Positions 1 to 64,000 of a stretch of DNA of 64,000 nt are shown here, piece by piece. Every line of letters starts with the position of its first letter. Position 1 is the stretch's first letter. Under the pieces are notes generated by a model. The model was not told the DNA's origin and searched no databases. It saw nothing but the letters and a program-made list of their open reading frames with translations. The translations under genes and the position numbers were made by a program. Source of the stretch: a virus; the IMG/VR virus record IMGVR_UViG_3300025626_002025; one strand, given 5' to 3'.

Positions 1-3000
1 CCATTTGTTGTTGATACAACTTCTACATTATTTGTAGTTGTTGTTCCAGTTACTACTAAATCACCAGGAATAGTTACTGTATCGGTTGAATCACCAATTG
101 ATACTGCGTTTGAACCGAAACCACCTGCTAATCTAGTTTTAAGATTTGCTATCGATACATCATCATTATCATTAGCTGTCATATCATTAACAACTAGGTT
201 AATTTTACCAGCTCCTTCAGCACCATCTACATAAGTAGCTGAAATTCTTGTTTCAGTATTACTACTAAACATTCCACCTACTATATCTTGAACTGCTTCT
301 GTTGATAGATTTGTATTAGTAGTATAAGAAGGTAATCCAAATGTACCATCATGTTTTAAGAAGTGTCCATCTGTTCCAGTTGATGGTACGAACTTTTCAT
401 TACCAGTTCCAATAGAACTTTGAATTTCTGAATCTGTTCTATTCTGTTGTGCAGATGCTTCAATTCCATCTAATTTATCAAACATCTCGTCTGACATTAT
501 TCCCCAATTATCCGTATCTGCTAATGTTAATGCTACATTATTACCATCTGATGAATTAATTGAGAATCCAGTACCACTAACTGTCTTAGATAAATTAGTT
601 GATACGTTATGGTTAATATCACTTACTTTAGCAGTATTTGCATCAATCTCATCAAATAAACTAGGAGATAATAGACCAGAAACACTTGTTGTTGCTAAAG
701 GTATAACTGCATTATTACCATCTGAAGAAACTATTGTTCTAGCCCCAGTCGTACCTGTGATACTTAAATCAGTTGATACGTTATGGTTAATATCACTTAC
801 TTTTAAAGTATTCGCTGTTATCTCATCAAATTTTCCTGCTGATAATAAACCAGCTCTAGTAGTAGATGCCGATGCTAATGTTGCGTTATTACCATCACTT
901 GAATTTACGTCAACAGTTGTTTCAGTTGAAGTTCCTTCTGATAAATCAGTTGATACGTTGTGATTGATATCACTTACTTTAGCAGTATTGGCATCAATCT
1001 CATCAAATAAACCAGGTGATAATAAACCAGATACAGATGTTGTTGCAAGTGGAATAACGGCGTTGTTACCATCTGAAGAAACTATTGTTCTAGCTCCAGT
1101 TGTACCCGTAATACTTAAATCGGTTGATACGTTGTGATTGATATCACTTACTTTTAAAGTATTTGCTACAATTTCATCAAATTTTGCTTTTGTTAATAAA
1201 CCAGCTCTTGTGGTTGAAGCAGATACTAAAGTAGCATTACTACCATCACTTGAATTTACATCAACAGTTGTTGCAGTTGAAGTTCCTTCACTAAGGTTAG
1301 TTGATACGTTGTGATTGATATCACTTACTTTAGCAGTGTTGGCAGCAACTGCGGAGTTATTACCAACTTCTGTATCGAAATCTGATATATCAGATGCCGC
1401 TAAAGAACCACTAAATACTGCATTATCATTTAAAACAGTTAGTACATCAGAATCTCCATATTGTGCAGTACCAGTAATTGTGATAACATTTCCACTTTCA
1501 GAAATTGTAATACCAGTTCCACCACTTAAAGTAACATCATCATTTGTGGAATCTGAACCAGCTAATCTGATTATAGATGTATTGGATGCACCGGCTTGTA
1601 CATTTAAATCATATGATGTATCATCTGTTGATGGTAGTGTTACAGTTTTAACATTTAACGCAGTAACGTGTCCTCTAGCCGAAGTTGTAACTGAGTCAAT
1701 TGCAGTAAATGTTCCTCCATATGAAGGTGAACTAGTTGATGTTGTATCAGTTCTTGAAATATCACTATGATTTATTGTAATAGTTTCATTTGAACTTTGA
1801 TTCGTAGTAAAATTACCACCAGTTCCTAAATCAGTACCTGCAGTAAGTGTAATTGTTGCATTACTTGCTGCTGATGGAATTGTTGGTTGATTTTGTATTG
1901 AGTTATAATTAACTTGTGATGAACCACTAATTACAGTATCTGCATCTAATTTAAGTTTTACTCTTGCATCTGTGTAAAATAAGTTTGTTGAACCTTCTGT
2001 TAGTTCATCTGTATTATCTTGTGATTGTGCTTTAGAATCTACATATGCTTTTACAGATTGTTGTGTTGGTACTTTAGTATTTGAATTAGATGAGAAATTA
2101 TCTTCATCGATAGAAACTAAATCTAATATTTGTGCTGAACCACTAATTACAGTATCTGCATCTAATTTAAGTTTTACAAGTGCATCTGTATATCCTACTT
2201 TAGCAGTATTCACATCTATCTCATCAAATAATCCTGGTGATAAAAGACCAGATACGCTTGTTGTTGCGATTGGTATAATTGCATCAGTACCATCTGAAGA
2301 AACTATTGTTCTAGCTCCACTTGTACCTGTTATAGATAAGTTAGTTGTTACGTTATGGTTAATATCACTTACTTTAGCAGTATTTGCATCAATCTCATCA
2401 AATAAGCTAGGTGATAATAAACCAGATACGCTTGTTGTAGCGATTGGAATAACAGCATTAGTACCATCTGAAGAAACTATTGTTCTAGCTGCAGTTGTAC
2501 CTGTGATACTTAAATTGGTTGATACGTTAGTTACCTTATCGTTGTTATCTGAGATATTACTAATTTCGGTAGAACTAATAGTTCTAGTATTTCCTGCAAG
2601 TGCATCTCCAGCTCCTGTTCCTACAACTACTAAAGTTGGTAAGTTTGATATATCCGAAGAATAATCCACTTGTCCTAATGTTACTGCCTGTCCACTAATT
2701 GATAAATAATCATGTGAGGTTGTTACAAGTGTTACATCTGTTGAATTATCAGTTCCAGCGGCATCTACACCTAAGTTAGTTCTAGCGGTACCAGTATTTG
2801 CTAAATCAGATAAGTTACTACCTTTTGATAATTTTGTTCCTACGGTTGTTACTAAACTTGCAAGTGAACCAGAATCTTCAGCTAATGAAGCAGATAGTTC
2901 TCCTAATGTATCTAACGTTGAACCAGCATTTCCTATTATTGTATCTACTCTATCTTGTACGAACGCAGTTGTTGCTATTTTAGTAGAATCATCTGTACCA

Positions 3001-5990
3001 CCTTGAGTTGGTGCAGTTGGGTCACTTGTTAATGCAGCTCCTGCAAACATCGTTGCTTTTGATTCGTTTGTTACGTTTCCTAAACCAACATCACCTTTAG
3101 TTGTTCCTTGTGCTCTTAAATTTGCGTAAGTTCCACTTTGTGAGAACGCTGCAACATCAGAAATATCTGATGAGGATATACCTAAGAATGATTTTATTTC
3201 TGAAGCAGAACCACTTGATACCGCATCTGCATCTAATTTTGTTTTTACTCTTGCATCTGTGTAACCAACTTTACTAGAGTTAGTTGAGATTGATGTTATT
3301 TCACCAGAAGAAATAGTTCTAGTATTTCCAGCAAGTGCAGTTTCACTACTCGTACCTAATTGTAAAGTTGTTACTGAACCACCAAGTGATACAGGTGTAC
3401 CATCTATTGAAATTGAATTTGAACCACTTAATAAAGTACTTCCATTAGTAATTTGTGATGAACCACTTATTACTGTATTATCATTTAAAACAGTTATTAC
3501 ATTAGCATCAGTATAGTGAGATAAATCTGATATTTGAGATTCAGTAATTGTTATTTGTGATGAACCACTAATTACAGTTTCTGCATTTAATTTTGTTTTT
3601 ACTTTTGCATCACTATATTGATTAATACTAGAGTAGTTTGTAGTTGAAGCAACATCTACTTGAGATGAACCACTTATTACAGTTTCTGCATTTAATTTAG
3701 TTTTTACTCTTGCATCTGTGTAATATAAGTTACTACTTCCTTCGGATACATCATCAGTATCTCCACTTAATTCACTTAATGCATCTTTAGTATCAACTTG
3801 TGCATCTACATATGCTTTAACAGATTGTTGAGATGGAAATTTAGTTGCTGAGTTAGAACTCATGTCATCTTCATCAACACCAACTAAAGTAATAATTTGT
3901 GTTGAACCACTAACAACGTTTTCAGTATTTATTTTTGCTTTTACGTTTGAATCGAAATTGATTATTGAATCTGCATTTACTTGTCCCGAACCACTAATTA
4001 CAGTTTCTGCATTTAATTTTGTTTTAACAAGTGCATCCGTATATCCAACTTTATTATTGTTAGTTGTAATGTTTCCTGCTTGAGTAGGAGTAATTGTTGT
4101 TGGAGTATTTGATATATCCGTACTATAATCTACTTGTCCTATTGATATTTCTTGTCCACTAATAGAAATGTAATCAAGAGTACTAGATAAAGTAACATCT
4201 GTTGAATTATCAGTTCCAGCGGCATCAACTCCAAGTGCGGTTCTTGCATTTTCAGCTGAAGTTGCACCTGTACCACCACTTGAGAGTGGAATTGTACCAC
4301 CAGTTATTGCTTGTCCACTTATTGTTAAGTAATTAGTATTTCCTAAAGTTACATCTGTTGAATTATCAGTTCCAGCTGCATCAACTCCGATTGTAGTTCT
4401 AACTGCTCCTGCAGATGTATCATCTAATATTGTTTGTGCAAATGTTGAAGCGATTTGGTCTGAACCAGATACTATTCCATCACCTACCTTAAATGATACG
4501 GATTCATCTGAACTTTGGTTTAGTGTTATTGTACCACCACCACTTAATCCATCACCTGCAGTAAATGTTATTGTATTATTGTTAATACCCAACTGAGCTG
4601 ATGATGAAAACGCTCCTTCTGCATTTAATTTTGTTTTTACTCTTGCATCTGTGTAATATAATTTACTTGAATGTTCCGAAACATCGGCAGTATCAAATCC
4701 TGTCTTAATAGCATCATTTAATACTACTTGAGAAGAACCACTAATTACAGTTTCTGTATTTAATTTTGTTTTTACATCAGAATCAGTATATTTGTCTAAA
4801 TCACTAATTTGTGATTCTGTTACTGTTACTTGAGATGAACCACTTATAGTTCCACTTGGTAGTTTTGATACAAGGTTTGAAGTTGTAAGAACTTCTGATT
4901 CACTTCCTAGTTTACCAGCTTTCCAATAATCTTTACCATCAGTAGCATCCCAAACAAATGAACCACTTGTTTGTGATACACCAGTTCCATCTGTTACATA
5001 GATACCACTAGTTGTTTGTGAACCACCATAATTAAGTTCTAATATATTATCACCAATATTAACTACACTTGAATCAATTGTAGTTGTATTACCTTGAACA
5101 GATAAATTACCAGTTAGTGTTAAATTTGCAAATTGAACATTATCACCAGTTTGTAATCCGGTATCAACATCAGTATTTGCTCCATTTATTGTAGCTCTAA
5201 CAGTACCTTGACTTGGTGAACTAAATGTTGAACCACTAATTACACCATCTGTATTTAATTTTGCTTTTACTCGTGTATCTGTATAGTATAAGTTACTCGA
5301 GTCTTCAGATAAATCAGAAGTATCAAATCCACTAAGTGATATTTGTGAAGAACCCGATATTACACTATCTCCCTCTGTATTTAAGTAGCGTGTATCAAAT
5401 GTAGTTGTTAATTGAGATGAACCAGATATTACTCCATCTTGGTTCATTTTTAATTTTGCTCTATCTACTGTATAATATAAATTAGAGCCTTCGGTTAGAT
5501 TGGCAGTTGTTTTAGTTGCTAATCTTGTATCGAAATCAGAATCATTATATTTGTCTAAATCACTAATTTGTGATTCTGTTATTGTTACTTGAGATGAACC
5601 ACTAATTACAGTTTCTGCATTTAACTTAGCTTTTACATTTGTATCAAAGTTTGTGATTGTATCAGCGTTTACTTGAATCGATGATGAAAATACACTATCT
5701 CCGTTAATTTCTAAGAAGGTTGTAGCTAATTGTGAAGAACCACTAATTACACCATCTGCATTTAATTTTGTTTTTACTCGTGTATCTGTATAGTATAAGT
5801 TTGAAGAACCTTCCGATAGGGTATCCGTATCAAAACCATTTAAACTTACTTGAGATGAACCCGATACCACTCCCGATGGCAATAAACTTATTATTTGTTC
5901 AGAACCAGAAACAGAACCATTATTTGCAGTAAAAGTTGCATTTGATGATAGGGTTAATGAACCTGAAACGATGGGGTTGTGTAAAATCAT
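1..5990 (-). CDS. Giant repetitive tail-fibre/virion fibre protein (>1996 aa, 3' end beyond window; absent from ORF track)
   Basis: ATG at 5990 (MILHNPIVSGSLTL...) with AAGGA upstream. The same frame reads ...GDLVVTGTTTTNNVEVVSTTN at the window edge, and the ORF track reports no stop-terminated ORF here. Built from VISGSxQ, TDxLxEGSxNLYYTDxRVKxKL and 58/59-aa repeats shared with the next two genes. Confidence 0.85.
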   Translation of the reverse strand, partial: MILHNPIVSGSLTLSSNATFTANNGSVSGSEQIISLLPSGVVSGSSQVSLNGFDTDTLSEGSSNLYYTDTRVKTKLNADGVISGSSQLATTFLEINGDSVFSSSIQVNADTITNFDTNVKAKLNAETVISGSSQVTITESQISDLDKYNDSDFDTRLATKTTANLTEGSNLYYTVDRAKLKMNQDGVISGSSQLTTTFDTRYLNTEGDSVISGSSQISLSGFDTSDLSEDSSNLYYTDTRVKAKLNTDGVISGSTFSSPSQGTVRATINGANTDVDTGLQTGDNVQFANLTLTGNLSVQGNTTTIDSSVVNIGDNILELNYGGSQTTSGIYVTDGTGVSQTSGSFVWDATDGKDYWKAGKLGSESEVLTTSNLVSKLPSGTISGSSQVTVTESQISDLDKYTDSDVKTKLNTETVISGSSQVVLNDAIKTGFDTADVSEHSSKLYYTDARVKTKLNAEGAFSSSAQLGINNNTITFTAGDGLSGGGTITLNQSSDESVSFKVGDGIVSGSDQIASTFAQTILDDTSAGAVRTTIGVDAAGTDNSTDVTLGNTNYLTISGQAITGGTIPLSSGGTGATSAENARTALGVDAAGTDNSTDVTLSSTLDYISISGQEISIGQVDYSTDISNTPTTITPTQAGNITTNNNKVGYTDALVKTKLNAETVISGSGQVNADSIINFDSNVKAKINTENVVSGSTQIITLVGVDEDDMSSNSATKFPSQQSVKAYVDAQVDTKDALSELSGDTDDVSEGSSNLYYTDARVKTKLNAETVISGSSQVDVASTTNYSSINQYSDAKVKTKLNAETVISGSSQITITESQISDLSHYTDANVITVLNDNTVISGSSQITNGSTLLSGSNSISIDGTPVSLGGSVTTLQLGTSSETALAGNTRTISSGEITSISTNSSKVGYTDARVKTKLDADAVSSGSASEIKSFLGISSSDISDVAAFSQSGTYANLRAQGTTKGDVGLGNVTNESKATMFAGAALTSDPTAPTQGGTDDSTKIATTAFVQDRVDTIIGNAGSTLDTLGELSASLAEDSGSLASLVTTVGTKLSKGSNLSDLANTGTARTNLGVDAAGTDNSTDVTLVTTSHDYLSISGQAVTLGQVDYSSDISNLPTLVVVGTGAGDALAGNTRTISSTEISNISDNNDKVTNVSTNLSITGTTAARTIVSSDGTNAVIPIATTSVSGLLSPSLFDEIDANTAKVSDINHNVTTNLSITGTSGARTIVSSDGTDAIIPIATTSVSGLLSPGLFDEIDVNTAKVGYTDALVKLKLDADTVISGSAQILDLVSIDEDNFSSNSNTKVPTQQSVKAYVDSKAQSQDNTDELTEGSTNLFYTDARVKLKLDADTVISGSSQVNYNSIQNQPTIPSAASNATITLTAGTDLGTGGNFTTNQSSNETITINHSDISRTDTTSTSSPSYGGTFTAIDSVTTSARGHVTALNVKTVTLPSTDDTSYDLNVQAGASNTSIIRLAGSDSTNDDVTLSGGTGITISESGNVITITGTAQYGDSDVLTVLNDNAVFSGSLAASDISDFDTEVGNNSAVAANTAKVSDINHNVSTNLSEGTSTATTVDVNSSDGSNATLVSASTTRAGLLTKAKFDEIVANTLKVSDINHNVSTDLSITGTTGARTIVSSDGNNAVIPLATTSVSGLLSPGLFDEIDANTAKVSDINHNVSTDLSEGTSTETTVDVNSSDGNNATLASASTTRAGLLSAGKFDEITANTLKVSDINHNVSTDLSITGTTGARTIVSSDGNNAVIPLATTSVSGLLSPSLFDEIDANTAKVSDINHNVSTNLSKTVSGTGFSINSSDGNNVALTLADTDNWGIMSDEMFDKLDGIEASAQQNRTDSEIQSSIGTGNEKFVPSTGTDGHFLKHDGTFGLPSYTTNTNLSTEAVQDIVGGMFSSNTETRISATYVDGAEGAGKINLVVNDMTANDNDDVSIANLKTRLAGGFGSNAVSIGDSTDTVTIPGDLVVTGTTTTNNVEVVSTTN
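601..1335 (-). repeat. Alternating 174/177-bp coding tandem repeat (A-B-A-B; 58/59 aa units)
   Basis: The anchor gatacgtt(a/g)tg(g/a)tt(a/g)atatcacttacttt recurs at 601, 775, 952, 1126 and 1303. Further A units lie at about 2190-2525. Confidence 0.9.
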
Positions 5991-5993
5991 ATC

Positions 5994-8900
5994 TTATTCC
6001 TTGTTAATTTGTTGTTTGAGTTGATTAACTTCACTTGATAACTCTTTAATTCCTTCTATTAGTAGAGATACTAGTTTATCATATTTAACTGCCTTATATC
6101 CATCTTCTCTCTCCACTACCAATTCAGGCAATACTGATTCGATTTCTTGAGCAATTACTCCGTAATCTTTACCTTTATAAATATCTTGCTTATTCTCGTT
6201 CCAATTAAAACTATTACCAGAAATTTGATTTATTTTTTCTATTGGGTTTTTGATTGGTGAAATATTATTTTTTAATCGTTCATCTGAAGATGCATATGCT
6301 ACAATATCACCAGTCGCACTAAGTGTACCACTAACATAGAAATCATCATTAGTTTGTAATCTACTATCACTATGATTCCAAGTTAATGTTATATTAGAAT
6401 CACTTCCTCTATCAATTTCAATACCAGCTCCGTTTGCTGCTAATGAATTTGCTGAACCACTTGCAATTGTTATTAATTTATCTTCAACTCTTAATTCTGA
6501 TACTTGTAATTCTGTTGCTGAACCTTGTACTATTAAGTTTCCGTTTATTTCAACATTACCAGTGAAATCCCCATCTGCAAATGTTACACTAGTTCCATTC
6601 ATTGCGGATGTTACACCACCAACAAAGTGAGAAGAACCCGTAGCAATAGCAACAACTGCTTCTCCACTATCGGTTGAACCACTCATACCTGCTCCCGCAG
6701 TTACTTTTGTAATATCACCCGCACCTACTGCAACTAAAGCTTCATCAATATAATCCTTTACTGCTCCTGCATTACCAAGTACAGCAGTATTACCATCCGA
6801 AATAGATGATGATACATGATAGAAAGCAGCAGTAGCTAAAGTTCTTTTTCCAACTACTCCACCAGAACCACTCATGAAAACATTATAATGAGTACTATCT
6901 AATCCGGAAACATCTTGAAGTGTTAACCCTTGGAATGTAGGTGAATCACCAGTTTGTAATCCGGTATCAACATCAGTATTTGCTCCATTTATTGTAGCTC
7001 TTACCGTACCTTGAGATGGTGATGAGAATGTTGAACCACTAATTACGGTTTCATCATTTATTACTTTCTTTATACCATCATCAAAATGAGCAGAACCAGT
7101 ATCTAATGATAAACTTCTATTTGTATCAATAGTACCACCACCACTCATACCTTTTCCACTACCAATTGTAATACTTGAGTGGTCAATATGTTCGTTTGCT
7201 ACAAAGTTTGTAGTTGCATCATGGTCAACTTGTATTGAACCACTAACTACATCATCTCCTGTTATTTCTAAGTACCTTAAATCTAAATCAGTATGTAATT
7301 GTATAGAACCACTAAATACACCATCAGAATTCATCTTAGCTTTTACATTGGTATCAAAGTTGGTTATTGTATCAGCGTTTACTTGAACAGAACCAGAAAC
7401 TACTCCATTTACAGCATTTATCTCACCAACTATTGGTAAAGAACTACTAATTTCTGTTTCAGTTATGGTTAACCTTCGTGTACTTCCAACTGAAAAGTTT
7501 AATTCATCACCACTTTCAGTTCCCGCTATATGAACTGCATCAGAAGTCCATTTTATCTTATCATTATCACCTAATTTTATACCACCATTGTGAGTTGTTT
7601 CATTAGTAAAGGTTTTTGTTCCACTAAATGTTTGTGTACCACTTAAGTGTGCAGTATTTGATGATAAATATGCATCTGCGATAGCAGTACCTTGCCATAC
7701 ACCCGTTCCAATCGTTCCGACTGTTGTTATATTTGCTTGAGTGTAGTGTTCATCTGCACTAAAGTTTGTAGTTGCATCATGGTCAACTTGTATTGAACCA
7801 CTAATTACAGTTTCGGTATTTAATTTATCCTTTACATTGGTATCAAAGTTGGTTATTGTATCTGCATTTACTTGAACAGAACCACTAAATACAGTTTCTG
7901 CATTTAATTTTGTTTTTACTCTTGCATCAGTATAATATAAATTTGTAGAACCTTCTGATAAATCATCTGTATCTAAATGATTTATATTGATTTGAGTTGA
8001 ACCACTAATTACATCTTCTGCATTTAATTTTGTTTTTACTCTTGAATCAGTATAATAAAGATTACTACCCTCAGTAACTTGGTCGGTATCAATACCTGTT
8101 AGTTCCCCACCTTCTCCTTTAAATCCTACTGATGAACTTACTTTTGCATCTAATACGAATGAAGTTGTATTATGGTCCCACTTTAATGATTTATCTGCTC
8201 CTGCTATTTCAATACCAGCACCATCAGCTGCCGCTGAATTTAATGAACCACTTGCAACGGTTATTAATTTATCTTCGATTCTTAATTCTGAAGTTTGAAT
8301 TTCAGTTGCTGAACCTAAAACTGTTAAATTACCAGTTACCTCTACATTACCTGTGAAATCTCCATTATTGAAAACAACATTATCAGTTGTTGCAATTCCT
8401 TGATTAGATGCTCCTAAATATCCCCATTGAGTTGATGATATAGTAGATGTTCCAATATTTGATAATTGAGTAGCTTCTGCACTTGTTAATGCAACACCTT
8501 GTACTTTTATAACAGTTGTATTGTTAGCATTACCACTTATATCTCCACCCATTGGTACTTGAGAAGAACCACTAACTACTGTTTCAGTATTTAATTTAGT
8601 TTTTACCCTTGTATTGGTGTAGTAAAGATTAGTTGAACCTTCTGCTAAATCATCTGTATCTAAATGGTTTAGATTAATTTGAGTTGAACCACTAACTACT
8701 GTTTCAGTATTTAATTTAGTTTTTACTCGTGTATCGGTATAATAAAGATTCGATGAACCTTCTGTTAAATCATCAGTATCAACCGATGGTAGTGAGGTAA
8801 TTTGTGCCGAACCACTAACTACATCTTCTACATTTAATTTATCTTTAACATTAGAATCGAAATTAGTTATTGTATTTGCATTTACTTGAACAGAGCCACT

Positions 8901-10055
8901 AATTACGGTTTCAGCATTTAGTTTTGTTTTTACTCTCGCATCTTTATAATATAGATTTGATGAACCTTCTTCAATATCATTTGTATCGAATCCTGTATAA
9001 TCGGCATCGTTTAATATTACTTGAGATGAACCACTAATTACGGTTTCTACATTTAATTTATCTTTAACATTGGAATCAAAGTTAGTTACATTATCTGCAT
9101 TTACTTGTATTGAACCACTAATTACGGTTTCTGTGTTTAATTTTGCTTTTACACCATCGGTGAATGTGGATGAATCATTAATTAATTCTACATTATCAGC
9201 ATTTACAACAATACCATTGTTTGCAGATTCAACATTAAATGTTCTTGTTGATGCAATTGTACCACCACCAGTTAAACCAGCTCCTGCTGTCATTGTTACT
9301 GAAGTGTGGTTTATGTGTTCATTAGAAACAAAGTTTGTAGTTGCATCATGGTCAACTTGTATTGAACCACTAACTACTGTTTCTGTATTTAGTTTTTTCT
9401 TTACTCCATCTAAGAAATGTACTGAACCGGTTGATAGGGTTATTGTTCTATTACCCGCAATGTTACCACCACCACTCATACCACTTCCAGCAAAAATACT
9501 AACTTGTGTGTGATTAATGTGTTCGTTAGAAACAAAGTTTGTAGTTGAATCGTGGTCTATTTGAATCGAACCACTAACTACATCATCTCCGTCTATTTCT
9601 AAAAATTTAGTGTAATCTGAAATTTGTTGAGATGAAGATACTATATTACTACCTGGTAATGTTACATCATCAATCGATGCAGAAACAACGAATAAATTTC
9701 TCCATTTTTTTGTACTTGAACCTAAATCATAATCATTAGATGAAGATGGTATTAATGAACCACTAAACTGTCCTTGTACTGTAATATTATCTTGTATCTC
9801 ATCACCAATAATAATATTACCACTTAAACTAACATTCCTTGCAGATAAATCTCCTGTCAATGTTATATTTGATGCGGTTATATCACCTGTTAATTCTACT
9901 GAACCCGTATTACCACCGAGATTTACTAGAGTAATTTGTTCACCATCTTCAGTACCATATCCAACCAACACCGTATTGTTAGATGTGTTAAAAAAAGGTT
10001 CTGATATCTGTGGTGAGGTGAAAGAACTACCTCTTCTTAGTTTTAATGTTGCCAT
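5994..10055 (-). CDS. Tail fibre protein with C-terminal intramolecular chaperone (peptidase S74)
   Basis: N-terminal MATLKLRRG attachment motif and a repetitive shaft. C-terminal SSDERLKNNI...GVIAQEIESVLPELV...VKYDKLVSLLIEGIKEL is the S74 signature. Confidence 0.85.
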   Translation of the reverse strand: MATLKLRRGSSFTSPQISEPFFNTSNNTVLVGYGTEDGEQITLVNLGGNTGSVELTGDITASNITLTGDLSARNVSLSGNIIIGDEIQDNITVQGQFSGSLIPSSSNDYDLGSSTKKWRNLFVVSASIDDVTLPGSNIVSSSQQISDYTKFLEIDGDDVVSGSIQIDHDSTTNFVSNEHINHTQVSIFAGSGMSGGGNIAGNRTITLSTGSVHFLDGVKKKLNTETVVSGSIQVDHDATTNFVSNEHINHTSVTMTAGAGLTGGGTIASTRTFNVESANNGIVVNADNVELINDSSTFTDGVKAKLNTETVISGSIQVNADNVTNFDSNVKDKLNVETVISGSSQVILNDADYTGFDTNDIEEGSSNLYYKDARVKTKLNAETVISGSVQVNANTITNFDSNVKDKLNVEDVVSGSAQITSLPSVDTDDLTEGSSNLYYTDTRVKTKLNTETVVSGSTQINLNHLDTDDLAEGSTNLYYTNTRVKTKLNTETVVSGSSQVPMGGDISGNANNTTVIKVQGVALTSAEATQLSNIGTSTISSTQWGYLGASNQGIATTDNVVFNNGDFTGNVEVTGNLTVLGSATEIQTSELRIEDKLITVASGSLNSAAADGAGIEIAGADKSLKWDHNTTSFVLDAKVSSSVGFKGEGGELTGIDTDQVTEGSNLYYTDSRVKTKLNAEDVISGSTQININHLDTDDLSEGSTNLYYTDARVKTKLNAETVFSGSVQVNADTITNFDTNVKDKLNTETVISGSIQVDHDATTNFSADEHYTQANITTVGTIGTGVWQGTAIADAYLSSNTAHLSGTQTFSGTKTFTNETTHNGGIKLGDNDKIKWTSDAVHIAGTESGDELNFSVGSTRRLTITETEISSSLPIVGEINAVNGVVSGSVQVNADTITNFDTNVKAKMNSDGVFSGSIQLHTDLDLRYLEITGDDVVSGSIQVDHDATTNFVANEHIDHSSITIGSGKGMSGGGTIDTNRSLSLDTGSAHFDDGIKKVINDETVISGSTFSSPSQGTVRATINGANTDVDTGLQTGDSPTFQGLTLQDVSGLDSTHYNVFMSGSGGVVGKRTLATAAFYHVSSSISDGNTAVLGNAGAVKDYIDEALVAVGAGDITKVTAGAGMSGSTDSGEAVVAIATGSSHFVGGVTSAMNGTSVTFADGDFTGNVEINGNLIVQGSATELQVSELRVEDKLITIASGSANSLAANGAGIEIDRGSDSNITLTWNHSDSRLQTNDDFYVSGTLSATGDIVAYASSDERLKNNISPIKNPIEKINQISGNSFNWNENKQDIYKGKDYGVIAQEIESVLPELVVEREDGYKAVKYDKLVSLLIEGIKELSSEVNQLKQQINKE

Positions 10056-10080
10056 TTAATGTCTTTTCCCATTTATTTTA

Positions 10081-10088
10081 TATAAATA
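10081..10088 (-). promoter_or_regulatory. Putative late promoter (TATTTATA on coding strand)
   Basis: Octamer shared by intergenic regions upstream of late genes. A TACTTATA variant lies at 10135-10142. Confidence 0.6.
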
Positions 10089-10160
10089 TACCCTATCTAT
10101 GCTTTTCTGTTTATTGATAGTATAACTTCACTTATATAAGTATAAGAAATTAAAAAGTAT

Positions 10161-10193
10161 AAAAAAATCCCACACCTTTTGAGTGTGGGATTT
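10161..10193 (-). terminator. Rho-independent terminator
   Basis: 11-bp stem aaatcccacac/gtgtgggattt followed by a T-run on the minus strand, just downstream of the 637-aa gene. Confidence 0.85.
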
Positions 10194-10221
10194 GTAATTA
10201 AATCAATATTAGTACAAATTA

Positions 10222-12135
10222 TTAAAATGTACCACCATCGATAGTATTTGTTGCTGAATATGTCCCACTTCCATCTGAAACTAAGAAATCACCATCAGTA
10301 CTTGAAGCAATTGATACTAATTGTTTAGAACCATTTGAAACTAAGAATGAAGATGCAGTTAAACCACTAAGAATTAAATCATTTGAAATTGTTACAGTTG
10401 TACCACTTTCAGAAATAATAGAATCAGTAATTACACCATCAGCTGAGAATTTAGTTATTTTCCCTGCAGTATCAGTTCCGTTACCAACAATTACCCTAGC
10501 TTCAGAATCTTTCGCTCCAGCTTTCCAATAATCATTAGTACCATCCCAAAGAATAGAACCACTTGTTAAGTTACCACCAGTTACATCAGAAACATAAAGT
10601 CCACCATCGGTAGCAGAACCACCATAGTTAACGTTGATGATATTATCTTCAACATTTAATGTAGTAGTGTTAGTTTGAACAGTATCTCCACTTACAGTTA
10701 AGTTACCACTAATTATCATGTTACCACCAACTGTTACGTTATCAGGTAATCCAATTTGTACTTGATTATCAGTTACTGCAGTTGTTATTTCATTTGCAGT
10801 ACCTGCGAATACTAAAGTATCTACACCAACATTTACTGTATCAGTAGAAGAACCATCCCCTACAACCAATCCTAATGAACCAGATGTTAATTCTGAACCA
10901 CCAAAATCAATTTTTGAATGATTTACTCCACTAATTTGTGTGTTAGTAAGTCCAGTTACTTGAGATGAACCACTAATTACATCAGTTGCTCTTAAGAAAG
11001 CTTGTACATTGGTATCAAAGTTTGTGATTGAATCTGCATTTACTTGAGATGAACCACTAATTACAGTATCTGCATCTAATTTAAGTTTTACAAGTGCATC
11101 AGTATAACCAACTTTGCCGTTGTTTGTAGTAATGTTTCCTGCTTGAGTAGGAGTAATTGTTGTTGTATTACCTGCAAGTGCATCTCCAGCTCCTGTTCCT
11201 ACAACTACTAAAGTTGGTAAGTTTGATATATCTGAAGAATAATCTACTTGTCCTAGTGTAATTGCTTGACCAGAAATTGATAAATAATCATGAGAATCAT
11301 CAACTAAAGTTACATTAGTTGAATTATCAGTTCCAGCTGCATCTACACCAATTGTAGTTCTAACTGCTCCTGCATCTGCATCATCTAAAATAGTTTGAGC
11401 GAATGTTGAAGCAACTTGGTCTGAACCAGAAACTACACCATCTGCATCTATTTTAAGTTTTACTCTTGCATCTGTATAAAAAAGATTACTTGAACCTTCT
11501 GTTAGTTCATCTGTATTATCTTGAGCTGCTGCTTTAGAATCTACATATGCTTTTACAGATTGTTGAGTTGGTACTTTAGTTGCTGAATTAGATGTGAAGT
11601 TATCTTCATCGATAGAAACTAAATCTAATACTTGTTGTGCTCCTGAAACGAATCCACTTGCATCAGTATCTAAATTAAGAGTTACCGATGAATCAGATGA
11701 TTGGTTACCAGTAAATGTACCACCACCACTTAGGTTTGTTCCTGCAGTTATAGTAAGTGTTGAATCGTTTACACCACCCAAACTTTGTACTTGTGCAGAA
11801 GAAGATACTATACCTGTACCATCTAAATCTAACGAAGTTTTCTTAAGAACGATATCAATATTTCCATCATTTCTTAAAATTTGTAATTTTTTATCGGTTG
11901 TGTTGTAAAATGGTAACCCATTTACACCCGCATCATAAGAAGTCATATTTGGTGAAGAAGAACCTGTTAAGATTTTGTTCACCGAGGTTAAATCAGAGTG
12001 GTTTCCAACAAAGACCAAACCATCCGCTAATGCAGATATCGTTGAGCCCGTTACAACTAGTAATTCACCTTTATTGGCGGTTACTCCACTCAAATCTTCT
12101 AATACACCTCTTTTGTGCTGAATAATTTGTGCCAT
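10222..12135 (-). CDS. Tail fibre-like virion protein (637 aa)
   Basis: MAQIIQHKRG...KGEL N-terminus (Mtd_N/hyaluronidase-N-like), modules shared with neighbouring fibres, and a C-terminal IDGGTF. Confidence 0.75.
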   Translation of the reverse strand: MAQIIQHKRGVLEDLSGVTANKGELLVVTGSTISALADGLVFVGNHSDLTSVNKILTGSSSPNMTSYDAGVNGLPFYNTTDKKLQILRNDGNIDIVLKKTSLDLDGTGIVSSSAQVQSLGGVNDSTLTITAGTNLSGGGTFTGNQSSDSSVTLNLDTDASGFVSGAQQVLDLVSIDEDNFTSNSATKVPTQQSVKAYVDSKAAAQDNTDELTEGSSNLFYTDARVKLKIDADGVVSGSDQVASTFAQTILDDADAGAVRTTIGVDAAGTDNSTNVTLVDDSHDYLSISGQAITLGQVDYSSDISNLPTLVVVGTGAGDALAGNTTTITPTQAGNITTNNGKVGYTDALVKLKLDADTVISGSSQVNADSITNFDTNVQAFLRATDVISGSSQVTGLTNTQISGVNHSKIDFGGSELTSGSLGLVVGDGSSTDTVNVGVDTLVFAGTANEITTAVTDNQVQIGLPDNVTVGGNMIISGNLTVSGDTVQTNTTTLNVEDNIINVNYGGSATDGGLYVSDVTGGNLTSGSILWDGTNDYWKAGAKDSEARVIVGNGTDTAGKITKFSADGVITDSIISESGTTVTISNDLILSGLTASSFLVSNGSKQLVSIASSTDGDFLVSDGSGTYSATNTIDGGTF

Positions 12136-12229
12136 TGTTTTTTTTTCCTTTTGTTATATTAATTAATAAATGTTAACCTTTATTTTTTCGGGTCATTTGC
12201 CCTAGTTGCAACTATATAGTTTACCTTAC

Positions 12230-12237
12230 TATAAATA
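12230..12237 (-). promoter_or_regulatory. Putative late promoter TATTTATA
   Basis: Intergenic octamer upstream of the start at 12135. Confidence 0.6.
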
Positions 12238-12247
12238 GAAGATTTAA

Positions 12248-12838
12248 TTATATTAAACCTCCATCTAAATTTATTTTTTGAACACCCTCTACAAAATGTG
12301 TAGAACCTGTACTTACATTTATACCTGTTGAGTTTAATAGAACACCATTACCTGCAGTTAGTTCAAGTACAACATTACCACTTGATGCTCCACCTGTAAT
12401 ACCTTCATCAGATGTGAATACAGCGGTGATATCACCACCACCTCCTCCTCCACCCCCTCCTTCGAGGGAAGATAAATCAATTGAAGATGAAACTCTCGTT
12501 GAACCATCTATATCTTGTCCAAATAAAGTAAGGGTTGATGATGAACTATCAAAAGATGCAGATACAAACGAACCACTATCAAAAGAAAATGGACTAAACG
12601 TTACACTATCTACAAATGTAGTTGGTGGATTTGCTGGTGATACATTTGCTTTATATAATGAACCACTATCTTCTACATATACAATTTGACCATCTGCAAA
12701 ATAGTTTACTGATTCAGAATTTAAAGCAGTCGATGTATAAACTTTAAACGCGCCTTTAATTTTGTCAATATCTGCCAATACAATATTGTTACTTTGGGCA
12801 GTTGATGATAATTGTAATTTTGAACTATACGATGGCAT
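12248..12838 (-). CDS. Small virion/fibre-associated protein (196 aa)
   Basis: Poly-Gly hinge, a GDITAV..GITGG module and a C-terminal LDGG, as in the adjacent fibres. Confidence 0.6.
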   Translation of the reverse strand: MPSYSSKLQLSSTAQSNNIVLADIDKIKGAFKVYTSTALNSESVNYFADGQIVYVEDSGSLYKANVSPANPPTTFVDSVTFSPFSFDSGSFVSASFDSSSSTLTLFGQDIDGSTRVSSSIDLSSLEGGGGGGGGGDITAVFTSDEGITGGASSGNVVLELTAGNGVLLNSTGINVSTGSTHFVEGVQKINLDGGLI

Positions 12839-12874
12839 TTTTATTTTCCTTTATATTAAATATATTATTTTTCA

Positions 12875-15800
12875 TTATACCCCTCCACTTCCACTTACCG
12901 CATTTAATCCTAAATTAAAATTAGTTGAACTCGCAACTTGGTTTGTTGCACCAACTACATACCAATTGGTATATCCAAGGTGTGCAGTTGCTAGTGTTAC
13001 TTGATTAATTTCTGATGATTCTAATGTGTTTGAACCATCAATTGTTGTTCCATCAGTTCCAACTTCTAAAACATATTGTCCATTGGTAGAACCACCATAT
13101 GAATCGGTTGTAGTTGTTGGAATTCCACCCATATCACTTGTAGATGGGAATATTATAATAAAATGATTACTATTACTTCTACTTATTACACCACTAGTTC
13201 CCATTGCTCTTAATACATCATGTACATTTGCTCCTGTCCCTTCTGCTAGTTTAGATGCAGTTTGTGTACCACCAAATGAATAGGTAAATGAACTATCACC
13301 TAGTACATCATCATTTATTATTTGGTCAATAAATCCAATATCACTATATGGTGTTGCTACTGGTGGAGTTGAACCATCTTCACTACTAATACCAATTGAA
13401 GTATTATATGTTGAGTTGTTATATCCACTATCGTACACATAAACCTTTCCGTAATCTGCAGATGTTGCAACTGTGAAACTTCTACTATTATAATCGGTAC
13501 TCTTACCAAAGTTATCAGTTACTCTTACATTATAATTGTAAGTTGCAGCTGATAAATTACCAGATGCTTGTATTCCAACCGAAGAAGAGTTTGCATTTGT
13601 GTACACCAATTGTAATGAACTTGCATCCGTACCACTTAGTGATGCTGAGAATGGAGTATCTGATTCTGTATCAGAAATACTCATACTAACCATAGTAGTA
13701 CCAGTTGTTGCATTATCGGTTTCAAAGTTTGAAGTTTGATTTGTAAATGTAGCAGTTGGTGCTAGATTAGCAAATACATTCGCAGTTACAGTTCCACTTC
13801 CAGCATTACCATATTGGTCTTGGAATCCGATTGTTGAAACAATATCATCACCACTTGAAGTAGTTGAACCACTAATATCCAATGCAAGTGATAATTGTCC
13901 ACTTGTATTTATTGATATTGCCGGATTTGATGAAGTCCATGATGAACCTTGTACTGCTTGTGAACCATAGTTTGGTGAATAAGATACACTCATTTGTGAT
14001 TGGTTACCTGCACCAAATCCACTTGCATCTCTAATTGCTTCTCCATTTTCTCCTGATTCTATGATGTAAGAAGTTGTATCTCCACCAAGTGTACCATCAT
14101 TCGCTGATGCGATTGTTATTGTTTTACTACTATATGTTGTTGATTTATCATAGTTATCAGTAACTTTAAGATTGTAATTTAAAGTTCCAGCAGATAAATC
14201 TTCATTTGCTCTTATATAAACAGAAGATGAATTAGAGTTTTGATAATCTAAATTAAGTTTAGATGCATCCGTTCCACTCAATGAAGCAGAATATGGTGTA
14301 TCCCCTTCTGTATCTGTAATTCCTACAAGAACTAAGTTTGTATTTGTTGTTGCTAAATTAGCATTTAAGTTTGATGTTTGATTTGTAAATGTTGCAGTTG
14401 GTGCAGCATTTTCTAAAATAGTTACACTTAAACTATCAGTAGTTTGAGTACCGAATGTATTTGTAAATGTAATTGTTGATGTTAATGAATCTCCACTTTG
14501 TTTAGCAGAACCACTTATATCAAATCCTATTGATAAATTACCATTTGAATTTATTGCAATTTCTGAATTAGATGATGCCCATGTACCACTTTGATTTGAA
14601 TTGTAATCTGCTTGTGTTGAACCATAATTTGTTGTCTTTATAGTTGTACCACTTTGTTCTGATTCTTTTATATAAGGACCAGCAGACCAATTATCTGATA
14701 TAGTTGCTGCAATATCATCTGAAACTGGTACACTAACAACTGAAGCTGATGAGATTGTTTCATTAAACGTATCTCGTATTGTTACTCTATATTGATATTG
14801 GTTAATTAAATCAGAATTTAAATGAACTCCTGTTTTTCTTGTTACATTACCACTTGAATCCATGTTGAATGGATTTTCATGTGGGTCAGTTGCTTGTGAT
14901 GTTCCACCATATGAACCACTAGCTACAACTGAACCATCTAGTATTAGTTTATGTAAATTAAAAGATACAAATGATATTGAATCACTTTCATTATCAGTTG
15001 CAGATATATTACCAGCTGATGCTCCATTTGATGAATTTTCATTTAGTCCAGTTACTTGTTGATTACTTAACGTTGGTGCTAAGTTATCAGTTACATTTAT
15101 GGTAATTGGTAAGAAAGTTCTTGAATCGGAATCTTCACCACTTTCATAATGTGCATCCGAAGCAGTTATACTAAATGTATAAGTTGTTTGTTGTTCATAA
15201 TCTAATGAACCAGTATTTTGTCTAATATCAACATAAGTTGAATATTTTGTTATATCGAAATGATTATTATCAATCGATGATGAGGTGATAGTGATTGCAT
15301 CACCTTCCGTATCTGTAAAGAATACTCTTTTTACCAAAGTATTATTTGTAGAGTTTTCATTTAAGTTAGAAGTTACAGAAGTAATAATATTTCCACCAGT
15401 TGAACCTTCTCTAAACTTAGGTGATTCATTTGGTGTTACAAATATCGTAATATCCTTTTCAACAATCGCATTAAATGTATCTGTTGCAGTTGCAGTAAAT
15501 GTATGTCCATGTACTCCACCTACTGAATCAGTATTGAATGATGATGATACTGCTAAAGCATTTAAAGTTAGAACACCATTTGATGCTACTCTAACTAAAT
15601 CATCAGTATAAGATGAAGCAGTTCCGAATGTGAGTGATTGTCCTTCAGCATCTGTTCCTGCAATAGTTACAATTGTTGAACCATTTGATGTATATTCTTC
15701 TATTGTTTGATTACCTGTTGTTATAGTTGGAGTAGTGTTAGGGAAGAATACTTTAGTTATAAATTCTTCAACTGAACCACTTGTACCAAAGTTATTGTTA

Positions 15801-17893
15801 TAAACACCACTTGGTAAATCTGTATTGGATACTACTCTATTTCCATTATATGTTAATTGAGCCGAACTACTTACTATTCCACTACCATCGGTAACTTGAG
15901 ATGAACCACTAATTACACTAGTTCCATCGAGTGTTCTCAATACTGAACCACTAACTACATCAGTTCCATCTAAATTTCTTAATACACTTCCACTAACAAT
16001 ATTACTACCATCTGTAATTTGAGTTGAACCACTAATAACCCCACCAGGCAATTGTGATACAATTGAACCACTCAAAACAGTAGTTCCGTCTAAGGTTCTA
16101 AGTACTGAACCACTAACAACCCCAGTCCCATCTAAGTTTCTAAGTACACTTCCACTAACTACATTCGTTCCACCCAAACTTCTCAATACTGAACCACTTA
16201 CGATTCCACTACCATCAGTTATCTGAGCTGAACTACTAACTATATTTGTTCCATCAAAAGTTCTAATAACAGAACCACTTATAACACCAGTTCCATCTAA
16301 ATTTCTTAATACACTTCCACTAACTACACCATCTCCACTTGAATTAATATACCTTGTATCAAATTCGGTAGTTAATTGTGCTGATGAAGAAACTGTTCCT
16401 GCTGGAATTGAACCACCACCACTTGGTAATGTAATTGAATTACCACTTGATATTGTAAGTTCATTACCATCAATTGATAATGTTTGAGAATCCGTTTCAG
16501 ATGTTAAGTAAGATGAGGTTGCAGCTGATAATGCATCTACTTCAGTTTGTATTGATGAGGTAAATGTGTTAAGTATCGATATATCAGTTTTAGAACCACT
16601 TAAAACGTTAGTTCCATCAAGAGTTCTGATTACAGAACCACTTACAAGATTACTACCATCTGTTATTTGAGATGAACCACTAATTACACCGCTTGGTAAC
16701 GAACTAATAACTTGAGTAGAACCACTAATTGTTCCTGCGGGTACTGAACCCCCACCTCCACTTGGTAATGTAATTGTATTACCAGTTGATATCGTTAATT
16801 GGTCTCCACTTATAGAAAGTGTCTGAGAATCCGTTTCAGATGTTAAATAAGAACCTGTTGCTGCTTCAATACTCGCTAATCTACTATCGGCTGATGATGT
16901 GTATGTGTTTAATGATGATATATCGGTTTTTGAACCACTTAATATACCCGTCCCATCAAATGTTCTAATAACAGAACCACTAACTACATCAGTACCATCA
17001 AGAGTTCTTAATACTGAACCACTAATTACATCAGTTCCATCTAAAGTTCTTAATACTGAACCACTTATTACTCCACTACCATCTAAAGTTCTTAATACTG
17101 AACCACTTATTACTCCTGTTCCATCAAGTGTTGTTAAAACACTTCCACTAACTACACCAGTTCCATCCAAGGTTCTTAATACTGAACCACTTATAATTCC
17201 ACTTGGTTTATTTATAAGATTTGAGTAATCTAATGAACCTACGAATGAAGTTGCAGTAATAGAACCAGTTACATCTAAATCTGCACTTACTTTATACTTA
17301 CCATCTTCAGTAGTCCATATAGAAGAACCTCCACCTCCACCACCTCCTCCGAGGGATGATAGGTCAATAGTATTTCCTTCTGATATGGTTAATTCTTTAG
17401 AAGCTTGATTAAATGTAAGAGTTTGGTCATCTGTATCGGTGATATTTCCGATTGATGTAGCAATTGATGAACTAAACGCAGAGAATCCACTTGTTTGAGT
17501 TATGGAAACTTGAGAAGAACCACTAACATTTCCACTTGGTAAATAATTTAATATTGAGCCACTTAAAACACTAGTTCCATCTAAATTCCTTAATACAGAA
17601 CCACTAATTACACCTGTTCCGTCTAAAGTTCTTAGTACAGAACCACTTACGATATTACTACCATCTGTAATTTGTGTTGAACCACTTATTATAGTTGGTA
17701 ATGATACGAGTGAACTAAATGGTATATTAGTAAGTGAGTTTCCATCTCCTTGAAATGAACCAGTAAATGAACCACTAACACCAGATGCTTCAGATAGGTT
17801 AACTAACCCACCACCTGCTACTGTAAAATCTCCTTCGATTACCGATGCAGTTACTACACCTTGTATCTGTTTACTTTGAATTAATGTTGCCAT
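12875..17893 (-). CDS. Large virion adhesin-like protein: SGS-repeat stalk plus cadherin-like/Ig domains (1672 aa)
   Basis: N-terminal half has 14-aa VxSGSVLRTLDGT repeats. C-terminal half has cadherin motifs (NESPKF, LNENS, TDTEGD, LDYEQQTTYTFSITASD). Confidence 0.75.
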   Translation of the reverse strand: MATLIQSKQIQGVVTASVIEGDFTVAGGGLVNLSEASGVSGSFTGSFQGDGNSLTNIPFSSLVSLPTIISGSTQITDGSNIVSGSVLRTLDGTGVISGSVLRNLDGTSVLSGSILNYLPSGNVSGSSQVSITQTSGFSAFSSSIATSIGNITDTDDQTLTFNQASKELTISEGNTIDLSSLGGGGGGGGSSIWTTEDGKYKVSADLDVTGSITATSFVGSLDYSNLINKPSGIISGSVLRTLDGTGVVSGSVLTTLDGTGVISGSVLRTLDGSGVISGSVLRTLDGTDVISGSVLRTLDGTDVVSGSVIRTFDGTGILSGSKTDISSLNTYTSSADSRLASIEAATGSYLTSETDSQTLSISGDQLTISTGNTITLPSGGGGSVPAGTISGSTQVISSLPSGVISGSSQITDGSNLVSGSVIRTLDGTNVLSGSKTDISILNTFTSSIQTEVDALSAATSSYLTSETDSQTLSIDGNELTISSGNSITLPSGGGSIPAGTVSSSAQLTTEFDTRYINSSGDGVVSGSVLRNLDGTGVISGSVIRTFDGTNIVSSSAQITDGSGIVSGSVLRSLGGTNVVSGSVLRNLDGTGVVSGSVLRTLDGTTVLSGSIVSQLPGGVISGSTQITDGSNIVSGSVLRNLDGTDVVSGSVLRTLDGTSVISGSSQVTDGSGIVSSSAQLTYNGNRVVSNTDLPSGVYNNNFGTSGSVEEFITKVFFPNTTPTITTGNQTIEEYTSNGSTIVTIAGTDAEGQSLTFGTASSYTDDLVRVASNGVLTLNALAVSSSFNTDSVGGVHGHTFTATATDTFNAIVEKDITIFVTPNESPKFREGSTGGNIITSVTSNLNENSTNNTLVKRVFFTDTEGDAITITSSSIDNNHFDITKYSTYVDIRQNTGSLDYEQQTTYTFSITASDAHYESGEDSDSRTFLPITINVTDNLAPTLSNQQVTGLNENSSNGASAGNISATDNESDSISFVSFNLHKLILDGSVVASGSYGGTSQATDPHENPFNMDSSGNVTRKTGVHLNSDLINQYQYRVTIRDTFNETISSASVVSVPVSDDIAATISDNWSAGPYIKESEQSGTTIKTTNYGSTQADYNSNQSGTWASSNSEIAINSNGNLSIGFDISGSAKQSGDSLTSTITFTNTFGTQTTDSLSVTILENAAPTATFTNQTSNLNANLATTNTNLVLVGITDTEGDTPYSASLSGTDASKLNLDYQNSNSSSVYIRANEDLSAGTLNYNLKVTDNYDKSTTYSSKTITIASANDGTLGGDTTSYIIESGENGEAIRDASGFGAGNQSQMSVSYSPNYGSQAVQGSSWTSSNPAISINTSGQLSLALDISGSTTSSGDDIVSTIGFQDQYGNAGSGTVTANVFANLAPTATFTNQTSNFETDNATTGTTMVSMSISDTESDTPFSASLSGTDASSLQLVYTNANSSSVGIQASGNLSAATYNYNVRVTDNFGKSTDYNSRSFTVATSADYGKVYVYDSGYNNSTYNTSIGISSEDGSTPPVATPYSDIGFIDQIINDDVLGDSSFTYSFGGTQTASKLAEGTGANVHDVLRAMGTSGVISRSNSNHFIIIFPSTSDMGGIPTTTTDSYGGSTNGQYVLEVGTDGTTIDGSNTLESSEINQVTLATAHLGYTNWYVVGATNQVASSTNFNLGLNAVSGSGGV
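16932..17201 (-). repeat. 42-bp (14-aa) coding tandem repeat, about 6 contiguous copies with more dispersed at 15.9-17.7 kb
   Basis: Repeated GVISGSVLRTLDGT units; DNA gttcttaatactgaaccact recurs. Confidence 0.9.
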
Positions 17894-17894
17894 A

Positions 17895-18260
17895 TTATCT
17901 GCTCACTATCTTTCCTTTTACTGAGAAATCTGTATATACAACTAGCTCTGGTGCTAATGTAATATTTTCAGTAAAATTAATTACTATATCTGTTTCATTT
18001 TGTGTAACCGAGTAACTACTTGAAGTTTTTTTAACTCCTTGTAGATAAACATCAACATAATCTGCAGATGAATCTACTTTTATCTCTTCAAAAACAAATC
18101 TTTTATTAGAAAGAGTAACAGTAAATAAATTACCACTCAAACTAATAGAATCTGGAATGTGGGTAAAAATAGATGTATCACTTATTACCTCGTTTACCAA
18201 TTCTCTAAATCTTTGTTTATCATCAAAGGGAGTTACAATATTTGGTTTCTTTTTACTCAT
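17895..18260 (-). CDS. Putative structural protein (beta-domain with VYLQGV motif)
   Basis: Located in the neck/tail operon; similar to the neighbouring 109-aa protein and the gp15-like C-terminus. Confidence 0.5.
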   Translation of the reverse strand: MSKKKPNIVTPFDDKQRFRELVNEVISDTSIFTHIPDSISLSGNLFTVTLSNKRFVFEEIKVDSSADYVDVYLQGVKKTSSSYSVTQNETDIVINFTENITLAPELVVYTDFSVKGKIVSR

Positions 18261-18586
18261 ACTGATTCAATATCTCCTTCAACTTTAATATCATCATCAC
18301 TTTCCAAATTAAATGGAAAATTTTCTTTTATAAATTTAACTAAAAAGTCATTATCTTTCTGCTCAGTTATATAATCTCGTTCCAATATAAACTGACCATT
18401 TATAAATATATCAAACCTTGAGTGTTCTTTCCTATTTTTGTGTAATTTTATATTTAAATCTTTCATTTTTACATTAGGGACTTTCCATATAAAATATTTT
18501 GGATGACGAGAATTAACTTCTTCAAGTTTAAATTCATTAAACTCGTGTACTTGTTCTAATATTTTTTTTAAATCCTTGATAGCCAT
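18257..18586 (-). CDS. Putative structural protein (FDIFINGQ beta-domain)
   Basis: Translationally coupled to its neighbours; motif shared with flanking genes. Confidence 0.5.
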   Translation of the reverse strand: MAIKDLKKILEQVHEFNEFKLEEVNSRHPKYFIWKVPNVKMKDLNIKLHKNRKEHSRFDIFINGQFILERDYITEQKDNDFLVKFIKENFPFNLESDDDIKVEGDIESV

Positions 18587-19719
18587 TATAGTTCTAAAAA
18601 TTTACCAGTTATACCAAATTCATCACCACTTTCGAGTATATAACCCAATTCAGTTGCAGTTGCAACTAGTCTACCATCACCATCTAGGGAACCTGTTCCA
18701 AAGTTAAACGTAATTTCATTTGAAGTTTTCTGAGATGTATAATTATACTTGTTATATGGTATAAGTACACCATTAATATAAACTCTAAACCAATCATCTA
18801 CATCAAATACCCCAACAAGTTGAGGTGGAAGTACTGGTAATTCTACATTAGTTAATTTTACGGAATCTGCATCTATAAAAGTTGCATCTTGGCTTCCTCT
18901 GATTGACATGAAATCAATTACATCAGCATATTCAGAATCTAATGATTGTTGTCCCATATTTAGAGATTTTCCTGTTAAATCAGTTTCCGTACCGAAAACA
19001 ACCTTTTTAGGTCCTATTACTTTTTTATGAGTACTTTCATTATCAAATTGTTCTGGTAAAAGATATGCATTAACCATCATTGTGAATGTTGTACGAACAA
19101 TTCGTTGTGTTCCTTCACCAACTTCAGTTGTATTATCAAATGAATCTATTTTTGTTCTAAATTTAAATCCACCCTTATCTCCCCAATACTCATCTGTTGC
19201 ATATTGAAATGCTTCAACGATTTTATTCATGTGTTCTGTAAAATCAGTCCATATTATTACTTCATATGATACAGTAACATAATCAGGCATTACTATATCG
19301 TAGAAATTAACTGGTTTTTCAGTTCGAGTTATTGCAGAAAATCTATCATATCTATGTTTCTTTGAATATCGAGATACTGCTGAATAAGATACATGGCGAT
19401 TCATTGTAGATGCCAAAGTATCATCTCTTGCAACAGAGTTTCTTTTAAACATTACTAATGGAATTTGAATCATTCCATTCTTATCTCTAAGATATCCATC
19501 CTTTTGTACAGATTTCCATCTTTCGGGATTACCATATACAACAGGTATCTTTTGTTTCTCTTCAAATATTTCAACAGTAGGTAAAATAGTATCTATCATG
19601 TGTTCAGCTATTGCCATATCCACATCATATAACTTTACACCTCTCCCAGTCTCAATACTTTCTGTTTTATATTGAGTTGCTCTGTTCTTATTGATATTTT
19701 TTAATGGGTCTATTGCCAT
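18586..19719 (-). CDS. T4 gp15-like tail sheath stabiliser/terminator with C-terminal extra domain
   Basis: IPVVYGNPERW...PL...PDYVTVSYEVIIWT..EHMNKIVE pattern; follows the gp13/gp14-like genes. Confidence 0.65.
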   Translation of the reverse strand: MAIDPLKNINKNRATQYKTESIETGRGVKLYDVDMAIAEHMIDTILPTVEIFEEKQKIPVVYGNPERWKSVQKDGYLRDKNGMIQIPLVMFKRNSVARDDTLASTMNRHVSYSAVSRYSKKHRYDRFSAITRTEKPVNFYDIVMPDYVTVSYEVIIWTDFTEHMNKIVEAFQYATDEYWGDKGGFKFRTKIDSFDNTTEVGEGTQRIVRTTFTMMVNAYLLPEQFDNESTHKKVIGPKKVVFGTETDLTGKSLNMGQQSLDSEYADVIDFMSIRGSQDATFIDADSVKLTNVELPVLPPQLVGVFDVDDWFRVYINGVLIPYNKYNYTSQKTSNEITFNFGTGSLDGDGRLVATATELGYILESGDEFGITGKFLEL

Positions 19720-19721
19720 AA

Positions 19722-20285
19722 TTAACTATATATCCTATCATCTATTTGTATTTGACTTCTTCTCACCATTAATGCAGATGCAATCAATACATTACTAGCA
19801 TCTTCAAATGTATTTGAATTTTTATCGTATATTTCCGGTGAACCACCAATCCATTGAGGTTCTCTTACATTATCTATTTCATAATAGATAGTATCATATA
19901 AAATTACATCACCAATCTCTGGATATCCAACAGTTACGTTTTGAATTGCTTCTGTTGGTACTAATGTACCATTTACATCCCTAACTTTTGGAACTGCATA
20001 AGAAGTATCTCTAATTCTCTGTCTATTGAATCTAAATTCAACTAAACCTTGTTTATCTGGTCCGAATCCTTCATAAGTAACATTAATTGGCTCTCTATCT
20101 ACGATTGCCATCATAGTTGCAGGTGCTCTCCATACCTTACCTAAAGATTCTCCGTATAGATTTGTTTTAGTTTCACCAACAGATACCTTAAACAAGGTTA
20201 CTGCTTGCTCTACAACATAATCCACCACTTCTTCTGAAATAGTTTTTATGAAATCCAAATCTCGTGAGTTAAAAAACTTTGGCAT
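19722..20285 (-). CDS. T4 gp14-like head completion/neck protein
   Basis: TNLYGES and PEIGDVI..YYEI motifs; lies between the gp13-like and gp15-like genes. Confidence 0.65.
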   Translation of the reverse strand: MPKFFNSRDLDFIKTISEEVVDYVVEQAVTLFKVSVGETKTNLYGESLGKVWRAPATMMAIVDREPINVTYEGFGPDKQGLVEFRFNRQRIRDTSYAVPKVRDVNGTLVPTEAIQNVTVGYPEIGDVILYDTIYYEIDNVREPQWIGGSPEIYDKNSNTFEDASNVLIASALMVRRSQIQIDDRIYS

Positions 20286-20289
20286 AACG

Positions 20290-21441
20290 TTATCCTACAT
20301 AAATATTTAAAGGAACACGAGTCATTACTTGTTGTTGTTGTTCAACCATAGCTGCTTCGTTCTCCATTCGTACTTTTTTACTAACCGCATCAAGATTTTC
20401 TCTTAATTGTTCAATTAATGAATCTTTTTCTGTTTGAGCTTCAGCTCTAAGTGCTGCACCATCTAAAGAAACTTCAGAACCAGGAATAGGAACTGTATTA
20501 TATTTCTCTCTAACTGCACCTAATATCTCTTTTGCTAAAGCAAGTGTATATTTTCTAATCCATTGTCTACCAACATCATTAATTTTAGTGTATTTAGCAA
20601 AATCATATCCTACATTTGAATAATCAGATACTACATCAGGTAGTATAATAGTATTGTTTTCTCTTCTATCTTTTACAACTTGATATTCAAACCATAACTT
20701 GTATTCGGATGCTGGTTTTGGTAAAATTGTTATCTTATTATTTACGATATTAAAAGAGTGTGCAGATTTTCTAATCTGGTCATTGAATTCAATCTGTTGA
20801 ATTCTTAACATATCTTCATAAATCGGCATCATAATAAATTGTGCTGCTGGTGAGAATGAACCGAACCCAAATTCATCAACTAAGTTAAGAGTTCCTTGTC
20901 CACTTACTGAATAAGGGTCAAAGAATCTTTGTATAGCTGGTGAAGATTCGTAATAAACTGTTGTTACATCAATTCTTTCATTACTTTCAGAAGCATCACC
21001 CCATAAAGATTGTAAATCATATGATTGTGTACCAGGACCTACATCTATATATCCTTTTTTGATATCTGCTCTACCACCAACGTTAGCAAGGTTACCATAT
21101 CCTTCTGCTATTGTTACGATATTATTTATTTCCGAACCATTTACTGATTTACCTTGGTAGTTGGAACCCGTTGTTTGTCCTTCAAGAGCTCCTAAGTTAT
21201 TTCTTATATTAAATTGATTTACTTGTGCAGAATACTCAGATACTGCTTCTTCAAATACAGCAAAAAAGTTTTCTCCTTGTAATTCTATATCAATAATAGG
21301 ATATCCTAATCTTTTTGCACACCATGATGCAACTTTAGGTGCATCTGATTGAAATGCAGCATCTGTATCATAAATTCCAAATGGAGTTGATGAACCTGAT
21401 GTAAAGGTGGATGTTCCTGTCCAAATTCTTGCTTGAGACAT
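20290..21441 (-). CDS. T4 gp13-like neck (head-tail adaptor) protein
   Basis: RLGYPIIDIEL...EA and WIRKYTLALAKEILG.VR.KY..IPG..VSLDG motifs. Confidence 0.8.
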   Translation of the reverse strand: MSQARIWTGTSTFTSGSSTPFGIYDTDAAFQSDAPKVASWCAKRLGYPIIDIELQGENFFAVFEEAVSEYSAQVNQFNIRNNLGALEGQTTGSNYQGKSVNGSEINNIVTIAEGYGNLANVGGRADIKKGYIDVGPGTQSYDLQSLWGDASESNERIDVTTVYYESSPAIQRFFDPYSVSGQGTLNLVDEFGFGSFSPAAQFIMMPIYEDMLRIQQIEFNDQIRKSAHSFNIVNNKITILPKPASEYKLWFEYQVVKDRRENNTIILPDVVSDYSNVGYDFAKYTKINDVGRQWIRKYTLALAKEILGAVREKYNTVPIPGSEVSLDGAALRAEAQTEKDSLIEQLRENLDAVSKKVRMENEAAMVEQQQQVMTRVPLNIYVG

Positions 21442-21474
21442 ATATTTTATTCCTTAGTTATACAATTATACTCT

Positions 21475-21482
21475 TATAAATA
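21475..21482 (-). promoter_or_regulatory. Putative late promoter TATTTATA
   Basis: Intergenic octamer upstream of the neck gene. Confidence 0.6.
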
Positions 21483-21511
21483 TAAAATAAACGAAAAGGA
21501 GGGTATAATAT

Positions 21512-21546
21512 AAAAAAAGAGGGAAACCTTTTCAGGAATCCCTCTT
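21512..21546 (-). terminator. Rho-independent terminator after major capsid gene
   Basis: aagaggga...tccctctt stem followed by a T-run on the minus strand. Confidence 0.75.
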
Positions 21547-21596
21547 AAATTATTGATACTCTATTAGAATATCTAAGTTTAAAACTTAATTAACGA

Positions 21597-23189
21597 TTAT
21601 ACGTTAGCTAAATCTTTTACATAGATTTTTCCGTAGAATTCAGGTCTAACCATTTTCTTAGCGTATCTCGTCATAACTCCTCTTCTTGGAGTGAAGTTAG
21701 TCGGGTCATACACTAAAGGTGTCATGATTAATGGTACATACGGTGCATAAACAGCTCCAGTTTCAAGGAAATTACTTCCTTTAAATCCTAACAAGATTTC
21801 GTTTGAAGTCATGTAAGGGTTTTTGTAAACTGTGTATCTGTTTGCAATAGAACCAACAGTAGTTACACCAGCTGCGAAAGATGTTGCATCTTTATCAGCA
21901 GAAACAGTAAATCCTGGGATAGATTCTAAAATTGTACATACGTCTGGAGAAGCAACAACGAAGTTTGCTCCACCTCTAAGTGTTAATTGGTGAATCTTGT
22001 TAGAAACTTTGTTAAGTTTCGCTCCAAGAGTCTGGAACCAAGAGTTCTTAGTATAAGCAGCTGAATTAGTTCCAGCAACCCATGCACCAGTTGAAGAGTT
22101 ATACTCCTCACCTAAAGATACAGACCAGTATTCAGTAGTTAAAGCGTTAGCTTTTAACATATCAAGGATTTCAAGGTCAATCTCTAATGAGATGTACTCT
22201 GATAACATTGAAGTTAATTCAGCTTCAGCATCAATACTGTGGTATGCATTTAAATCTTGTGCTAATTCAGGTGTCCATACAGCCTTTAGTTTTCTAGTCT
22301 TAGCAACAATTGCTTCAGACTTTAATTCTAAATCAACTTCAGGAATACCAACATCAGCTCCAGTTTTATCTTCAAAATCACCTCTGTTTTCAGCAATTGG
22401 CTGTTGAGAATGTTTTACAGTAAGAGCATCTACGAAATCCTTACCATCTCCACCTTTTGCGAAAAATTCGATGTTTGCACCATTTACTTTAGAGTAAGCT
22501 GGGTAAAAAGCATCTGCCGCTGAAAAATCAGAAGCTGAAATATAGAAACTTCTTACAGCATCTAAATCAGGTCTTGATAATCCTGCATGAGCGATTACAA
22601 CTTTTTGAATCTCGTTATCAGCAACTGATGCAGATAATGCAGAATCATATTGTACGTCTGCCCATGAAGCAGTTGTAGCAGTTACAGAACCAGCAGCGAT
22701 ATCAATAGATACATCGTTTGCAGAGTATCCAAATCTACCTTCACCATATAAACCATTTACAGCTGAATCAGTTGAACCTAAGTCAGCTCCAGTACCACCA
22801 AAAAGTGAATTACCACTAAATCCAGGATTACCTGGTTGAGCAGTACCATACTTAAAGTCTAAATAAAAGATTAGACCAGAAGGAAGGTTCATTGGTTGTA
22901 CACTAACGAATTCTTTCGATGCAATTTCACCGAAGATACGTCTTACTAATGGAAGGGCTACCCCACTCCATTCTTCACTACCAGCTGATGTACCAGTTGC
23001 AGTGGATTCGTCAAGCAATTGTTTTGCTTGATTTTCTAACAATACAGAAATCTGTGATTGTTCTCTTTCTCCTAAACCTTCTAAAAGTCCAGTTTGTTCC
23101 CATTTTCCTTTAAGCTCTCTTGTTTCAGCAAGCATAACTGATTGTGGGTTCTTTCCTTCCATTAGTTTAGATAAATCAAAATTTGCCAT
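21597..23189 (-). CDS. gp23: Major capsid protein (T4 gp23-like)
   Basis: VSVQPMNLPSGLIFYL, AKTRKLKAVWTPELAQDLNAYH, YAPYVPL and F.PRRGVMTRY motifs. Confidence 0.97.
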   Translation of the reverse strand: MANFDLSKLMEGKNPQSVMLAETRELKGKWEQTGLLEGLGEREQSQISVLLENQAKQLLDESTATGTSAGSEEWSGVALPLVRRIFGEIASKEFVSVQPMNLPSGLIFYLDFKYGTAQPGNPGFSGNSLFGGTGADLGSTDSAVNGLYGEGRFGYSANDVSIDIAAGSVTATTASWADVQYDSALSASVADNEIQKVVIAHAGLSRPDLDAVRSFYISASDFSAADAFYPAYSKVNGANIEFFAKGGDGKDFVDALTVKHSQQPIAENRGDFEDKTGADVGIPEVDLELKSEAIVAKTRKLKAVWTPELAQDLNAYHSIDAEAELTSMLSEYISLEIDLEILDMLKANALTTEYWSVSLGEEYNSSTGAWVAGTNSAAYTKNSWFQTLGAKLNKVSNKIHQLTLRGGANFVVASPDVCTILESIPGFTVSADKDATSFAAGVTTVGSIANRYTVYKNPYMTSNEILLGFKGSNFLETGAVYAPYVPLIMTPLVYDPTNFTPRRGVMTRYAKKMVRPEFYGKIYVKDLANV

Positions 23190-23217
23190 TTTTATTTTCT
23201 CCTTAAATGTTTGTTAA

Positions 23218-24369
23218 TTAATTAATGTTAGCAAGTTTCTTAAATCTATCCGCCATCGTGTTAGTTGATTCAGCTATTACTTCTTTCGAAGGAGCAGTTG
23301 ATGCAACTGATTTAGATGCGAATGATTCATTAATCTTACTTGATTTTACTTTTTTCTTAGTTCCATTAAACTTAAATGATTCAGCTAATGTGCTAAATAC
23401 AAGTTTAACTTCTCTAACGTTACCTGTTCTATCTAATGTTTCAACAACTTTCATTTTCTGGTCGTTAGTTAAATCATAAGAACGGAACAATTTGTTTGTA
23501 TAAAGTAATTTTGCGTTAAGCAAGTTTACTTCATTGATAGTAGATTTAAGTTCCTTGATTGTACTCATTGCTTCTTCTAGTTCAGCTTGAGCTTCTTCAA
23601 GTTCGTTAGTTTCCTCTACAACTTCTTCAGAGTCTTCTTCAGATTCATCAATATCTCCGTATCCCATTTCTTTTAGGATTTCGTTTAAGTCGATGTCTTC
23701 ATCTAAGTCTTCTTCTTCTTCTTCAGATACAGTTTCATCTACTTCTTCTTCAGAGTCTTCACCTTCATTGTGGTGTTCATCTTCGTGAGATTCGATTTCA
23801 TCAGAAGCGATATCAGATACTTGTTCTTCTTCCTCACCATCAAGTTCTTCAGCAACGTCATCAGATTCTTCCTCATGAGAGTCTTCGTCTAATTCTGATT
23901 CTAATTCTTTAATGATTGATTCTAAATCAAGTTCATCTTCATCAGATTCTTCTTCAGAGTCCATAGTTTCTTCTACTTCTTCTTCTTCAGCTTCTTCTTC
24001 AGATTCTTCTTCAGCTTCTTCTTCAGCTTCTTCTTCTTCAGATACGTCTTCAGCGGTGATTTCTTCTTCACCATCTTCGTTGTACTCGCCTTCAGATACT
24101 TCTTCTTCAGATACAGTTTCAGTTGATTCTTCAACTTCTTCTTTATCTTCGTCTTCAGTTACTTCAGCTTCTTCTACTACTTCGTTTTCTTCAATTTCTT
24201 CTGCCTCTTCATCTGCTCCTTCAATTTCTTGTTGAAGTTTCTGAGATAGAATAGATTGTAAACGAGGTGTAAAAGCTTCTTCTAAAGCTATTTTAGCATT
24301 TGCAATTGCAGTTTCTCTAACCATTTTTGCATCAGCGATAGCTTCTTTTAACAAATTTGAGTTTGCCAT
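23218..24369 (-). CDS. Prohead core/scaffolding protein (gp22-like, very acidic)
   Basis: Glu/Asp-rich and coiled-coil, directly upstream of the capsid gene, with many xxE potential protease sites. Confidence 0.8.
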   Translation of the reverse strand: MANSNLLKEAIADAKMVRETAIANAKIALEEAFTPRLQSILSQKLQQEIEGADEEAEEIEENEVVEEAEVTEDEDKEEVEESTETVSEEEVSEGEYNEDGEEEITAEDVSEEEEAEEEAEEESEEEAEEEEVEETMDSEEESDEDELDLESIIKELESELDEDSHEEESDDVAEELDGEEEEQVSDIASDEIESHEDEHHNEGEDSEEEVDETVSEEEEEDLDEDIDLNEILKEMGYGDIDESEEDSEEVVEETNELEEAQAELEEAMSTIKELKSTINEVNLLNAKLLYTNKLFRSYDLTNDQKMKVVETLDRTGNVREVKLVFSTLAESFKFNGTKKKVKSSKINESFASKSVASTAPSKEVIAESTNTMADRFKKLANIN

Positions 24370-24519
24370 AATAGTTACCTTTCGTTTTGTGTTCGTGAAA
24401 ATATTTAAGGATTTTCAATAAGATTATTGTAAAACGGTTTGTTTGGTCACCCTACATAAGATAATCGTGGGTATTCATAAACCTAAGATAAGAACCTACA
24501 TTAAGTAGGTTATTCAGTA

Positions 24520-24527
24520 TATAAATA
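24520..24527 (-). promoter_or_regulatory. Putative late promoter TATTTATA with leader hairpin (24493-24511)
   Basis: Octamer followed by the AACCTAC-N5-GTAGGTT inverted repeat, upstream of the scaffold and capsid genes. Confidence 0.6.
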
Positions 24528-24547
24528 TACAATCTATAACAAAAACG

Positions 24548-24850
24548 TTATTTTTTTGTATCTTTATTTTCTTTTTTTGGATTGTTGGGCTTTTTCTTTC
24601 GTTTTTTAGTAAACATCTTAACAGTTGTATCACCACCTTCTATCTTTTCTAAAATAGTTTGTTTCTGTTGTTCTCTAACTGCTAATTGTTTTTCTCTTCT
24701 ACGGACTGTTGTTGGTTTTTTGTAGTATCTTCTTTCTCGAAGTTCTAAAAGATGTTCAGAGTCATTTACTAATCTTTTATATTTTTTAAGTGCTCTGTTG
24801 ATATCTCCTTTGATTACCTTAACAGAAACAATTGCTTTCTTTTTGCTCAT
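24548..24850 (-). CDS. rpsU: Phage-encoded 30S ribosomal protein bS21 with basic C-terminal extension
   Basis: V.V..GDINRALKKYKR...LLELRERRYYKKPTTVRR is the bS21 signature. Its position in the head cluster is as known for bS21 phages. Confidence 0.9.
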   Translation of the reverse strand: MSKKKAIVSVKVIKGDINRALKKYKRLVNDSEHLLELRERRYYKKPTTVRRREKQLAVREQQKQTILEKIEGGDTTVKMFTKKRKKKPNNPKKENKDTKK

Positions 24851-24887
24851 TCTCCTAATTTTAATTGTAACAATGTTTTTTACTTTA

Positions 24888-24895
24888 TATAAGTA
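24888..24895 (-). promoter_or_regulatory. Putative late promoter variant TACTTATA
   Basis: One-mismatch octamer upstream of bS21. Confidence 0.5.
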
Positions 24896-24909
24896 TATAT
24901 AATTTTAAT

Positions 24910-25254
24910 TTAAGAACCTTTACCAGTTCCTGATTTTCTTCCTTTTGTGTGCGTAGAAACGTTTATAGGTTTTTTACCTTGTCCTGCTGATTGAGAACCA
25001 CCACGATTAGATTTGTTCTGTGCTGCTCTTTTTCTACGAGTTGCAGATTCTTTTTCTTTTTTACTCATGGATTTAGCTTTAGAAGCAGGAACACATTTAG
25101 CATATCCTTTCTTCTCACCACTTGTACCACATGGAGGATGTTTACCACTTTTATCTTTCTTACCGATATTAACCCATTTAGATTTAAACCAGTTACGAAG
25201 GTCTTCGTTGGTTGTTTCTTCGAATATCTCATCTATGATATTTTGAAGTTTCAT
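24910..25254 (-). CDS. Basic Cys-containing putative internal head protein
   Basis: Acidic leader ending TTNE, then LRNWFKSKWVNI...CG...KCVP, a motif recognised from large-virus hypothetical proteins. Confidence 0.55.
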   Translation of the reverse strand: MKLQNIIDEIFEETTNEDLRNWFKSKWVNIGKKDKSGKHPPCGTSGEKKGYAKCVPASKAKSMSKKEKESATRRKRAAQNKSNRGGSQSAGQGKKPINVSTHTKGRKSGTGKGS

Positions 25255-26672
25255 TACTTACCTAATTGGAATAATTTTTCTTCAACAGCTGCATTAGTTC
25301 TGTAATCGTAATGTTTTGGATTTACTCCAAAATCTTTTAGGGATTTTTCTAACCAAATTCTATATTTGTTTTTTCCATACTTTTTTTCCATTACAGAAAG
25401 TACATCATAAAACTTAGTTTCTTTATTACCTACTTTTTTTACTAATCCTTTTATTTCGGATTTATCTTCTACCATTGGATTATATCCTTGTGGTACTCCA
25501 TCTCCTTTACCTTCAGCAAATTTCATCAATCCTCTTACTCTTTTTATTAATGTACCTGCAGGAATCCCATAGGTATCACTCATTACATCTTGAGTAAACT
25601 TGTTTGATAGGAAGTTAGATAATTCTTTTTTAGTTGCAATACCACTCTTAAAATCATCTCTTGCAATCTTATCTAATTCTTTAGCATCTATCTTACCTTT
25701 GAAATATGCAGTAAGTGCATCTGCTTTGTAGTTGTATTTTGCTTCGTTTACTGATTCACCGAATCCATAAACATATCCACCTTTGTGTAAAGTGTTAACA
25801 AACTTTGCTAAATCTTTTTTGTTTTTGAAAGTTTGGATATCAAAGAAATCACTACCATCTTTATGTTTCTTTTTACCATCGTGATAAGAGATTGTGTATT
25901 TTGCTGAACCAACTCTATCTTGTTGGTAGTATCTTTTTTTACCTTCGTTTACTGATTCATTTTTAAATGGATTAAATAAACCTCGTTTACTTACTTCCTT
26001 CTCAGTAGATGGTGCAACCTTTGCCTTAGTTTGATGTTTGAATTTAATTGGATTATATTTTTCCAACTTATCAACATCCACATTTCCATCAGCATCAGTT
26101 TTAACTTCACCATACTTATCATCACCCATTCTTACGATACCAACAGTTTTAGTTCTTTTGTTATAAACTAAATCATCTACTTTGAACTTACCTTCGTTTA
26201 CTGATTCGTTCTTAGAAACCAATTCATCTACATCTTTATGAACATCTTTATAGTTGTTAAATTTTTGTTTACGAATTGCACTATACAAGGCGATTGTATA
26301 TTTTTGTGAGTTGTTGTGGATTCTTCTTTTAATAAATTCTGCAGGTTTTTGTTTTAGATTTGGTTTAGTACTCATTTCTAATGCATTTACCATTGATGAG
26401 AATTCTTGAAATGATTCAAATGATTTTCTTTTATTACCATCTGAAATGAACTCCTCTATATACGATATAGCCGAATCCATGTTTCCTTTATGTGCATCAA
26501 GTAATTTCTGTGCACCTTTATCATTTTTTTCTAAAGCTCTTTTGAAGTTTCCAATTTGAGTTTTAGCTAATCCTTTATTATTAAAGTAATCTCTTTTATC
26601 GAAAATAGCATATACTTTTTCGAATTCTTTGTTTGGAGATTTGAATCTTTCGTTGATTAACATTTCTTCCAT
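25254..26672 (-). CDS. Multi-cassette putative internal head polyprotein (probable start 26663, MLINE)
   Basis: Unrelated ~65-150-aa segments separated by three ESVNE motifs. GGAGG precedes the second ATG. Confidence 0.65.
   Translation of the reverse strand: MEEMLINERFKSPNKEFEKVYAIFDKRDYFNNKGLAKTQIGNFKRALEKNDKGAQKLLDAHKGNMDSAISYIEEFISDGNKRKSFESFQEFSSMVNALEMSTKPNLKQKPAEFIKRRIHNNSQKYTIALYSAIRKQKFNNYKDVHKDVDELVSKNESVNEGKFKVDDLVYNKRTKTVGIVRMGDDKYGEVKTDADGNVDVDKLEKYNPIKFKHQTKAKVAPSTEKEVSKRGLFNPFKNESVNEGKKRYYQQDRVGSAKYTISYHDGKKKHKDGSDFFDIQTFKNKKDLAKFVNTLHKGGYVYGFGESVNEAKYNYKADALTAYFKGKIDAKELDKIARDDFKSGIATKKELSNFLSNKFTQDVMSDTYGIPAGTLIKRVRGLMKFAEGKGDGVPQGYNPMVEDKSEIKGLVKKVGNKETKFYDVLSVMEKKYGKNKYRIWLEKSLKDFGVNPKHYDYRTNAAVEEKLFQLGK
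25742..26207. repeat. Three identical 16-bp direct repeats cttcgtttactgattc (encode ESVNE)
   Basis: Copies at 25742-25757, 25943-25958 and 26192-26207. The last two share 20 bp. Confidence 0.9.
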
Positions 26673-27409
26673 CCTCCACCTGCTGCTTTATATTTCTTAG
26701 CTGCCCAACCATTAGCATATGCTGATGGGTAAACATCAAATTTCTTTTTTGCTTGTGATTTGTAAGAACTCCATTTACTGGCATCAGTAGGACAATTTTC
26801 CTCCATTAGAGTTTCAACCTTTTGGCCAAACTCATATAATGCAGTTTCTTGTTCGTTTAAATCAGTTACTTCTTTTATTGTAGTAGTGATAGAACCATCA
26901 TCGTTTCTCATTGATATAGATACAGGTTCTTCGTTTAAAGATTCGTTACATCCACCTTCAGTTGTTCCATTACAACCACAACCACAATCTTCTTTAGATT
27001 CGTTCATTCCTAAACGTTCTTTCATTTGGTCTTCTGTAATTTCTCCTATTTTGTAGTATCTTGAAAGAATATGTCCCATATCTTCATATAATCCACCCAT
27101 TCTTTGGTCAAGTGCCTTAGCTTCAAGAGCAACTTTATCGAATTGTTTACCCAACTTATCCAATTCACTCATGTTTCTTTTAATCGTGTGTTTATCAAAC
27201 CAATCATCACCTTCGTGAATTGCTAATGTTCTAGCTGCTTCTGTAATACCACCAAGTGTTTCTGCCACTTGAGTAATATCAGATTTTCTATCCATTGATT
27301 CTTGATATTTGTTGTAAGTAGAAACGATTTCTAAGAAGTGTTTTTTAACTTCTAAAGAAAGAGGTCTCTTTTCTTCTGATTCGTTTATTAGTTGGGTTAA
27401 TTTAATCAT
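26657..27409 (-). CDS. Putative internal head protein (MIKLTQLINE leader; C-terminal VYPSAYANGW basic domain)
   Basis: Leader plus internal MNE, LNE and LME sites, a helical domain and a small basic domain. Confidence 0.6.
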   Translation of the reverse strand: MIKLTQLINESEEKRPLSLEVKKHFLEIVSTYNKYQESMDRKSDITQVAETLGGITEAARTLAIHEGDDWFDKHTIKRNMSELDKLGKQFDKVALEAKALDQRMGGLYEDMGHILSRYYKIGEITEDQMKERLGMNESKEDCGCGCNGTTEGGCNESLNEEPVSISMRNDDGSITTTIKEVTDLNEQETALYEFGQKVETLMEENCPTDASKWSSYKSQAKKKFDVYPSAYANGWAAKKYKAAGGGWKKC

Positions 27410-27421
27410 TGGATTCTCCTA

Positions 27422-27655
27422 TTATTTAATTCTTTTTAATATTTTATGAAGATATTGCAATCTATCAATAGCATCTTTACAATGGTCCATTGCTTCTAGT
27501 ATTGCACTTTCATCAATCATTTCTTCAATAAGTTCAATATCATTCTGAACTGCTCCAACTGTACCCTTTACAACTTTAACAAGTTTCTTATCAGGTTGTT
27601 TATATGGTGCTTCATTCATTGAACTTTCGTTCATTAGTTGAGCTAATTTAATCAT
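27422..27655 (-). CDS. Small putative internal head protein (MIKLAQLMNE leader)
   Basis: Same leader as its neighbours; strong TAAGGAG upstream. Confidence 0.6.
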   Translation of the reverse strand: MIKLAQLMNESSMNEAPYKQPDKKLVKVVKGTVGAVQNDIELIEEMIDESAILEAMDHCKDAIDRLQYLHKILKRIK

Positions 27656-27665
27656 TGTACTCTCC

Positions 27666-29036
27666 TTAAAATAATTTTTTTAGTTTACTATCTTTGTAAG
27701 TATCAGCGTAATACCACTTCTTATCTTTCATATTGTATAAATATACAAATTCTGCTCCACCACTTCTATCGGCATCTTTTATATATGATTCAATATCTTT
27801 GGAATCACCTTTCATTGGTTGACCATTTTTGTAATATTCAATATCCTTATCATCAAAGATTCCTCTTGCTCCACCCATCTTGATTAGTTTAAGAACATCT
27901 TTATCACTTTTCATGTGATGTTTTAAACCTGGTTTCATATTTGATGGATAACCATCGTAGTGAACGTATGCAGAAATAATCTTACCATTTCTACCAATTA
28001 CACCAACTTGAGAACGAGTTCCTTCGTTGATTACAACTGATTCAGGTATCATATCTGCAATAGATGTTGTTGATTCATTCTTCTCATCAAAGATTGATTG
28101 TATTTTTGCTGCTAATTTATGTGAACCATTCATTTTTAAATCGAATGCAATTGCATCGATTGATTCTTGTCCATCCCAAGATGATTCTCCAGTTGCTGAA
28201 TGAGCGATATCATCAGTACCATCACTTGAATCACCAAATGATGAACCCCATGCAGTACCTTTTTTCCATTCATCATATTCATCTGAGAACATATCTTTTG
28301 GTTTGTTTGGGTCATTTGAAGGATTCTTAGCAAGTTCAGGATTATCTTCTAAAACTGCAATAAGAGCTCTTGATTCAGAATGAAAGTTTGCATCTGTTAA
28401 AGCTTCAACAGCTGCTTGGGACATTCTTTTTTCGTATTCTTCTTTACCTAACTTCTGTGGAGTAACTCCTAAACTCTTTGCTTTGTTACGAACAACTTTG
28501 TTTACTTGAGGATTACCAGGTCTTGGTTTAGATGGTTCTGATTTAGGTTCTTCTCCTTTAGGTTCTTCTTTTGGAGAATCTAAAGTCATTTTCTTATCAA
28601 ATAAATCTTTTAAATCTGCCCTTACATCCGCACTTCTTTCAAAATCATCCCCTGCCGCATCAATATCATCTACTAATGATTTTGCAATTTCCAAATCTCT
28701 TCCTTTAAGATATGGGAATATATCTGATTCTGCATAATCTTGTATTTCATCACCAGGCATATCACCAATATTATTTTGAACATCCTCTATCTGTGCATCG
28801 GTGTTATCATCTCTCTTAGGTTCATCTTTCTTAGGTTTATCAAAGATATTAACTTTAGGAGTATCTTTTTTAGAATCATCACCTTTAGAATCGTTATCAT
28901 CTTTTTTATCATGAGTACCTGCTTTTACTGCAGAATCTCTTGCATCTTTAGATTTAAATACAGAAACCGCACCACTATCTTTATTGATTGCTGTGTATGT
29001 TTCTTCTTCGTTTAAAAGGTCAGTCAATTTAATCAT
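27666..29036 (-). CDS. Putative internal head polyprotein (MIKLTDLLNE leader; C-terminal GTRS...HYDGYP domain)
   Basis: Leader, a module shared with the 1980-aa protein, and an INE|GTRS junction. Confidence 0.65.
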   Translation of the reverse strand: MIKLTDLLNEEETYTAINKDSGAVSVFKSKDARDSAVKAGTHDKKDDNDSKGDDSKKDTPKVNIFDKPKKDEPKRDDNTDAQIEDVQNNIGDMPGDEIQDYAESDIFPYLKGRDLEIAKSLVDDIDAAGDDFERSADVRADLKDLFDKKMTLDSPKEEPKGEEPKSEPSKPRPGNPQVNKVVRNKAKSLGVTPQKLGKEEYEKRMSQAAVEALTDANFHSESRALIAVLEDNPELAKNPSNDPNKPKDMFSDEYDEWKKGTAWGSSFGDSSDGTDDIAHSATGESSWDGQESIDAIAFDLKMNGSHKLAAKIQSIFDEKNESTTSIADMIPESVVINEGTRSQVGVIGRNGKIISAYVHYDGYPSNMKPGLKHHMKSDKDVLKLIKMGGARGIFDDKDIEYYKNGQPMKGDSKDIESYIKDADRSGGAEFVYLYNMKDKKWYYADTYKDSKLKKLF

Positions 29037-29221
29037 AATTCCTTTGTCTCCGTTTTATGTGTATATAAATCAAGTTTACCATCTTCGGTAATCTTAACTT
29101 CATAATTAGTTTTTCTAATATCGTTGTGACCACCTTTATATGGAGTAGTACCAACTTCTCGGGTTACTTTCCCAAGTTTAATTTTATTTTTGGACATATA
29201 GTCCTGTACATTAAATGCCAT
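29033..29221 (-). CDS. Hypothetical protein (62 aa)
   Basis: Fills the gap between the protease and the 456-aa gene, with an overlapping stop/start. Confidence 0.55.
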   Translation of the reverse strand: MAFNVQDYMSKNKIKLGKVTREVGTTPYKGGHNDIRKTNYEVKITEDGKLDLYTHKTETKEL

Positions 29222-29224
29222 AAC

Positions 29225-29818
29225 TTAAGTTATTTCTGTTATAATTTCTCTCATCAAATCTTGTGATTTACACCACTCGTTACAAACTTCACCTTGTTTT
29301 ACTAGTTGTTTGTTAACAGATTCGTTCATCGGAGTCATAAATGCTCCATGTGTTGATGGATTAGAAACAAAATCCCAACCAATCAATTCAAAATCTTCAC
29401 CTACTTGAACTTTACCACCTGATAGAGGTTCTACTGAACCCATACCTCTTGATGATATTCCTAAAAGGATTCCTGCTTTAAGTAGTTCTTTTAAGATGTT
29501 ACCACTTGGAGTTGGTAGTATCTCAACGGTTCCTACTAAATCATCGTTATCCCAATGTATCTCTCTTACGTTATGAGATACGTTCTTTAGGTTGATTACA
29601 GAAGAATCTGGATGGTCTAATTCACCAAGTGCTCTTCTTTCTTTAATAAGTGTTTCGTATTTTTTAGCTTCTCTCATCAAAATTTGTTTTGGATATATTC
29701 TTCCATTTTGATTTTCAGCACCTGCTCGTTGTAAAATACCTTTAACGATAGTTCTTCCACTTTCGTCTTCGTTTACTTTACCTTCGAATAGTTTTGTTTC
29801 TATTAATAAATTTCCCAT
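29225..29818 (-). CDS. gp21: Prohead core protease (T4 gp21-like)
   Basis: NQNGRIYP, ALGELDHP, VSH, TPSGNILK, GISSRGMGS and DFVSNPST motifs. Start placed at the ATG at 29818 (TAATG coupling) rather than the TTG at 29830. Confidence 0.95.
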   Translation of the reverse strand: MGNLLIETKLFEGKVNEDESGRTIVKGILQRAGAENQNGRIYPKQILMREAKKYETLIKERRALGELDHPDSSVINLKNVSHNVREIHWDNDDLVGTVEILPTPSGNILKELLKAGILLGISSRGMGSVEPLSGGKVQVGEDFELIGWDFVSNPSTHGAFMTPMNESVNKQLVKQGEVCNEWCKSQDLMREIITEIT

Positions 29819-29994
29819 TATGCTCCCCAAGTTTTTCTTCGTTTAAATAAATCAAAAAAGATTGCTGATACTTCCTGTCTGATGATTTTTCTTATTAAAT
29901 CTTTATCAGACTCGTTGAGTTTCTCGTTAAGTTCTCCTTTTTTAAAACTAACGATTTCTTCATTGATTATATCATATAATTCTTTTTTAGTCAT
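29818..29994 (-). CDS. Small protein (58 aa) missed by ORF track
   Basis: MTKKELYDIINEEIVSFKKGELNEKLNESDKDLIRKIIRQEVSAIFFDLFKRRKTWGA*. TAGGA upstream; stop overlaps the protease ATG. Confidence 0.75.
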   Translation of the reverse strand: MTKKELYDIINEEIVSFKKGELNEKLNESDKDLIRKIIRQEVSAIFFDLFKRRKTWGA

Positions 29995-29998
29995 TATA

Positions 29999-30502
29999 TT
30001 ATCCTATTTTCTTTAAATAGTTAGTTTGTGTTGCAATCCAATCCTCACCTTTTAATCCAGCCATTTTAGCAGCTTTCTTAATCGCTTCAACAGTATTTCT
30101 TGCTTTCACTTTATACTTATTCTTTTTGGATAACTTAACACCATTAAGAGTCATATCTGAAAAACTCATTTCCCAAGTTGCAAATCCTTCTTTGATGATA
30201 GATTCTTTAACTTCTTCTTTTTCATCTTCCTTCTTACCATCTTTTTTCTCTATTGCCTTTTGAAGTGCTGGTGGTAATTTTTTCTGAGCATCTGTTAATT
30301 CAGAAACTTGTTCTTGTTTTGCTCCTTTACCTTTCCAAGTTTTTTCTATGTTGTTAAAGAATTTCTTTTTTTCTTCATCAGACATACTAGGAATAGATTT
30401 ACCAGCTTTTTCTAAAGCTCTTTTGAAAAACTCTTGATATTCCGATTCTTCTATCATAGTTTCTTTAACTATGTTTTTTAATGCTTCTCTTGTTATTTTC
30501 AT
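29999..30502 (-). CDS. Putative prohead core/internal protein made of mini-domains
   Basis: Segments bounded by IVKE/MIEE, VSE and ESIIKE motifs; lies between portal and protease. Confidence 0.55.
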   Translation of the reverse strand: MKITREALKNIVKETMIEESEYQEFFKRALEKAGKSIPSMSDEEKKKFFNNIEKTWKGKGAKQEQVSELTDAQKKLPPALQKAIEKKDGKKEDEKEEVKESIIKEGFATWEMSFSDMTLNGVKLSKKNKYKVKARNTVEAIKKAAKMAGLKGEDWIATQTNYLKKIG

Positions 30503-30978
30503 TTTTCTATCTCCTGTATAGTTCGAGCGATATTAACCAATCTCTCTTTTATCTTATAAATATGTTTGTTTGTTCTTTTCCAATACTGATTGGAATCCAA
30601 CTCATTCATTGTTTTGATTTTATTATACCAATTGAAAAACTTTTCAGTTTCTCTAAGTTGATACTTAAGTTCTTTTAAACCCATTGCCATCTTCTTATGA
30701 GGATGCATTGTTTCATCGTTTTTTAATTCTAACCAACGATTTACTGGTCTTTTGGATTTAGCTTCATTTAGCTCTTCATCCATCTTACCAACTATCTTCA
30801 TACCAAATTGAGTTGAAATTTTTTTCTTACGTTTTTTATCGTTAGCACCACCATCAGAAAATGCAGCAGGAGTATTGTACCCACCAACTGCACCAGTTCC
30901 TGTCATTTCATCCAATTCGTGTTCTACTTCTTGGATTAGTTCATCTAAGAATTTATTAAGATTTTTTTCCATTGACAT
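30499..30978 (-). CDS. Hypothetical head-morphogenesis protein
   Basis: Acidic leader ending LDE and an internal LNE; within the head operon. Confidence 0.55.
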   Translation of the reverse strand: MSMEKNLNKFLDELIQEVEHELDEMTGTGAVGGYNTPAAFSDGGANDKKRKKKISTQFGMKIVGKMDEELNEAKSKRPVNRWLELKNDETMHPHKKMAMGLKELKYQLRETEKFFNWYNKIKTMNELDSNQYWKRTNKHIYKIKERLVNIARTIQEIEK

Positions 30979-31828
30979 TTTTTATCTCCTTAATTAACTC
31001 ATAAGACATCATTAAAGCTGAAACTTGTTCATCGGTAACTTTCTTACCAATTTTCTGTTTTTTCAAAACATTTATTGTTTCTCTCAACTTTATTTTTGTA
31101 ATCTTATCTTTCATACCTTTATACGCTTCGTGTAAAGATGTGATAGTTTTAATTAATTCTGATTCATAGTATTCATTGAACTTAGATGTATTGGTAACAT
31201 TATTAATATATTCTCTTAATAAACCTTTTTGAGATTGATTTAAAGTTGTATATTTTTTGTTAAAAGTTTCAATAAGAATTTTATATGTCAACAATCGAAG
31301 GTCTTTCTCTTGTTTTTTATATTCTTCAACTAATTTATCTTGTTTAGCTACTTTAGTAGTTTGGGAAGTTGATGAGATGTGCTCAACAAGAGTAAGTTTA
31401 GAATCAAATACATCTTTAATATCAAGAATATCATTCTTTTTACCTTCAAATAGTTTATGTATTGAAGCTAAAATTTTGTAGTTTGTTACCGGGGAAGATA
31501 AGAAATTATTAATTTCGAATGTTTCTTTGATAGACTTAATAAGATTATACTTTTCTCGTTGGAGTTTAGTATAATTTATTTTACTGTGTGCTTCCAATAT
31601 AGCTTCAATAAACTTCTCAGCCTTTGATTCTGTATTGTACTTTTCGTTTATAAGTAGGTTGAATAATCTAAGCTCTTTTGATAACTCAGTTCCTCTTCCA
31701 TAGAATTCTTTGATTATTCCTTTTGATTTTTCCTCACTACCATTGAGTATTTCAACCGTAATTTGTCGAGTTAAAAGTTCAAAAAGAAAACCCGTATTCT
31801 TAAATTTTGAATGTTTTATTTTTCTCAT
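30956..31828 (-). CDS. Hypothetical head-cluster protein (290 aa, helical)
   Basis: Long ORF after the portal, with its own TATTTATA and TAGGA. Confidence 0.6.
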   Translation of the reverse strand: MRKIKHSKFKNTGFLFELLTRQITVEILNGSEEKSKGIIKEFYGRGTELSKELRLFNLLINEKYNTESKAEKFIEAILEAHSKINYTKLQREKYNLIKSIKETFEINNFLSSPVTNYKILASIHKLFEGKKNDILDIKDVFDSKLTLVEHISSTSQTTKVAKQDKLVEEYKKQEKDLRLLTYKILIETFNKKYTTLNQSQKGLLREYINNVTNTSKFNEYYESELIKTITSLHEAYKGMKDKITKIKLRETINVLKKQKIGKKVTDEQVSALMMSYELIKEIKNVNGKKS

Positions 31829-31868
31829 CTTATGTTTTTCCTATTATGATATAGTAAAATTTCCCTCT

Positions 31869-31876
31869 TATAAATA
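31869..31876 (-). promoter_or_regulatory. Putative late promoter TATTTATA
   Basis: Intergenic octamer. Confidence 0.6.
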
Positions 31877-31899
31877 TAAAATTATAAAAGTTAACCTAA

Positions 31900-33627
31900 T
31901 TAATCTTCGTCTAGTATGTTGTTTTCGTCCAACATTCCTTTCATTTCATGTAAATACTTTCGTTTTGCCGCTATACCATTGATATATTTAATTGCTTTAT
32001 CTTCTGATGTTCTTGAACGTTTTTTCGTTCTTTCTTTATCACCAAGTGGGTCTCTACCAAGTGGATGTTTATCTTTTCCATATGTTCCACCTTCTCTTGG
32101 TCTACCACCTTTATCTTTTATTTCGTTCTTGATATCTTCAAGTTGTTCTTCAATATCACTTGGTTCATCATCTTCCATTGCAGGGTCACTACCTTCATCT
32201 TCAATAGAACGGAATCTATATCTATCTTTTAAATCATCTAACATCGATACTCTTTGTTCATCTTGTTCACCACCACTTAGTTTGAATATATTTTCATATA
32301 CCCAATCCTTAGATAACATATTTAATCCTTGAATATCTTGAGCTAATCTAATTTTCTCACTCCATAAGTTTACTTTTTCTTGTTCGTAAATTGTAGATGG
32401 ATTAACTAATGATAATTCAAAATTAGTCATTTCAGAATCTGTAATTCCTTGTGCATATAAATGAACAATTGCAATTTTAGATAATTCTGAAACTACTGTT
32501 CTTTGTATTCTTTCAATTGTTCTTGCAAATCTAACATCTTCTGCTGCTAATGTTGCTTTACCATTTACATTTTCTTCATATCCTAAATATGCTCTAGGAA
32601 CTTTTAATGCTGCAAATAATTTGTTTTTTAGATAATCAATATCATCGATGGTTGCATACTCTAATCCTGCAAGATTATCAATAGATGTTCCACTATCACC
32701 ACCACGAACAGGAAGATAGAAATCTTCTGTTAGGTTTTGCATATTATACTTTAAGTTATAATCACCAGTATTTCTATCAATAAATGGAACTTTCTTCATT
32801 TTATTGATAATTCTTTGCATATAGTTATCTACCTCTGTTGGAGGAATGTTACCAATATCAATTTTGAAAACTCTCTTTTCAGGTGCTCTCATGATTCGGT
32901 GAATCAACATTGCATCTTCCATTAGAGATAATTGTTTCCACAATCTTCTAGCATTTTCAATCATTGATTTTCCATATGGTAACCAGTTTGTATCTGCTAA
33001 TAATCTAAAGTGAGCAACTTCAAAGTTTTCGTATTGTTCTTTTCCATTTGGGTCTTCAGTAATTTTAAACTTTACTGAGTTTGGATTCGATGGGTCTGTT
33101 CTTTCTAATCTTTCTGTGTTGTAAACTGAATGAGGTGTTACGTTAACAATACCTTTACCTTCAGCGATTTCCATACCTAAGAAGAAATCTCCATACTTAC
33201 ACATATTTCTTACCCAAGGCCATAAGTTGAATTCAATATTAAGAACATCATAAAATAAGTTATTTAAAATATCTTGTACTTGTTGATTATCAGAGTGAAC
33301 CAATAAAGTATCACCAAATTCATTCTTTAGTGTTGATTCATCTGCATATATATCAAGAGCTGATGCTAATATTGGGTCATTATCCATAGCATCATAATCT
33401 CTAAAAACTTCTCTACGAACTTGTTGGTATGCCATTGACTGAGCACCACCTGCTTGTTCGAAAAAACTTTTTTGTAGTTTCGTGTACCTATCTCTTAAAG
33501 AAGATAGATTTGTTTGTTGTCTTTCATCGGTATCGAAAACTTTTCTCTTACCATCTTTATCGACAGTAACGACTGCCTGAGCTCTGAAGAGTTTAGTTAA
33601 CCTACCAAAAAATGAAGTATCTGCCAT
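31900..33627 (-). CDS. gp20: Portal vertex protein (T4 gp20-like)
   Basis: LMEDAMLIHRIMRAPEKRVFKIDIGN, EDFYLPVRG and YLKNKLFAALKVP motifs. Confidence 0.96.
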   Translation of the reverse strand: MADTSFFGRLTKLFRAQAVVTVDKDGKRKVFDTDERQQTNLSSLRDRYTKLQKSFFEQAGGAQSMAYQQVRREVFRDYDAMDNDPILASALDIYADESTLKNEFGDTLLVHSDNQQVQDILNNLFYDVLNIEFNLWPWVRNMCKYGDFFLGMEIAEGKGIVNVTPHSVYNTERLERTDPSNPNSVKFKITEDPNGKEQYENFEVAHFRLLADTNWLPYGKSMIENARRLWKQLSLMEDAMLIHRIMRAPEKRVFKIDIGNIPPTEVDNYMQRIINKMKKVPFIDRNTGDYNLKYNMQNLTEDFYLPVRGGDSGTSIDNLAGLEYATIDDIDYLKNKLFAALKVPRAYLGYEENVNGKATLAAEDVRFARTIERIQRTVVSELSKIAIVHLYAQGITDSEMTNFELSLVNPSTIYEQEKVNLWSEKIRLAQDIQGLNMLSKDWVYENIFKLSGGEQDEQRVSMLDDLKDRYRFRSIEDEGSDPAMEDDEPSDIEEQLEDIKNEIKDKGGRPREGGTYGKDKHPLGRDPLGDKERTKKRSRTSEDKAIKYINGIAAKRKYLHEMKGMLDENNILDED

Positions 33628-33665
33628 GTTGTTCCTATTTTTAAATTATAACCTTTATTTTATTA

Positions 33666-34058
33666 TTACCACTTTCTACAAGACCAGTATCTTGCTTTAT
33701 GTCTTGGACCGGGTGAATCACAATTGTGTCTAGCTCTGAATGCTTTTCTTGCATCTGGATTATTCTTTCGAATAGACATTGTTTTTTCTCCTGATTTCTT
33801 TGCTGAACTACCACCATGTCCAAAATTAACTTTTACAACATTACCTTGAGGGTTTTTAACATATACTTTAAATTTTTTCACATCACCTTGCATTGGTTTT
33901 CCAAGTTTAACTTTTCTACCTTGATACTCAGCTTCATTTATGTCAGATTTATATTCTTTCATGAACTTCGAAAATTCTTGTATATCATCATAGTTTTCTA
34001 CTATGTACTCATTACAGTAGTTTTCGTTTTCATTTATTAAATCTATCATTGAAATCAT
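33666..34058 (-). CDS. Basic Cys/His putative internal head protein (MISMIDLINE leader)
   Basis: INE|AEYQGRKV...KKFKVYVK...VNFG...RKAFRARHNC...ARYWSC, a motif recognised from large-virus hypotheticals. Confidence 0.65.
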   Translation of the reverse strand: MISMIDLINENENYCNEYIVENYDDIQEFSKFMKEYKSDINEAEYQGRKVKLGKPMQGDVKKFKVYVKNPQGNVVKVNFGHGGSSAKKSGEKTMSIRKNNPDARKAFRARHNCDSPGPRHKARYWSCRKW

Positions 34059-34076
34059 AGTTATTTCTCCTTATAT

Positions 34077-34084
34077 TATAAATA
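34077..34084 (-). promoter_or_regulatory. Putative late promoter TATTTATA
   Basis: Intergenic octamer. Confidence 0.6.
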
Positions 34085-34089
34085 TATAA

Positions 34090-35682
34090 TTATTTAATTA
34101 ACCAAGTTAAATCCTCATGGTTATCACCAACTCGCATTTTCCAAGGGTCATCATCCATTGAAGTATTACCACCAAAACCCATTCCACCAATATCTAATTG
34201 ATGTGCACCGATTCCACCCAATGCTTGTTTTGTTAAATCAATTCCCTCTTGTCTTAATCTAAGTGCAGTATCTCTAACCCACAATCCGATTGATAATGAC
34301 ATTGTTAAATCATCATTATAACCTCGCATTGCTTCTGCTCTATTACCATTCCATATAAATGTAAACATTTCATCTATTGTTCTTTGTGAACGAATTGTTA
34401 CAGATTTTTCTCTAACATATTGTTCTAACTTAGAAATGATTAAAGGTCTTGTTTTAGATGTTGTACTAAAACCAGCAGTTAAACCTCTATCTTGTGCTCT
34501 GTATTTATTTGATAATTGATTTTCAGTATCTACATACTTTAAATCTTTACTCATATAAAAAGTATTTTGATAACCTCTATCAATTACTTGTTGTAAAACT
34601 GCCCAACCAATATTTGCATTTTCAACTACAAGTAAGGCGTTATTATATTCGGTTGCCAATGCAACTAAAAAGTTTCCAAAATCTTTTGTATCTAATTTAC
34701 CTTTGTATTCTGCAACTTGAGAAGATTCTTCTATATCGATAACATGACACGCTGAGTAATCCGTTGAATCTCCACGAGCAACATCCGCTACAACCATATA
34801 AGATTTGGTATAGTTTGGATATTCCCATTTCCATAGGTTTCCATCGAACCCAGTCTTTTCCATTGGTTCTTGTACAAATGATTCTTTATAAAACATTAAA
34901 AGTTGTGGGTCTATTACTGTATCACCAGAACTAACAAAATCACAATCACATTCTTGTGCTGCTCCCTTTACCCCAAGTAGTACCTCTTGCTCATCTCTCC
35001 AATCTTGATTTCTTTCAGGATGTACACTCCAATGTAGTCGTATTGGATTAAATGTATTTGTTTCATCTTCTGCTCCCACCCAAGTTTTGTGGAAAAAGTT
35101 TCCAACACCATTTGGAGTAGAAAGTATAATTGCATTACCACCCGTTGATAAGGTAGATTGTGATGATACCCATATATCTTCAATCTTATCAATAAATGCT
35201 GCCTCATCAAATACTAATAAGGATAATGCCTCAGAACGACCAGCATCTCCTGCTGCAGAAGTTGCTTTTATCTGAGAACCATTTGAGTATCTTAAGGATA
35301 GTTTGTTATCCTCTACCGTTGTTTGTTTTAACCACGATGGTAAATACTGATTCATCACACGAACCTTCGTTACAAGGTTCTTAGCAACTTCTTGTTTAGT
35401 TGCAATTACCAATACATTAAAATCTTGATTGAATAACATCTTCCAAAGTGAAAATCCCGCAGTTAAGGTTGAGATACCTGTTTGTCGAGATTTAAGAATG
35501 ATGTTGTATCTGTGTTCTGCGAATTGGTCTAATGTTCTTTCTTGAAATTGATATAAATGAAAAGGTATCTTACCACGAACAGGATGTTGAATCATACAAT
35601 ACTTTTTCATAAAGTAGATTGGGTCTCCAGCACATTTCTGATACTCAAGTTTTATTATTTCTTTTAAAGATTGTTTAGCCAT
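34090..35682 (-). CDS. gp17: Terminase large subunit (T4 gp17-like)
   Basis: LYQFQ, KSRQTGIST (Walker A), LLVFDEAAF (Walker B), STPNG, and nuclease ADVARG...DYS...NDDL. Confidence 0.96.
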   Translation of the reverse strand: MAKQSLKEIIKLEYQKCAGDPIYFMKKYCMIQHPVRGKIPFHLYQFQERTLDQFAEHRYNIILKSRQTGISTLTAGFSLWKMLFNQDFNVLVIATKQEVAKNLVTKVRVMNQYLPSWLKQTTVEDNKLSLRYSNGSQIKATSAAGDAGRSEALSLLVFDEAAFIDKIEDIWVSSQSTLSTGGNAIILSTPNGVGNFFHKTWVGAEDETNTFNPIRLHWSVHPERNQDWRDEQEVLLGVKGAAQECDCDFVSSGDTVIDPQLLMFYKESFVQEPMEKTGFDGNLWKWEYPNYTKSYMVVADVARGDSTDYSACHVIDIEESSQVAEYKGKLDTKDFGNFLVALATEYNNALLVVENANIGWAVLQQVIDRGYQNTFYMSKDLKYVDTENQLSNKYRAQDRGLTAGFSTTSKTRPLIISKLEQYVREKSVTIRSQRTIDEMFTFIWNGNRAEAMRGYNDDLTMSLSIGLWVRDTALRLRQEGIDLTKQALGGIGAHQLDIGGMGFGGNTSMDDDPWKMRVGDNHEDLTWLIK

Positions 35683-35683
35683 T

Positions 35684-36373
35684 CTATTTTTTTCCTAGTT
35701 TCCAATACATAGAACCACCAACGAATGGTTTATACTCACCAAGTTGATTTGATATACCAACATTTAAACCATAAATTTTCATTTTCTTAGTTTTAAACAA
35801 GATGTTACCACTAATATTGTTAAATCCATTTGTTTGGTCAATTCCTGCACCAAATCCATAATAGAATTCATTCTTTGGTAATTCTTTTACTATTGTAGTA
35901 TTATAAACGGTTGGAATCTTAAAATACCAATCTATTTCTCTTGATTCAATTCTGTTTTGTGAAATGATATCAGTTAAAATACCGAATCCTAAATCTCCAC
36001 TTGGTTTGTTACCCAATGAATCGGTAACTACATCAGGAAAATCATATGCTAAACTTAATGTATCCTTAACTGTTATTTTTGCAAAGTAATCTTTTATAAT
36101 AGCAAGTGAATCTACATCTACTGGTATCTCTACTTCCTTAATTACTTCTTTTGTAATGTACTTTGGTACATACTTTGTTACCTTAACTTCTTTTTCTACA
36201 TATATGGTATCAGTTTTTGATTCTAACAACTCATATTGTTCTCCATCTACATCTACAATGGTTTTATCACCAGTATCATCTCCACATCCTCGTAAAAATA
36301 AAATAATTCCAAATAAAAGAAGGATTAATATTTCTCTCCACCTTTTAATTAATAAACTAAATATAATGCTCAT
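35684..36373 (-). CDS. Membrane/lipoprotein, possibly spanin-like
   Basis: N-terminal hydrophobic helix ending LRGC; C-terminal Gly/aromatic amphipathic beta strands ending YWKL. Confidence 0.5.
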   Translation of the reverse strand: MSIIFSLLIKRWREILILLLFGIILFLRGCGDDTGDKTIVDVDGEQYELLESKTDTIYVEKEVKVTKYVPKYITKEVIKEVEIPVDVDSLAIIKDYFAKITVKDTLSLAYDFPDVVTDSLGNKPSGDLGFGILTDIISQNRIESREIDWYFKIPTVYNTTIVKELPKNEFYYGFGAGIDQTNGFNNISGNILFKTKKMKIYGLNVGISNQLGEYKPFVGGSMYWKLGKK

Positions 36374-37013
36374 AGTTTTTCTCCTTTAATACATCAAACG
36401 CTAAATTACGTTTCGATTCAAGTTCAGTAATTTCACCTTCTCCGGTATTTATCATGTCTTGAATTTCTTTTTTAGTATCTTCAACTGAATTTGGTAAATC
36501 CCATCTTTCGGTACTACCATTTTCATTTACATACTCATAAAAAGGTCTAACATCTAACAAAGATTGTTTTAGTTCTTCTAATTTTGTTTTACCAAATACA
36601 ATCATACGAGTCCATACCTTATAATTCTGATATTCTTCAAATACACCAGCAGTTCTTAAATCATGTTCTCTATCAACAGTACAATTTATACAAAATCCGT
36701 TATTTTGAATAAACTTTAAATCTTTTTCAGATTTAGATATTGTTTTACAATCAGAATTGTTACATTTTGATTTTTCTGCTAAATATTTTCTAATTTCTTG
36801 TAACGCTTCGGAATTTTTACCCGTCTTTAAAACATATCCTTCTTTTTTCTCATATTTGTTATGTTCATCTTCCCAAACATCACCAACATTACGAGCTTCT
36901 TCCTTCTTGGTATAACCAACGGTAGTATTTTTATCATACTTTCCAGTTTCTACCATATCTACCAACTTTCTACGAGTTGGATGCATATACTTCTTCTTAA
37001 ATTCTTTACCCAT
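36357..37013 (-). CDS. Hypothetical protein with putative Zn-binding Cys motifs
   Basis: CNNSDC...CINC; upstream of the terminase operon. Confidence 0.55.
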   Translation of the reverse strand: MGKEFKKKYMHPTRRKLVDMVETGKYDKNTTVGYTKKEEARNVGDVWEDEHNKYEKKEGYVLKTGKNSEALQEIRKYLAEKSKCNNSDCKTISKSEKDLKFIQNNGFCINCTVDREHDLRTAGVFEEYQNYKVWTRMIVFGKTKLEELKQSLLDVRPFYEYVNENGSTERWDLPNSVEDTKKEIQDMINTGEGEITELESKRNLAFDVLKEKNYEHYI

Positions 37014-37040
37014 TATTATACATTAGGTTATATTGTTGTA

Positions 37041-37048
37041 TATAAATA
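37041..37048 (-). promoter_or_regulatory. Putative late promoter TATTTATA
   Basis: Intergenic octamer. Confidence 0.6.
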
Positions 37049-37073
37049 TATAAAAATAGAGAAACCGAAATTT

Positions 37074-40000
37074 TTAGAAGAAAATACCGAGTATCTGATT
37101 TACGGATGCGAATGTACCTGTAAGTTTAAAAGTATTTCCTTTATATAAGAATACAATACCTTCATTTGGTACAATTTTCTTAGAACCACCAATAGATTGT
37201 AATCTACCAAGTTCCAATTTAAGTTTTTCTATCTTTTTTGGGTCACCTGATTTCCTAACATCTTTAATTGTCTTATCAATTCGTTTTTTCATATCACGAA
37301 CTGCTGAATCAGCGTTAACTGTTAGTGCAGATGAGGTAAACTCTAACACTTCTGCACCCAAACCTAAGAATATTTGTTCAAACTTCATTAAGTTCTTCTT
37401 ACCAATCTTCTTTTGGTCTTCTTTATCTGTTTTTTTAGCCCACTCTAATGTTTTTTCATCACTAAAGTTCTTTTTATCTAATCTAAATCCTTTATCCATG
37501 AACGCCCATCTCTTAACTAACCCCATTTTGGTTTTGTTATCAAGTGATGTAGGTGAATTCTTATCAACCCATTGTGACCACCACCCTTGGTGATAATCAG
37601 CAACACCATCAGTATCCTTTAAACTAAATTCTTTTTGTAATTTAGATATCTGTGATGAGTATTTACTACGTTTCTTAGATAAATCTTGTGATTTTGGTAA
37701 TTTTACAATAGGAGGTCCTTGAATAGTGTAATTATCTTGTACATCTTTGTTAACTTGTTTAATCATACCAGCTAATACTCTTGCTGATTCACCATTCTCT
37801 CCGATTGCAACACCATCCATGTTGAATTCCATAGTACCATGGAACACAAGTAACGCTTGACCATAAGGAATAACGTTTACTGATGTTGGGTATATCACTT
37901 CAAGGTTCATAAAACACGCACCTTGTTTAAATACCTTATCTCTTTGTTTATCCGATAACGATTTAATAGCATTTGAAAGGTCTTTCATTGCATAATTGTA
38001 AGCATCACTCAATCCACCTCTACCTTGGAACTTATCTGATACACCTTTGATATCTAAAGCATTCTCACCTCTGTTCTTTAGGTGGCCTTTGTTCCTCGCT
38101 GCTACTAACCTACCATCTCTCCATGAAATAGCTAATGCTTGACCATCTGTTTTCTCTCGTGTGAACTCAAGTGTACCTTCGAGTGCACGATTTACGATAT
38201 CTTTAAGTTGTCCAAAGGTTAAATTGATATCAGTATCAAATGGATGAGACATATGTCCATACGCACCACCTTCTTGGAGTAAGTTAGATTCGTTTATGTT
38301 TTCTTTGATTAGTTGTTGTGGTGTTTTAGTGTTTGGTAAAAACATTTCAACTAACTTATTATCGATATCACTTATTATCTGTTCTATACTATCCATATTT
38401 TTACTTTCTTTATTTTCACCCAAACCACCTTTATCGTGTTTAGAGAATTTACCTAATTTATCAAATGCTCTGAATGATTTTAATTTATCTTGCTTTGCAG
38501 GTCTCATATCAGATAGTTGTTTGTATCTCATGTGGTTTTTAACAATGTAAAATACATTTGCAGCATTACCATCAACTGATTCTATAAACTTTTTATACTT
38601 CTTTACTAATGAAGCAGATACTTTTTCATGTCCAAAGTGTGTGATGTGTCCTTTCTTTGGGTGAATACCCGCAGTTTCATCTTTTCCTATATCGTGAAAC
38701 ATTGCTGCTATTGCAATATCAATATCATCCTCTTTGATTGAACGATTCACAACCATAATAGTATGTTTAAGAACATTACCCTCTGGGTGTTTATCTACTC
38801 TTTGACCAAAGTTCTTTAGATTGTAAACTCTCTTTTGTAAATCAGAAGGCATCTTTTTGAATAATGATTTGAAATCTTTTATTCCTAATTCTTTTAATCC
38901 TTCTTTAACTGGTTTTGCTTTTAGAAATGCTTGGTCTACAACATCTTCATTCTTTTTTTCGAATTTTTCAACTTCCTTTGCTCGTAATGCTGGTAAGAAT
39001 CTGAATTTAGCTCTTTTTCTAACTCTACCTTTTTTTCTCACCACATTCTTATGAATTACCTGAGTTTGTGCAATCGATAAATCTGCTTTCTTAATACCAG
39101 GATATAATTCTTCCATGAACTCAGCGTAAACTTGTCTGTATGCCATCTTGTAAGCAATCTTCTTAAGTTTAGAAAGAGGTTTTCTTCTTTTCATCGTTCT
39201 TGCTCTTCTTCTTGCGATTTCCTTACTCTTTCCTGCCATTGCTGCTTTTCTTCTTAATCTATCAGCAGGTCTCATCTTACCTCGTTCATCCAAATCTTCG
39301 GATTCTATTGTGTATTTTGCATCAGATGATTTAAAATCATTTTTTCTCATTATGGTTTTAGCGATTAGTTTATTCGCTTGTTTCATAAATGGAATATTAA
39401 GGTTTGTTCTATTATCCTTTACTACAATTTGATTATATTGATTAAGAAATTTTACAAAATCTTTTTTCTTTTTTCCTAATCTTTTAAAGAATCCAATTAA
39501 TTCGGCTTGTGATATTTCCTTTCCGTTTCTTGGGTCATTTAACCTATCGAAGAAATGTTTTCCTGTAAGAACTGTATCTACCGGATTTAATTGTTTATCT
39601 GCAAACTTATCAATCTTTTGTAAGTCAGACATTGGCATCTCATTTAAGAAATTTTCTCTTTCTTTATTTTTTATCCACAATCCAATTTCTGCACCTTTGA
39701 TATCAGAGGGTACATCGTTTCCACCAACTGATAATTTAAAACTTACAAACTTCTTCATATCCTTTCCAATCGATTTACCAAAATCTACTATTTGGTTATC
39801 AGAAAGTGAAGTTTTTTGTTGTAGTTTTTTATAAACACCAACTTCTTCTGGTTTAAAATATTGTAATGATACTAAAAATACAATATCATTCTTTTCAGTA
39901 TTTGTATATGATAACTTATTTAATAGTTTTCCTAATAACGCTGGAGAATTCTTTTTTAGAAGTACTGATAGGAATACAATATAATCAGTAGTTTTAATAT

Positions 40001-43000
40001 ATGGTTTATTTATTTTAAGATTTGGTAAAATTTGAGAAGTGAATCCAATTTTATCACACAACTCCATATACTTCTTTGTATCCTTTGATGTTTTAAGTGA
40101 TTTTACAAATTCATCTCTAATTCTTTCAGCTGGAAGTGATTTTAGTGATGGGTCTTTTTGTAACGCATCTAATAACTCCTTATCTAAACTACCACCCATT
40201 CTTGATTGAAATCTTAAAGCTCTTAATTTTCTTAATGGGTCTTCATCAAATCTCTCAACAGCATTTCCAACTGTTCTAATGTTTTTCTTTTTAAGGTCTG
40301 CAATTCCACCAACTAAATCAACTATTTCTTTTCTTTCAATATCATAGAATAAAGCATTTATAGTTAAATCTCTTCGTTTTACATCTCCTTCAATATCTGT
40401 ATATTCTACTGAATCAGGTCTTCTACCCTTTCCAATATCCTTTCTAAATGTTGCAACTTCATGTCCACCAACGATTACAATTCCCAATCCCATTCCAGTA
40501 CCCACATCTTGTGATGTTTTGAAACCACCATCTTTACCAATCTTCATTGTTTCTTCTGGTTTAGCATCAGTTGCCAAATCAAAATCTTTTGGGGATTTAC
40601 CTAAAATAGCATCTCTAACTGCCCCACCTACTATATAAAGCTTTTTACCGTTTTTTTTAAATTGCTTTTGTAGTTTAACAATATCCGATGGTACTTTTAG
40701 TTTAAAATTTTTAGATTCATTTAAACCCATTTTTTCTTTCCATGAATCAAATGCATCGAAATCATATTCTTGTTTCTGAGAATCCCATCCACATGAATGA
40801 CATAAATATTTTTCACTATCATCAGATTCAATATCCCATGAGTGATTGCATTTTTCACATTTAATGTTTGTTCCTGCGATTTCGTTAACAGATTCTTCTT
40901 CTGATTGAGTAAACTTAATAAGAGCAGTTGATAGTATTTCATTAGATACTTCAACGTTTTCTAATTCTTTTATTATCAATTCAGAAAATTTATTTAAATC
41001 CGCCTCTAGTTCTTGGTCTTCATCTGCAAATATAGCAGCTCTACCTACTCCTTTTAATATTGTTTCAATAGCAACATGAGGTACAAGTTCTGCCATTGTC
41101 AATCCAGCAAGTTTTGCAACTCCAGTAACCGTTCCGGCAACTCCACCACTGGCAGCAAATGCTCCTGTGATTAAAATACTCTTTCCTACTAACTTTAGAG
41201 CTTTCTTTTGGTCATCCTCTAACTCTTTATATTTTTTACCACTACCAAGTTCTTTTAATGCACCACCTGCTTTTTTAAATTCATGATACTCGTGTTTAAG
41301 ACCATCTTTAATTGCCTTTCCAGCACCTTTAGTTTTATCTTTTAGTTTATCAATAAAACTTCGTTTTACTGCATCTGGATTTTTTACTACATCACTAAAG
41401 TATTTCTTTTCTTCGGATTTTAACTTTGGAAAATATTCTTTAATTTTCTTTTTAGTATTATCTCTTCTCTTTTTTATGATATCACTAGGAGAAACAACAT
41501 TAGTTGGTATATCTATCTTAATATCAGTTGCAAATCCATCCTTATCAGTATTTGCATCTTTTTTTGCAGGGTCATTATCTGGTAAACTATCTCTAAAAGA
41601 ATCCCCATCCTTTCCCTTAAAAATTCCTTTACTATCTTTTTTATCAGAATCATCAGAGTCCGTATTATCTGATGATTTTTCATGAGTACCTGATTTTATA
41701 GCACCATCTCTCGCATCCTTTGTTTTGAATACAGATGTTTTTCCTGATTTCTTGTTTGTAGCAGTGAACGTTTCATCATCTTCAAGTATAGAATATAATC
41801 CTTCTTGTACAATTCTAAAGGTAACCACTTTTCTACCATTGATTGTTGGCATTCCATGTTCATCTTTACCGATTGTTTTAACAACTGTTTTCTTATTCTT
41901 AAATCTACCAGTCATAATGGTATCTCCAACTTTAATTGGTAGTACTATATTTTCATTTAAAGATGCTTCGTATTCTTCTTGTGATTTCTTATCACCTTTT
42001 TGAGAATCTAATGATGCATCTTTGATATCCTTATTGGTATCTAATCCTTTTACTAATTCATACCCAACCATTGATGCTTTACGAGTTACGTGCTTAAACC
42101 ATTTAGAATAAGCATCACTTGAATAGATATCAACTTGGTTAGCGGCAGTTTGTGTACCAAGTACACCTGCTGGAAATGGGGTTACTGCTTTAACAGGTCC
42201 ATTTGGATATGTTGGATGGTCATAAAAATCTTCAATATCTCTAGTAGTAATCATATCAATTACCTCATAACCGATTCGTGTTGCTCTATCTACATTTATT
42301 TTAGAGAACACATCATAGTTAGGAAAAAAGAAATTTGGTCCATCATCTGCTTGACCACTTCCCATCTTAGAACTTTCGTTTAACAACCACTCCTCAATCA
42401 TCTCTTTAGAAATTTCAATTCCCTCATCGAGTTTATCAGTAATCATACTAAAGATAGTTGCATTAAACTTTCCGTAGGCTCTTTTCTTAAAGAAGTTCTT
42501 TTTCTGTTCATCAGAACCAACTGATAAACCATTTCTTACTTCCGTACCACTTACAGAATTACCAGACATTGGAGCTGCGTAAACATATCCTCTATCTCTA
42601 TATCCTTCTGATGGGTCTCCTTTGTATGGTTGAAAGTATTTACCACCTAATCGGTTTTTATCTTTCTCACCAACAACAGTTACAAATGCAGTTGTTTCTT
42701 CATCAAACTTTTTAAGAATTTCTGTGGGTTTGTATGGATTTTTAACTCTATGTATTTTGGATTTTGGAATTCCAAACATAGTAGTCATAATTTTTACCTT
42801 TTCTTTGAAGTTAAAAGGTGATTTAGGTAATTGTACCTTATCAGATGTACCTACATACACATTATCTTTACCAAACTTTTTTACAAGGTGCTGGTAAGTT
42901 CCATAGTGTCCTTTATGCATAGGTTGAAACCTACCCACATAGATAACTACTGTTTTTTTAATAGGATTTTCATCCCCCATTATACTCTCTACGAGAAATT

Positions 43001-43016
43001 TGGAAAGTTCATTCAT
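37074..43016 (-). CDS. 1980-aa polyprotein: HxGH nucleotidyltransferase, unknown modules, Zn ribbon, CCA-adding-type NTase, basic domain, HD hydrolase, RNA-ligase-like domain
   Basis: GRFQPMHKGH...SGTEVR; CEKC..CHSC; GGAVRD/DFD/RRDLTINA/EDPLR; HPEGNVLKHT/FHDIGK/GHE/NHM; EKTDG/NLE/VFH/EGIV/FK. Confidence 0.85.
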   Translation of the reverse strand: MNELSKFLVESIMGDENPIKKTVVIYVGRFQPMHKGHYGTYQHLVKKFGKDNVYVGTSDKVQLPKSPFNFKEKVKIMTTMFGIPKSKIHRVKNPYKPTEILKKFDEETTAFVTVVGEKDKNRLGGKYFQPYKGDPSEGYRDRGYVYAAPMSGNSVSGTEVRNGLSVGSDEQKKNFFKKRAYGKFNATIFSMITDKLDEGIEISKEMIEEWLLNESSKMGSGQADDGPNFFFPNYDVFSKINVDRATRIGYEVIDMITTRDIEDFYDHPTYPNGPVKAVTPFPAGVLGTQTAANQVDIYSSDAYSKWFKHVTRKASMVGYELVKGLDTNKDIKDASLDSQKGDKKSQEEYEASLNENIVLPIKVGDTIMTGRFKNKKTVVKTIGKDEHGMPTINGRKVVTFRIVQEGLYSILEDDETFTATNKKSGKTSVFKTKDARDGAIKSGTHEKSSDNTDSDDSDKKDSKGIFKGKDGDSFRDSLPDNDPAKKDANTDKDGFATDIKIDIPTNVVSPSDIIKKRRDNTKKKIKEYFPKLKSEEKKYFSDVVKNPDAVKRSFIDKLKDKTKGAGKAIKDGLKHEYHEFKKAGGALKELGSGKKYKELEDDQKKALKLVGKSILITGAFAASGGVAGTVTGVAKLAGLTMAELVPHVAIETILKGVGRAAIFADEDQELEADLNKFSELIIKELENVEVSNEILSTALIKFTQSEEESVNEIAGTNIKCEKCNHSWDIESDDSEKYLCHSCGWDSQKQEYDFDAFDSWKEKMGLNESKNFKLKVPSDIVKLQKQFKKNGKKLYIVGGAVRDAILGKSPKDFDLATDAKPEETMKIGKDGGFKTSQDVGTGMGLGIVIVGGHEVATFRKDIGKGRRPDSVEYTDIEGDVKRRDLTINALFYDIERKEIVDLVGGIADLKKKNIRTVGNAVERFDEDPLRKLRALRFQSRMGGSLDKELLDALQKDPSLKSLPAERIRDEFVKSLKTSKDTKKYMELCDKIGFTSQILPNLKINKPYIKTTDYIVFLSVLLKKNSPALLGKLLNKLSYTNTEKNDIVFLVSLQYFKPEEVGVYKKLQQKTSLSDNQIVDFGKSIGKDMKKFVSFKLSVGGNDVPSDIKGAEIGLWIKNKERENFLNEMPMSDLQKIDKFADKQLNPVDTVLTGKHFFDRLNDPRNGKEISQAELIGFFKRLGKKKKDFVKFLNQYNQIVVKDNRTNLNIPFMKQANKLIAKTIMRKNDFKSSDAKYTIESEDLDERGKMRPADRLRRKAAMAGKSKEIARRRARTMKRRKPLSKLKKIAYKMAYRQVYAEFMEELYPGIKKADLSIAQTQVIHKNVVRKKGRVRKRAKFRFLPALRAKEVEKFEKKNEDVVDQAFLKAKPVKEGLKELGIKDFKSLFKKMPSDLQKRVYNLKNFGQRVDKHPEGNVLKHTIMVVNRSIKEDDIDIAIAAMFHDIGKDETAGIHPKKGHITHFGHEKVSASLVKKYKKFIESVDGNAANVFYIVKNHMRYKQLSDMRPAKQDKLKSFRAFDKLGKFSKHDKGGLGENKESKNMDSIEQIISDIDNKLVEMFLPNTKTPQQLIKENINESNLLQEGGAYGHMSHPFDTDINLTFGQLKDIVNRALEGTLEFTREKTDGQALAISWRDGRLVAARNKGHLKNRGENALDIKGVSDKFQGRGGLSDAYNYAMKDLSNAIKSLSDKQRDKVFKQGACFMNLEVIYPTSVNVIPYGQALLVFHGTMEFNMDGVAIGENGESARVLAGMIKQVNKDVQDNYTIQGPPIVKLPKSQDLSKKRSKYSSQISKLQKEFSLKDTDGVADYHQGWWSQWVDKNSPTSLDNKTKMGLVKRWAFMDKGFRLDKKNFSDEKTLEWAKKTDKEDQKKIGKKNLMKFEQIFLGLGAEVLEFTSSALTVNADSAVRDMKKRIDKTIKDVRKSGDPKKIEKLKLELGRLQSIGGSKKIVPNEGIVFLYKGNTFKLTGTFASVNQILGIFF

Positions 43017-43037
43017 ATCTGGTATACCTTATCAGTA

Positions 43038-43045
43038 TATAAATA
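43038..43045 (-). promoter_or_regulatory. Putative late promoter TATTTATA
   Basis: Intergenic octamer directly upstream of the polyprotein gene. Confidence 0.6.
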
Positions 43046-43060
43046 TGGAAGAAAAAATAA

Positions 43061-43201
43061 TTAATGGTTTTTGTAGATAAACGGGTCTCGTTTACGCAAT
43101 TCCTCTAATTTTTTCTTATATTGTTTTTTTAATTTTCTTCGAACATACCAACTTTTGATATAAACATAAGGAACAATAAATATTTTTTTTAAAAATGTCA
43201 T
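43061..43201 (-). CDS. Small basic protein (46 aa) missed by ORF track
   Basis: MTFLKKIFIVPYVYIKSWYVRRKLKKQYKKKLEELRKRDPFIYKNH*. The KxxELRKRDPFIY ending is a recurrent small phage-protein motif. Confidence 0.7.
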   Translation of the reverse strand: MTFLKKIFIVPYVYIKSWYVRRKLKKQYKKKLEELRKRDPFIYKNH

Positions 43202-43205
43202 AATT

Positions 43206-43754
43206 TTAATTTTTATAATACAATTCAGGATACTCTACTAATATATGTATTCCACCCTGAGATAATGCTCTTTCATATGCTGGTAAAATCTTTTCAGCAG
43301 TATCTAATTTTTCGATAGTACAATTCGTAACCATTTGTTTAAATGCATCTGTATAATCTGCCTTATGTTGATGACCTGGGTCTAATGGTTTATCTGAACC
43401 CTTACCAACTCTTACAATTACGTTTGGTTTCCATTCACCATCAGACATCGCTTCCAATTTATCTAAATGATTTATTAATTGATTAACTGCAAGAATAACA
43501 AAATCCCATCTTGGATAAAATGTAACAACTCGGTGACCGGTCATTGCCAATCCCATTGTCATTCCCATTTGGGTTTCTTCCATTACTGGAGTTTCTATCA
43601 TTCTTTCTTTTGGTAAACCTTCAATTGTTTTACTCATTGGGTTACCATAATAAACTATCTGTTGTCCGATGAATATTGTTTTTTCATCTTCCATTGTAAG
43701 TTTCATTGCTTCCGTTAACGCATCTAAATACGGTGTATATTCTGGACTACTCAT
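43206..43754 (-). CDS. ThDP-dependent E1 beta/transketolase pyrimidine-binding domain (short)
   Basis: ERMIETPVMEETQMGMTMGLAMTG...NQLIN...GHQH; lacks the C-terminal domain. Confidence 0.85.
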   Translation of the reverse strand: MSSPEYTPYLDALTEAMKLTMEDEKTIFIGQQIVYYGNPMSKTIEGLPKERMIETPVMEETQMGMTMGLAMTGHRVVTFYPRWDFVILAVNQLINHLDKLEAMSDGEWKPNVIVRVGKGSDKPLDPGHQHKADYTDAFKQMVTNCTIEKLDTAEKILPAYERALSQGGIHILVEYPELYYKN

Positions 43755-44721
43755 TACTCATTGTTTTTTTATAATGTTCATATGTTTTTCTAATACCTTC
43801 TTCGAATCCGAGTTTTGGCAACAATCTGTGATGTGCTTGTTTACCTGTATTCATTTTTCTTTTAGGTTCTCCATTGGGTTTACTTGTATCCCAATTGATT
43901 TTAATATCTTTACCACTAACCTTACATACCGTTTCAATCATTTCTTTAATTGTTATCTCAACACCACTTCCGATATTTACAATCTCACAATGTAATCTTT
44001 GTTCAGTAGCACTTAAACACGCTTCAGCAACATCTTCGGCATATACATAATCTCGAATTGGTGTACCATCTCCCCATGCTTCAATTTCACCATCCGATTC
44101 AAATACTTTTTTAATTGTTGCAGGTATTGCCATTGCATTTTCACCAAAGTTATCATATTCTCCAAAAATATTAGAAGGTCTCAAAATAGTCCAATTTATA
44201 AAACCATATTGTCTTTTATACGCCTCAAGTATTAATTCCGGAATTCTCTTACTCCATGCTGGATACCAATCGTGTTTTGATGGTAGTGTACTCCAAACCG
44301 TATCTTCTACAAATTCTTCAGCTGATGCATAAACACCTACCGATGAAAGAAAATTTATATACACACTATGGTGTTGACAATTTTTTATTAAGTTTATGTT
44401 TGCAGTTATAGATGGAACTAGAAAATCAACAGGATTAGATTCAGCTGTTTTTGGTGTTCCTTTTATTCCAAAGCAATTTATAACATCGTTTAAATTGTAA
44501 ATTTCAAATAAAGAACTTACTTTCCAATAATCAGTTAAATCTATATTATGAAATATAAAACTATCACCATATTGGGTACAATCATATGTTGGTTCTTTTA
44601 TATCAACACCAACAACCAAGTGATTCTCAGAAGCAGCTTCTATTAATTTTTTTACAACATGATATCCTACTAACCCACTACATCCAGTAACAAGTGTTGT
44701 ATGTACTATTTCTTTTTTCAT
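43747..44721 (-). CDS. NAD-dependent nucleotide-sugar epimerase/reductase (Fcl-like SDR)
   Basis: VTGCSGLVG, PAWSK, RPSNIFG and WGDGTPIRDY motifs. Confidence 0.85.
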   Translation of the reverse strand: MKKEIVHTTLVTGCSGLVGYHVVKKLIEAASENHLVVGVDIKEPTYDCTQYGDSFIFHNIDLTDYWKVSSLFEIYNLNDVINCFGIKGTPKTAESNPVDFLVPSITANINLIKNCQHHSVYINFLSSVGVYASAEEFVEDTVWSTLPSKHDWYPAWSKRIPELILEAYKRQYGFINWTILRPSNIFGEYDNFGENAMAIPATIKKVFESDGEIEAWGDGTPIRDYVYAEDVAEACLSATEQRLHCEIVNIGSGVEITIKEMIETVCKVSGKDIKINWDTSKPNGEPKRKMNTGKQAHHRLLPKLGFEEGIRKTYEHYKKTMSNE

Positions 44722-44733
44722 TTTTTAATAATT

Positions 44734-45372
44734 TTAAAACACTACCCACTTACCTGTTCCGTAATGTGGATATTTTGATTCATACTTATAATATATTACA
44801 TCTTCTGGCAATTCTCTCTGAATACCATTCCAAGTATCTAATGTTGGGGTGTTTGTACTTACACCATTATCTTCTACAATAAAATGAAGAGGTAAATCAT
44901 AATTTCTTGCATACTTGTGAACTTCGTAAAAGATTCCACTTTCAAATGACATATCTCCTATAAAAACCCAAACCTTATCATTACTACCTTTAAGTTTAAG
45001 TGATTTTGCAACTCCCAATGCAATTGGTAAAGTACCAGTTACAATTGCAGATGCATAAAAATTAGATTCTTTATCTACGATAGTAATTGATTTACCATCA
45101 AGTATTTTTTGTTTTAGTTTTGATTCTTCTACACCATGTAAAAGTGCATGATAATGAGACCTCCAAGTTGAGAATACCCAATCTGTTGGAGATATTTTTT
45201 TGAACACTTCTATAAGTTGTTCTTCATTTCCATTTGATAGATGAATGGGTCCTGTAATTTCCCCACCTTCCCAATGTGAAATTATATCATCTTCAAATTG
45301 AATGAGTTCTTCTTTTGTGTAATTACCCGATTCCCATCTATCTTCGTGGTAATCTAAATTTTTAATTATCAT
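44734..45372 (-). CDS. ThDP-dependent E1 alpha-like subunit (short)
   Basis: GPIHLSNGNEE, STWRSHYH, and GDMS...EDN ThDP-binding motif. Confidence 0.85.
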   Translation of the reverse strand: MIIKNLDYHEDRWESGNYTKEELIQFEDDIISHWEGGEITGPIHLSNGNEEQLIEVFKKISPTDWVFSTWRSHYHALLHGVEESKLKQKILDGKSITIVDKESNFYASAIVTGTLPIALGVAKSLKLKGSNDKVWVFIGDMSFESGIFYEVHKYARNYDLPLHFIVEDNGVSTNTPTLDTWNGIQRELPEDVIYYKYESKYPHYGTGKWVVF

Positions 45373-46538
45373 ATAAAAATATTTTTAATATAGTCTAAAT
45401 CGTTTTTTTTATTAATAATTTCACAGACTATTTTGTTATTGTTTATAAATCTATCCTTAAACATTACATAAAAATCTTTAATAACATCAGGATTATTTTT
45501 TATTAGTTCTAGTTGTTTAAATATAAGTTTCATTCGAATCAAAGGGTCTTCTTCGGAATCATATGAATGGTCTATAATATCATCAAACATATCAAATCCA
45601 TATATTTTTCTTAATTCACTTAAGTGATTATGTGGTGCTACAAATATTGGCAACTGATAATAATAAAATGGTTTTAATGATTTTTCTGTAATGTGAATAA
45701 CATCCTCTGAAAAATCTGTTTCAGTTACAATATTAACATAACTATTTTTAAATGTAGTAACATTTATAATAGGAGAATCAATTTCATCAAATGTAAATTT
45801 TTCATTTTCATAAAAACTTAACTTTGAACCATTTTGTATTATTGAGTTATATGAATCAGTAAATGTTTTATATTCTGTTTCAATACTTTTTAGCAATCCA
45901 TCGTTATCATGTGATACACTAAAATCTACACACGAATAATCAACATCTTTTAATATATTATTTTCTTTTAATAAAACAATAGTTGCCAATCTATGACCAA
46001 CCATTTTATTATTATGACACATAAACAAAAAGTTTCTATCATCATCAGATGGTTCAATAAAATTTGTTTGTAAAAGATTTGAGTGTTCTATTGATTGATA
46101 AAATGGAAAATAAAAATTAATTTTACTTTTCATATCACTCAAATATTTTTTAATTTTATTATTGTTTACAAATAAATAAATTTTACTTGTATCAATATTA
46201 TTATTTAAACAATATTCATTAAAAGAAAATACTTCAGATTCCAAAAAACATTCATTTAAATGAAATATAAAAACCTTTAACCCTTTTTTAATATACTTCT
46301 GTAATATATCTGAAAATATGTTTTGGTTATCAACTGTAAGATTATTTAAATTAACTATTGGATAAATTACTTCATTAAAATCATCAACATTATTTTCCGA
46401 AACAAATTCTATATCGATTCCTATTCTTTCAAATATAGTAGATACTACTTCATTTCTATGTCCCAATTCATTTTGATTAAAAAAATATTGATGGGGTAAG
46501 AAACTTGATAATATACTATCCAATACTTTTACTTTCAT
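45369..46538 (-). CDS. Putative glycosyltransferase-like protein (ITEK family, paralogue 1)
   Basis: VNIVTET...HITEKSLKPF..YQLP...FDDIIDHSYD. Confidence 0.55.
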   Translation of the reverse strand: MKVKVLDSILSSFLPHQYFFNQNELGHRNEVVSTIFERIGIDIEFVSENNVDDFNEVIYPIVNLNNLTVDNQNIFSDILQKYIKKGLKVFIFHLNECFLESEVFSFNEYCLNNNIDTSKIYLFVNNNKIKKYLSDMKSKINFYFPFYQSIEHSNLLQTNFIEPSDDDRNFLFMCHNNKMVGHRLATIVLLKENNILKDVDYSCVDFSVSHDNDGLLKSIETEYKTFTDSYNSIIQNGSKLSFYENEKFTFDEIDSPIINVTTFKNSYVNIVTETDFSEDVIHITEKSLKPFYYYQLPIFVAPHNHLSELRKIYGFDMFDDIIDHSYDSEEDPLIRMKLIFKQLELIKNNPDVIKDFYVMFKDRFINNNKIVCEIINKKNDLDYIKNIFI

Positions 46539-47131
46539 GGAGTATCTCTTTTAGAAAGAAGTGGGTTTTGGCATGGCCATTCTATATTGAATTTAGGGTC
46601 ATTCCAAAATATTGTACCTTGGTCTTCTACATCATTATATACACCAGGATATGCAAGTTTATAATAAAATACAGAATTATCTTCCATTACATAATGTCCA
46701 TTTGCAAAACCAGGTGGTATTAATACTTGTGTTTGTGTCTGAGGTGATATTATATAAGTTTCCCAACTACCATATTGTGGATTGGTTACAATATTTCCAC
46801 CCCTCACATCAAGTACAACTAAATATATTTTTCCTGAAATACAACTTATTAATTTCCAAGTTTTATCATCGTAATGCATTCCTCGTAAAACACCTTCTTG
46901 TGATTTAGAATATCTATCGTGTTTAAAATCAACTCCATTTTCTCTCTCACCAACAGGTATCATTCTATCATAATAATCTTGATGATATAGTGTTGCTATT
47001 TCCCCCCTAAGTTCATGGTAAACAGCCGGTTGGATTATTTTTACTCCTCCAGTTAAAACCTTCGAGTTGTATATATGAATATCATTCCATGCTCTTTCTT
47101 TGTAGTAAATACTTCTATTAATCGATGCCAT
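46535..47131 (-). CDS. RmlC-like nucleotide-sugar 3,5-epimerase (heptose-epimerase type)
   Basis: GVLRGMH, KL..C..G, IPPGFANGH and WNDP...IEWP...LSKRD motifs. Confidence 0.9.
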   Translation of the reverse strand: MASINRSIYYKERAWNDIHIYNSKVLTGGVKIIQPAVYHELRGEIATLYHQDYYDRMIPVGERENGVDFKHDRYSKSQEGVLRGMHYDDKTWKLISCISGKIYLVVLDVRGGNIVTNPQYGSWETYIISPQTQTQVLIPPGFANGHYVMEDNSVFYYKLAYPGVYNDVEDQGTIFWNDPKFNIEWPCQNPLLSKRDTP

Positions 47132-47880
47132 TATAACTTATTTTTATTAATTATCGAAACACCTCTTTTTTGAACTACTTGAGTTGAACACTTATTTGCA
47201 AATTCAATAGATTCTTCGATGTTGTATGTATGTATATATTTAAATATTAAACCTGCTAAAAAACTATCTCCGGCACCAGCAACATCTTTAACACTAACTT
47301 CCTTTGTTGGATAATTTTTTCCTCCAAAATCACACCCATTCGGTCCTCTAGTAATAATTGTTTTGTTTTTTAACCATTCGTTATTATCTATCTTAGTTTT
47401 ACTTCTAAGATATTCATGATAATTTATTTTTATAAAGGAAATATTCTTACACCATTCTCCAAGTTTCTTTTTTGTATCCAAGAATGTTGGGCAATTACAT
47501 TTCGATGAAATTTCTAATATATCACTTTTTGATAAGAATCCTTTATTATAATCTGCAAATACCACTAAATCAAAATCATCTAGGTTTGGTAATTCTGTTA
47601 ATTTAAGGGGAGAAACTTTATCATTTTCATCTATTCGTAACAAAATGTAATTATAAGAGTTATCAACATACCTTATTTTTACTACTTCTTCTGAATTACA
47701 TATTAGTTGTGTATCTACATCTAGTGATTTTAAATTTAGTTCTACATTTTCTGCCATTCCTTTTGAGTAAACTTCTCTTAGTGGTTTTATGACAGGAACT
47801 GGTGCTTCTGGTGATAATCGTAAAACCTCACCATAAATAAAAACATCATCACAACTTTCTCCTATTACTAGTACCTTCAT
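47131..47880 (-). CDS. PfkB-family HldE/RfaE domain I-like heptose-phosphate kinase
   Basis: RLSPEAPVPV, DYNKG and DVAGAGDSF motifs. ATG at 47880 is coupled to the upstream stop. Confidence 0.85.
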   Translation of the reverse strand: MKVLVIGESCDDVFIYGEVLRLSPEAPVPVIKPLREVYSKGMAENVELNLKSLDVDTQLICNSEEVVKIRYVDNSYNYILLRIDENDKVSPLKLTELPNLDDFDLVVFADYNKGFLSKSDILEISSKCNCPTFLDTKKKLGEWCKNISFIKINYHEYLRSKTKIDNNEWLKNKTIITRGPNGCDFGGKNYPTKEVSVKDVAGAGDSFLAGLIFKYIHTYNIEESIEFANKCSTQVVQKRGVSIINKNKL

Positions 47881-48281
47881 TACCAACTAATTTTCCAATC
47901 ATTAAACTCGGATGCAATACAATCTACTTTGTAATCTTTCCTACCACCATCAACTTCTTGTATTTTATTTTTTGCAGTATTTCGGATTCCATTCAATCCA
48001 TGTGTTAGCATTAATTGATTACCTACATTATCCCCACTTCTAGCATTATCTTCATTTACCCAGATATGAGTATTCATTTGAGCAAGTACAATTACTGCTC
48101 TAATAAAATCTCCATCAATTTTTAATTGTTTTGTTGTAGTTAATATTTCTGTAATATCATGTACAATTTCTTCAATCTCTTTTTGATATTCTTTTTTGTG
48201 TTGTGGTATTTTAACTTCTTTAAGTTGAACTATTGTTAGTCTATCTATTAGTTCCCCAAGAGTTGGTAGATATTTTCTCAT
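47880..48281 (-). CDS. Hypothetical helical protein (GELIDRLTI motif, seen in glycan loci)
   Basis: LGELIDRLTIVQLK...N..IW..ED..R...NGIR...KNKI. Confidence 0.55.
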   Translation of the reverse strand: MRKYLPTLGELIDRLTIVQLKEVKIPQHKKEYQKEIEEIVHDITEILTTTKQLKIDGDFIRAVIVLAQMNTHIWVNEDNARSGDNVGNQLMLTHGLNGIRNTAKNKIQEVDGGRKDYKVDCIASEFNDWKISW

Positions 48282-48919
48282 ATAACATATTTGGTATAAA
48301 TATTCTGTTTTCTTAAATCCCCATATTCTTCAGATGAACCACATGGTTCGTTAAATGGTTGTATTTTATCTGAATTGAATATTTTTAATCCATTATACGC
48401 TGCTTCTGGACTCATATACATATGCCAACCCACACATTCAAACTCATCTTCTTTATATAATCTATCCTTGTGTCTACCATCATAAATCATAGGTCTTGCC
48501 CATTCATTAAAATCATCTCTGTTTGTTAATATCATTCCACCTTGTCCAATATTTAATATTTTTTTTAAATGAAATGATAAAATCATAAATTTATCTTCAT
48601 ATCCTCTACCCATTCCTTCATAGAATGCAGTTGCAGAATCAATGATACTTGTATCTCCAATTGGATACAATCCTTTCCATTTTATATCTCTAAATTTAGG
48701 TCTGTTACCACTTAAGATAATTTGGTTTGGAACGGATACATAGGTATTTGCTGGTATCTCAATATCAGTATCAACAATATCTAAATAATGTAGAACCAAT
48801 CTTATTGCATTTGAATTGGAATCACACGCAATACCATATCTGTAACCAGTATAGTTTGCAACCTCATCTTCAAATCGTGTTACCCAATCCCATGGGTCAT
48901 TTATATTATAATCTTTCAT
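48278..48919 (-). CDS. DegT/DnrJ/EryC1/StrS-family PLP sugar aminotransferase (short)
   Basis: FEDEVANYTG, IPANTYVSV, IIDSA and SFHLKKILNIGQGGMILT motifs. Confidence 0.85.
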   Translation of the reverse strand: MKDYNINDPWDWVTRFEDEVANYTGYRYGIACDSNSNAIRLVLHYLDIVDTDIEIPANTYVSVPNQIILSGNRPKFRDIKWKGLYPIGDTSIIDSATAFYEGMGRGYEDKFMILSFHLKKILNIGQGGMILTNRDDFNEWARPMIYDGRHKDRLYKEDEFECVGWHMYMSPEAAYNGLKIFNSDKIQPFNEPCGSSEEYGDLRKQNIYTKYVI

Positions 48920-48985
48920 ATATTTGTATGTTTCATTTTCACTATCATAGCTAACTGATAATCAGATAGTTATACAATTTAACAT

Positions 48986-49765
48986 TTATTGTTTTTTGTA
49001 TCCATAATCTTCTCCACCCTTTCCTACAAAGTGCCCATCCCAACTCTCTTCTTCATGCAATTTGTGATGCTCATACTCATTTGTTTTATAGGTACTTCTA
49101 TGTGGTGGATTATCTTTATCATATTCTGATGTTGATATATAATAGAAAAATCTAATAGCACATCTTGGTATATCATTCGGTGCATTTACTGCACTTACTC
49201 TATGATACGGACCATGTTTAATATTTTCATTAATAACCAATCGATTAAATTTTGGTGAAATGGATTCTATTAGATTTGAGTTAGGGTTAGTATCTATATT
49301 ATCATCATAATACTGAATATGTCCTCCCCATTTAGTTTTCCAATCTGGCGTAATGTATAATAGTGTAGTTAGTTTTCTATGTAGTCTGATTCTATCGTTC
49401 CAATTGAAATCATAATGACAACCCAAGTCCTTTCCATTTCTAATAATAGAATAACCTCCACCAACTAAGTGAGGGTCTGGTAGCAATCCTATAACACCTG
49501 TCATTTGTTCTAACTCATATAGAAATTCACCACTATGCATTATATCATAAGTAACCCTATGTGCAGTTGGTAATGAAATTAAATCATTAAATTCTTCCAT
49601 ACGAGAACCAGCACGAGTAAATACTGTCCAACCTCCCTTTGGTGCATTAATACACTCTTCGTAAAGTTTGTATACCGTTTCTTCATCTAAAAAGTTATCG
49701 ATTTTAGTTTTACCAAATCCATATTCTTTTTTACTATGTTCCCAATCGTATTTTTTATTTATCAT
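48986..49765 (-). CDS. 2OG-Fe(II) oxygenase
   Basis: PDPHLVGGG, HYDFN, WGG, PKFNRLV and H..R facial-triad pattern. Confidence 0.85.
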   Translation of the reverse strand: MINKKYDWEHSKKEYGFGKTKIDNFLDEETVYKLYEECINAPKGGWTVFTRAGSRMEEFNDLISLPTAHRVTYDIMHSGEFLYELEQMTGVIGLLPDPHLVGGGYSIIRNGKDLGCHYDFNWNDRIRLHRKLTTLLYITPDWKTKWGGHIQYYDDNIDTNPNSNLIESISPKFNRLVINENIKHGPYHRVSAVNAPNDIPRCAIRFFYYISTSEYDKDNPPHRSTYKTNEYEHHKLHEEESWDGHFVGKGGEDYGYKKQ

Positions 49766-49766
49766 A

Positions 49767-50963
49767 TCATTTACATAAAATATTTTTTATCTTCTGTACA
49801 TCTTTACTTTCTAAATTTACAAGTGTTTTAATTATTTCATGATTTTTTTCAAATCGTAATCTATTATCTACATAAAACTTAGATATTTGGTTTTTCATTT
49901 TATACAATCTTTTAATTTCATCAAATATCATACTATATCTCTGTTGATAATCTGATTCTAAATCATAATCATGGTTTATAAAATCACGAAACACATCTAA
50001 TCCATAATGTTCTTCTATAAACTTAACATGGTTTGAATTAGCAAAAAATAATGGTAATTGAAAATAATAAAATGGTATAAGTGTTTTTTCTGTAATATGC
50101 ATATGCATATTATCAAACTCATCGAACTTAGATTCATTTACTATGTTTATATATGAAAATTTATATGGATTTTTATCATAATAAATATTGTAATCTATTA
50201 CACCATTTTCATTTTCAAATTCATAACCCATTTCAAATTCACTTTTTTTAGGACAGATGGAAACTAATTTTTCATAAAATGACTCAATTGATTTAAATGT
50301 ATTACCAGTTATCCGTTCATACTTTGTGCGTAATATACCATCATCTGTTCTTTCTACGGCATCTAAATAATCTGGTCTTCTTAAATGAGACCAATCGATT
50401 TCATCCACCATTCCATGTTTTAATAAATCAACAATAACACAAGTTCTATATGCATTTACTGCTCTATTATAACATTGAAATATTTTTTTCTTAGAATCAT
50501 TATCAAAAATTGGGTCTTGGTTACTTATTACACACTTAGCACTTTCCCATAAAATCCGTTCTAGTGATTCTACCTGTATCTTATTATCATTTGTATATAA
50601 CTTACCATTCCACCTATTATTGTTTATTAAAACACTATTATTTAAATCACCATCACCATCAATAATAAACGATTCAAGTATATCTATGGAATTATTAAGA
50701 CCCGATTCATTATCAGATACATATAATATTTTAATATCATATTCTTTTTGTTTTTTCCATATAAGTTTATCGTATTCTGATAAACAAGTTTTCATATCTT
50801 GCCATACATGACCTTGAAAATATTTTACATAAACATATTTTTCATTTGTAGATAGGTTATCAATGGAAGTTAAATTAGTATAGTCAATACCATAGGTATT
50901 TTTAAAATCTAACAATCTTTCGAAGAACCAAGAATCTTCTCTTATGTAAAGTAATTTTCTCAC
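49767..50963 (-). CDS. Putative glycosyltransferase-like protein (ITEK family, paralogue 2)
   Basis: YNR...R and INIVNES...HITEKTLIPFYYFQLP...FINHDYD. Confidence 0.55.
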   Translation of the reverse strand: MRKLLYIREDSWFFERLLDFKNTYGIDYTNLTSIDNLSTNEKYVYVKYFQGHVWQDMKTCLSEYDKLIWKKQKEYDIKILYVSDNESGLNNSIDILESFIIDGDGDLNNSVLINNNRWNGKLYTNDNKIQVESLERILWESAKCVISNQDPIFDNDSKKKIFQCYNRAVNAYRTCVIVDLLKHGMVDEIDWSHLRRPDYLDAVERTDDGILRTKYERITGNTFKSIESFYEKLVSICPKKSEFEMGYEFENENGVIDYNIYYDKNPYKFSYINIVNESKFDEFDNMHMHITEKTLIPFYYFQLPLFFANSNHVKFIEEHYGLDVFRDFINHDYDLESDYQQRYSMIFDEIKRLYKMKNQISKFYVDNRLRFEKNHEIIKTLVNLESKDVQKIKNILCK

Positions 50964-51970
50964 TATCTATTTAAAAATCTTCTACCTTTTTTAATTTCAT
51001 TTCTCCAATACTCTAAAAGGTCATTCATAGTTTCTTCGAAGGTGTATTTTGGTTTCCATCCTGTATGTTTTCTAAACTTTTCTGTATTTGGTACTTGTAA
51101 ATCGGCATCAATAGGTCTTAACCTGTCTTCATCAACCTCTACTTTAATATTTTTAACAGTTGATTGTGAAATTAAGTAGTTTAACATATCTCCAATCTTA
51201 CAAGTATATTCACCACCAATATTGTAGTACTCTCCACCAATTGGATTTTCAGTTACCAATAAAAAATAGGCTTCTACTGCATCTCTAACATCTGCATACG
51301 TTCTAAGTGAATCTAAGTTACCAACATATATTGTAGGTTCTTGTAACCCACCTTCAATCATTGCTATTTGTTTTGCAAAAGTAGATTCTGAGAACACATC
51401 TCCTCTTCTCGGACCTGTATGTGTAAACATTCGTGTAGTCATTATTTTAATATCAAACGCTTCTGCATAATACCTACCCAACAAATCCGTTCCTACTTTT
51501 GAAATTGCATATGGGGATGCTGGATGTACTGAACACTCCTCATCTATTGGTAATTTCTCTTTTGGTACTTTTCCAAATATTTCAGATGATGCACATACAT
51601 GGACTACAATATTATCGTTTCCATAATTACCAATTGATTCTAAAAGATTTGCAGTTCCTATGATATTTGTTTGTAAAGTTTCAAGTGGGGCTCTAAATGA
51701 TGTTTTTGGGTACGATTGAGCGGCTAAATGAAATACATAATCAGGTTCAGATTCATTAATAGCGGATTGTACTGATGGCAAGTCATTTAAATCACCATTG
51801 ATAAGAAATATTCTATCTTTTTTGTTAATTCTATCAAAATGATGTTCCAAATTATCTAATCTATCATTCCATCTGATAAATCCATAGATATTCCATTCAG
51901 TATTCTCAATAAGGTAATCTACCAAATGAGAACCAACCATTCCTGTTATTCCTGTTATTAGTGCATTCAT
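50963..51970 (-). CDS. GDP-sugar 4,6-dehydratase (Gmd family; DmhA/WcbK heptose type)
   Basis: ITGITGMVG, FHLAAQSYPKTSF, SPYAISK, THTGPRRGDVF and GNLDSLR motifs. Confidence 0.9.
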   Translation of the reverse strand: MNALITGITGMVGSHLVDYLIENTEWNIYGFIRWNDRLDNLEHHFDRINKKDRIFLINGDLNDLPSVQSAINESEPDYVFHLAAQSYPKTSFRAPLETLQTNIIGTANLLESIGNYGNDNIVVHVCASSEIFGKVPKEKLPIDEECSVHPASPYAISKVGTDLLGRYYAEAFDIKIMTTRMFTHTGPRRGDVFSESTFAKQIAMIEGGLQEPTIYVGNLDSLRTYADVRDAVEAYFLLVTENPIGGEYYNIGGEYTCKIGDMLNYLISQSTVKNIKVEVDEDRLRPIDADLQVPNTEKFRKHTGWKPKYTFEETMNDLLEYWRNEIKKGRRFLNR

Positions 51971-52923
51971 TTATTTCTCTTAAACCATTCAATTGTTTCT
52001 TCTATACCTTTTTCAAAGGAGTAACTTGGTGTAAATCCAAGATTATTTATTTTTTCAGTATCTACCATTCTAAATGGTATGGTTGTTGGTTTGGAATTAT
52101 CCCAAACTATCTCTGGTGTAAGACCAGATACCTTCTGAATTGTGTTTACTATATCTCCTATTGTAATTGGAGCTCCATATCCAACATTATACGGTTCCAT
52201 TGGATTACCATGTTCGATTATTGTTAATGCACCCTTAATCACATCCTTAACATACAAGAAATCTCTTACAACATCAGGTGAACCCCAAGCAGTGAATGGA
52301 TTTTCTCCACCTAACATACGATTTATAATTGCAGGTATCACATGACAAGTTTTTACATTAAAGTTATCGTTTGGTCCAAATATTGCCGAACCTCTACCTA
52401 AGAATATCTTTAATTTAGAGAAGTTTGAAGTATGTTCCATCAATTTTTCTCTATATCTTCTCATCCAACCATAACCAAAGTACGCAATGTAAGGTTCTTC
52501 ATCCCAAAACTCATCTTCCTTCACAGGATATCTTCTATCGGGATAACCAGTTGATGAATTTAGGTCAAAAAACGAATCTACTTCATTCCTAGCACACGCA
52601 TCAAGTACATTTCCAAGTAAGGTGATGTTTCCAAGCGAACCTTGTATATCAGTTCGTACTGAACCAGGATGTAAAACATGACCTGCACAATGAATTACCA
52701 AATCTGAACCTTTTGTTAATTTGATTGCATCATCAATATTATTCAAATCAATGTTTTCTAGTATTGTTATATCTTTTTGTATCTCTTCACTAACTTGTAG
52801 TGGTGAATTGTAAGTGTGAGTAGTAATATCTGCACCCAACTTATGTAGTTCGTTGATAAAGTGTGTTGCAAGGAAACCTGCTCCACCTGTAATCACTACA
52901 TTTTTATTTTTAAAGTAACTCAT
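51967..52923 (-). CDS. NAD-dependent epimerase/reductase (GDP-fucose synthase-like)
   Basis: ITGGAGFL, YGWMRR, FGPNDNF...HVIPA and WGSPDVVRDFLY motifs. Confidence 0.85.
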   Translation of the reverse strand: MSYFKNKNVVITGGAGFLATHFINELHKLGADITTHTYNSPLQVSEEIQKDITILENIDLNNIDDAIKLTKGSDLVIHCAGHVLHPGSVRTDIQGSLGNITLLGNVLDACARNEVDSFFDLNSSTGYPDRRYPVKEDEFWDEEPYIAYFGYGWMRRYREKLMEHTSNFSKLKIFLGRGSAIFGPNDNFNVKTCHVIPAIINRMLGGENPFTAWGSPDVVRDFLYVKDVIKGALTIIEHGNPMEPYNVGYGAPITIGDIVNTIQKVSGLTPEIVWDNSKPTTIPFRMVDTEKINNLGFTPSYSFEKGIEETIEWFKRNK

Positions 52924-52924
52924 A

Positions 52925-53668
52925 TTAATAATTTATATTGTTTATACCTTGTTTCATTAGTGTTTTTAAGTATTTGTATTGAATCTTTGGTTGATGTAAT
53001 CCAATTGGGTCATTATAGTATAAGTCTTCAACAGCAAATCTTTGTGCAACCTCAATTGGTGCAATCTCCTTATTGTCTAAATATTTGATAAAATAAATAT
53101 CCTCTTTAAAATACGAATCATTCGGATGTGTTTCAATGATATCAATCATTCTATTTTTGTTTCGTATAGATAGACCACCATTTCCTACATACTTTTCTTC
53201 TTTTGGTTTTAACCATGGTGCACCTACATAAGAATAATCCAAAAATTCATCAATACCTGATTTAATTAATATTGCATCTGTTTGGAATATTAAAATATTA
53301 TCAGATGTTATCATTTTCCAAAAATCAGTTGTTCTTAATAGGTTATCGTAATCATTTACTATCATATAATCATAATCTACATGATGTAGTTCTACATTAT
53401 CAATACCATCAACTATTTTTTTACAATATTCTTCATTTAGATTACCATGAAATAATTCCAATTTCCATTTTTTATTAGAATCTGATTCATTTAGAAAATA
53501 CATTGTGTTTTTTATAACAGTTTCTAAATGTGGATGTTCACGAGTTTCCAGTATAACAGCAGAATAGTTATCATCATATGATTTTATTTTATAATCACTT
53601 AACTTCTCTCTAAATAATTCTATATGAGTGTTCCATATGTTTTTATGTTCATTTGTTTGTATTCCCAT
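52925..53668 (-). CDS. DUF5672-like putative glycosyltransferase
   Basis: ILIFQTD, YSYVGAPW, VGNGGLSIR, EDIYF and FAVE motifs. Confidence 0.7.
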   Translation of the reverse strand: MGIQTNEHKNIWNTHIELFREKLSDYKIKSYDDNYSAVILETREHPHLETVIKNTMYFLNESDSNKKWKLELFHGNLNEEYCKKIVDGIDNVELHHVDYDYMIVNDYDNLLRTTDFWKMITSDNILIFQTDAILIKSGIDEFLDYSYVGAPWLKPKEEKYVGNGGLSIRNKNRMIDIIETHPNDSYFKEDIYFIKYLDNKEIAPIEVAQRFAVEDLYYNDPIGLHQPKIQYKYLKTLMKQGINNINY

Positions 53669-54279
53669 TATAGTAATTTTTGTATTTCATTAAACATAAA
53701 GTCTGATATGATTTTGTATCCATTTAAGTTTGGATGATAGTCTCCCTCATAGTAGTTTTTCTCATCATTCCAAACAGATTTACTTCCATACTCCCAAACA
53801 CTAGTTCCCTTTTCTAATTCTTCTACTTGTAAGATGTAAGATAATGTTCCCTTTGGATTAATATAATTTTTTGGTAATTTAATAGATGTAGTATCATCTA
53901 ATAATGGATAAAACCCATTAAAATAAAATCTATTATATCCAATCAACGTATCTTCAAATTTTTTGTATAACTCAATTGGTGATAATCTATTATGCTTTTT
54001 GTATCGAAACGGATATGTAAAAACTACGATTATAATATCATCTTTGTGTAAAAACTCTTTACATGATTCAATCTTATTAAGAATAAATTCATTTCCAAAT
54101 CCACAATATCCCATATTAATATAAGGTATCCCCAACCTCTCGGATAACCACCTTGGCCAAGAGTTTTGTTCTCTCAGTTTTTGTATAAATTCAGGTGGTG
54201 TTGCATTTTCTTTATATGTAGAATTAGTTTCCACACCATGTCCAGCTGTCCAACTATCACCAAATGCAACTAATCTCAT
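53668..54279 (-). CDS. SGNH/GDSL-like hydrolase or acyltransferase
   Basis: AFGDSWTAG, N.G..G.GN and DYHPN motifs. Confidence 0.75.
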   Translation of the reverse strand: MRLVAFGDSWTAGHGVETNSTYKENATPPEFIQKLREQNSWPRWLSERLGIPYINMGYCGFGNEFILNKIESCKEFLHKDDIIIVVFTYPFRYKKHNRLSPIELYKKFEDTLIGYNRFYFNGFYPLLDDTTSIKLPKNYINPKGTLSYILQVEELEKGTSVWEYGSKSVWNDEKNYYEGDYHPNLNGYKIISDFMFNEIQKLL

Positions 54280-55634
54280 ATAATAGGAGTATTGTGTATA
54301 TTTTGTTTATACTCGTTCATTGTGTTTTTAAAAAATTGAATATCTTTAATTTTATGCTTCCTTGCAGCTTTTATTAGTATTTCTCTGTTTTTATAAAACC
54401 TATCCTTATAACTTGAATAATTTTTTATAAATTCTGTCTTAATTTTTTCAATTCTATCTAATTCTTTACAAATTGCTTTAAACCGCAATCCATCATCTTT
54501 TATTAAGTCATATGAGTGGTCTATAATATCATCAAATAAATCTAATCCCATCTTTCTTAATTCATTCACATGATTTGGTGATGCAAAAAATATAGGATAT
54601 TGATAATAATAGAAAGGTCTATATGATTTTTCTGTAATATGTACAACTTCAGTAGATGAATTAAATTCAGATTCAGTAACCACATTCATATAAGAATTAG
54701 AAAATGCTTCATGTAACTCAGGTACTAGATATATTGGAGCAAGGTCTTTATGAATAAACTCTCCTCCCTCACCTATCCAATTTTTACCAGCTTCATAATC
54801 ATCTTCTTTGTAAAATTCCCTAAGTTCAAATATTTCTCTAGCATTATCTATTATAAACTGTGTTTCGAAGAATGGTTTTAGTTTTCTCACCAAATCTCCA
54901 TAATATACGTTTCCTATACAAGAATAGTTAGTATTTTCTTCTAAATCTTTATTAGCTCTAAGAAACGCTATTAAACCCATTCTATGTGGTTTAGCTCCTT
55001 TGTTTCTACACATGAAAAATTTACCAGTTTTTTCTTCATTAAACTCAAATTCATATGCGTTAAAGTCATCATTTTTAAATGCCATTACTTGGTAGGATGA
55101 CCATTGTAGAAAATTAAGTTTGTAAACTTTTGCTTTCGTATTAAAGTTATGTATTTTTTTTATTTTTTCAAGATTCTCATTTATATTACTATCATTATTA
55201 CAAATAATTACTTTATGGTCTATTCCAAGTCTGTTTAATTTATCAATCATCAAACCCAATCCACCTATCCTATCGGCCTCATGTTCTCGTAAATAGACTA
55301 AGTAAAAGTTTATATTTGTTTTTAATCGTTTAATAATCTGAGCAGATAATCCTAAATTAGGCAAATCACATAAATCATGATATGCTAATCCAGGATGCGA
55401 AACCATATAAAAATAAAGGTCAGTTGGATTTATTAGAATATTTTTTAAAGGATGCTTTAATACATTAAACTTCTCACCATCACCTAAATAATCAAAATCA
55501 TTTTCGCTATCATTTAGATATGACGAGAAAAAATTACTTGAATCAAACCATTTATTACTATTCCCATTTTTAGAACAATTTGCAAGTGGATATCCATCAT
55601 CCGAAAAATCATTATAAACAAAATTTACATTCAT
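54276..55634 (-). CDS. Putative glycosyltransferase-like protein (ITEK family, paralogue 3)
   Basis: N...KPHR and MNVVTES...HITEKSYRPF..YQYP...FDDIIDHSYD. Confidence 0.55.
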   Translation of the reverse strand: MNVNFVYNDFSDDGYPLANCSKNGNSNKWFDSSNFFSSYLNDSENDFDYLGDGEKFNVLKHPLKNILINPTDLYFYMVSHPGLAYHDLCDLPNLGLSAQIIKRLKTNINFYLVYLREHEADRIGGLGLMIDKLNRLGIDHKVIICNNDSNINENLEKIKKIHNFNTKAKVYKLNFLQWSSYQVMAFKNDDFNAYEFEFNEEKTGKFFMCRNKGAKPHRMGLIAFLRANKDLEENTNYSCIGNVYYGDLVRKLKPFFETQFIIDNAREIFELREFYKEDDYEAGKNWIGEGGEFIHKDLAPIYLVPELHEAFSNSYMNVVTESEFNSSTEVVHITEKSYRPFYYYQYPIFFASPNHVNELRKMGLDLFDDIIDHSYDLIKDDGLRFKAICKELDRIEKIKTEFIKNYSSYKDRFYKNREILIKAARKHKIKDIQFFKNTMNEYKQNIHNTPII

Positions 55635-56956
55635 ATTAAATTTGATTTTTGATTTATTTTAACAAAGTGGTCATATACTGATTGAAATGCATATGATATA
55701 TTTTTAGTTGTATTAATTTTTATTTGATTTCTGTTGTGGACTAGTACTTCTTCCATTTCTTTAAACCAACTTAGTTTATCATCTATTGATATTATCTTTT
55801 TTAAATTATCTATAATTTTTTCAAATCGTTCACAGTCTGATGATGCATCATATGATTCATCAATCCACTTATCAAAAGTTTTATATCCAAGTTTTTTTAA
55901 TTCAGTTAATGAGTTTTTATTACCCAATACCATAAATGGATGAGAACACATCATAACCTTGAATATTTTTTCACTTAAAAATATAGTGTTCTGTGTATCT
56001 TCATATTGTGCCTCACTAATTACGGAAAAGTAACTATCTAGGCAAACCTTATCATTAAATCTAGTTACATAGTAATTAGGGTCATGTGCTTCGTTTGATT
56101 TATCATAGATTAAACTTGGAAGTGTTTCTTTAATTTTTTCCGTTTCTGAATGTGATAATTGATAATCACAAAATTCAACAGATTCATGAAAAGTATTCAT
56201 ACTAACAAGACCATCTTTTAATAAATTATTTCTATGAAGTAGTGAATAAAAATTTATTCTATGTCTTCTTGGTTTTTTATTCAAGTTACAAAAACTAACA
56301 ATATCATTATTGTTCTTATATTTGATATGGTCATCAAATGTTGGAGGAAAGTTTTTATTTCCAGGTGGTAAATCATTTGAAAGTAAATAAGTATCAAACT
56401 CAAAATGAGAGTAGGGTACTACTTTAATGTGCTTGGGATGTGGATTATTTATTAACCAATTCTCATAACAAGTTTCTACTATTGAATTACCCGTAACGAA
56501 TATTATATGAGTTGGATTTATTTTTCGTTCTTTACATTCTTTATGAAAAAATTCAAATATCCAATCATCATGATAACCTTCAAAAGAACTATCAACTAAT
56601 AGTAGTGCCTTTTCGTTTTTTAAATCAGTTAAATAATCATCATCTAGTAAATCAAATAAAGATTCATAATTATCATGATTTGATGAACCACCACCTCCCC
56701 AATTATGTGGGTCATTATGAACACCAAGTGGTATTATATATTTTTCTGGTTTTGAATCTTTTGTAAAAGTATTTACTTTGAATAAATTGTGATTTATATT
56801 TCCACTAGAAATTCTCATAGCATTAAAAATAGGTGCAAGGGTAAACCTATTACCACCCAAGCTATTTTTAAATGTACCACCATCCATTACAATGTGATTT
56901 TCAGTATCACTTATAACAAAGTTCATATTAGTTTGGATTGTATTCGCCATCTTCAA
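55631..56956 (-). CDS. Putative glycosyltransferase-like protein (paralogue 4; probable start 56926)
   Basis: LNKKPRRHR and SVISE...FLSEKIFK...HPF...FDKWIDESYD. Confidence 0.55.
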   Translation of the reverse strand: MKMANTIQTNMNFVISDTENHIVMDGGTFKNSLGGNRFTLAPIFNAMRISSGNINHNLFKVNTFTKDSKPEKYIIPLGVHNDPHNWGGGGSSNHDNYESLFDLLDDDYLTDLKNEKALLLVDSSFEGYHDDWIFEFFHKECKERKINPTHIIFVTGNSIVETCYENWLINNPHPKHIKVVPYSHFEFDTYLLSNDLPPGNKNFPPTFDDHIKYKNNNDIVSFCNLNKKPRRHRINFYSLLHRNNLLKDGLVSMNTFHESVEFCDYQLSHSETEKIKETLPSLIYDKSNEAHDPNYYVTRFNDKVCLDSYFSVISEAQYEDTQNTIFLSEKIFKVMMCSHPFMVLGNKNSLTELKKLGYKTFDKWIDESYDASSDCERFEKIIDNLKKIISIDDKLSWFKEMEEVLVHNRNQIKINTTKNISYAFQSVYDHFVKINQKSNLI

Positions 56957-58385
56957 AATGTGTTATATCACCCGGTCTTATTTCTACATCTGGTATTGTT
57001 TTATCAACATCTATGTTTTGATACCAAACAGCAAGTTCTGGAAACGTTTTACAAAAATCCTTTCCTCTTCTTTTATCATATTGTTCGTAGAATGATTTGA
57101 AATCATGAAATTGAATTTCATCCTCTCCCTCAGTAGTAACATGACCCGTTTTAACAACTTCTATATAATCAATTAATCTTTCTATCTGTGCAATTTCTCC
57201 TTCACTAAATAATTCATAGAAATCACTTTGTTTCTTTTGTACCTCAAACCAATTATTTAGTTTTTTGTGTAAAAACATTTTTACATCATTGGGTAACGCT
57301 AATGGTGACATAAATGCTGGCCATCTGAGTATATTAAAATCCACATTAGGTCTATTAGAACCATACTTCTTTTTTAATACAATCATATCATCTAAAAATT
57401 CAGTAATAGAAAATAAACATAATGAATTAATTGTCATCATGACTGTTAGTGAACGAAATATTTTTTGATTTACTCCTTCAAGAAAGGCAACCATATGACT
57501 TCTCCATTCAGGATAAATTAAACCATCTCTAATATATTCAGCATGAGGACCAAATGATTCGTTTGATGTATATAAATCAAACTCCTTAATTGGTAACTCA
57601 TACGATGCATCGATTAATCGTTGAATTCTTTTAAAATTACCACCAAGATTTGAATTTACAGCAAATCTAAGTTTATCAGATTTATGTCCTTTCATCTTTT
57701 CTAAGAAACTCCAAAAGTTTGGAGATGCACATGGTTCACCACCTGTAATTCTTATTTCTTCTAATCCACCTTCAATTAAATCAGGCCACCATTTTAAAAA
57801 TGCTTCTACATAAGGATTTTGGTCATTATATTTACCATTTGCATCTGCCCAAGAACCATTGTTTTGATATGCACCAGCTGATACTGATTTAAACTTTTGA
57901 TATGGTCCAAATTTATCAATATCCTTACCCCAAGTTGTAGAGTAACCAGCATTACAATATGAACATCCAAAATTACAAGTTCTATCAAAAGAAGCTTCAA
58001 TTGTTTTTGGTATAATATCAGCATCCCATGGTACATCTTTAATTGCAGCGATATCTTCTTCTTTATAAATCTTAGATTTGTAAATTCTATCTGCTATATT
58101 ATCTCTACCAATATCTTCAATCTTCCAACAATAAGAACACTCAGCAGGTCGTTTACCTTCTAACATCATCTTTCTTTGTTTTTTAGAAAAATCAGTATTA
58201 TGTAATTCAGATGGTCTATCTTTTAATTTATCTACATCAATTGGATGAGGTAGTGGTAAGTGACATGAGTTTTTAAAACCATGCCCCAGATGCAATGATA
58301 CATTGTACCATTTTGCTGCACAAAAACTTGGTGATATACTATTGAGATTATCATCTCTCCATTTTCTTAAATTTTCTGTTGACAT
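56928..58385 (-). CDS. Radical SAM protein with N-terminal twitch/SPASM-like Cys cluster
   Basis: FCAAKW, SCH, ECSYCW, CNFGCSYC and ITGGEP motifs. Confidence 0.9.
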   Translation of the reverse strand: MSTENLRKWRDDNLNSISPSFCAAKWYNVSLHLGHGFKNSCHLPLPHPIDVDKLKDRPSELHNTDFSKKQRKMMLEGKRPAECSYCWKIEDIGRDNIADRIYKSKIYKEEDIAAIKDVPWDADIIPKTIEASFDRTCNFGCSYCNAGYSTTWGKDIDKFGPYQKFKSVSAGAYQNNGSWADANGKYNDQNPYVEAFLKWWPDLIEGGLEEIRITGGEPCASPNFWSFLEKMKGHKSDKLRFAVNSNLGGNFKRIQRLIDASYELPIKEFDLYTSNESFGPHAEYIRDGLIYPEWRSHMVAFLEGVNQKIFRSLTVMMTINSLCLFSITEFLDDMIVLKKKYGSNRPNVDFNILRWPAFMSPLALPNDVKMFLHKKLNNWFEVQKKQSDFYELFSEGEIAQIERLIDYIEVVKTGHVTTEGEDEIQFHDFKSFYEQYDKRRGKDFCKTFPELAVWYQNIDVDKTIPDVEIRPGDITHFEDGEYNPN

Positions 58386-58393
58386 ATGTTATA

Positions 58394-59140
58394 TTATTTT
58401 ATAAATTCTGTTGGTACTTTTTCCACAAAGTATGTATTTTTTGAATTATCATATATAATTCCTTGATTATTTACTGTATTAAAGTCATAGTTAAATATTA
58501 CTTTATTATATTCATCGATTTTGTTTAAGTTATTGATATCAGTTTTATATATTTTTTTAATTGTTTCTATATCTGTAATATCTTCTACAAAGAGTAAATT
58601 ATCTATATCTACTGAACCATGGTAACGATGCTCAGGTACTTCAGTACCAGGATTACCAGTTCCTAGATACAATCCTTCTGTTCTATAATCATCTATTAGA
58701 TTTTTATCGAAATCAATTTCACCTACTTTTTCAAAGTTTTTATAAATTATAAACTCATCATTTTTTCTAACTATGGTAATTACAATACCATTTGAAATTT
58801 CATCATAATTTACTCCATGAAATGGTAGATAATGAAACTCATCATCTGCAACTTTAGTTGTTGCTTCCGTCCAAAATTCTAAAGCTAATGTATCCGCTTC
58901 ATGATTATATGTTAAACCAAAGTTTTTACCAGGTTTCCCAAATATACAAAATATATTATCAGATTCTAAATCTTTATCTAATTTAAATTCAATATTAATC
59001 GAGTATTCTAATTGATGAAACAAATTAGATATTTTTTCAGATTCACTTTTATTAAACTCAGTAACGTACTGATGGTCTTTATGTTCATTTAAATCCCATT
59101 CATATTTAATCCAATATGGTTCTTTATAATTTATTATCAT
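58394..59140 (-). CDS. LamG/concanavalin-A-like beta-sandwich protein
   Basis: IFGKPG..FGL and LYLG...G.ID..., resembling the inserts of the adjacent GT7 genes. Confidence 0.5.
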   Translation of the reverse strand: MIINYKEPYWIKYEWDLNEHKDHQYVTEFNKSESEKISNLFHQLEYSINIEFKLDKDLESDNIFCIFGKPGKNFGLTYNHEADTLALEFWTEATTKVADDEFHYLPFHGVNYDEISNGIVITIVRKNDEFIIYKNFEKVGEIDFDKNLIDDYRTEGLYLGTGNPGTEVPEHRYHGSVDIDNLLFVEDITDIETIKKIYKTDINNLNKIDEYNKVIFNYDFNTVNNQGIIYDNSKNTYFVEKVPTEFIK

Positions 59141-60555
59141 TTTATATCATTTATAAATTCACTCATTTCAGGATAAGTTTCTTCACAATCCAATCCTCTT
59201 CTTTGTTTATAATCTTTAATGTAATGTTTAAATTTCTTTTTACCCAATGAGAAGTCAACATCAGATTTCGCATCTTCCAAAAACATATCCTTTATTCTTG
59301 TTATTTTTTCAATTTCTTTTAATGTGAATCCACTATCAGTTGGTTCTTGTAATTGATATGAATTTAAACTTCTATATGATGAGAAAAACTTCATATATTT
59401 TTCTAATTTTTCAAAATACGAAATATCTAAATATCCTTTTAATAATCTAAAACTTAAAAAGTCAGGATATCTTAAATAAGATGTATCTATTATTAGTGGA
59501 GAATTCCAATATCGTTTTGTATTAAAATGTTTAACTTTAAAATCATATATTTTTCTTAAAAGTTTTTCATAACTAAATGGTGAAAATATATTAAAGGTAG
59601 ACATTACAACAATTGTTAATTCAGGTATCTCCGTAAGTATTTTATCTATATTATCAAATAGTTGATTAAAGTTTAATCCAAATCTAATATATTCGGCTTG
59701 GTCTCCAAATGCATCTACTGACGTGTATAATATAAATTCTTTTACTCGTTTCTCCTTAATTATTAATTTAGCTTTTTCTATGAACTTATCTATTAGTTTA
59801 TCTTCTACACAAAGATTACTATTTATAGAAAGTTTTAAATTCTTATTAGGAGTATCTGTTTCTATAATTTCATCCAATACCTTAAATGTATCTTTAGAAA
59901 GTAAAGGTTCTCCTCCTGTTATTCTAAATGTATCCATACTTTTATAAAGTTCTGGCCACCATTTCCAAAAAGCTTCTATGTAAGGATTGTGTTCTGATTT
60001 TTTATAGGGAATCATATCTTCATTCTCTAATGTTTTCAATGAATTAAATCCATCTCCTGTTGAAAACTCTCCATGTTTTCTCATCTCCTCTACCCATTTA
60101 GAAGAATAAGATGGTCCACAATACCCACATTTAAAATTACAAGTATTAGAAAAAGATACCTCTACATACTTTGGTAAAAAATTATCCCTCCATTGAGAAT
60201 CTTTTATTTGTTCAAAAAATGGTTTTGACCAAGATTCCTCTGATTTAAAAATTCTATCTGAGTATGAATTTGAATTATCTTCTACTTTCCAACAATAACC
60301 ACATTCCTTTGGTCGTTTGTTTTCCAACATTTCTTTTCTAGCTTTCTTCTTTTGAGAACTATTATGTAATGCAGTATGGTCTTTTTGTATTTCTCTTAAT
60401 GAAATTTTGTGAGGTGCAGGATGATGACAAGAGTGAGTAGTTCCATCATGTAAATGCATTGTAACTTGTGTCCATTTAGCTAAACAAAACCCACATCCAA
60501 CAGAATCTAACTTCTGTTTCATTTGTTCAAAGTTGTTACCTATAACTTTACTCAT
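59137..60555 (-). CDS. Radical SAM protein with N-terminal twitch/SPASM-like Cys cluster
   Basis: FCLAKW, HSCHHP, ECGYCW, CNFKCGYC and ITGGEP motifs; paralogue of 56928..58385. Confidence 0.9.
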   Translation of the reverse strand: MSKVIGNNFEQMKQKLDSVGCGFCLAKWTQVTMHLHDGTTHSCHHPAPHKISLREIQKDHTALHNSSQKKKARKEMLENKRPKECGYCWKVEDNSNSYSDRIFKSEESWSKPFFEQIKDSQWRDNFLPKYVEVSFSNTCNFKCGYCGPSYSSKWVEEMRKHGEFSTGDGFNSLKTLENEDMIPYKKSEHNPYIEAFWKWWPELYKSMDTFRITGGEPLLSKDTFKVLDEIIETDTPNKNLKLSINSNLCVEDKLIDKFIEKAKLIIKEKRVKEFILYTSVDAFGDQAEYIRFGLNFNQLFDNIDKILTEIPELTIVVMSTFNIFSPFSYEKLLRKIYDFKVKHFNTKRYWNSPLIIDTSYLRYPDFLSFRLLKGYLDISYFEKLEKYMKFFSSYRSLNSYQLQEPTDSGFTLKEIEKITRIKDMFLEDAKSDVDFSLGKKKFKHYIKDYKQRRGLDCEETYPEMSEFINDIK

Positions 60556-62000
60556 AATTTTATGTTTATAAATTTAGCATTTGGTGTTATTTCTTCAACA
60601 CTTACTAATTCATATTTTAATGAATTCATTCCATCTGATTTGTAATCCCATGTACCTTGTTGCATTTGATGGACAAATCTTTTTTCATTTGCAGCAGTTG
60701 TTTCACCCTTAGCCCAAACTTCCTTACCATCACTATTTTTGACCAATCCCTCATCCTTATGTGGTAAACAATACATTTTACCAGGTACTCTATGTGGTAC
60801 GGTTGTGTATGGTATTTTTACAACATCTTTTTTGAATGTACAATTATGTACAATTGCATTGTTATCATTGTTAGTTTTATCCATCATTAACCCATCTTTA
60901 CAATCGTAATGTAGGATTAAACCATCATCTTCAACTTCGTTATGAATATTAGATACCTCATCCTTAGTTAACGCTCTGTTCCACATTCTCACATCTGCAA
61001 TATCACCTCTAAACCATTTTGATGGTTCTGTATCTGCAACTGATGTAGTTGTTCCAAGATAATAACTTGTATTACCATATCGTTTTAACATTCCCTCAAA
61101 TGATTGTGGTGAAGGTGTTCCTGTTCCCCATCTTGCATCAGATTCCTTTCCATTCATATAAAAATGAATATCATTTCCATCAACTACTAAGGTAATCCAA
61201 GACCATCTATCTTCATAGTTTTTCATCCATTGATAGATGTGTTCTCTTTGGTTGTTCCAAAGAGTTGCGGTATATGTTCTTGAGTTATTGTAACTAAATC
61301 CATAGTCATATCCTGGTCTACGAAGAATTGGATATTCACAAAATCTCCTATCCATATCACCAACTAACCAAATTGGAACTTTTTCTTCTTGTTGATGTGC
61401 TCTTACTAATACTGAAATAGTATGTGAACGAGATGTTAAATTTCGTAATTGTCTAGTACATGGTATTTCTGCATAAGATTTATATCCATCAAATGAAATA
61501 AAATCTTGTGGAGTTTTATCGAAATCCATATATTCATAATTAGCATATCCCTCTAAAACACATCTCCAAAACAAATCATCATCTTCCATTCCCCAATCCC
61601 AATAATCATTTGAATAACCATTGGTTCTTTCAACTTGTTCTTTAGAAAATAAAATTGCACCTCCAAAATACTCTTCATATTTTAGTTCATAGTTCATTTG
61701 TGAGATTTGAGTTGCAATATGTCTAGGTTTATCTTTTGGAAAAGAATAATCAGCACCTCCATCTTCTTCAGGAATCATATCAATATCATGATATACAACA
61801 TAATCACATCCTTCTTTGAACGCCCACTCAGCAGCGATGTTTTTAGTTGCTCCTCTGTTGAACAACTTATCATCTACTTGATGACCAAAATAAATTTGAT
61901 AATCAATTCCCCTATCCTTAAGGTATTTACCAATCTTTGGTATAAATTCTTTTAGATGTGATTCTCTGTTTCTATATGGTACACAAACTCCTAACTTCAT
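60552..62000 (-). CDS. GT7 (beta-1,4-galactosyltransferase-like) glycosyltransferase with inserted LamG domain
   Basis: VPYRNRESHL, FNRG, HDID, YFGG and NGYSNDYWDWGMEDDD motifs; LamG insert; terminal DGMNSLKY. Confidence 0.85.
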   Translation of the reverse strand: MKLGVCVPYRNRESHLKEFIPKIGKYLKDRGIDYQIYFGHQVDDKLFNRGATKNIAAEWAFKEGCDYVVYHDIDMIPEEDGGADYSFPKDKPRHIATQISQMNYELKYEEYFGGAILFSKEQVERTNGYSNDYWDWGMEDDDLFWRCVLEGYANYEYMDFDKTPQDFISFDGYKSYAEIPCTRQLRNLTSRSHTISVLVRAHQQEEKVPIWLVGDMDRRFCEYPILRRPGYDYGFSYNNSRTYTATLWNNQREHIYQWMKNYEDRWSWITLVVDGNDIHFYMNGKESDARWGTGTPSPQSFEGMLKRYGNTSYYLGTTTSVADTEPSKWFRGDIADVRMWNRALTKDEVSNIHNEVEDDGLILHYDCKDGLMMDKTNNDNNAIVHNCTFKKDVVKIPYTTVPHRVPGKMYCLPHKDEGLVKNSDGKEVWAKGETTAANEKRFVHQMQQGTWDYKSDGMNSLKYELVSVEEITPNAKFINIKL

Positions 62001-62410
62001 AGTGTATCCGCTATTAACTTTTTAAACTTAGTTGTACTCCAACCATGGTCTCTATTTAAATAATGAACTGGTACATCTAATTCGAAACCTGTGTATGTTT
62101 TACCACGATAATCATCTCCTAAAAATCTGATATCTGGATTTAATCTGTATATTAAATCTACCAATTCTTTTTCGTAAGTATAATACGCAATTCCATTTAT
62201 AAATTTTATTGAGGTTAAAATTTCTGTTCTTTCTTGTTTAGTAAGAATTGGTTTTAGTTTCTCTGGTCTTTCTATTGATGGGTCTATGTGTAAAAGAATT
62301 ATAAGTTGTTTACAATAAGTTTTACACTCTTTAAACATCTTAATATAACCTGGATGTATTACATCGAAGTTACCGGCAATCACTCCCATATTATATTTAT
62401 TATCCATCAT
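61997..62410 (-). CDS. Cytidylyl/adenylyltransferase (TagD/RfaE domain II-like)
   Basis: AGNFDVIHPGY, KP...ER, GDDY and R.HGWSTT motifs. Confidence 0.85.
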   Translation of the reverse strand: MMDNKYNMGVIAGNFDVIHPGYIKMFKECKTYCKQLIILLHIDPSIERPEKLKPILTKQERTEILTSIKFINGIAYYTYEKELVDLIYRLNPDIRFLGDDYRGKTYTGFELDVPVHYLNRDHGWSTTKFKKLIADTL

Positions 62411-63861
62411 AACTCTATTGATATTTTACTTATTATTCCGTTTTCTTCTTTTTTTACTTCTTTAAATCTAAGTGTATTGATTCCATCAATTCTAAAATCA
62501 TCTATGTTAGTTCTAACTTGATTATAATATTTTAATTGATTTTTTCTTGTTTCGTTATGTACCCACTTATTTCCAATAGAAGAATTGCTTTTATGTTTTA
62601 ATGACTTAAAACGAGATTCTCTACGATGTGGTTTTGGTAGAAAAGTTTTAAAGGATTCACTAGACTTATATAAATATATATTGTTTAAATAAACATCATA
62701 TTTTCCACCCAAATCGATTGATGTAGTTGATGTTGATATTTCTGGTAATATTTGTGTATGTAAAAATTCACTTGATTTAAAGTTTCCAAAATTTCTAAGT
62801 TTTGGTTTAGTTGGGTTTTGTGATATCTCAAAAACTTCATCATCATTAAGAGCAATATCATATATCTCGATACTCGATATTAATCCATAAAAGAAATCTT
62901 TATTTGATGGCTTACCATTTCCAATACCAATAAAAATTTCATCAGATGATAATTGTAATATTTCATTATTCATTTTTTCTGTACCAACAAGTTTACCATT
63001 CATGTATAATTTTATTGTATCTGAATTTTCATATACCATGGTTAGATGAACCCATCTCTCACCAACAACATCGGTTGAAACCGAATATGGTTTTTTATCC
63101 AAATCATATGATTGGCAGAAAAATCTTCTAAATGAATTATAAAATAAACCCGTATTGTAACCAGGTATTGATAGTATAGGAAATTCATCATATTCTTTAT
63201 TTTCACTCAAAGGTATATCTTCTGGCTTTACCATAACAGAAATAGTAAACTCATCTTCAAGTAAATGTAATTTTTTAGTAGAAAAACACTTTATAAAAGA
63301 ATTCGTCCCATTAAACTTAAATGATTCTATTTCTTTAATAGTTTCATTACCGAAAGATTCAGTATCAATTTCTAAATCTGATTCGATGCATCTAATTAAT
63401 AAATCATCATCTTCGAATCCCCATCCCCAATAATCATTTGAGAATCCATTAATAGTTTTGAAATCTTCTTTTGTAAACATTGTTACTCCACCGAAGTAAT
63501 CAAAGAATGTAGTTTCGTAATCGTGTTCTTGTAGGTGTGTTGCTAAATGAAGTGGTTTATCTGAATAAGAATAATCCACATCTTCAGGTAACATATCGAC
63601 ATCATGAAATACAAAATAATCGCACCCCTTATCCAAGGCATACTTATATCCTGCATTCAGAAGTTTACCTCTGTTAAAAGGTTTATCATCTGATTGTTCA
63701 ATGATGAAGATTTCGTAATCAATATCCTTAATATAATCTTTCATATGAGATAAGAACCTTTTCAGTTGTTGTTCTCTATCTCTATATGGAACTATTATAC
63801 CAAGTTTATGATTTACTTTCTTCTCCTTGAGTTTCTGTGTTCTCTTGGATTCTCTCAGCAT
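62407..63861 (-). CDS. GT7 glycosyltransferase with inserted LamG domain
   Basis: IVPYRDRE, FNRGKLLNAG, HDVD and NGFSNDYWGWGFEDDD motifs; LamG (WVHL...LYMNG); terminal DGINTLRF. Confidence 0.88.
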   Translation of the reverse strand: MLRESKRTQKLKEKKVNHKLGIIVPYRDREQQLKRFLSHMKDYIKDIDYEIFIIEQSDDKPFNRGKLLNAGYKYALDKGCDYFVFHDVDMLPEDVDYSYSDKPLHLATHLQEHDYETTFFDYFGGVTMFTKEDFKTINGFSNDYWGWGFEDDDLLIRCIESDLEIDTESFGNETIKEIESFKFNGTNSFIKCFSTKKLHLLEDEFTISVMVKPEDIPLSENKEYDEFPILSIPGYNTGLFYNSFRRFFCQSYDLDKKPYSVSTDVVGERWVHLTMVYENSDTIKLYMNGKLVGTEKMNNEILQLSSDEIFIGIGNGKPSNKDFFYGLISSIEIYDIALNDDEVFEISQNPTKPKLRNFGNFKSSEFLHTQILPEISTSTTSIDLGGKYDVYLNNIYLYKSSESFKTFLPKPHRRESRFKSLKHKSNSSIGNKWVHNETRKNQLKYYNQVRTNIDDFRIDGINTLRFKEVKKEENGIISKISIEL

Positions 63862-64000
63862 CTCTTGATGGTCTATTTGATGTTCCTACTGTTTTTGATT
63901 TTGCAATTTGATAAAATTCGTTTAGATACCATTCAAATCTTTCTTGCCACATATCTGCATCCAAGTCATATATCCAATCGTTAATTTCACCAATTGATTT
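63806..64000 (-). CDS. 3' end of an unidentified CDS (partial)
   Basis: Open frame ...KSIGEINDWIYDLDADMWQERFEWYL...EESKS* entering from beyond the window. Confidence 0.55.
   Translation of the reverse strand, partial: KSIGEINDWIYDLDADMWQERFEWYLNEFYQIAKSKTVGTSNRPSRDAERIQENTETQGEESKS

Follow-up and report, generated by a model that had tools for sequence, protein, structure and literature searches.

The internal head proteins of bacteriophage T4 (IPI, IPII, IPIII and Alt) are loaded via a capsid-targeting sequence (CTS) and trimmed by gp21. Cleavage by gp21 occurs after Glu, and it is the CTS that carries these proteins in (PMC5694885, PMC3012670). Behind the conserved leader lies a variable cargo, presumably ejected together with the DNA. 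A related concept is that of the polyvalent proteins, large phage proteins joining unrelated enzymatic domains, encoded beside virion genes, subject to rapid domain shuffling and predicted to be co-injected with DNA; they are rare in T4-like phages, embedded zincin-like peptidases are thought to process them, and RNA ligases were never seen with their 2H phosphoesterase domains (Iyer et al. 2017, PMC5512222). Among RNA-repair systems, T4 Pnkp with Rnl1, bacterial Pnkp/Hen1 and fungal Trl1 combine an RNA-ligase fold with end-healing enzymes, while the multifunctional CCA enzyme of Escherichia coli joins a class II head and neck (GGxVRD, DxD, RRD, EDxxR) to an HDIG domain. Finally, "cytidyltransferase-like" proteins of uncultured Caudovirales and T4-like cyanophages (e.g. 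S-PM2 A0A0M6VVW4) pair an HxGH nucleotidyltransferase with a C-terminal fold also present at the locus described here, and "cytidyltransferases" are frequent in cyanophage virion proteomes, the authors themselves cautioning that enzymes present in abundance may be carried along when virions are purified (PMC10665884).

The window analyzed here is the whole 64,000-nucleotide stretch of IMG/VR record IMGVR_UViG_3300025626_002025; its carrier is an uncultured T4-like marine phage. A preliminary description had placed a CCA-type nucleotidyltransferase, an HD hydrolase and an RNA-ligase-like domain in one gene at 37074-40715. All three were confirmed, well above chance, within a single ORF, P0001. 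That interval, however, covers only residues 768-1980 (the last 61%), and since residues 1-767 belong to the same protein, the reading of the gene changes (Table 1). The encoded precursor of 225 kDa is ordered NMNAT-like, U1, beta, rare insert, zinc ribbon, CCA nucleotidyltransferase, U2, Arg/Lys-rich, HD, spacer and ligase-like, and metagenome contigs as long as 203 kb encode the same protein or one almost identical to it.

Table 1 Features of the P0001 locus, with positions in the window.
Feature	Residues	Position	Strand	Basis
Promoter-like motif ATATTTATA, 22 nt upstream of the P0001 ATG		43038..43046	-	Enrichment versus shuffles
Whole ORF P0001, predicted modular polyprotein		37074..43016	-	1980 aa plus stop
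N-terminal leader MNELSKFLVE, capsid-targeting-like	10 residues	42987..43016	-	Compared with T4 IPII/IPIII MKTYQEFIAE
NadM/NMNAT-like HxGH nucleotidyltransferase	11-214	42375..42986	-	Pfam, NCBIfam, AF2, Foldseek
Module U1, DDGP motif	215-355	41952..42374	-	202/287 relatives match; conserved columns
Small beta module	356-412	41781..41951	-	AF2 four strands, pLDDT ~75; 175 relatives carry it
Rare insert	413-712	40881..41780	-	Tag match; missing from close relatives
Cys4 zinc-ribbon module	713-767	40716..40880	-	CEKC 720, CHSC 739
Class II CCA-type tRNA nucleotidyltransferase module	768-1126	39639..40715	-	Pfam, PHROG, NCBIfam, solved relative, motifs
Module U2	1127-1244	39285..39638	-	phrog_14518-like, E 4.8e-4; 62 relatives carry it
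Arg/Lys-rich module	1245-1372	38901..39284	-	Composition read from sequence; 120 relatives carry it
HDIG-type HD phosphohydrolase module	1373-1534	38415..38900	-	Pfam, NCBIfam, solved relative, motifs
Spacer, ends in INE	1535-1576	38289..38414	-	AF2 pLDDT; site upstream of ligase-like domain
RNA-ligase-like covalent nucleotidyltransferase domain	1577-1980	37077..38288	-	AF2, VIA-align, Foldseek, hhalign, invariant residues
Prohead protease (Peptidase_S77, T4 gp21 type)		29225..29830	-	Pfam E 4.3e-27; PHROG 207

The class II assignment of the nucleotidyltransferase was borne out by the Pfam PolyA_pol head domain (residues 793-914, E 2.3e-29, 102.8 bits against a cut-off of 23) and RNA-binding domain (946-1000), by PHROG 2244 "tRNA nucleotidyltransferase" (E 2.3e-60), by the CCA-adding enzyme 6ibp as best solved relative (E 1.5e-32), and by the motifs (GGAVRD, 797-802; DFD, 811-813; RRD, 881-883; EDPLR, 925-929). 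NCBIfam models for CCA enzymes and poly(A) polymerases scored 170 and 168 bits, both under their cut-offs; the two specificities are not separable by sequence, and the NCBIfam "multifunctional CCA addition/repair protein" model also stayed under its cut-off (E 3.4e-30). A GRRFRL-type motif is the signature of bacterial poly(A) polymerases; inspection of P0001 by eye did not find it. The HD module matched Pfam HD (residues 1424-1523, E 1.6e-7, 32 bits against a cut-off of 22) and, under the 27.6-bit cut-off, NCBIfam HDIG (E 2.9e-5, 23.8 bits), with HPEGN at 1410 and FHDIGK at 1440. Among solved structures, its sole sequence relative is the HD portion of the "Poly A polymerase" chains 3wfo-3wfs (E 5e-4), which we take to be the Aquifex aeolicus CC-adding enzyme, a match that fits the proposed resemblance to HD domains fused to CCA enzymes. 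Unlike in the E. coli enzyme, the two domains stand about 250 residues apart in P0001, with other modules and predicted cut sites between them, and their order can be reversed in relatives.

The C-terminal domain carries EKTDG (1621-1625), NLE (1704-1706), VFHG (1724-1727), EGIVF (1952-1956) and FKLTG (1963-1967). In an alignment of 19 sequences (39-67% identity to the window domain) the K, D and G of motif I, the E of NLE, the H of VFHG, the EG of EGIVF and the K of FKLTG were invariant, and the covalent-nucleotidyltransferase motifs first read by eye are thus upheld, with K1622, placed on T4 Rnl2 K35 by hhalign, as the candidate catalytic Lys. The AF2 model (pLDDT 88.7) was closest in VIA-align to TbREL1 (Z 8.5), NgrRnl (8.1), T4 Rnl2 (7.8), Trl1 (7.8) and T4 Rnl1 (7.5); all non-helical matches were RNA/DNA ligases or capping enzymes (Z 8.5-4.8, residues 17-418), the DNA ligases and capping enzymes among them reaching Z 5-6.5. 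The best 30 matches listed by Foldseek in the PDB were all ligases, and in BFVD mostly viral RNA ligases stood beneath the family's own relatives. Each fold search (Foldseek, VIA-align, BFVD) gave RNA ligases a higher rank than DNA ligases and capping enzymes, at scores that are moderate (Foldseek E 0.04 at best; the maximum Z of 8.5 is middling for the tool). Known ligase family sequence models, including those of Pfam and NCBIfam, gave no match. In contrast to the heal-and-seal ligases, the domain falls by sequence outside all described Rnl families, carries ~220 aa of helical insert between motifs IIIa and IV, and lacks a separate accessory domain at either terminus; its motif V has one invariant Lys instead of the usual KxK. 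Sequence and modelled fold mark it as a new type of RNA-ligase-fold Lys-nucleotidyltransferase.

An account of the gene without its N-terminus proved incomplete, as the domain that constantly accompanies the ligase-like one is neither CCA nor HD but an NMNAT-like nucleotidyltransferase. This domain shows GRFQPMHKGH (28-37) and SGTEVR (156-161), matches Pfam CTP_transf_like (22.9 bits against a cut-off of 21) and NCBIfam NadM models (down to E 3e-6), and is modelled at pLDDT 85-97 across most of residues 21-196, with archaeal NMNAT 1m8k as top Foldseek match (E 1.2e-5). A phage family without annotation, comprising ~1765 clusters at 50% identity, has these two domains as its conserved core. In the Microcystis phage Mel-JY01 protein WWT39297, the counterparts of P0001 residues 20-207 and 1561-1979 are directly fused; on L008 the two are encoded by adjoining genes; and co-occurrence with GRFQP was observed in most of 150 representatives. 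These observations would be expected if the pair were one two-step enzyme and CCA, HD and the rest its passengers, with NAD+ as the AMP donor of the ligase-like domain and the NMNAT-like domain remaking NAD+ from NMN and ATP, or with the HxGH domain pre-adenylylating RNA 5'-phosphates. An NMNAT transfers an adenylyl group to a 5'-phosphate and thereby forms the same bond as a ligase does in step 2. We nevertheless regard a two-step enzyme as very unlikely: stand-alone ligase-like proteins occur, some with a separate NMNAT-like neighbor, a protease cut at E214 would part the two domains, and we know of no RNA ligase that uses NAD+.

The middle modules are exchangeable cassettes, with CCA, HD, P-loop kinase and GNAT gained, lost or reordered in close relatives; CCA and HD are optional and carried by a minority. 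SprT-like and ROS/MucR modules are further cassettes of relatives. In most relatives U1 is the module next after the NMNAT-like domain; its AF2 confidence is low. The rare insert, not present in close relatives such as P0153, comprises a 41-aa tag, a D/K-rich linker, K-rich helices and a Gly/Ala-rich hydrophobic segment (~611-660), and the Arg/Lys-rich module may possibly bind nucleic acid. BFVD matches to cytidyltransferase-like proteins ranged from E 2.6e-49 down to 8e-4, and atlas clusters share the architecture. The cyanophage proteins differ in being related to P0001 at the fold level only; the only such relative is in S-PM2, where a profile search (A1) gave no match.

The P0001 gene lies beside terminase, portal and protease genes. 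Its upstream motif occurs 13 times, always on the coding strand, compared with 5.2 expected (0/100 shuffles reach 13), and also precedes several head and tail genes. Late expression, as proposed earlier, and association with the head module are plausible from this motif and the gene position. As in the T4 internal proteins, the ~10-residue leader ends in hydrophobic-x-Glu; it is conserved in relatives. Beside the prohead protease, the window encodes four other head-module proteins that begin with 8-10-residue M...[LI]NE leaders, and one of them, of 456 aa, shares the 41-aa tag of the rare insert (residues 4-44, 61% identical, E 9e-13). Hydrophobic-x-Glu sites in P0001 end at E10, 214, 355, 412, 712, 767, 1126, 1244, 1372, 1534 and 1576. 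The preferred form, [LIV]NE, differs from that of T4 and occurs six times compared with 1.24 expected (p 0.002), the leader itself ending in LVE, not LNE. Among relatives, the tripeptide stands exactly before the module start for the zinc ribbon (119/121), beta (159/173), U1 (104/156) and U2 (42/62), in dozens of different sequence contexts (e.g. KEGFIAE), compared with 0.31% at internal control positions, and directly upstream of the ligase-like domain in 73/112 representatives (15.4 expected). The predicted cut sites covered by a model fall in stretches with AF2 pLDDT <50, as does the disordered modelled part of the spacer (model residues 1-24, i.e. 1563-1586).

Because prohead-protease-type sites separate its modules, P0001 probably enters the capsid as cargo, is cleaved into pieces and reaches the cell along with the DNA. 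The Peptidase_S77 protease is presumed to be the processing enzyme, and the phage also encodes a gp23-type capsid protein and a gp20-type portal, as T4 does. Together, the junction sites at every module border, the T4-CTS-like leader and the gp21-type protease with its gp23-type capsid give real, indirect support to the suggestion of an injectable kit pre-loaded in the virion. The sites also make a cleaved set of enzymes more probable than the one-protein product first envisaged. P0001 would differ from the T4 internal proteins in chaining many modules in one precursor with predicted internal cut sites, and in a cargo of RNA and nucleotide enzymes instead of restriction inhibitors or an ADP-ribosyltransferase. 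It would differ from polyvalent proteins in being processed in trans by the prohead protease.

Alternatively, P0001 could be an unpackaged cytoplasmic multi-enzyme, made late or throughout infection and acting as a long protein or as loosely linked domains, maintaining NAD+ and, by CCA turnover, end healing and sealing, the tRNA pool. The junctions would then be only signatures of flexible linkers or cassette recombination. In phages, CCA enzymes, RNA ligases and NMNATs normally work inside the cell (review PMC7824862; annotated stand-alone tRNA nucleotidyltransferases), the cytidyltransferase gene located in S-PM2 lies among replication genes, and co-purification could account for virion proteome data (PMC10665884). 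We consider this unlikely, since it leaves unexplained why both split genes on L008 have their own 9-10-residue leader ending in hydrophobic-x-Glu, why the junction tripeptide is exact across contexts, why similar leaders occur on the four proteins beside the protease, and why one of these shares a block with P0001.

The nature of the cargo points to RNA repair. In relative P0033, with the order NMNAT-like, DUF5661, AAA_33 kinase, HD, CCA and ligase-like, the kinase has weak Pnkp and PSTK matches, and kinase domains occur in 3/33 long relatives. This addition of a Pnk-type kinase beside HD, CCA and ligase-like modules, as in heal-and-seal systems, supports the repair theme. Full healing and sealing of anticodon breaks, however, is not encoded in P0001, where no 5'-kinase was found, so that 5'-OH breaks would not be sealable unless another enzyme helps. 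Unlike in the heal-and-seal systems, its phosphoesterase is HD and not HAD, calcineurin-type or 2H. The absent kinase is also compatible with packaged cargo in which each module acts by itself on a target of its own, the NMNAT-like module countering NAD+-depleting defences, the nucleotidyltransferase tailing or marking host RNAs like a poly(A) polymerase to hasten decay, and the ligase-like domain adenylylating or joining targets apart from broken tRNA, for example nicked DNA, RNA 5' ends or a protein. The very varied cassettes, reminiscent of polyvalent proteins (PMC5512222), the near-equal pcnB and CCA scores, the atypical motif V and the DNA ligases and capping enzymes among the fold matches would agree with this. 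Such independent action is in our view rather improbable, given the top rank of RNA ligases, the HD relative within a class II tRNA nucleotidyltransferase chain, the joint occurrence of kinase, HD, CCA and ligase-like modules in P0033, and the poly(A) polymerase signature not found by eye.

The explanation we favor, at roughly even chances, is a cassette polyprotein that is packaged in the prohead, cut by protease and co-injected, most likely for early RNA-end repair. P0001 would be made together with the head proteins, and its CTS-like leader would carry it into the prohead core, where the prohead protease would cut after Glu at the hydrophobic-x-Glu sites. The released pieces would remain in the head and then enter the cell with the DNA. 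Their most likely job would be the early repair of RNA ends harmed by host nucleases, in which the HD domain may clear 2',3'-cyclic or 3'-phosphate ends, the nucleotidyltransferase may rebuild CCA, the ligase-like enzyme may seal breaks bearing a 5'-phosphate, and the NMNAT-like enzyme may restore NAD+ or act in partnership with the ligase-like domain.

The class II nucleotidyltransferase, the HD domain and the C-terminal covalent-nucleotidyltransferase motifs of the preliminary description were all found in one uninterrupted minus-strand ORF, here called the giant gene. The span assigned to them, 37074-40715, holds real features but covers only residues 768-1980 of the 1980-aa product, whose N-terminus carries a further module, a NadM/NMNAT-like HxGH nucleotidyltransferase. 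No tRNA gene, as a phage-encoded substrate that the nucleotidyltransferase might mature, was found in the window, and no near-identical DNA in the GenBank phage set; the closest virus record, G001, is a fragment of 59 kb that lacks the giant gene.

Features of the giant gene and its surroundings (all minus strand; residue numbers refer to the giant protein)
Feature	Window position	Residues	Motifs or remarks
Giant gene	37074-43016	1-1980	
NMNAT-like domain		11-214	GRFQPMHKGH 28-37; SGTEVR 156-161
U1	41952-42374	215-355	D224-D225-G226-P227
Beta module		356-412	
Hydrophobic insert		413-712	
Zinc ribbon		713-767	
CCA-type nucleotidyltransferase		768-1126	GGAVRD 797; DFD 811; RRD 881; EDPLR 925
U2		1127-1244	
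Basic module		1245-1372	
HD module		1373-1534	HPEGN 1410; FHDIGK 1440
Ligase-like domain		1577-1980	EKTDG 1621-1625; NLE; VFHG; EGIVF; FKLTG
eS6-matching stretch	37400-37800	roughly 1765-1875	in helical insert
ATATTTATA upstream of genes	10081, 21475, 31869, 34077, 37041, 43038		
Leader-bearing head-module proteins	25254-29036 and 33666-34058		472, 250, 456 and 130 aa
S77 protease ORF	29225-29830		TTG start as listed
Three very large ORFs	3-17893		>1996, 1353 and 1672 aa
Nucleotide-sugar gene cluster	43206-63861		

The nucleotidyltransferase module was matched by the Pfam PolyA_pol head model at residues 793-914 (E 2.3e-29; 102.8 bits against a cut-off of 23), by a Pfam RNA-binding domain at residues 946-1000 and by the PHROG family 'tRNA nucleotidyltransferase' (E 2.3e-60). 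The GGAVRD/DFD, RRD and EDPLR strings claimed earlier were all located, placing motifs A, B and D. Its best solved relatives are the bacterial CCA-adding enzymes 6ibp (E 1.5e-32) and 1miv, with the E. coli poly(A) polymerase ranking behind. On NCBIfam scores, CCA addition and poly(A) polymerase activity are indistinguishable: the CCA model PRK13299 (170.4 bits, cut-off 290) and pcnB (168.1 bits, cut-off 305.65) both stay below their cut-offs, and the alignment is confined to head and neck. One relative, P0003 (1312 aa, ligase-like domain 94% identical), carries two PolyA_pol heads with an HD domain between them, a layout that could be a split CC-adding and A-adding arrangement.

The HD module was recognized by Pfam HD (residues 1424-1523, E 1.6e-7, 32 bits against a cut-off of 22), with NCBIfam HDIG just under its cut-off (23.8 against 27.6 bits), and it contains the metal-binding H...HD motif. 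The proposed resemblance to the HD type fused to CCA enzymes is borne out: the single solved sequence relative is the HD segment of 3wfo-3wfs (E 5e-4), chains that carry the title 'Poly A polymerase' and that we take to represent the CC-adding enzyme of Aquifex aeolicus, one of the class II tRNA nucleotidyltransferases. This kinship also lends indirect support to a putative 2',3'-cyclic phosphodiesterase or phosphatase activity towards RNA ends.

The ligase-like domain matched no ligase model in Pfam, NCBIfam or PHROG, and phmmer and profile searches of PDB sequences found no ligase. For this domain and five stand-alone relatives, Pfam at E up to 10 returned nothing, DUF6267 included; DUF6267 is listed in the atlas for 12-44% of the members of some related clusters. 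Strings matching covalent-nucleotidyltransferase motifs I, III, IIIa, IV and V, as named in the preliminary description, are present in the last 400 residues. Conservation was read from an alignment of the domain with 18 short relatives: in these 19 sequences the K, D and G of motif I are invariant, as is an Arg 19 residues further on, and E1706 (NLE), H1726 (VFHG), E1952-G1953 (EGIVF) and K1964 (FKLTG) are invariant and in the expected order, as judged without residue-level superposition. Motif V has a single invariant Lys and not KxK.

The AlphaFold2 model of the domain (pLDDT 88.7, pTM 0.83) matched PDB entries in Foldseek with weak E-values (0.04 and up), and the best 30 rows listed were all RNA or DNA ligases. 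VIA-align, which is independent of Foldseek, gave T. brucei REL1 (Z 8.5 over 193 residues), the Naegleria RNA ligase NgrRnl (8.1), T4 Rnl2 (7.8), fungal Trl1 (7.8) and T4 Rnl1 (7.5); scores for these enzymes are moderate (Z 8.5-7.1 over 180-204 residues), and all non-helical, domain-spanning matches were ligases or capping enzymes. Structure matches in BFVD comprised the family's own members first and then mostly viral RNA ligases. The ligase fold, named beforehand as a check on the proposed function, was recovered by three comparisons, at moderate scores. Furthermore, the hhalign comparison between the family and T4 Rnl2 covered motif I alone, placing K1622 on the catalytic K35 at a weak E of 0.1. 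A helical insert of ~220 residues lies between motifs IIIa and IV, so that the accessory part is an internal insert, and the domain agrees with the described families (Rnl1, Rnl2/REL, Rnl3, Trl1, Rnl5) neither in profile nor in accessory domain. From sequence and model together, we conclude that it is a putative covalent nucleotidyltransferase nearest the RNA ligases and outside every described Rnl family. Within the helical insert, one stretch matched the C-terminal region of plant ribosomal protein eS6 (8ip8, 4v7e; E 4e-5); this match was rejected as an identity, being probably Lys-rich and compositional, and the segment could mark RNA binding.

Among 1.84 billion cluster representatives searched, 1765 proved to be relatives of the ligase-like domain with E no higher than 0.001, 557 of them with E no higher than 1e-30; they form a family of ~1765 clusters at 50% identity that is without annotation. 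The domain is nearly always C-terminal, in proteins of ~400 to 1930 aa. It occurs in only 3 of 50,697 GenBank phage records. Metagenomes, marine ones among them, contain many close relatives, the longest contigs reaching about 275 kb.

At the opposite end of the giant protein, the NMNAT-like domain scored 22.9 bits with Pfam CTP_transf_like (cut-off 21) and E 3e-6 with the NCBIfam NadM models; the best NMNAT models gave 26 bits against equivalog cut-offs of 127-449, below the level of a true NMNAT. Its AlphaFold2 model has a pLDDT of 85-97 over most of the domain, and the top Foldseek matches were the archaeal NMNAT 1m8k (E 1.2e-5) and the NadM-Nudix protein 2r5w (E 1.4e-5). The first His of HxGH is not kept in WWT39297, the family member of the cultured Microcystis phage Mel-JY01, a 639-aa 'cytidylyltransferase like protein' that aligns to residues 20-207 and 1561-1979 with nothing between. 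GRFQP is present in most of 150 representatives, and on contig L008 the NMNAT-like and ligase-like parts are encoded by separate, abutting genes. The conserved core therefore consists of the NMNAT-like and ligase-like domains and, judging by these alignments, the giant protein is such a core with ~1350 residues inserted at the linker. A predicted complex of residues 11-214 with residues 1563-1980 gave an ipSAE of 0.00 in two runs without controls, which speaks neither for nor against an interaction. In ~70% of the relatives examined, the next module after the NMNAT-like domain is U1, in which the DDGP stretch is nearly invariant; the AlphaFold2 model of U1 is of low confidence, and U1 may be a third core component.

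The inserted region is mosaic. When twelve segments of the giant protein were compared by BLAST with 287 relatives, modules proved to be present, absent or even reordered among proteins with ends more than 90% identical. Examples include P0153, equivalent to the giant protein minus residues 413-712, and P0166, with the order zinc ribbon, basic, HD, CCA, ligase. Additional cassettes in relatives are an AAA_33/Pnk-type P-loop kinase, GNAT acetyltransferases, DUF5661, an intein, and SprT-like and ROS/MucR domains. A third relative, P0033, is ordered NMNAT-like, DUF5661, kinase, HD, CCA, ligase-like; with CCA added to the full set of kinase, phosphoesterase and ligase, it provides the best contextual support for RNA repair. 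No P-loop motif was found in the giant protein, which alone could not repair 5'-OH breaks because it is without a kinase. An atlas search of U2 (residues 1127-1250) returned no informative match.

Just downstream of the giant gene lie T4-type head genes, namely those for a Peptidase_S77 protease of the T4 gp21 type (E 4.3e-27), a Gp23 capsid protein (E 9.8e-77), a portal and a large terminase. Mel-JY01 likewise encodes an S77 protease, and only a few genes separate its core gene from the terminase farther downstream. T4 packs its internal proteins by means of a capsid-targeting sequence, and its gp21 protease cleaves behind Glu residues, e.g. in Alt at ITE-6 and LTE-619 (PMC3012670; PMC5694885). 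The giant protein begins with MNELSKFLVE, and T4 IPII and IPIII with MKTYQEFIAE. Leaders of 8-10 residues ending in [LI]NE were found in four other head-module proteins (MIKLTQLINE, MIKLTDLLNE, MISMIDLINE, MEEMLINE), which from these leaders look like the phage's set of internal head proteins. These four proteins are enriched in [LIV]NE; the 472-aa one carries three ESVNE repeats (E160, E243, E310) and may therefore itself be a small polyprotein. The split core genes each have a leader of their own (MNFKEYLRE and MGFKKFYINE).

Moreover, [LIV]NE occurs six times in the giant protein against 1.24 expected (p 0.002), and all six sites fall at module borders (E214, E355, E712, E767, E1126, E1576); other hydrophobic-x-Glu sites are E10, E412, E1244, E1372 and E1534. 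In relatives, the triplet directly before the module start is hydrophobic-x-Glu for the zinc ribbon (119/121), the beta module (159/173), U1 (104/156) and U2 (42/62), as compared with 0.31% at internal control positions, and the sequences upstream of these triplets are many and different, KEGFIAE among them. A site within 10 residues upstream of the ligase-like domain is present in 73 of 112 representatives (15.4 expected), and those sites that are covered by a model lie in stretches with pLDDT below 50. The 41-aa block after the ILE412 site is 61% identical (E 9e-13) to the post-leader block of the 456-aa head-module protein adjoining the protease. As regards the S77 protease itself, an in-frame Met four codons after the listed start would give a leader-like MGNLLIE, and a PMNE is found at residue 170, near the C-terminus. 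C-terminal self-cleavage has been reported for related prohead proteases, and the position of PMNE would fit it.

The motif ATATTTATA has 13 copies (window 6176-43046, minus strand) compared with an expectation of 5.2, and every copy is on the coding strand. Most copies stand 20-50 nt before structural genes; the giant gene is preceded by one, as are several genes for head and tail proteins. The motif is the near-complement of the T4 late promoter TATAAATA, and is a candidate late promoter differing from that of T4; its placement is consistent with co-expression of the giant gene with the structural module. TATAAATA itself was rejected as a signal (16 matches against 14.9 expected). The nucleotide-sugar cluster directly upstream of the giant gene comprises epimerases, an RmlC-like cupin, an aminotransferase and phrog_34187 halves flanking an epimerase. 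In the equivalent position, relatives (Mel-JY01 and the contigs of P0115, another related protein) encode a 1200-1500-aa glycosyl/methyltransferase protein, and the upstream synteny may therefore be conserved. The three very large ORFs downstream of the head genes presumably encode tail-fibre or baseplate proteins.

The most economical mechanism would be a capsid-delivered RNA-end repair set. We infer that the giant protein would be loaded into the prohead, cut there and then ejected as a group of enzymes, of which the HD domain would heal ends, the nucleotidyltransferase rebuild CCA and the ligase-like domain seal; the NMNAT-like enzyme might restore NAD+ or partner the ligase-like domain. 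In its working this resembles the T4 capsid-targeting and internal-protein system, the counterparts found here being the S77 protease, the gp23-type capsid protein, the leaders and the hydrophobic-x-Glu sites. With polyvalent proteins (Iyer et al. 2017, PMC5512222) it has in common that one polypeptide unites several enzymatic domains unrelated to each other and that its gene adjoins virion genes. In contrast to both, the precursor is multi-cassette and apparently processed by the prohead protease, and it combines RNA-repair-type enzymes with a ligase-like domain of an undescribed family. An embedded zincin-like processing peptidase is common, though not obligatory, in polyvalent proteins (PMC5512222); Pfam found no peptidase domain in the giant protein, and a SprT-like domain was seen in 1 of 33 relatives. 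In T4-like cyanophages, 'cytidyltransferases' are a frequent component of the virion proteome, a finding for which the authors caution about co-purification (PMC10665884); the family profile, searched against S-PM2, found nothing. The searchable literature, which did not extend to the Burroughs and Aravind 2016 review, yielded no prior account of this arrangement, nor any of DUF6267, Mel-JY01 or an NMNAT-RNA ligase fusion.

A wider reading is conceivable, if rather doubtful: that aquatic T4-like phages share a widespread, undescribed strategy in which a hypervariable cassette polyprotein is loaded via one capsid-targeting leader and cut by the prohead protease at [LIV]-x-E, so that ejection delivers a stoichiometric set of enzymes for RNA repair and NAD+ restoration ahead of phage expression, the NMNAT-like and ligase-like core acting as a coupled pair. 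Counter-defence by injected phage proteins is known chiefly through a few small proteins of T4 and the predicted 'polyvalent' proteins, and phage RNA repair (T4 Pnkp/Rnl1) is regarded as made after infection. The hypothesis is directly testable on Mel-JY01, a cultured carrier. Because it combines a ligase fold with an unusual layout, the large family of the C-terminal domain may represent a new family of RNA ligases and might serve as an enzyme reagent. If the strategy is real, a prohead protease could process a polyprotein whose array of cassettes shuffles rapidly. Enzymes for RNA-end repair and NAD-related ones would then arrive ready-made, which would let the phage withstand defences that cut tRNA or deplete NAD ahead of phage translation.
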